IMG/VR virus record: IMGVR_UViG_3300021093_002702
Span: 1 to 24,073 of that record
DNA: 24,073 nt
Source of the DNA: a virus
Taxonomy: Duplodnaviria; Caudoviricetes
Reading direction: 5' to 3' (one strand)
Position numbers and translations under genes: made by a program. Below are positions 1 to 24,073 of the stretch, one piece after another; position 1 is the stretch's first letter; every line of letters begins with the position of its first letter. The notes beneath the pieces were generated by a model. That model was not told the DNA's origin. It made no database searches and saw only the letters and a program-made list of their open reading frames with translations.

Positions 1-11
1 GCGGTTAGCGC

Positions 12-332
12 ATGAACCGCCTGCGCTATCGCTATCTGCGCCGTGCCGTGCGCTGGTCGCTGGTAGTCGCCATCGGGGCCCTGTTCATCGGGTTCGCTGC
101 CAAGAACGCCGATAGGTTCACCTGCGAGCCAGACCCACATACCGTTGAGTACGGCGACACGCTATGGGCGATAGCCGAAACCAAGTGCGACGGCAACATT
201 CAGTCAGTCACCCAGAACCTTGTGGATACCTACGGTACGAACATTCAGTTAGGCGACACCATCTGGCTACCCACGAACCAAAACTGCCTGCTGGAAAATC
301 GGGGCGGCGAAGTCTACGATGAGTGTGGATGA
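12..332 (+). CDS. Membrane-anchored LysM-domain protein
   Basis: Basic N-terminus and hydrophobic helix (WSLVVAIGALFIGFAA), then the LysM pattern HTVEYGDTLWAIAE...NIQLGDTIWLP. Confidence 0.8.
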   Translation: MNRLRYRYLRRAVRWSLVVAIGALFIGFAAKNADRFTCEPDPHTVEYGDTLWAIAETKCDGNIQSVTQNLVDTYGTNIQLGDTIWLPTNQNCLLENRGGEVYDECG

Positions 333-2269
333 CGAGCCGACTATTCCTAGATAACGACAGTCTTGCCCTTGACTTTGCCTACGACGCAAACCAAGTAGCC
401 GAAGTCAAACAGATACCTGACTGTAAGTGGGACAAGGTTGCCCGCCTGTGGCGGTGCCCCGTTTCACGCGTTGGAGAAGCCAGAGAGTTCGCAACAAAGC
501 ACGGCTTTGACATTGACAACGAGGTTCTTGTATTCACCCTTCCGCCCAGACGAAGCGCACAAGACACGGGTGTGTACGAAAAGGGTGGCGACATCTACAT
601 CTCATTCCATTACGACCCTGTTCTAGTCAGGTCAGTCAAGCAAATCCCCTCAGTCACATGGGATAAAAAGACGGGCGCATGGCGCGCCCCGCTGACGGCA
701 ATCAACGAGAGCATCCAATGGGCTCAACGGTTTGACAAGCCAGTGTCACCCGATGTCCTTGTAAGGGCGAAAGAAATCAACACACAGTTGCTGGAACTCG
801 CAGAAGCCAGCCGTGCCGTGGAAGCAGAAATCATCATCGGAGATACGGGACTCGAGAAGGCCCTGCTTCCGTACCAGAAGGCAGGTGTCGCCTACGCGAA
901 GCGAGCCAAGCGGTGCTTTATCGCAGACGAGATGGGCTTGGGCAAGACCTTACAAGCGATTGCGACCCTAGAAGTTCTTGGCGAGTACCCAGCCGTAGTT
1001 ATGTGCCCACCCAATCTTGTACTCAACTGGAAAGCCGAGTACGCGAAGTGGTTGCCAAACCGCAAAGTTGCGACAATCTTGGCAGGCAAGGGTCAAAAAG
1101 AGTTCCCGCAGCGGGACGCCTACGATGTGCTGGTAATCGGGTACTCAAACATTTCGTACTGGGAGACACACTTGACTGCCCATCGTGCGTATGTATTAGA
1201 TGAAAGTCATTACTGTAAGACCCTCACGGCAAAGCGAACAAAGTCAGCACGAAAGATAGTTGGCTCATCACCTTCAGGCACGCCCGTGTTGTGTCTGACT
1301 GGAACGCCCGTGACCAATCGCCCCGCTGAGTACGTGGCGCAGTTGGACATCTTGGGCAAAATCAAGGACTTCGGTGGCACTTGGGGCTTTTATCGTCGCT
1401 ATTGCGCTGCCTTCCAAGATAAGTGGGGTCAGTGGCACTTGGAGGGTTCGTCAAATCTAGAAGAACTGAACGACAAACTCAGGTCAGTCTGCTACATCAG
1501 GCGAACCAAAGACCAAGTCCTCACCGAACTGCCACCCGTATTCCATCAGGAACTCACACTCATCGGCGCGGGGCCCGCGATGGTTGAGTACGCAAAGGCG
1601 CAGAAGGACATTGTTGCTTTCTTGGTTGAGCGAGCCAAGAAACTCGCCATAGAACTCGGCACATCACCTCACTCAGCAGCCGTGCGCGCGCGTATACGCG
1701 CGGAAGCATCTCAAGACTTGGTGCGACTGTCGGTTCTCCGTCGCCTCGCAGCCAAAGCCAAGATGGAAAGCATCATTGAGTGGGTGCAGTCCCGTACGGA
1801 CAGCGGAGCCAAAGTTGTAATCGCAGCACACCACAGAGACATAGTTGATGAACTCGCCAACCGTTTCGGTGGGCTAAAGATACAGGGCGGTATGTCCGTG
1901 GAAGAAGTTGAGGAAGCCAAGCGCAAGTTCCAAACCGACCCGAAATATCAAGTCATCACTCTTTCCATTCAGGCGGCCAAGACGGGGCACACGCTCACGG
2001 CGGCGCAAGACATCATCTTTGTAGAACTGCCATGGACACCAGCCGACTTAGACCAAACCTATTCACGGCTACACCGAATGGGGCAACAGGGCTCTGTCAC
2101 GGCGACCTATGCGCTGTGTGCTGGCACGATTGACGAGGAAATCTACTCACTCATCGCTTCTAAGCGCAAGGTCGTGAACACCGCCGTTGATGGCGGCCCC
2201 GCCGTTGATGATGCCAGCATTGGGGCGCAGTTGGTTCTGTCGCTAATCGGTTCGGTAGAACAGCCGTAG
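329..2269 (+). CDS. SNF2-family helicase with two N-terminal HARP-like repeats (SMARCAL1-like)
   Basis: Motifs DEMGLGKT, VLDESH, LTGTP and QTYSRLHRMGQ. Two repeats, VKQIPDCKWDKVARLWRCP and VKQIPSVTWDKKTGAWRAP. ATG 329 overlaps the upstream stop (ATGA), so it is preferred over GTG 323. Confidence 0.9.
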   Translation: MTSRLFLDNDSLALDFAYDANQVAEVKQIPDCKWDKVARLWRCPVSRVGEAREFATKHGFDIDNEVLVFTLPPRRSAQDTGVYEKGGDIYISFHYDPVLVRSVKQIPSVTWDKKTGAWRAPLTAINESIQWAQRFDKPVSPDVLVRAKEINTQLLELAEASRAVEAEIIIGDTGLEKALLPYQKAGVAYAKRAKRCFIADEMGLGKTLQAIATLEVLGEYPAVVMCPPNLVLNWKAEYAKWLPNRKVATILAGKGQKEFPQRDAYDVLVIGYSNISYWETHLTAHRAYVLDESHYCKTLTAKRTKSARKIVGSSPSGTPVLCLTGTPVTNRPAEYVAQLDILGKIKDFGGTWGFYRRYCAAFQDKWGQWHLEGSSNLEELNDKLRSVCYIRRTKDQVLTELPPVFHQELTLIGAGPAMVEYAKAQKDIVAFLVERAKKLAIELGTSPHSAAVRARIRAEASQDLVRLSVLRRLAAKAKMESIIEWVQSRTDSGAKVVIAAHHRDIVDELANRFGGLKIQGGMSVEEVEEAKRKFQTDPKYQVITLSIQAAKTGHTLTAAQDIIFVELPWTPADLDQTYSRLHRMGQQGSVTATYALCAGTIDEEIYSLIASKRKVVNTAVDGGPAVDDASIGAQLVLSLIGSVEQP

Positions 2270-2362
2270 GCTAGGGGAGCGGTTATTCCCCCCTAGCCAA
2301 TCGGTTGGCACTCCCGACATAACCGCTGTATCGGGTGTGGCGCCCTCTTCGGGTTCGCTCCC
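2269..2362 (-). ncRNA. Candidate ~94-nt structured RNA with two complementary (kissing) hairpin loops
   Basis: Minus-strand hairpins CCCGAUA/UGUCGGG (loop CAGCGGUUA) and GGCUAGGGGGG/CUCCCCUAGCC (loop AAUAACCG). The G-U pairs form only on the minus strand. It lies directly downstream of the minus-strand promoter at 2367-2394. Confidence 0.5.
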
Positions 2363-2366
2363 TAAC

Positions 2367-2394
2367 ACTCTATCGGTTATTATGCGTTACGCAA
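2367..2394 (-). promoter_or_regulatory. Conserved phage promoter, divergent copy
   Basis: Minus strand reads TTGCGT-aacgcataataaccga (16 nt)-TAGAGT, with the same spacer box as the four + strand copies. Confidence 0.7.
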
Positions 2395-2398
2395 CAGG

Positions 2399-2427
2399 TT
2401 GTCGTTTTACATAATAACCGATAGAAT
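2399..2427 (+). promoter_or_regulatory. Conserved phage promoter, leaderless, for ORF 2434
   Basis: TTGTCG-ttttacataataaccga (17 nt)-TAGAAT, then 6 nt and ATG at 2434. Confidence 0.8.
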
Positions 2428-2433
2428 GAAAGT

Positions 2434-2631
2434 ATGAACAACGAACTCATCACCATCGCCGATAAGTTTCTGAGCGAATGGGCAATCATCGCCAGCGACA
2501 TTCCGAGTGTCGTCAAATCATTCCGTCGCTATCTGAAATCCGAGACAGACTACACCCAACCCATCGACAGCGTGGCGGTTCACGAATGGTTTGCCCACCG
2601 CCTCAGCCCGCAATGGGCGGGCAATCACTAG
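2434..2631 (+). CDS. Hypothetical protein (65 aa)
   Basis: The ATG sits at the expected transcription start of the conserved promoter. No recognisable family. Confidence 0.7.
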   Translation: MNNELITIADKFLSEWAIIASDIPSVVKSFRRYLKSETDYTQPIDSVAVHEWFAHRLSPQWAGNH

Positions 2632-2655
2632 CCCTTCATCAAATCGGGACTGCCA

Positions 2656-2797
2656 GCCCGCAAGCACCTTGTCGGCGTCATCGGGACTACGCCGAAGGCG
2701 AAGCCGTAATACCACGACGGGGGGGTGGGGGGGCTTGTCCCCTCTGCCCCCCCTGAGTGACGGCGTAGTCCGATGTAAGCCGACAGCGGTTGCGGGC
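2656..2797 (+). ncRNA. Candidate ~142-nt rod-shaped structured RNA with apical junction
   Basis: Nested stems: 2656-2663/2790-2797, 2669-2676/2779-2786, 2679-2694/2761-2775 (one bulged G) and a 15-bp stem 2719-2733/2739-2753 with three G-U pairs on the + strand. Confidence 0.55.
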
Positions 2798-2922
2798 GGG
2801 ACTGCAACGCGGCCCTACGCGAAGTTGCTTTCCACCACCGTAACATATAGATATAGCGCGCTTTATGGGGGCCCCGTTTGCATATTTGATTAGTTTTGGG
2901 GCGGGACCCTGAGTCCTTGCAC

Positions 2923-2983
2923 TTGTCCACAGCCTGTGGATAACTTGTCCACAGCCTGTGGATAACTTTGTGCCTGTGGATAA
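2923..2983. promoter_or_regulatory. Cluster of five DnaA boxes
   Basis: TTGTCCACA at 2923 and 2945. TGTGGATAA (reverse complement of TTATCCACA) at 2935, 2957 and 2975. Confidence 0.85.
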
Positions 2984-2995
2984 CTTTGTGAAGAG

Positions 2996-3024
2996 TTGCG
3001 AAGATGCATAATAACCGATAGCGT
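2996..3024 (+). promoter_or_regulatory. Conserved phage promoter, leaderless, for ORF 3032
   Basis: TTGCGA-agatgcataataaccga (17 nt)-TAGCGT, then 7 nt and ATG at 3032. Confidence 0.8.
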
Positions 3025-3031
3025 AAAGGGT

Positions 3032-3289
3032 ATGACAAACAAGACCACATACCGCCCAAAGGGAACGGTAGCGAGCGCACAGGTTGTGTTCTCACCTACC
3101 ATTGAGTACGGCGTAAAGACAGAATGGGCGGTGGAACTCCACTTCCAAAGCCCGACAGGCGACATGAGCGACTTCATCAGTCGTGAAATCCCTTGCTTGG
3201 ACAGGGCGCAAGCCGAATGGATAGCCAACTATTGGAACAACAAAGCCGAACCGTACAGCACGGAAGTCGTGCCGTTGGACTTGATGTAA
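3032..3289 (+). CDS. Hypothetical protein (85 aa, MTNKTTYRPK...)
   Basis: Start moved from TTG 2996, which is the -35 box, to ATG 3032 behind the promoter. Confidence 0.75.
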   Translation: MTNKTTYRPKGTVASAQVVFSPTIEYGVKTEWAVELHFQSPTGDMSDFISREIPCLDRAQAEWIANYWNNKAEPYSTEVVPLDLM

Positions 3290-3301
3290 GGCGGGACCCC
3301 A

Positions 3302-3403
3302 ATGGACTTGACTATCCGCATCAGCGAATACGTTTCGTACACAATAATCGTGGCATCGCTACTCATGGTGGTTGCCTTGCGCTACAAGCGTAAAGGCGAG
3401 TAG
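3302..3403 (+). CDS. Small single-pass membrane peptide (33 aa)
   Basis: Hand translation: MDLTIRISEYVSYTIIVASLLMVVALRYKRKGE, a hydrophobic helix followed by a basic tail. It is below the ORF track cutoff. Confidence 0.6.
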   Translation: MDLTIRISEYVSYTIIVASLLMVVALRYKRKGE

Positions 3404-3411
3404 CGACCCAG

Positions 3412-3472
3412 CCCGACCTCACCCAGCCGAGACCCTCCTTCCCCTTGTTCTACGGCTGGGTGGGGTTTCGGG
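3412..3472 (+). terminator. GC-rich hairpin with pyrimidine-rich loop (terminator or sRNA-like)
   Basis: ACCTCACCCAGCCG (3416-3429) pairs with CGGCTGGGTGGGGT (3453-3466), with one G-U. The loop contains CCTCCTT. It sits between an ORF end and the next promoter. Confidence 0.5.
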
Positions 3473-3476
3473 GCCG

Positions 3477-3505
3477 TTGCAATGTGGCGTAATAACCGAT
3501 AGGGT
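3477..3505 (+). promoter_or_regulatory. Conserved phage promoter for the HDAC-family gene
   Basis: TTGCAA-tgtggcgtaataaccga (17 nt)-TAGGGT, then 9 nt and ATG at 3515. Confidence 0.8.
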
Positions 3506-3514
3506 TAAGTCACT

Positions 3515-4408
3515 ATGAACATCTATTGGAACGAAGAATACTGCGCCCCACAAACCAACTTTGAGACCTTTCAGAAGTCACGGCTCATCGTTGAGCAACT
3601 GACCAAAGACCCAGACCCTTCCATCGCTATCTGCGACCCAGCCGATGTAGGCGGTTCGCTAGCCACAGCACAGCGTCAAGTAGAGAAGTACACCAACACC
3701 GAATACCTGCAAGCAGTGATGACGGGTCAGCCCCGTGGCTTGGCGGAGACCAACGGGTTCTCGTGGGATGACGGCGTGTATCGCTCAGTCATCAACTCAA
3801 CGGCAGGCATCTTGTGTGCCATTGACGACCTCATTGAGACCGACGAACTCACATCAGGCTCGCTTTCTAGTGGACTACACCATGCAAACGCAAGCAGGGG
3901 CATGGGCTTCTGCACCATCAACTCGCTTGCCATCGGGGCCCTGTACGCACGCGAGAAAGGCAAGAAAGTCGCAATCCTTGACCTTGACGCGCACTGCGGT
4001 GGTGGAACGAACAGCATGATTGCCAACACGACGATTGCCCACTTTGACCTCTCTATTAGCGGTCTTGACCATTATCAAAATACAGAAATGAACCCCTGGT
4101 CAATACTGAGGGTGACCCAAGCAGATAACGAACAGTACCTTCAGGAAGTTGACGACATGCTCAGCAAACTCGTTGCCTTCGGCCCCGAGATAGTTCTCTA
4201 CAACGCTGGGGTTGACATTTCCCCCAGTATTGACATGTTCTACTGCGCCATGCGTGATGCTTTGGTCGCTAAGCGGTTGTGCAACGACAACAACATCAAA
4301 ACGATGGTGGTCTGCGCTGGCGGTTATGGCGACTACGACCAAGTTGCTTGGCAACACACCCTGACCTTCACCGCTTTCTCCAAGCGGGACGCTGACGTGA
4401 ATGCGTGA
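3515..4408 (+). CDS. Zn-dependent histone deacetylase / acetylpolyamine amidohydrolase family protein
   Basis: Canonical motifs SGLHHA, GFC, DLDAHCGGGT, YNAGVD and AGGY. Confidence 0.9.
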   Translation: MNIYWNEEYCAPQTNFETFQKSRLIVEQLTKDPDPSIAICDPADVGGSLATAQRQVEKYTNTEYLQAVMTGQPRGLAETNGFSWDDGVYRSVINSTAGILCAIDDLIETDELTSGSLSSGLHHANASRGMGFCTINSLAIGALYAREKGKKVAILDLDAHCGGGTNSMIANTTIAHFDLSISGLDHYQNTEMNPWSILRVTQADNEQYLQEVDDMLSKLVAFGPEIVLYNAGVDISPSIDMFYCAMRDALVAKRLCNDNNIKTMVVCAGGYGDYDQVAWQHTLTFTAFSKRDADVNA

Positions 4409-4414
4409 CGCAAG

Positions 4415-4443
4415 TTGCGCTAGCGCATAATGACCGATAGTAT
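4415..4443 (+). promoter_or_regulatory. Conserved phage promoter, leaderless, for the ssb operon
   Basis: TTGCGC-tagcgcataatgaccga (17 nt)-TAGTAT, then 7 nt and ATG at 4451. Confidence 0.8.
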
Positions 4444-4450
4444 GTAACAC

Positions 4451-4666
4451 ATGAGCGAAGTAACGAAAGAAGAAGCACAGTTGCAGGTACTGAAACACCT
4501 GAGCAAATCAATCCAACAGTGGGCTGGTGAAACAGACGAGGAAGCAGGCGACGAGTTTGCCCGTCTTGTCGTTGACGCACTAGCCTTGCAAGTAGTTGCC
4601 GTTGAGCCAGATGGCTACACGGCACGAATTAACATCACAACAATCAAGGAAGCGAGTACCAAGTAA
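4451..4666 (+). CDS. Hypothetical protein (71 aa)
   Basis: Follows the conserved promoter. Its stop overlaps the ssb start (TAATG). Confidence 0.75.
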   Translation: MSEVTKEEAQLQVLKHLSKSIQQWAGETDEEAGDEFARLVVDALALQVVAVEPDGYTARINITTIKEASTK

Positions 4667-5133
4667 TGGCAACAGCAACACTCACGATTTCGGGGAACGT
4701 GACCAACGACCCTGAACTCACCTACACGCAGAGCGGGGCGCCACGCCTCGCATTCGGCGTTGCGGTGAACTACGGATACACCGACGCACAAGGCGAGAAG
4801 CAGGAAAAGACCTCGTACTTCAATGTCACCGCATGGCGTTTTCTCGCAGAGAACTCAGCACGCACCCTTGAAAAGGGCATCGGCGTCGTCGTAACAGGGC
4901 GCTTGGAACAGCGTTCGTATGAGGACAAAGATGGCATCAAGCGTTCAGTCGTGGATTTGATTGCCGACGAAATCGGTATCGCTACTCGCTCGTTGGAGAG
5001 TGTTGAGCGCCGTGTCAAGCAAGACAACGGTGGTCAGCAGCAAGCCCCTGCTCGCCAACAGTCGGCCCCGCGTACCCGCCCAGCAACCGCAAAAGTCGCA
5101 GCAGCCGCACCAGCAGGTGAAGAGCCGTTCTAA
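4666..5133 (+). CDS. ssb: Single-stranded DNA-binding protein
   Basis: OB-fold pattern GNVTNDPEL...TAWRFLAEN...GRLEQRSY, with a Q/P/A-rich linker and acidic EEPF tail. Resembles actinobacterial SSBs. Confidence 0.95.
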   Translation: MATATLTISGNVTNDPELTYTQSGAPRLAFGVAVNYGYTDAQGEKQEKTSYFNVTAWRFLAENSARTLEKGIGVVVTGRLEQRSYEDKDGIKRSVVDLIADEIGIATRSLESVERRVKQDNGGQQQAPARQQSAPRTRPATAKVAAAAPAGEEPF

Positions 5134-5405
5134 TGAAGTTCATTCGCCTGCATCTGCGCTGGTGGCTCTACAACAAACTGTACGAATTCCACCTATGGGC
5201 GGAACGCAAGTCGTTGGACATGATTGTCAAGTTGGATAAAGATGACCCACACTTCGCAGACCGCAAATGGGCGAACGAACTGAACTCTCGCCGTGCCCTT
5301 CGTGGTGAACCCATGTCGGGTATGTGGATAAAGCCAGACAACAGCAAGAAGCGTTGGCATGATTACTACGAACGCCCAATAAGGAATACGTACGGAAAGC
5401 GCTAG
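5133..5405 (+). CDS. Hypothetical protein (90 aa)
   Basis: TAATG overlap with the ssb stop. Confidence 0.65.
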   Translation: MKFIRLHLRWWLYNKLYEFHLWAERKSLDMIVKLDKDDPHFADRKWANELNSRRALRGEPMSGMWIKPDNSKKRWHDYYERPIRNTYGKR

Positions 5406-5413
5406 CCAAGCAA

Positions 5414-5519
5414 TGTGTGGGGTTTCGCTCACAACCACGCTCGGCGCGTCATAACCCGAACGGAGCGGGGCCCCACATAGCCAACACCCGATAATGCTCA
5501 CCCGTGAGTGGCATCGGGT
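5414..5519 (+). terminator. Two hairpins between the convergent transcription arms (terminator or structured RNA)
   Basis: 17-bp stem 5414-5430/5463-5479 with four G-U pairs on the + strand. Second hairpin 5486-5519 (ACCCGAT/ATCGGGT). Confidence 0.55.
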
Positions 5520-5824
5520 CAGGCTAGATAATCGTCTGGCTTTTCCTGCTTGTTGTTACGAAAGAACAACATGTGCGCGTTGTCAGGGTCTTGACGTGAA
5601 AGTTCACGGTATTCCTGCGCTTGTGTGATGAGTTCGCTGTACTTGCGCCGTGCGGTTGCGTGTCGCCACTCCTTCACAAGGTCCCGATAACGGCGTCGCA
5701 CCTTCTTCTTGGTGAGGGGTGGGTACTGAGCCAAGTCATTTAGCAACAGGTGTTCTTGTTCGTGTGGGGTGATAAACCAGTCGCCATCGCTGTCTGATGC
5801 GTATGGGTTGAACGCTGGACTCAC
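5519..5824 (-). CDS. Hypothetical protein (101 aa)
   Basis: GTG start overlaps the upstream stop (GTGA). Last gene of the minus-strand run. Confidence 0.7.
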   Translation of the reverse strand: MSPAFNPYASDSDGDWFITPHEQEHLLLNDLAQYPPLTKKKVRRRYRDLVKEWRHATARRKYSELITQAQEYRELSRQDPDNAHMLFFRNNKQEKPDDYLA

Positions 5825-6276
5825 GATTTGGCTCGGTATTTCTTCGCAATCTCCCCAACTGTTTCGGTGTTGCGAACGAACTGTTTGCCCTTCTTGCCAC
5901 CCTGTAACTTCTTTCTATTCGTAGCAGACCGCTGTGACGGAGTTAGACGCTTCCATACCGCATCTGGCAGGTAGCGCCGCATCTTGCCGTCCCGCCCTGC
6001 TTTCTTGCCGTCAGATGTACGCCAACGCTGCTTAGTCCACTTACGCAGCGAGCGTTGCTTGCGTGATGTGCGACCCGTGCGATAGCCACCACCTGCTTTC
6101 CTGTATGCCATTGCAACCATCTGCGCCTTGCGAGCCGACCATTGCCCTGGTCTACCACCCTTTGAGCCAGCCATAATACGACGCTTGATGCTCTCACGTA
6201 GTGCAGGCTTGGTGTAGTTACCGTCTTTGTACTCAAGCGGGGCGTTAATCAAGAAGTCCTTGACCGACAGAGCCAC
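5821..6276 (-). CDS. DUF5872-like basic protein
   Basis: YTKPALRESIKRRIMAGSKGGRPGQWSARKAQ...YRKAGGGY...SLRKWTKQRWRT...RYLP matches this family as I recall it. GTG 6276 avoids overlap with the upstream gene. Confidence 0.75.
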   Translation of the reverse strand: MALSVKDFLINAPLEYKDGNYTKPALRESIKRRIMAGSKGGRPGQWSARKAQMVAMAYRKAGGGYRTGRTSRKQRSLRKWTKQRWRTSDGKKAGRDGKMRRYLPDAVWKRLTPSQRSATNRKKLQGGKKGKQFVRNTETVGEIAKKYRAKS

Positions 6277-6295
6277 CCACTGCTGAGTGCGTTGA

Positions 6296-6493
6296 CTATT
6301 TCTTTCGTTTCTTTGCACTTCTGCGCTCTCCCTTGAGTTCTCGCATGCGAGCAAGTTGCGCCTTTTTAGTGGTCAACCGCCACAACTGATACTCGTCACC
6401 CTCAATTTCCATCATGTCGTCTTTCTCCTCATCGGTAAGACCGCCGTAAATCAACTCGGAGATTGAAATGTCGTTTGGTTTGTCTTTGTTCAT
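6296..6493 (-). CDS. Hypothetical protein (65 aa, acidic N-terminus, basic C-terminus)
   Basis: ATGA overlap with the upstream gene. Confidence 0.7.
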   Translation of the reverse strand: MNKDKPNDISISELIYGGLTDEEKDDMMEIEGDEYQLWRLTTKKAQLARMRELKGERRSAKKRKK

Positions 6494-6834
6494 GGGAGAT
6501 TGTCAAGTTCTTTCTTGTACTTTTCCTTGAGGGCTGGGTACTTGTCAGCCATTTCTCTAAGCGCCCGTACGATGTCATCTAGTTTACGCTTTGCCGTGCG
6601 CTTACGGTGTTCGTAACGGTCATTGGTCTTGGCCATTGCCTCAATGTCGTCGTCGGCATAGCCACGTGGCGGGGCGCCCGTGATGTCTAGGGCAAACCGC
6701 AATAGATGAGCAAATTCCTCTTGCTGCTTTTGGGTTGCTGGTCGCCCAATGATTTCGTACGCTTCCGCTTCTTCAAGTATGTCGACTAGGTCAATACCGT
6801 CCATGTCGTCTATTTCTCTTGGTTTTTTAGCCAT
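6490..6834 (-). CDS. Hypothetical protein (114 aa)
   Basis: Tightly packed in the minus-strand run. Charged, probably helical. Confidence 0.75.
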   Translation of the reverse strand: MAKKPREIDDMDGIDLVDILEEAEAYEIIGRPATQKQQEEFAHLLRFALDITGAPPRGYADDDIEAMAKTNDRYEHRKRTAKRKLDDIVRALREMADKYPALKEKYKKELDNLP

Positions 6835-6840
6835 GTCAAC

Positions 6841-6951
6841 TCACTTCTTTTTCTTCTTCTTTGAATTGCCCGTCTTTAGAATGACAAACCCAGTTGGGTC
6901 ATCGGCGGCAAACCTATTCGGTAGCAAAGGCTTGGAGTTTTTCTTTTTCAT
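6841..6951 (-). CDS. Small basic protein (36 aa)
   Basis: Hand translation: MKKKNSKPLLPNRFAADDPTGFVILKTGNSKKKKKK. It has an AGGTG SD-like site upstream and fills the gap between the giant ORF and 6834. Confidence 0.6.
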   Translation of the reverse strand: MKKKNSKPLLPNRFAADDPTGFVILKTGNSKKKKKK

Positions 6952-6966
6952 TGTTACACCTACATT

Positions 6967-9900
6967 TTAATCTAATACAACTTCAACCGTAACATAGCCG
7001 TCGTCAATTGACACGATTTTTAACTTTGTGCCCCTTGGAAGCAAAAATTCCGCTTCTTCAATCACTTGTGCATTACCTTCCCAATCGTAATTACCTCCTT
7101 CTTCACGGGGTGTCAGTGCTGTGGTTATTGTGCCGCGCGCGCCTGCGGGAACAAGTATTTTTAATATTGGCATCGCCCTCAAGCGAGACCTATCTTTACC
7201 ACGGTACGAAGCCGAAAACATATCCCATTTCGCCCATCTGCTGTTTTGTGGTGGCTGGTCGTCACCGTAGTCGCGATATTGCATGGTGATTGCGGCAGGG
7301 CTCAATGACGTAGACATATATCCCTTTTCGCTGACGATTCCGCCAACACCAGCCTCGTCAATCATCTGCATTACTTTCCAATTTGTGATTCCCCTAAATA
7401 CCGTGATTGATTCTTCAAGTGGAGGAGAATCCTTAATTATTGAGTCAATGTTCGCAATTTTCTTGCGCGCATCGGTGACTTCTTTCTCTATGAGTTTTTC
7501 TGGAGACTGTACAATGCCATATTGGTCGGGATACTTCAAAGCGAAATTTGTCAAGGACCCCTGGTATCGACTCATTATGCGTTCGTTCTCTTTAATTATT
7601 TCTTGGAGGCGGTCGTCAGCATACTTTTCTGGGCCAAGTCTCAAAAGTCTATTTATGTCGAAATATCCGCCCCTACCGTACCCACCAAACCCAATCAAAG
7701 AATTAAATTTCTTATACGTTTCTTTGTCATCATTAATCTCGTGCTTGCCTGCAACAAGTTTTATCCCCACGCCCCCTTGCATATATGCGGTGTAGTGTTC
7801 GAGAAGTTTTTTAAAACGGGCAACATAACGCGGGAATCGGCGAGGCGGATATTGGCCAGTATCAATACGCCATCCAATTTCAGAAAAAATGGTGGGGTCG
7901 GGCTGAAGGTCTTCGGCTATTTCAGCAGCCAATGGGTCAGGATATGTCGGCAATAAGTCAAGGTTCTCACCAGTCGGGTCTATCCGCTCAATGTCTTTGT
8001 ATGGTGGTATGTGTCGTCGTTGTGGTGTGATTGCGGAACCAGATGACCTTAGCGTCGTCGTCACGTCCGCTGGGTCTGCGCCAGCCGCACCAGCATCTAT
8101 TGCTTCAAGCATTTCGTCAACTCTGGCAACATATTCATGGAATTGCGAAGTCGAACCAGCGATTCTTCTTTCCCTAAATCCGATTCTAGACCAAAACGGA
8201 TTACTACTATCTGTCGTTTCGAGGAAGACTTTTCTGACATTCCTGCCCCTGCCGTCTTCAAGCACTCTCTTGAAGAGATAACTTCCCATTCCAGGTGTGT
8301 TCTGGAAACTCACCAAATAGTCCACGAACATCATGCGCCCCGTGATTCTGTTGTCTGGGGGCAATGACTCTGGGTCATCACTGTAAGGCACGTTTGGTGT
8401 ATTGAACGTAACGTCAACACCAAGGAAACCCCACATAGCCATTCCAGCAAGTGTCCCATCGGGATTCGTGATGACCACGTACTTGTTGTCGTATTGGTCT
8501 CGTCTTGGGTTGTTGCTGTTTGCCCGTAGGGCTCTAATCATCAAGCGTGCCAGTCTGTTCGCCTCGTACGCTCTGTTGAGTACTTCTTCCTGTTGTTCAA
8601 GTTCATATAACAGTTCCTCAACTTCGGTCAGTCTGAAGTATCCCTTCTCCGTAAGTTCGCCAGCGTCTGCTCGTGACTCAAGATTCAATTGCTCATCTTG
8701 CAGTCTCATCTTCTTATCTTCCAACATTTGAGATGCTCTGTCGAGTTTCCTATCCGAGTCATCCAATAGTCTCGTAATCTTCTCATACTCTTGTACGGTA
8801 AAATCTTTTTCGGACTTTTCTGTGATGTTAAGAGAGTCAAGACGGTCTTGCGTCATTTGCGCCCGTCTCCCTATGCTGACCAATTCCCATCGCTTGTCTG
8901 GCGTAATTGGTGTTTCTCCACGCGACGGCGGCGGCCCTACGGGGCCTGGGACGTTGTTGCTGCTTGAACGCAATTGACCCAGGTTCCTGTCTCCAACCAT
9001 GCCCTGTTGTGCTGCCGTGGAAAGGAAATTTGACGTTTGCTCCCTGCGAGACGAGCGGTCGTCGTAATCCTCTTTGCGTAGGCGAATGAACTCAGCAAGC
9101 CCTTGTCGCAAGACATCAGGAAGGCGTGTTGATTTATCGCGTTTGCCAACTGCGCGCTTAAAGAGTTTTTCGGCAAGTTTCTCCAAGCCCTCGTCATCTT
9201 CTGGAATCGCTAGTTCTGGTTGCCCGTTCGGATGAAGTGGAGTGCTTGCAAAAGCCCACCCATGGAGTCTCAATACCTCTTCAATTTCATCAACAAGTTT
9301 CCTGAATATACGCTCACGTGTCGAATTGGAAAAGTTGGCGTCTGGTTGGTTGCTCATTAGGGCGTAAAGCGGGTCGTATGATGGCCCGCCCACTGCATCA
9401 TTGGCCTTAACCAAATCTCTCACGCGCGCCCGCGCATTGGAGGAGGCTCCGCCAGAACGTAGCGTTTTTGGCTTTTGCGACGCAATATAAGCGCGATAAT
9501 GCATCATCCTGTAGTTGTGGGCTGTCAATCGACTGACCCCTAGTATTTCCGCTGTTTCTTGGCCGCTGAATCCAAGTAACTTCATTTCATTTACAATCAT
9601 GTACACGTCTTCGTCGAGTTGCGGTCCCTTTGACGATTTCTCGTCTGCTGGTATGCCCTTATAAACCAAGTCGAGAAGTGATACTAAGTTGTCAAAATCT
9701 TGGGTTGATTTGGTGGTTGTTTCTTGGTCCACTCTCGCATCTTGGTCGCCAATGCCAATCTCATCGATAAACTTTCGTGCTGCGTCGGCTACCGACATGC
9801 CATTGGCACGGTTGTTTTTGTAATTGAAATAGGCGTCCTGTCTCTGCTGTCGTGTTATTTTGCGACTGTAATCCATTTCGCTGCGCGCACCTTGGGGGTC

Positions 9901-12900
9901 GGCTCCAACAAAACGTTTTCCAGTTCTTGAGACTTTGGTTATCTTGCCCTCGTTTTTCAATCTTCTCAGCAGTTTGCTCGCCTCGGGAGCGCCAATTCCA
10001 AGTTCTCTGGCTATTTCGCCACTGGCGTATCCAGCCTCGACCAATCTGATTACCGCTTGTTCGCGCTCAAGGTTGCGCGGTCTGCCACGAGGACGACGGG
10101 CCCCGCTGGAGCGAAGGCTTGTTTGTGACGATGGCGTGCGTTGCCAGCCAAGGTCTTCCAAATCAATCGTCACGAATGGGTCCCATGGCAATGTCGAATT
10201 CCAGTATGGGCGTATGTATGGGTCTTCGTAGTACGTTTCGGGGTCAAAGTAGATTCCCAAAGCCTTCATGACATCATCGCTGAGTTCGCCTGACTCGCGC
10301 AATCTTTCCAAACTCGTGTATTCATCTGGTCTTATGTTGCGCATGTTAGCCACACCATCCCAGTCTCCTCGCAAAGAGGCAACGATTTCTGCTTTCACTA
10401 TGTCATCAATGGTCGGGTCGTCGTTCACCTTTTGGATTGTGTCCTCAAGCATCCGTGTGAGTGTGCTTCGTCTCATTGCGGGAACCAGGCGTTGAGCGAA
10501 ACCACTTACGAGTTCCGTGTTTTTTAGAACCGACTTCACATCTTGTGAAAGCGAGTCGTATAGTTCCCTTTGCTCTCTGGTCCAATTAGCGCCAAGGCCC
10601 TCAGTGAGTGTCATTCGGTCAAAGCCTTCCGCCTGAAGTTTTTGTATGTCAGCAAAGTTTCTCCACCACGCGGGGCCCATCAATGCGTACGGCCAGAAGT
10701 TGGACATGTATTCGCCATGACGAGTAAATCCCTGTCCAAGGATGAAGTGCCCGATTTCGTGTGTGCCAGACTCAAGCGTGCTATCGTCGGTTATTCTTGG
10801 CATGTTCGGGCTACCGAGTTGCATGGACAAGAATGCGTCCAGCGCGGACTCAAACATATTGGCTTCGCCAGATACGTCTGTTGCCGCCATATTTGAGAAC
10901 TCACCCTTACTATGCGAGAACATGTCGGCCATCTGTCTAACTCTTGCTCGCAGTTGCTCGCTGTTGAGACCTTCTGATTCCTTGAGCATCTGCACGAATC
11001 TTTGACCAAGTCGTTCGAACAGGTCAATGTGACCCTCAAGGCGCTCTATTTCCCTACGGACCAAACTCTCCATATGTCTGCCCGCTGGAGTTGGAGCGAA
11101 TTCCATTTGTTGTGCTTGTTCACGCGCTTTGGCAAGTCTCTGGCGAAGCGCCGCAAGGCTTCCTTTACGAGAATCACCCCTGAACTCTGCTTGCAAGTTA
11201 TCGCGTGTCCCCACAATGTCATGGTCGAGAACCCCAACAGCCTCCAGCATTGCGCCCATGATTGCGTCGTTGGTATTGCCGAAAAGCAAGTCATTGTAAT
11301 GTGGGTTTTCTCTTCCAAGGCCCTCGATTATTTGTCGTGGGCTCAACGGACTACCGTCATATACTGATACTGACTTCTTGACGGTCATAATCACATTGCG
11401 CCTAGCATCTGTGTACGTCCAGGAATCACCAACATATTGGCCGAGACCCGCATCAAGAAACATCTTGTACGCACTTGTTCCGCCTATGAACCCAGCGCCA
11501 ACGCGCGTGAAAGTCCCATCTTCGCGGCGGTGTTCGTAAGAGCCAAACATCTTGTTCAGGCGATTGAGTTCGCGCGCCCATACGGCGTTTATCGCCATGA
11601 GTCGGTCGTACGTTGGAGAACCCATAGTGCGTATAAGGGCTATGTCTGCTTCGTCGCCAAGAACATCGGCAAGTTCGCTATGGATTGGCCCGTTCACTTT
11701 CTTGACACGATGCCCCTCAATCGCTATGACTCCCCAACCAGACTGCGAAGCCAACTTGGCTGCTTCCGTGACGATTGCTTTAAGTACGGTCTTGTCTTCG
11801 TCTGTAAATGGGGTATCACTGATTGGCTGGTACGTGCCATAGTCGGTCTCTATGGTTTCGGTTTCATTATCAATACGACGCATCAGCATCTCTAACGGTT
11901 GTGCGGTCTGTCGGTTAAACAGTTCCAACAACACCTTGCCGTACTTGCCATCTGGGCGCATGTCCTCTTCTTTTACGCCATATGCGCCGAGTCGCTCAAT
12001 AAGTCTGTTGCGGAATCTGTCAGGCTTTGGCGTGCCGATTACCGATGGTGCTGCGCCCCGCGTTGGTGACCCAGATGACCGCAAGTTCACTCCGTTAATC
12101 ATTGGGTATGGCGCTCCGCGTGCGCCCATTGAGCGCAAACTCATGATGTATTCGTCATCTGCAAGGTCTGGTCTGTGTGGTGTGAGTAGACGTTTGGCTG
12201 AGTTGATGGCGGCTTCTCTTTCGCCCTCGTATGGCGTTCTGCGAGCAAGGCGCGCCGATGCGATAATCTTTTTCCATATCCTCTCTGGTACGCCACGTGG
12301 CACGGACGAGGAGTCAGATGGGGTTGCGTCAATAAGCGCTTCTTCGTAGTCGGCGTTGTACTCTTCGCGAAGCAACTGGTCGTGGTCTCTAGACCATCGG
12401 CTACGTTCGCCTGCGGTTATTCCCTCAAATACGGGGTCCAACATATCCTCAAGTCGTCTGCGTGTTGACTTCTCTCTGAAGTCAGCACCAGGCATGACAT
12501 CAAACCATCGGGCTGGTCTAGACCTCTTCCACGCATCAAATCGTTGGTCAAAGAAACCCCTGTAAATCCACTCAAGCCAATGGTTCGCCTCGTATGAACC
12601 GATGTCCTCGTCGTCCAACTCATGGTCTTCTAGGTCAACGCCGTCAACAAGTTCGTCTTCGTCTGTTGCGTCCCTTTGTATTTGCCACCTGATGTCAAAA
12701 TGGTCATCGTCGTCAAGCAAGTCTTGGAGTATCTTGTGTCGCGCTTGTAGGTCGTCGGCTGACGGGGCCGCTGACGCCTGTGCGTCAAGGGCGGCAAGCA
12801 CGTCCTGAAGTCTCTGTCTGTAGTCCTCTGGGACATCCAAGCCGACTTGTTCACCAAGGAACTTGCGAATGGCATAAGCAAGGCCCGCACGGTCTTGATG

Positions 12901-15900
12901 TGCGTCAAGCATTTCATTCAGTGTGTTGATGTCGCTTGCGATGGTATCCGATATGTCTTTTTGTTCCATTTCCAACAGAATTTTCTCTGCCATCACCGCA
13001 TCGAACTCTTTGTCTATTTCGTTGTCAATCTCTGGCGTCAATTCGCCAGCGTTGTCAAGGTCAAGGTACCTATTGTCGAGTTCTGAGAGTTTCTCGTCTA
13101 GCGCTTCTATTCTTTCTGTCAACTTCGTATGTCTGTCAATGCGGGTTTGTATGTCAGCAGCGTACATTTCGGGTGTTACACCAGGAAGAGACCGACCTGC
13201 TTTTCGTCTGTTGTTGCGACCAGCAAACCACGCACGCTCCTGCTTCTTGGCAGTCTCAAACGCCGTATTGCCCCCAAGACGGAGAGCCCGTGGCGGTTCT
13301 ATTCCATACTCTTGCCTGATAACTCGGCTGTATGCGTACGTACTCATCTGTGTGGCTGTGACACCAAGCGGGTCAGTCATGCGTAGCAGCGTCGGGGCTC
13401 CGTCGTCGTCGAGCAACATCGTTGTCGCTATACCACTACTGCGTAGCGAACGAGGATTGCGAGGGGTGACAGACATACCGCTAAAACGCCTGATGTCAGA
13501 AAGCGACACGGCTTCGTCAACCATTGTCAAGGAGCCTCTGTTGAGAACGTGGATTCTTGACCGAGCCAAGGCACTTTGGCTTTCGGACAAGAAGTCGTAG
13601 CCAAGAAGAATCGCTGCGGTTTGTCTTTTACGTGAGTCCGCGGTTGGGTCAGTAAGCGATGAGAAAAGACCGAACAACCAACTTGCCTGCTCTTTAACCG
13701 ACTGCCTATCGCTGTCGCTGCCACGCTCGGAATATGTCAAGTGGTCGGCGAACATGCCGAATATTGAGTACATGTCGTCTTTCTTTTGATTAGATAGTCC
13801 GAACTCGTCAAGATAGTTCATCAAGGCTGCGCTATTGACCGTGTACACATCTCCGTGGCCGCGTATGAGTAGATATTCACCTCTCACCCGTACGTTCTTT
13901 AGGGCAGATATTGCGCTCCATGGTGAATCAAGGTCGTCCCTATCAGGCAACAAGCCCTTCATCACATCGTCAAGGTCACGTGCCAACAGGCCCAATCCTG
14001 CCCGTGTTACCCATCTGGCATTCTTGTCTGTGACACCGAGTAGGGCCACCTTGTTTCTTGCTGGGTCGACTGTTGGGTCGTCTGGGTCGGCAAACCTATC
14101 CGTGTACATGTCTGGAGTGGTTGTGAAAATCGGGTCAAGAAGGAATGAATCTTCCTCTTCGTCCCATTCCGTGCTTCTGTTGCCCGTGAGGAAGTTGCGT
14201 ACCGTGAGTCGCGCGAATCGGTTCCGCATGCGAGAGTCTTGTGTTATGCCAACAAGAATTATGCCGTCCGTATCTTCGCTCTGATTAATCCATGGATTGG
14301 GGGTGTTTTGACCGTAGTTTGCTGCGCGCTTCAGACGGGCATCGGCATCGTACGGCTGAATCAGTAGTGGTAGTTCGTCGCCGCCAGTCGTCTCTCGCGT
14401 ATGTAGTAGTTCTTGTGTCGGGTCCGTATCGCCCGTGATTGAGTTGCGTGAACTATTGAATATTCCGTTTAGTCTGCCAACCCGTTCGCCAATAGTCTGT
14501 AGCGCACGTCTGCTTAGTTCTTCTTCCGTCACTACTTCGGGGTCAACTATGTCTCTTTGTACGACATCACCTTCTTGTTGGGCGAGTGCCCGTAGCGTTT
14601 CCCTTTCTGTTTCTCTCTTTGGAAGCATCAAGTCAAGCGCGGCCCCGCGTCTACGCTCCTCTGCGATTGCGGCACGACGAGCGATGATGGAAGCGGTCGG
14701 GTCATCATCGCTAATGACGAACGACGGCAGGTAATCTGGGTCGTTATCAACACTGTCGAGTTCCATTGAGAATTCACCGCTGTAGATGTTCCTAAAGAGT
14801 TCTTTCCAAGCGTTCTTTTGCGATGGCTCCATGCTTTCCACGTCAAGCAGGTTGGCAAGAAGGGTTAGCGACGCTTTGCGCTCAACGCCTGGTTCGCGGT
14901 TCCTGTCCTGTATCGCTAGGGCAAGCCACAAGCCGATGCGTTCACGCATTCTCATGTCGCTTTCGCTTATGTCTGCGTCCGTCTTGTCGCCAAACCCAGT
15001 CATACCAAGGACGTTATCTCTCAGGCTTGACGACGAGAACTTCCTTCTGCGCCCGCCATTCTTGTCAAGGCGAGCCTGAATCAGCGCTTCGTCAAGGTCG
15101 CCCATTGACTCGTGCGCACGCTTGCGTGTCGCCCTGTCGTTGGAGAGTGCGCCAACGATGAACTCGGCTGCTCTAATCAATTTCGCAAAGTCCACGCCCT
15201 GTTCGTCAAAGTCAAGGCGGCGTGTACCTGAGTCTTTGGGGTGAAAGCCATGACGGGGCCACACGATGGGGCCGTCCATCGCCGCCGACAGGGTAACGCG
15301 AGTGCCAGGATTCTGCTTCCACCATTGGAATGCGTGTTGATTCAGGATTGTGGCTGCGCCACGGTCTGGAATCCCCGTCATGTACATGTTTTCGTGACGC
15401 ACAACGAGTTCGCCGTTGGAGACGTATACGAGGCGCGTGAACGTACCCGCATCACCACTCGGCGGTTTCATCGACGGGTCATCGTAGAGTACCTTGCCGT
15501 AGTACTTAAATGCGGGTGAGTCTTCATCGCCAGGTCCAGTGTTCGTGCCTCTGAACGTAAAGATTGAGCCCTCCCACTCGTCAGTCTTTCGTGGGCGAAC
15601 AATCAACTCTGTGGAGCCCGTGGAAATGCTTTGTCCGCCTTTGTCCATTAGGTACGCGCGTTCACCAACAGCAAGCATGTCGCGAATGCTTTGTAGCACT
15701 TCTCGTTCCTCGTTATCAAGCGTTACGTCGACGGTCGCGGCTACCCATTTGCGTCCAGGTCTAAACTCTCCTCGTCCTCTTATCCTGCGCCCCATGCCCT
15801 CGTAGTAAATCGGCATTTCGCCACGCTCTAGCAATGCGTCGAGTTGGTCGAGCGACAACTCGGATTTGTAGCCATGGAAGCCGCCTATGACTTCTAGTTT

Positions 15901-18900
15901 CTGACTGGTTTCGCCCTGTATGCGGTCGACCCATCGTACTTCTGGCGCGCCGAGTGGTCCTGTGCGTAGAACGCCGTCAACGCGACCAAAGATGTTTTGT
16001 AGTACTTCCAAGCGTCGCTTCGGGTCGTATGCGGCGAACCGCTGTATCGTTCGTGCGTCGTCAACCCATGGGCGAGCGCCGCCGTACTTCTTGGCGATGC
16101 CTTCACGCGCCTTGTCTAGACGCTTGCTCACCGACCTGTTGAGCGTGGCACGTATGCGACCGAGCGTCTTTGCGACCAGTTGCCTTGCTGACTCTGACCG
16201 TTGTGCCGTGTTTTCGGCGATGATGTCCAACTCGTCGTCAATGTCCGCCCCCACACCGCTTGCGCCAGTAGAACGCAAGCCGTACATGCGCTCGTTTACT
16301 GCCGCTGTGTCCGTGCGACGCGCGAGGTCGACTTCCATGCGCTGTTGTTCTTCACGCGTGTAGCGCGGGCGCGGAGAACCGAACTTACGCATCGCGCCTG
16401 GCTTGTCGGAGAACCTATCGACTGGACGCATGGCGTCGTGTCGTGGGTCGTATGTTTCTACGTGCTTGATGGTTGCCGTAACCTGCCCGTCCACCATGTC
16501 GATGGCGACAACTTCGAACACCCCTTGCGTAAGGTATTGGTCGTTATCGACATCTATCGCTTTCGCGCCGCGTTGTATGCGAATGACCGCGTCACCCGCG
16601 TCCACGCGTGGGCGCGCGCGAGTGAACGCCGTAATCGGCAACGGGATGCGTTCGCCAACGACCAAGCCCTCTACGAGCGAACGCGGGTCGACGCGAACAA
16701 CGCGATACAACTCGTGCTTGTTCGGCTGCGTGCCCTGAACGGCTGAGTGTATGTGTGTGGCGTTCTTGAGCGCTGTCTCCACGCGCGCGCGTGAGGACGC
16801 TGGCAAATCGCGCACGCGACCGCTGACCAGTCCGCGGAGCATCGCTCGGTCGGTCTCTGACGTCGTGTCGTACGTCGGCACGTCGTCAACGAACATGCCG
16901 AACTGCGTTGCCGAGATGGCACGCACCATGTCGCCATCGTGCGGTTTGTTGCGGTTGACGAACGCACGCCCAGCGATGTATCCAAGCGTCGTTCGGCGCC
17001 GCATCGCCGCCGACTGCGCGTACGGGATACCAGTGTCGTAGAAACGATGGTCGCCAACGCTCAGTACGCGCGAACGTGCGCGGAAATCCGAAACGGTGAC
17101 GGGCGCATCGAATGCGTACAAGCGTTCGTCGGTATCTATGCCGATGTTGCTCGCGCCAGACCGCAAACGGCTGCGTTCGTCTGGGTCAAAGCGCATACTG
17201 CGTGAGTCGACCGCGCTGACGCGTCCAGCGGAGCGTAGCCCTGCCCTGTGTCCGTCTGGCCCGCGCCGTTCGTCTGGCATGATGGCTCGCTCCGTGGAGG
17301 TCGCTGGCACGAGGTCTGGCGCGAAATCGGTGTCGTACGTTCCGTCTCGCTTCTTTCGTCTTCTTCTTATTCCGAGGATGCCGTGCTTTTCGGTGAGCGG
17401 TCCGTCTTTATCTCTGCGCATGAAAATCGTCGTGATTATGTCGAGCATTGCGTCGTTGACCATGAACGGTTTGTCGCGGAAAATCCGCATGAACACGCCA
17501 AGCACTGCTTCTGGTATGCGCTCTTGCCACTTGAGTTGACCGTATGCCGTGCGTACGTACCCTTCCGTCGAGGTGGGTGCCTTCTGCGCCGCCAAGGAGC
17601 GTCTCTGTCTTAGGTCATCGCGAGATGCGAGCGGATTTCGCTCCAGTCCGCGTTCGCTTAGGTCTGCGAGCAGTCCACCTTGTTGGAAACCATCTTTGTA
17701 CAACCTGAACATGCCGAGTAGGAACGCATCTTCCATTTCTTTTCTGCTTGCGTATCCGTACTCTTCGTATTTGTCGAAGTCGATTACGGGTCTTTGTTGG
17801 GGTACCGCGCTACGGGGGTCGTTGGGGTCTCTGGCGTCGTACAGGTCGTCGCCGAGCAACTTTTTCCGCGTGTCATGCCAGAATTTCGCCCAACTTACGA
17901 CGCGACCATCGGTTTTTGCCTGAGCGTACGTAAATTCTGGGTCGCTGCTGATGTGAAAGCCGTGTTCCCACAATGTTTTGTCCAACCACTCGCGCGCTTT
18001 CGTGCGAGCGTCACCTGGTTTGTCGCCTGCCGCGATGAATTCGGCTTCCTTTTCTGCCGCCCGTGCGGTCAAAATGCGAATGCCTTCCATTTGTAGGTGT
18101 TCGTGATAAAAGTGGACCCACTCATGTAGCGGTGTCGCCGCTGGTCCGATTTGCGTGACCGAATTGAGGTTTTGCGTGTCGATAATGTCTTCGGATACGC
18201 CGATGGGCGTCATGAGCGAGATGTCTATGGTTTCTGGGGCGATGGAGATTATTCCAGAGCCTTTGGTCGTAAACGCGCCGAGACCTTCGGATGCGTAGGA
18301 GCCGAAAAGGTTCGGTATGTCGCCACCTTGGTCTATCGAGCGTGACGCTTTCCCGATTTCCCCATCGGCGGCAAGGAGGTCGTATGAACCCTGTTTCCCC
18401 CTGAGTAGGCGACTAAAAAACGAGTTAGTTTGTCGCCCCTGCTGGTCTTCTGTGGCTGTCATGCGGGAGCCTTCCGCTACGTAGAATTTTCTGTTGCCCA
18501 GTCTTCGCAAACGCGAAAGGAGTTTGCGGCGACCAGCGGGCGTTCTATCCCTGACCTCTGCTGCGGTTATGTACGCATCGTCTGGGAGCCTGTGTGCTTC
18601 CGCCGTAAACAGCGGGTGGAGAACCGTGTACGCTGGCACTCCGTATTTTTGCCATGCTTCGAGCATCATCGGGTTTTCCCGTAGCGCGCGCTCCAACACC
18701 GCTCGCAATTTTTGTATGGTGTCTTTATCGTGCGTGACCACGGGCATACCTTGCGGTATCGGGTCTCGCTTTATTAGGCCCATGCTTTCTGTATGTACTC
18801 TTGCGTCTAGGCGAACGTCGAGTTTTCTTCTACCCGTAGCGGGGTCGAACATGGCCAATGTTGTTTCTGACTGCCCTGGGAAAAGGATTTGTGCCGCGTG

Positions 18901-20352
18901 ATGGATACTGGGTGCTTGCGCGGCGAGTGCGATGCGAGCCTTCAGTTGCTCTGGGGTCAAAAGACTGCCTGCTTGCGCCTCGCGTGTCACGCCTGCGTCT
19001 GTGACGATTTTTCGGTTCGCTGACCATGCGAAATAGTCTTCCCAGACCATGCCGAGTAGTTCCTCGCCAGTCATGCCCTGCGTATTCCACGAACGAGTTG
19101 GTTTTAGTAGTAGTTCTGGTTTATCCATTCGTATCAGCACTACGGCGCCGTCACCGCCATTAGTTGGGAGGGCGTGTGCGGCTGCTGACCTATCCGAGAG
19201 TAGGTATGCCGCGAAAGCGTGTAACGGGTTCAGTGGTGGGGAAAGCACTATTGACTGGGGTAATTGTGGTTCGAAGTCGTTGTCTACGGCTTGTAGGTAC
19301 ATGAGTTGTTGTCTGGGTATCCTGTCGCGGATTACCTTGTAGATTTGTCGCTTCCATGGTGGGGTATTGGGATTTGCGATTATCTCGTCAAGGAATGTTT
19401 GTTGGCTAAGGTCTTCCAACCCTGGGAGTGTGGTGACTGTGCCGCTGAGTTGTGTGTCGATTACTGGCGTTCCCACGAGTGACGATAGAACCACGTGGTC
19501 ACCAAGCAACTTCACCATGTTCTCTCTGAATAGGGCTTTGTTTCTGTGTGCGTGTTCCTCATAACTACCCGTACCGTATTTCGCGTCATACAGACTGCGA
19601 GCCTTATCGTGTTGGTTGAGGAGTGCGGTGTACATCGACCTAGCGTGGGCACGCTGTGTTTCTAACGCTTTCTCGTAATCAGCCTGCGATGCGTACTGAC
19701 TAGGGTGACCTACTGTCTGTGTAGAGGCGTGTTCTATGACGCCTTCCATGGTGTCGGGTACTGCTAGTTCTGCTAGTTCCTCAGGCGTCATGTCGGCAGT
19801 AGAACCTGGCAGACGATGGTCTTTGTTTCTTAGTTCTGTGGCTCTATCTCTTAGTGTCGCTGAAACGCCCGTGGCGCCTGCGGCGATTATCTGTGGTGGT
19901 GTGGGTATGACGTCGATTTCATTTATGTCTACGTCTGTGTAGAGGTCAAGCACATCACGCTGTGGTGTGGCGTCACTAGGCGTAGGTGTAGAGGTTCGCG
20001 TCGAACGTGAGTAATCTCTTACATCACTAGGCGTAGGTGTGGCAGCGGCTACTGCGTCTTGCTCTACTTGTATTGCGCTAGGCGATGCTTGCGAGCGTAG
20101 TACTACGGGTCGCTCCCAAGGTGAGCCGTCTTGTATTAGACCATCACCATCACCATCAAATGCGTTAGGGTCAAACGCTTCTACTGCGTTGCGTATCTTG
20201 CCGCTACCTTTGGCGATACTTTGACCTAAAGCACGAAGGCGGCGACCTATGCGGTTGCCTACCTTTACATCAAGTTCATACTTTTCGCTGTAATCCATGC
20301 CCATCGGTTCTGTACCCGTCACCCGTCGCAACAGTTGCGCCTTACGATACAT
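6967..20352 (-). CDS. Giant multi-module (polyvalent-type) protein, 4461 aa, with C-terminal ADP-ribosyltransferase; putative polyprotein
   Basis: 13.4-kb uninterrupted ORF. HEWVH (aa 743) and HEIGH (aa 3198), two GNAT-like segments, HTHs, and a VIP2-like ART (R4320, STS 4347-4349, E4433-A-E4435). Eleven LRS motifs lie in linkers. Confidence 0.9.
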   Translation of the reverse strand: MYRKAQLLRRVTGTEPMGMDYSEKYELDVKVGNRIGRRLRALGQSIAKGSGKIRNAVEAFDPNAFDGDGDGLIQDGSPWERPVVLRSQASPSAIQVEQDAVAAATPTPSDVRDYSRSTRTSTPTPSDATPQRDVLDLYTDVDINEIDVIPTPPQIIAAGATGVSATLRDRATELRNKDHRLPGSTADMTPEELAELAVPDTMEGVIEHASTQTVGHPSQYASQADYEKALETQRAHARSMYTALLNQHDKARSLYDAKYGTGSYEEHAHRNKALFRENMVKLLGDHVVLSSLVGTPVIDTQLSGTVTTLPGLEDLSQQTFLDEIIANPNTPPWKRQIYKVIRDRIPRQQLMYLQAVDNDFEPQLPQSIVLSPPLNPLHAFAAYLLSDRSAAAHALPTNGGDGAVVLIRMDKPELLLKPTRSWNTQGMTGEELLGMVWEDYFAWSANRKIVTDAGVTREAQAGSLLTPEQLKARIALAAQAPSIHHAAQILFPGQSETTLAMFDPATGRRKLDVRLDARVHTESMGLIKRDPIPQGMPVVTHDKDTIQKLRAVLERALRENPMMLEAWQKYGVPAYTVLHPLFTAEAHRLPDDAYITAAEVRDRTPAGRRKLLSRLRRLGNRKFYVAEGSRMTATEDQQGRQTNSFFSRLLRGKQGSYDLLAADGEIGKASRSIDQGGDIPNLFGSYASEGLGAFTTKGSGIISIAPETIDISLMTPIGVSEDIIDTQNLNSVTQIGPAATPLHEWVHFYHEHLQMEGIRILTARAAEKEAEFIAAGDKPGDARTKAREWLDKTLWEHGFHISSDPEFTYAQAKTDGRVVSWAKFWHDTRKKLLGDDLYDARDPNDPRSAVPQQRPVIDFDKYEEYGYASRKEMEDAFLLGMFRLYKDGFQQGGLLADLSERGLERNPLASRDDLRQRRSLAAQKAPTSTEGYVRTAYGQLKWQERIPEAVLGVFMRIFRDKPFMVNDAMLDIITTIFMRRDKDGPLTEKHGILGIRRRRKKRDGTYDTDFAPDLVPATSTERAIMPDERRGPDGHRAGLRSAGRVSAVDSRSMRFDPDERSRLRSGASNIGIDTDERLYAFDAPVTVSDFRARSRVLSVGDHRFYDTGIPYAQSAAMRRRTTLGYIAGRAFVNRNKPHDGDMVRAISATQFGMFVDDVPTYDTTSETDRAMLRGLVSGRVRDLPASSRARVETALKNATHIHSAVQGTQPNKHELYRVVRVDPRSLVEGLVVGERIPLPITAFTRARPRVDAGDAVIRIQRGAKAIDVDNDQYLTQGVFEVVAIDMVDGQVTATIKHVETYDPRHDAMRPVDRFSDKPGAMRKFGSPRPRYTREEQQRMEVDLARRTDTAAVNERMYGLRSTGASGVGADIDDELDIIAENTAQRSESARQLVAKTLGRIRATLNRSVSKRLDKAREGIAKKYGGARPWVDDARTIQRFAAYDPKRRLEVLQNIFGRVDGVLRTGPLGAPEVRWVDRIQGETSQKLEVIGGFHGYKSELSLDQLDALLERGEMPIYYEGMGRRIRGRGEFRPGRKWVAATVDVTLDNEEREVLQSIRDMLAVGERAYLMDKGGQSISTGSTELIVRPRKTDEWEGSIFTFRGTNTGPGDEDSPAFKYYGKVLYDDPSMKPPSGDAGTFTRLVYVSNGELVVRHENMYMTGIPDRGAATILNQHAFQWWKQNPGTRVTLSAAMDGPIVWPRHGFHPKDSGTRRLDFDEQGVDFAKLIRAAEFIVGALSNDRATRKRAHESMGDLDEALIQARLDKNGGRRRKFSSSSLRDNVLGMTGFGDKTDADISESDMRMRERIGLWLALAIQDRNREPGVERKASLTLLANLLDVESMEPSQKNAWKELFRNIYSGEFSMELDSVDNDPDYLPSFVISDDDPTASIIARRAAIAEERRRGAALDLMLPKRETERETLRALAQQEGDVVQRDIVDPEVVTEEELSRRALQTIGERVGRLNGIFNSSRNSITGDTDPTQELLHTRETTGGDELPLLIQPYDADARLKRAANYGQNTPNPWINQSEDTDGIILVGITQDSRMRNRFARLTVRNFLTGNRSTEWDEEEDSFLLDPIFTTTPDMYTDRFADPDDPTVDPARNKVALLGVTDKNARWVTRAGLGLLARDLDDVMKGLLPDRDDLDSPWSAISALKNVRVRGEYLLIRGHGDVYTVNSAALMNYLDEFGLSNQKKDDMYSIFGMFADHLTYSERGSDSDRQSVKEQASWLFGLFSSLTDPTADSRKRQTAAILLGYDFLSESQSALARSRIHVLNRGSLTMVDEAVSLSDIRRFSGMSVTPRNPRSLRSSGIATTMLLDDDGAPTLLRMTDPLGVTATQMSTYAYSRVIRQEYGIEPPRALRLGGNTAFETAKKQERAWFAGRNNRRKAGRSLPGVTPEMYAADIQTRIDRHTKLTERIEALDEKLSELDNRYLDLDNAGELTPEIDNEIDKEFDAVMAEKILLEMEQKDISDTIASDINTLNEMLDAHQDRAGLAYAIRKFLGEQVGLDVPEDYRQRLQDVLAALDAQASAAPSADDLQARHKILQDLLDDDDHFDIRWQIQRDATDEDELVDGVDLEDHELDDEDIGSYEANHWLEWIYRGFFDQRFDAWKRSRPARWFDVMPGADFREKSTRRRLEDMLDPVFEGITAGERSRWSRDHDQLLREEYNADYEEALIDATPSDSSSVPRGVPERIWKKIIASARLARRTPYEGEREAAINSAKRLLTPHRPDLADDEYIMSLRSMGARGAPYPMINGVNLRSSGSPTRGAAPSVIGTPKPDRFRNRLIERLGAYGVKEEDMRPDGKYGKVLLELFNRQTAQPLEMLMRRIDNETETIETDYGTYQPISDTPFTDEDKTVLKAIVTEAAKLASQSGWGVIAIEGHRVKKVNGPIHSELADVLGDEADIALIRTMGSPTYDRLMAINAVWARELNRLNKMFGSYEHRREDGTFTRVGAGFIGGTSAYKMFLDAGLGQYVGDSWTYTDARRNVIMTVKKSVSVYDGSPLSPRQIIEGLGRENPHYNDLLFGNTNDAIMGAMLEAVGVLDHDIVGTRDNLQAEFRGDSRKGSLAALRQRLAKAREQAQQMEFAPTPAGRHMESLVRREIERLEGHIDLFERLGQRFVQMLKESEGLNSEQLRARVRQMADMFSHSKGEFSNMAATDVSGEANMFESALDAFLSMQLGSPNMPRITDDSTLESGTHEIGHFILGQGFTRHGEYMSNFWPYALMGPAWWRNFADIQKLQAEGFDRMTLTEGLGANWTREQRELYDSLSQDVKSVLKNTELVSGFAQRLVPAMRRSTLTRMLEDTIQKVNDDPTIDDIVKAEIVASLRGDWDGVANMRNIRPDEYTSLERLRESGELSDDVMKALGIYFDPETYYEDPYIRPYWNSTLPWDPFVTIDLEDLGWQRTPSSQTSLRSSGARRPRGRPRNLEREQAVIRLVEAGYASGEIARELGIGAPEASKLLRRLKNEGKITKVSRTGKRFVGADPQGARSEMDYSRKITRQQRQDAYFNYKNNRANGMSVADAARKFIDEIGIGDQDARVDQETTTKSTQDFDNLVSLLDLVYKGIPADEKSSKGPQLDEDVYMIVNEMKLLGFSGQETAEILGVSRLTAHNYRMMHYRAYIASQKPKTLRSGGASSNARARVRDLVKANDAVGGPSYDPLYALMSNQPDANFSNSTRERIFRKLVDEIEEVLRLHGWAFASTPLHPNGQPELAIPEDDEGLEKLAEKLFKRAVGKRDKSTRLPDVLRQGLAEFIRLRKEDYDDRSSRREQTSNFLSTAAQQGMVGDRNLGQLRSSSNNVPGPVGPPPSRGETPITPDKRWELVSIGRRAQMTQDRLDSLNITEKSEKDFTVQEYEKITRLLDDSDRKLDRASQMLEDKKMRLQDEQLNLESRADAGELTEKGYFRLTEVEELLYELEQQEEVLNRAYEANRLARLMIRALRANSNNPRRDQYDNKYVVITNPDGTLAGMAMWGFLGVDVTFNTPNVPYSDDPESLPPDNRITGRMMFVDYLVSFQNTPGMGSYLFKRVLEDGRGRNVRKVFLETTDSSNPFWSRIGFRERRIAGSTSQFHEYVARVDEMLEAIDAGAAGADPADVTTTLRSSGSAITPQRRHIPPYKDIERIDPTGENLDLLPTYPDPLAAEIAEDLQPDPTIFSEIGWRIDTGQYPPRRFPRYVARFKKLLEHYTAYMQGGVGIKLVAGKHEINDDKETYKKFNSLIGFGGYGRGGYFDINRLLRLGPEKYADDRLQEIIKENERIMSRYQGSLTNFALKYPDQYGIVQSPEKLIEKEVTDARKKIANIDSIIKDSPPLEESITVFRGITNWKVMQMIDEAGVGGIVSEKGYMSTSLSPAAITMQYRDYGDDQPPQNSRWAKWDMFSASYRGKDRSRLRAMPILKILVPAGARGTITTALTPREEGGNYDWEGNAQVIEEAEFLLPRGTKLKIVSIDDGYVTVEVVLD

Positions 20353-20432
20353 AGATTATCTCACACGACTATTGCCTAGCGGCATGCCAGCGATGCTTGT
20401 TAGCAAGTCGTGCGAACAAGGCGAGCAGGGGG

Positions 20433-20490
20433 CGAACACCTGTTCGGTCGAGGGCGAACACCTGTTCGGTTGGGGGCGAACACCTGTTCG
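20433..20490. promoter_or_regulatory. Three tandem LexA (SOS) box-like palindromes
   Basis: CGAACACCTGTTCG at 20433, 20455 and 20477 (22-bp period). Matches the Gram-positive GAAC-N4-GTTC consensus. Confidence 0.75.
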
Positions 20491-20569
20491 CCTCGCGAGC
20501 GGGACTTTTTCGGCGGGTCGCCTGCGCCTGGGCGCACCTGTACCAAATTTTTGAATCCACCAACTTTTG

Positions 20570-20581
20570 GTTAGATTTATC
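20570..20581 (-). promoter_or_regulatory. Repeated gene-junction motif GATAAATCTAAC, copy 1
   Basis: The identical 12-mer also occurs at 21310 and 21883, each at a gene boundary. Confidence 0.5.
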
Positions 20582-21050
20582 AGATTGCAGGGGGAAGCGA
20601 AACGCCCCTTCGGTGATTGCTGATGATTTCATCAACTGATGTTCCTGAACTGACCTTGTTGAATCCTTTTTCTCTGTCATAAAAGACCCAAGAGATTTCA
20701 TGGATGGACAATTCACTGACCACTTGGTACAAGGTTTCATACACGTTCAAGCCGCTGCAGGTGTAGATGTCGAATTGAATGTGTGCTGGTTGTGGTTCGT
20801 CCCAGATGTGCAAGGCAATATGGCTTGTCTCAATCATTACTACAGCCGTCAGTCCCTTGTTGCCAGGCTTATTGACGTAATGGACAAATGGGCCCGCGAT
20901 TTTGTACATTCCGATATCTTCGACAAGTCTGGTTAGCCACTTCTTCATCTTCCGCTTGTTGGTAAGGGTTGACTTATTTACACAGTTGGCGTAACTCTTG
21001 GCGTTGATGAGTAGATGATTGTGCTGCGGCGCTTTTCTTAGTTCGCTCAT
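20580..21050 (-). CDS. speD: S-adenosylmethionine decarboxylase family (pyruvoyl-dependent) proenzyme
   Basis: GLTAVVMIETSHIALHIWDE...FDIYTCS corresponds to the SpeD/SpeH pattern ESHxxxHxWPE...DxxTCG. Substrate is uncertain. Confidence 0.8.
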   Translation of the reverse strand: MSELRKAPQHNHLLINAKSYANCVNKSTLTNKRKMKKWLTRLVEDIGMYKIAGPFVHYVNKPGNKGLTAVVMIETSHIALHIWDEPQPAHIQFDIYTCSGLNVYETLYQVVSELSIHEISWVFYDREKGFNKVSSGTSVDEIISNHRRGVSLPPAI

Positions 21051-21292
21051 ATTTCCTTGTACTCCTGTTTTACCAGCCCCAAGAGTAGTTGCTCAGCCCA
21101 CTCGCAGAATGTAGCAACCGACATTCCTGGGTCGCAGTCGAGTGTAAATAGATGGTGGTAAACGGCGCGGTTGTTGATGAAGTCCCCCCGAAAGATTTGC
21201 ACCTTGCTGCTACCTGACCACTTGCACGTCCACAAATCTTTGCCGTTGCCCAATACGTCAAGTGCTACTTCGTGGCTGTCTACAAAATTCAT
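21047..21292 (-). CDS. Hypothetical protein (81 aa)
   Basis: ATGA overlap with the speD-like gene. Purine-rich AGAAAGCGAG upstream. Confidence 0.7.
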   Translation of the reverse strand: MNFVDSHEVALDVLGNGKDLWTCKWSGSSKVQIFRGDFINNRAVYHHLFTLDCDPGMSVATFCEWAEQLLLGLVKQEYKEI

Positions 21293-21309
21293 ATCAAACT
21301 CGCTTTCTG

Positions 21310-21321
21310 GTTAGATTTATC
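21310..21321 (-). promoter_or_regulatory. Repeated gene-junction motif GATAAATCTAAC, copy 2
   Basis: Identical 12-mer, 17 nt before ATG 21292. Confidence 0.5.
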
Positions 21322-21877
21322 CAATTTCGGATTCTGTGTATTGCAGAAGGTCGGTCATCTTATTGGCCTTGTTCTTGTGAACGCGCCAAGAATTACCAAA
21401 TCGTTCGCCTCGCTCGATGATGTCGTGGCCATTGGCCCAACACACCGCCCGATAGTTCACACCGACCCAGCCGTTCTCGGGATTGCGGCGGGTGCGGTGG
21501 CGTAGCCCGTCCATGAGCAGTACGTACGAAGCGTCTCGGTCATCCCACTCCGATATGCGCAGCATGCTGTTGCCAAATGAGTATCGAACTTCCCACCCAC
21601 CGACATCCTTGACCATCTTGAATTTGTTGACATGTGGAACGAAATCCGTCATTCCGCACATCCGCGCGAAAGCAAGTTCTGCGCCCGCGCAGACCGCGTG
21701 CTGCCACATCTCCCACACTTCGCCCTCGTAATAGTTACGGTTGCGCTCTGGCTGAGCAAACATCGGCTTTTGTCGTTCATAACCAATACGCGCAACCAGC
21801 GCCTCTTCCTGCGGAGTAAGTGCGTATTCGAAAACGTTGGGTATCAGTATGGTCATAAAACTTAAACATGCCCCCAT
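21317..21877 (-). CDS. Hypothetical protein, possible PD-(D/E)xK-like nuclease fold
   Basis: AGAELAFARMCG...DVGGWEVRYS resembles the E-helix...D...ExK/R pattern. The true start could be a downstream ATG. Confidence 0.6.
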   Translation of the reverse strand: MGACLSFMTILIPNVFEYALTPQEEALVARIGYERQKPMFAQPERNRNYYEGEVWEMWQHAVCAGAELAFARMCGMTDFVPHVNKFKMVKDVGGWEVRYSFGNSMLRISEWDDRDASYVLLMDGLRHRTRRNPENGWVGVNYRAVCWANGHDIIERGERFGNSWRVHKNKANKMTDLLQYTESEIG

Positions 21878-21882
21878 TTCTC

Positions 21883-21894
21883 GTTAGATTTATC
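21883..21894 (-). promoter_or_regulatory. Repeated gene-junction motif GATAAATCTAAC, copy 3
   Basis: Identical 12-mer, 5 nt before ATG 21877. Confidence 0.5.
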
Positions 21895-21908
21895 TACAGG
21901 CTAGTACA

Positions 21909-22223
21909 TCAGCGTAATCTTGAGTCGCATTTAAGGCAAAACTCTGCCCATGGATACCAGCGACGCTGGTCAATTGGGTGCTGGCAATCCAGCAATTCTA
22001 TGGCTCGCTTATTGAGACATTCTCTGATGAACTGCGAAAGCGGAACACGTTCTTGTGCCGCCGCTCGCTTCCAGCGCTCCCGTTCTGGTTCGGTGGTGCG
22101 AATCAACACCTGCTTGTCGGCAGGACCGTCGTCTTCTTTATTGATTGTCGATACTGTCGGCTTCAGCGTCTCCGCCACTTTGTCTATCGCCGCTTTCAAG
22201 TTGTCTTGATTCTCCTGATTCAC
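21909..22223 (-). CDS. Ribbon-helix-helix DNA-binding protein with C-terminal Cys/His motif
   Basis: KQVLIRTTEPERERWKRAAAQERVPLSQFIRECLN is RHH-like, followed by CQH...CLKC. Start is uncertain (GTG 22223 or ATG 22241) and overlaps the upstream gene tail. Confidence 0.7.
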   Translation of the reverse strand: MNQENQDNLKAAIDKVAETLKPTVSTINKEDDGPADKQVLIRTTEPERERWKRAAAQERVPLSQFIRECLNKRAIELLDCQHPIDQRRWYPWAEFCLKCDSRLR

Positions 22224-22818
22224 TGTCAACCACCTCTGCATCGATAATAGGCGGCTGCCCGAGCATCTGGGCGACAGTATCTTTTGGCAAGACGCCAGAA
22301 ATCGCCATCAATTCCAACAACTTCTTAGCCTCACTTTCTGGGTCAAAGGCATTGATTTGCTTCGGCATGCCTTCTTGACCAGCCAGGGTCGCGCGAATCG
22401 GCGCCTGCTGGGTGCTTTGAGCGACATCGGCAGAGACGTTGATGTTGGTCTGCTCCATACCGAGCAACTTTGACCGTCTATCCATGATTGCCAATACTTG
22501 CTGCACCGCCTTCATATCTGGCTCGACAGACACCTCGGTGCCGTCATCGAGCGTCACTTTACGATGCTGCGTTAGCGGCCACAGTGCGGCCTGCATCGCG
22601 TCAAGACGCTCCAACTCCATGCGCAACACTTCTGGGTAAACAAGTGAACTTTCTTTGTTGAGTTTTTCCAGTTGTCGGGAAATAGCCAAAGAAACAACTT
22701 TTGATGACACGCCCATTCGCTTAGCAATTTCCGATATTGCCACACCTGCCTGGCGCATCTTGAAAATACGCGAATCCCTTTCGGCAAGAAATTCTTTTGT
22801 CATTGGGGTGTTGCTCAT
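22138..22818 (-). CDS. HTH DNA-binding protein, terminase small subunit-like
   Basis: N-terminal HTH (AGVAISEIAKRMGVS), then MELERLDAMQAALWP...AVQQVLAIMDRRSKLLG and an IIDAEVV tail, as seen in actinophage HTH/TerS-like proteins. Confidence 0.65.
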   Translation of the reverse strand: MSNTPMTKEFLAERDSRIFKMRQAGVAISEIAKRMGVSSKVVSLAISRQLEKLNKESSLVYPEVLRMELERLDAMQAALWPLTQHRKVTLDDGTEVSVEPDMKAVQQVLAIMDRRSKLLGMEQTNINVSADVAQSTQQAPIRATLAGQEGMPKQINAFDPESEAKKLLELMAISGVLPKDTVAQMLGQPPIIDAEVVDSESGESRQLESGDRQSGGDAEADSIDNQ

Positions 22819-24071
22819 GTTGGCGCCTTAACCGAGGCTGGCCACTCGACCACCTCAAATGGGAATCGTTTCCCCCTCTTAATTCTAGTTGGCCACTGGC
22901 GCTCGTCACGTGCACCTCTGAAATGACGAACGTCGTAGTGGTGTGCCATGCCCGTTGTATCTGGCTGTAGGGCGACGCCGAATTCTGGCCAGCGAGACCA
23001 CACCGCAGAACCGAATGGGCGCAATTCTCGCGTGGTCATAGATGTACCCAGCGGCGCATGGTGTTCCAGCCACATTGCGCACTGGTAAATGTCACGAATG
23101 GTGTCAAGATAACGAGCAACTTCTATTGCCACGGCTTCGCTGGTTCTGCCGCCTGGGTCAATAAATGATTTATACAAAGGCCCCATCACCAGCAGTGCGG
23201 GCTTAGTCTTTTCCAGCATTTCCTCCAGAACGGCCCTGTCTTCTGCGCGCAATAGGTCAAGACCTTGCGGCTTAATGAGCAAATGGGCCTGTGGTTTGGG
23301 GTTGCGAGATACAGATTTTGCGGCGGCGTAAATAGAGCGAGACGTTCGCCTGATAATTCGTTCTGGATTCTCCAGGTCAACAGAAAGTGTTGTCTGTGGC
23401 TTGATTGGTTGATACGTAAAGGGATGAATTCCAAAACCAACACATATTGCAACCTGTCTAGCCAGCATCGTTTTGCCGACGCCTTCGGCGGCAACCACAA
23501 TGCAACGCTCGCTTCGTTCAATCAAACCAGGGATTACCCAATCGTATGAATCGTCATCTGATTCGCTTACAAATTCGGACCATTCAACAAGTCTTCCAGT
23601 ATCAACTATTTTTGTGCTTGAGGTTCGAGAAATAATGAGTTGGGCGCGAGATAACTTCTGGCTCTCGGACATGTCGTCGCGTTCAAGCAGGTCGAAAATC
23701 TCGTTGATTGCCTTCCCCTCATGTGTTTGCGGAGCCACTTCTTGTGCGAGTGGCTCGTCTGAGATTTCGGACAACACAACTGCTTCAAGTTCATCAAACG
23801 TTCCACCAGAAGCGACGTGTTCACTTATGTCTTTGCCCTTGCCGCATTTCCATACCTGAACGTCACACCCAGCGTCAGTTAATTCTTCGTAGACACCTTT
23901 GGCGTGTTTGAGTCCTGCGTCGTCGTTGTCGGCGACGATTTCCACAACAGCACCAGCGAGGGCTTCTGTATGGATGGGCAACCACGTACCCGCCCCATTG
24001 GGCATAGTCGTTGCACAAATACCCATTTTGATGAGAGTGTCAGCATCTTTTTCTCCTTCGACTACCCATAT
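22815..24071 (-). CDS. Toprim primase fused to AAA_25/RepA-like helicase (5'-partial)
   Basis: The frame stays open to the window edge (IWVVEGEKDADTL, Toprim glutamate motif). Also ADNDDAG (DxD), Walker A AAEGVGKT, DLEN, EHHAP and RPFGS. Confidence 0.88.
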   Translation of the reverse strand: MWVVEGEKDADTLIKMGICATTMPNGAGTWLPIHTEALAGAVVEIVADNDDAGLKHAKGVYEELTDAGCDVQVWKCGKGKDISEHVASGGTFDELEAVVLSEISDEPLAQEVAPQTHEGKAINEIFDLLERDDMSESQKLSRAQLIISRTSSTKIVDTGRLVEWSEFVSESDDDSYDWVIPGLIERSERCIVVAAEGVGKTMLARQVAICVGFGIHPFTYQPIKPQTTLSVDLENPERIIRRTSRSIYAAAKSVSRNPKPQAHLLIKPQGLDLLRAEDRAVLEEMLEKTKPALLVMGPLYKSFIDPGGRTSEAVAIEVARYLDTIRDIYQCAMWLEHHAPLGTSMTTRELRPFGSAVWSRWPEFGVALQPDTTGMAHHYDVRHFRGARDERQWPTRIKRGKRFPFEVVEWPASVKAPT

Positions 24072-24073
24072 TG

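What the first reader, a model, noticed from the sequence alone, without database searches (positions are those of the whole stretch)
6967..20352. Giant phage protein segmented by a recurring L-R-S-x-G linker motif: candidate protease-processed effector polyprotein
Seen: LRS occurs at aa 85 (LRSQA), 1039 (LRSAG), 1063 (LRSGA), 1359 (LRSTG), 2303 (LRSSG), 2739 (LRSMG), 2757 (LRSSG), 3413 (LRSSG), 3631 (LRSGG), 3794 (LRSSS) and 4101 (LRSSG). The Leu codons start at nt 20100, 17238, 17166, 16278, 13446, 12138, 12084, 10116, 9462, 8973 and 8052. Eight are LRSxG, where a rough composition estimate predicts well under one. Codons vary (e.g. CTA-AGG-TCA, TTG-CGT-TCT, CTT-CGC-TCC, CTA-CGC-AGT), so conservation is at protein level. 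The copies lie in S/G/P/R-rich linkers between domains, none inside a recognisable domain, and two junctions carry doubled sites. Known: T4 gp21 and phiKZ gp175 head proteases cleave internal head proteins at short motifs, and phage polyvalent proteins combine zincin, ART and GNAT domains. Inference: one gene yields about nine separate proteins of ~160-950 aa, possibly packaged in the virion and injected.
Basis: partly seen in the sequence, partly recalled or inferred. Interest (0 to 1): 0.93.

Follow-up and report, generated by a model that had tools for sequence, protein, structure and literature searches.

The report
Phage polyprotein with genome-specific linker code
A 4,461-residue phage protein is a chain of enzyme and DNA-binding modules joined by a repeated Leu-Arg-Ser-x-Gly tag; related phages put their own version of the tag at the same joints, in head proteins and in the tail tape-measure protein, so it likely marks cut sites that would free the modules after injection, although no cut has been observed.

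Summary
Observation confirmed: 11 LRS and 8 LRSxG at the stated positions (0.18 expected). The aa-85 copy is not conserved; a degenerate joint lies at aa 2357. All six modelled sites fall in or at the edge of low-confidence coil, and C-terminal modules are shuffled at the motif. Orthologues carry other versions (LxSGR, GLxSxT, GARSxS) at the same joints. In sister genomes the same version marks the prohead-protease extension, the head giants and the central linker of the tape-measure protein. The motif is therefore probably read by one trans-acting factor. The T4/phiKZ analogy fits poorly: relatives encode an HK97-type S78 protease, 90-92% identical between versions, and a separate Lys site (here K30) matches it. 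Best reading: a virion-delivered polyvalent protein with two codes, Lys sites for S78 and x-Ser linkers for a second protease, most likely its own zincins, acting after ejection. This scan noted the same kind of system before in other genomes; my three paper searches found no report.

The parts
6967..20352 (-). Giant polyvalent protein, 4,461 aa (about 501 kDa); likely start Met19 at nt 20298
20101..20298 (-). N-terminal module: Lys site (K30), Arg-rich segment, DxDGDG...ERP loop; shared with S78 prohead proteases and head-locus proteins; likely capsid-targeting (inferred)
   Evidence: K30 present in 17 of 17 orthologues listed; module in S78 proteins P0014, G005, G006 and head giants
20086..20100 (-). 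LRSQA at aa 85: doubtful member, not conserved
17488..18315 (-). Zincin-like peptidase 1 (HEWVH aa 743-747, distal Glu 944/948 after a long insert)
   Evidence: H743, E744, H747, E944, E948 invariant in 10 of 10; no Pfam hit; model of this part low-confidence
17224..17238 (-). Linker motif aa 1039 LRSAG
17152..17166 (-). Linker motif aa 1063 LRSGA (follows a conserved short helix; tracks dialect only partly)
16279..17157 (-). ADP-ribosyltransferase-fold module (aa 1066-1358), lacking the catalytic Glu, likely inactive or binding-only
   Evidence: confident fold bounded by two motifs; Foldseek E 1.4e-5 to R-S-E class ARTs; LTQG in place of ExE
16264..16278 (-). Linker motif aa 1359 LRSTG
13447..16269 (-). 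941-aa module; GNAT-like content is a lead only
   Evidence: Atlas feature hits 0.81-0.83 to GNAT/ART-PolyVal clusters; no significant Pfam or PHROG hit
13432..13446 (-). Linker motif aa 2303 LRSSG
13270..13284 (-). Degenerate joint aa 2357 (LRLGG), motif intact in homologues
12139..13437 (-). Acidic helical module ending in a DUF2786-like segment
   Evidence: PF10979 E 0.0019, below cut-off
12070..12138 (-). Doubled linker motifs aa 2739 LRSMG and aa 2757 LRSSG
10117..12075 (-). 653-aa module with zincin-like peptidase 2 (HEIGH aa 3198-3202, Glu 3214)
   Evidence: H, E, H and HGE invariant in 19 of 19; confident model; fold search not significant
10102..10116 (-). Linker motif aa 3413 LRSSG, border between fixed core and shuffled C-terminal modules
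9463..10107 (-). Double helix-turn-helix module
   Evidence: PF02796 E 6.7e-7, PF08281 E 3.4e-6
9448..9462 (-). Linker motif aa 3631 LRSGG
8974..9453 (-). 160-aa module of unknown family, present in some orthologues only
8959..8973 (-). Linker motif aa 3794 LRSSS
8053..8964 (-). Coiled-coil-like segment plus likely GNAT acetyltransferase
   Evidence: PF00583 E 0.069, weak
8038..8052 (-). Linker motif aa 4101 LRSSG
6970..8043 (-). C-terminal ADP-ribosyltransferase module with R, STS and ExE residues
   Evidence: PF03496 E 1.7e-13; PHROG Alt-like hits; motifs visible

Best explanation
The gene encodes a modular phage protein that is likely packaged in the head through its N-terminal module and likely cut at the Leu-Arg-Ser-x-Gly joints into about nine effector pieces by a protease other than the prohead protease, most likely the zincins carried in the giants themselves, probably during or after ejection into the host. 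Shown: the motif, its position at joints, module shuffling at it, its genome-specific versions, its presence in head giants and tape measure of sister genomes, and a separate conserved Lys site at K30. Inferred: packaging, trimming at K30 by the HK97-type S78 protease, cleavage at the motif, the identity of the protease and the timing. Timing is argued by exclusion: a cut before packaging would detach cargo from the single targeting module, and the tape measure does not normally meet the prohead lumen, so head cargo and tape measure first share a compartment after ejection. Cleavage by any protease: about 0.7. This specific version: 0.45.
For: Motif far beyond chance. At least 3 LRSxG in 8 of 11 full-length homologues. 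Same joints rewritten as LxSGR, GLxSxT, GARSxS, with Ser invariant. 21 of 163 orthologue sites fall inside module alignments against 117 expected, and HTH, GNAT and ART modules change number and order at the motif. 6 of 6 modelled sites are in or at the edge of pLDDT<50 coil. Sister genome G008 (73-88% identity to 6 genes upstream of the giant, same order) has 17 LRSxG in 4 head proteins (0.26 expected) and 3 in 52 other ORFs, 2 of them in the tape measure; G009 has 19 and 1. The own-genome motif scores best in the own tape-measure linker in 6 of 9 genomes, permutation p about 1e-4, five control windows p 0.10-0.86. S78 domains are 90-92% identical among the LRSxG, LxSGR, GLxSxT and GARS groups, and Lys sites stay constant. 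Both zincins keep all catalytic residues. Iyer et al. 2017 proposed zincin processing of polyvalent proteins, including after injection. The zincin IrrE cuts a Leu-Arg bond in a basic loop.
Against: No cleavage, packaging or expression data exist here. The window has no head or tail genes, so the S78 and tape-measure arguments come from sister genomes. Zincin 2 gave no significant metallopeptidase fold match and neither zincin hit Pfam. Cultured relatives have HExxH cargo domains without such linkers, and N4 virion RNAP has an MPTase yet is packaged uncut. The tape-measure test failed in G010 (rank 4) and G015 (rank 6), G006's first rank is a near tie, the window was chosen after inspection, and the genomes are related. 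A stand-alone HslV-like protease and host proteases are untested alternative readers. Joint 2357 has decayed here, and the motif is weak in some orthologues (P0011 1, P0012 0 LRSxG).
Confidence: 0.45

Rival explanations
1. The motif is a docking, modification or translocation tag, not a cut site: a chaperone, capsid surface, kinase or glycosyltransferase, or the ejection channel recognises it on all proteins that are to be ejected.
For: It marks the proteins expected to pass through the tail. Ser is the only invariant residue at homologous joints. Tandem doubled copies occur. G003 encodes glycosyltransferases.
Against: One copy per joint is more than a packaging tag needs, since a separate N-terminal module exists. 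G006's version allows Ala or Thr at the Ser position, which argues against Ser modification. Shuffling exactly at the motif fits release of independent units.
Confidence: 0.25
2. The S78 prohead protease cuts both the Lys sites and, with relaxed specificity, the x-Ser linkers inside the procapsid. LR|S resembles the FK|S capsid site. This is closest to the first reader's view.
For: The S78 polypeptide itself carries 3-4 copies. Most copies are in head-locus proteins. HK97 cuts K103/S104, so Ser after the cut is shared. Prohead proteases process ejection proteins in SPN3US.
Against: The basic residue is not kept at homologous joints (Pro, Thr, Ser, Ala, Gln, Asn occur). The protease domain barely differs between versions (judged by identity and by eye, no formal test of pocket residues). 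The motif is in a tail protein. Cultured relatives with S78 have Lys sites but no such linkers.
Confidence: 0.2
3. The motif is a relic of module duplication or a recombination crossover sequence with no protein-level function.
For: Modules are exchanged at the motif; small tandem copies exist; Leu codons at the window's sites are skewed to CTA/TTG, 10 of 11.
Against: Six sites lie inside a core whose order never changes, yet they switch version together with unrelated genes. Sites in G008/G009 use 5 Leu codons and both Ser codon families (8 AGY, 28 TCN). None of the 20 largest DNA repeat families lies on the sites. The lack of AGA/CGA before TCN follows from genome-wide GATC avoidance.
Confidence: 0.04

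Closest known systems
Phage polyvalent proteins (Iyer et al. 2017, PMC5512222; passages and sections 6 and 8 read)
   Same: Many unrelated domains in one chain (zincin-like MPTases, ART, GNAT, HTH); portal-terminase phage; processing by MPTases proposed, including after injection.
   Different: No recurring linker motif or genome-specific code appears in the parts I read. Here the joints are explicit and shared with the S78 extension and tape measure.
T4 gp21 / phiKZ gp175 / SPN3US gp245 processing of head and ejection proteins (PMC10052503, passages read)
   Same: Short motif, many sites, injected head cargo.
   Different: Those sites end in Glu (AXE) and are cut by the prohead protease; relatives here have S78, and the linker motif has no Glu and occurs in a tail protein.
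HK97-type S78 maturation (K103/S104, PMC10275583, passages read)
   Same: Lys followed by a small residue marks K30 here and the capsid, scaffold and protease proteins of sister genomes.
   Different: The internal linker code is a second motif with no conserved basic residue.
Tape-measure cleavage in lambda (gpH) and T5 (pb2) (PMC12617516 and bioRxiv 10.1101/2022.09.20.507954, passages read)
   Same: Lambda gpH is cut in a glycine-rich region; how is stated to be unknown. Here the motif lies in a Gly/Ser/Ala-rich tape-measure linker.
   Different: Those cuts occur near the C-terminus during tail assembly, and no motif shared with head cargo is described in the passages read.
Cultured actinophages Chidiebere, GMA6, Cantare
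   Same: Related S78 (39-42% identity), sheathed tail, Lys site plus short conserved module fused to ART, HNH or HExxH cargo in the head locus.
   Different: Different N-terminal module, cargo of 1,040 aa or less, no enriched x-Ser linker motif.

Membership tests
Phage polyvalent proteins | Several unrelated enzymatic and DNA-binding domains in one polypeptide | tested here: met
   ART, HTH, two HExxH domains, weak GNAT
Phage polyvalent proteins | Encoded by a portal-terminase phage | tested here: met
   Orthologue in G003 with terminase, portal, S78, capsid, sheath; the window itself lacks these genes
Phage polyvalent proteins | Zincin-like MPTase: HEXXH helix plus downstream Glu, zincin fold | tested here: inconclusive
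   Residues invariant; no Pfam hit; fold search not significant; Atlas leads to LPD1/LPD5 clusters under 0.9
Phage polyvalent proteins | Packaged in the virion and delivered to the host | not testable with these tools
   Indirect only: N-terminal module shared with head proteins
T4 gp21 / phiKZ gp175-type prohead protease substrates | Site ends in Glu (AXE in SPN3US; L/I-x-E in T4, recalled) | tested here: not met
   No Glu in the motif; AXE
HK97-type S78 substrates | Lys before a small residue near the N-terminus | tested here: met
   K30 in 17 of 17 orthologues listed; GMA6 capsid peptides start at residue 151, right after the homologous Lys (trypsin also cuts there)
HK97-type S78 substrates | Basic residue conserved at the internal linker sites | tested here: not met
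   Arg replaced by P, T, S, A, Q, N at homologous joints
Processed viral polyproteins | Demonstrated cleavage into separate products by a defined protease | not testable with these tools
   No proteomic or biochemical data

The most novel reading that the evidence does not exclude
These actinobacterial myoviruses run a genome-wide ejection code: every protein that enters the host, head cargo and tape measure alike, carries a private linker motif read by a second protease after injection, separate from the Lys code of capsid maturation. Each lineage has rewritten the motif at 30 or more sites, making this a DNA-phage polyprotein system with a lock-and-key protease and naming a candidate site and enzyme for tape-measure cleavage.
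Probability: 0.35. Interest if true: 0.88.

Novelty: new variant of a known kind. Interest (0 to 1): 0.72.

Why it matters
Processing of polyvalent proteins has been a proposal since 2017 without predicted sites, and how lambda's tape measure is cut is stated to be unknown. Here the joints are spelled out, and sister phages supply natural specificity controls: near-identical prohead proteases with different linker versions. A swap experiment with three or four candidate enzymes can decide the question. The motif also gives domain borders for otherwise unannotatable giant phage proteins.

Tried and rejected
Chance and DNA-repeat origin: rejected. Stand-alone versions of the aa 1066-1358 module: none among proteins of 161-513 aa (word-index search, no proof of absence). 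Shorter carriers of the N-terminal module: 1 weak hit among 169 candidates; no match in cultured phages. Fold searches for zincin 2: no Foldseek match at E 0.001 and best VIA Z 7.5 to an HTH, with an 841-residue model that can hide one domain; not evidence against the fold. PepSY-like gene after S78 as a zincin inhibitor: Pfam E 1.4e-4, below cut-off, but the gene is kept in L160/L165, where no zincin giant follows it and S78 has no motif, so I dropped it. Co-variation of the HslV-like protease with motif version: found in 3 of 5, 0 of 5 and 1 of 27 fragmentary records, too few. The window's own head and tail genes are not on the 24-kb record. G001 and G002 have no S78. PMC4351075 passages gave nothing on S78 specificity. 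GMA6 orf13/orf14 are not in the published virion peptide table (3 GMA6 proteins listed). I ran no complex prediction and no sequencing-run search.

Full report
Observation. The ORF 6967..20352 (-) gives 4,461 aa. All 11 LRS positions, nucleotide coordinates and quoted codons are right, and 8 are LRSxG. Shuffles give 0.18 LRSxG on average (max 3 in 2,000). Allowing for the choice of pattern, LRS.G scores p 1.7e-11 while the best pattern in 20 shuffled proteins reached 3e-7. The aa-85 copy is not conserved, and a degenerate joint at aa 2357 reads LRS in 7 of 9 aligned homologues. Ten sites would give pieces of about 1009, 24, 296, 944, 436, 18, 656, 218, 163, 307 and 360 aa.

Anatomy. From N to C: a module with K30, an Arg-rich stretch and a DxDGDG loop; a region with HExxH peptidase 1; an ART-fold module without the catalytic Glu; a 941-aa module with a GNAT lead only; an acidic helical module; a module with HExxH peptidase 2; a double HTH; an unknown module; a weak GNAT; and an ART with R, STS and ExE residues. 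Both HExxH motifs and a downstream Glu are invariant, but neither domain hit Pfam and the fold search for peptidase 2 was not significant, so 'zincin' rests on motifs.

Are the sites in linkers? Two AlphaFold2 models covered 6 of the 10 sites. In aa 2640-3480 (mean pLDDT 77.5, 102 of 841 residues under 50), 2757 and 3413 are inside segments under 50 and 2739 is two residues before one; other low segments carry no motif. In aa 520-1420, 1039, 1063 and 1359 bracket the confidently folded ART module, but 446 of 901 residues are under 50, so low confidence upstream says little. Sites 2303, 3631, 3794 and 4101 were not modelled. In orthologues, 21 of 163 motif sites fall inside alignments to the window's modules against 117 expected. 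That count is partly circular, since I defined the modules by the window's sites, and many of the 21 are the 2357 joint. Independent of it, the C-terminal modules differ in number and order between orthologues (HTH-ART-GNAT, GNAT only, ART only, several ARTs then GNAT), and the motif stands at most of these junctions.

Homologues. Of 11 full-length homologues, 8 have 3-12 LRSxG (0.11-0.18 expected); P0011 has 1, P0012 and P0013 none. P0013 instead has 13 LxSGR, several at the same joints. The G003 orthologue has GLxSxT, and P0020/P0023 have GARSxS; at joints 1039, 1359, 2357, 2739 and 3413 the residue two before Ser varies (L, M, F, I, V, A), the Arg varies freely, and Ser stays. Site 1063 tracks the version only partly. 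Codons at sites in G008/G009 span 5 Leu codons and both Ser families; the shortage of AGA/CGA follows from GATC avoidance (0 against 77 expected in the window).

The code is genome-wide. The window's record is only 24 kb, so I used relatives. G003 (136 kb, 91% complete) has the orthologue in the same gene context plus terminase, portal, S78, capsid and sheath; WhiB genes suggest an actinobacterial host (inference). Its GLxSxT version occurs 27 times in 5 large proteins (0.71 expected) and 5 times in 115 others (1.89 expected). G008 ends at the gene just upstream of the giant in the window, with 6 genes in the same order at 73-88% identity. It has 17 LRSxG in S78 and three head giants (0.26 expected) and 3 in 52 other ORFs; G009 has 19 and 1.

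The tape measure carries it too. The long gene after sheath, tube and tail chaperone (tape measure by synteny, one weak PHROG hit) has a central Gly/Ser/Ala-rich linker. Profiles built from head-protein sites scored best on the own genome's linker in 6 of 9 genomes; G009 ranked second behind G008 (same version), G010 fourth, G015 sixth, and G006's first place is a near tie. Permutation p is about 1e-4; five control windows gave 0.10-0.86. Caveats: I chose the window, picked head sites by hand-written patterns, dropped three near-duplicates (G017, G018, G019) and one partial gene (G016), found no match in G012 and G014, and the genomes are related. An earlier scan note (e1-5698947, seen after this test) reports the same in another genome; it is not independent support.

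Two codes. Among 80 S78 loci, I assigned 42 to seven motif versions by hand; the rest were short or unclear. The protease domain is 90-92% identical among the LRSxG, LxSGR, GLxSxT and GARS groups and 81-89% to the others. A different site, Lys before a small residue, marks S78, the capsid protein and the scaffold-like gene in all versions examined and stands at K30 in 17 of 17 orthologues listed. HK97 cuts K103/S104 (PMC10275583). In cultured GMA6 the published capsid peptides begin at residue 151, right after the homologous Lys (PMC4524720 Table S5), which fits but does not prove a cut since trypsin cuts there too. Chidiebere, GMA6 and Cantare have Lys sites and short modules fused to ART, HNH or HExxH cargo but no enriched x-Ser linkers. 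A GMA2 virion peptide in the same table contains the YGxPIG motif of that module; I did not check the GMA2 gene.

Mechanism. I read the motif as a cut site (about 0.7). S78 is a weak candidate (0.2): it hardly differs between versions, the basic residue is not kept, and a tail protein has the motif. A second protease is favoured (0.45). The zincins are the first candidate: they travel with the substrate, keep their catalytic residues, diverge strongly between versions (22-47% identity for the head-giant domain), were proposed for this role by Iyer et al., and IrrE shows a zincin can cut Leu-Arg in a basic loop (PMC6868357). A phage HslV-like protease and host proteases remain open. Cutting after ejection is the simplest timing that lets one enzyme meet both head cargo and tape measure without stripping cargo from its single targeting module. 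A non-proteolytic tag (0.25) is not excluded.

Known and new. It works like a polyvalent protein and meets two sequence-level tests; the MPTase fold is inconclusive and packaging untestable here. It fails the Glu-site test for T4/phiKZ-type substrates. Paper searches (listings and abstract starts only) found no report of such a linker code; the library lacks most subscription papers, and I did not see the supplements of Iyer et al. 2017, which may list related proteins. Papers seen: PMC5512222 passages and sections 6 and 8; PMC7824862, PMC10052503, PMC12617516, PMC6868357, PMC10275583, PMC4351075 and bioRxiv 10.1101/2022.09.20.507954 passages; PMC4524720 passages, section 19 and Table S5. The T4 L/I-x-E motif is recalled. 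This scan has noted the same kind of system in other genomes.

Verdict. Real feature; new variant of a known kind; interest 0.72. The testable additions are the separation of two codes and the tape-measure site.

Noticed in passing
window 1-24073; G008; G009: GATC is completely absent (0 against 77, 187 and 157 expected), suggesting avoidance of a host restriction system.
   Followed up: no
window 3515-4408 (+): Histone-deacetylase-family gene (PF00850 E 4.7e-25), also in G003; a deacetylase near a giant with GNAT-like modules.
   Followed up: no
window 20580-21050 (-): S-adenosylmethionine decarboxylase gene directly upstream of the giant (PF02675).
   Followed up: no
L032:441-1073 (-) (G003): Stand-alone HslV/proteasome-beta-like protease starting Thr-Thr after Met, also in G004, G005, G012, G033; candidate reader.
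   Followed up: partly
L044:7728-9083 (+) (G003) and homologues: Acidic scaffold-like protein after S78 with PepSY-like repeats (PF03413 E 1.4e-4) and many Lys sites; conserved across the group.
   Followed up: partly
window 16279-17157 (-): The best-conserved module is an ART fold lacking the catalytic Glu in all 16 aligned sequences that cover it; possibly an NAD or target-binding decoy.
   Followed up: partly
L194 9204-13207; L195 8862-13003; L196 7662-12118: Cultured actinophages have Lys site plus an RVRxxxGxxxYGxPIG-like module fused to ART, HNH or HExxH cargo: a likely capsid-targeting module that can be tested in culture.
   Followed up: partly
P0014; L134, L141, L145: S78 prohead proteases extended to 2,500-3,165 aa, some with 10-16 LSSG copies.
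   Followed up: partly
window 323-2269 (+), 12-332 (+), 4666-5133 (+), 22815-24026 (-): SNF2 helicase, LysM protein, SSB and primase-helicase genes; the giant sits among replication genes, about 22 kb from the capsid gene in G003.
   Followed up: no
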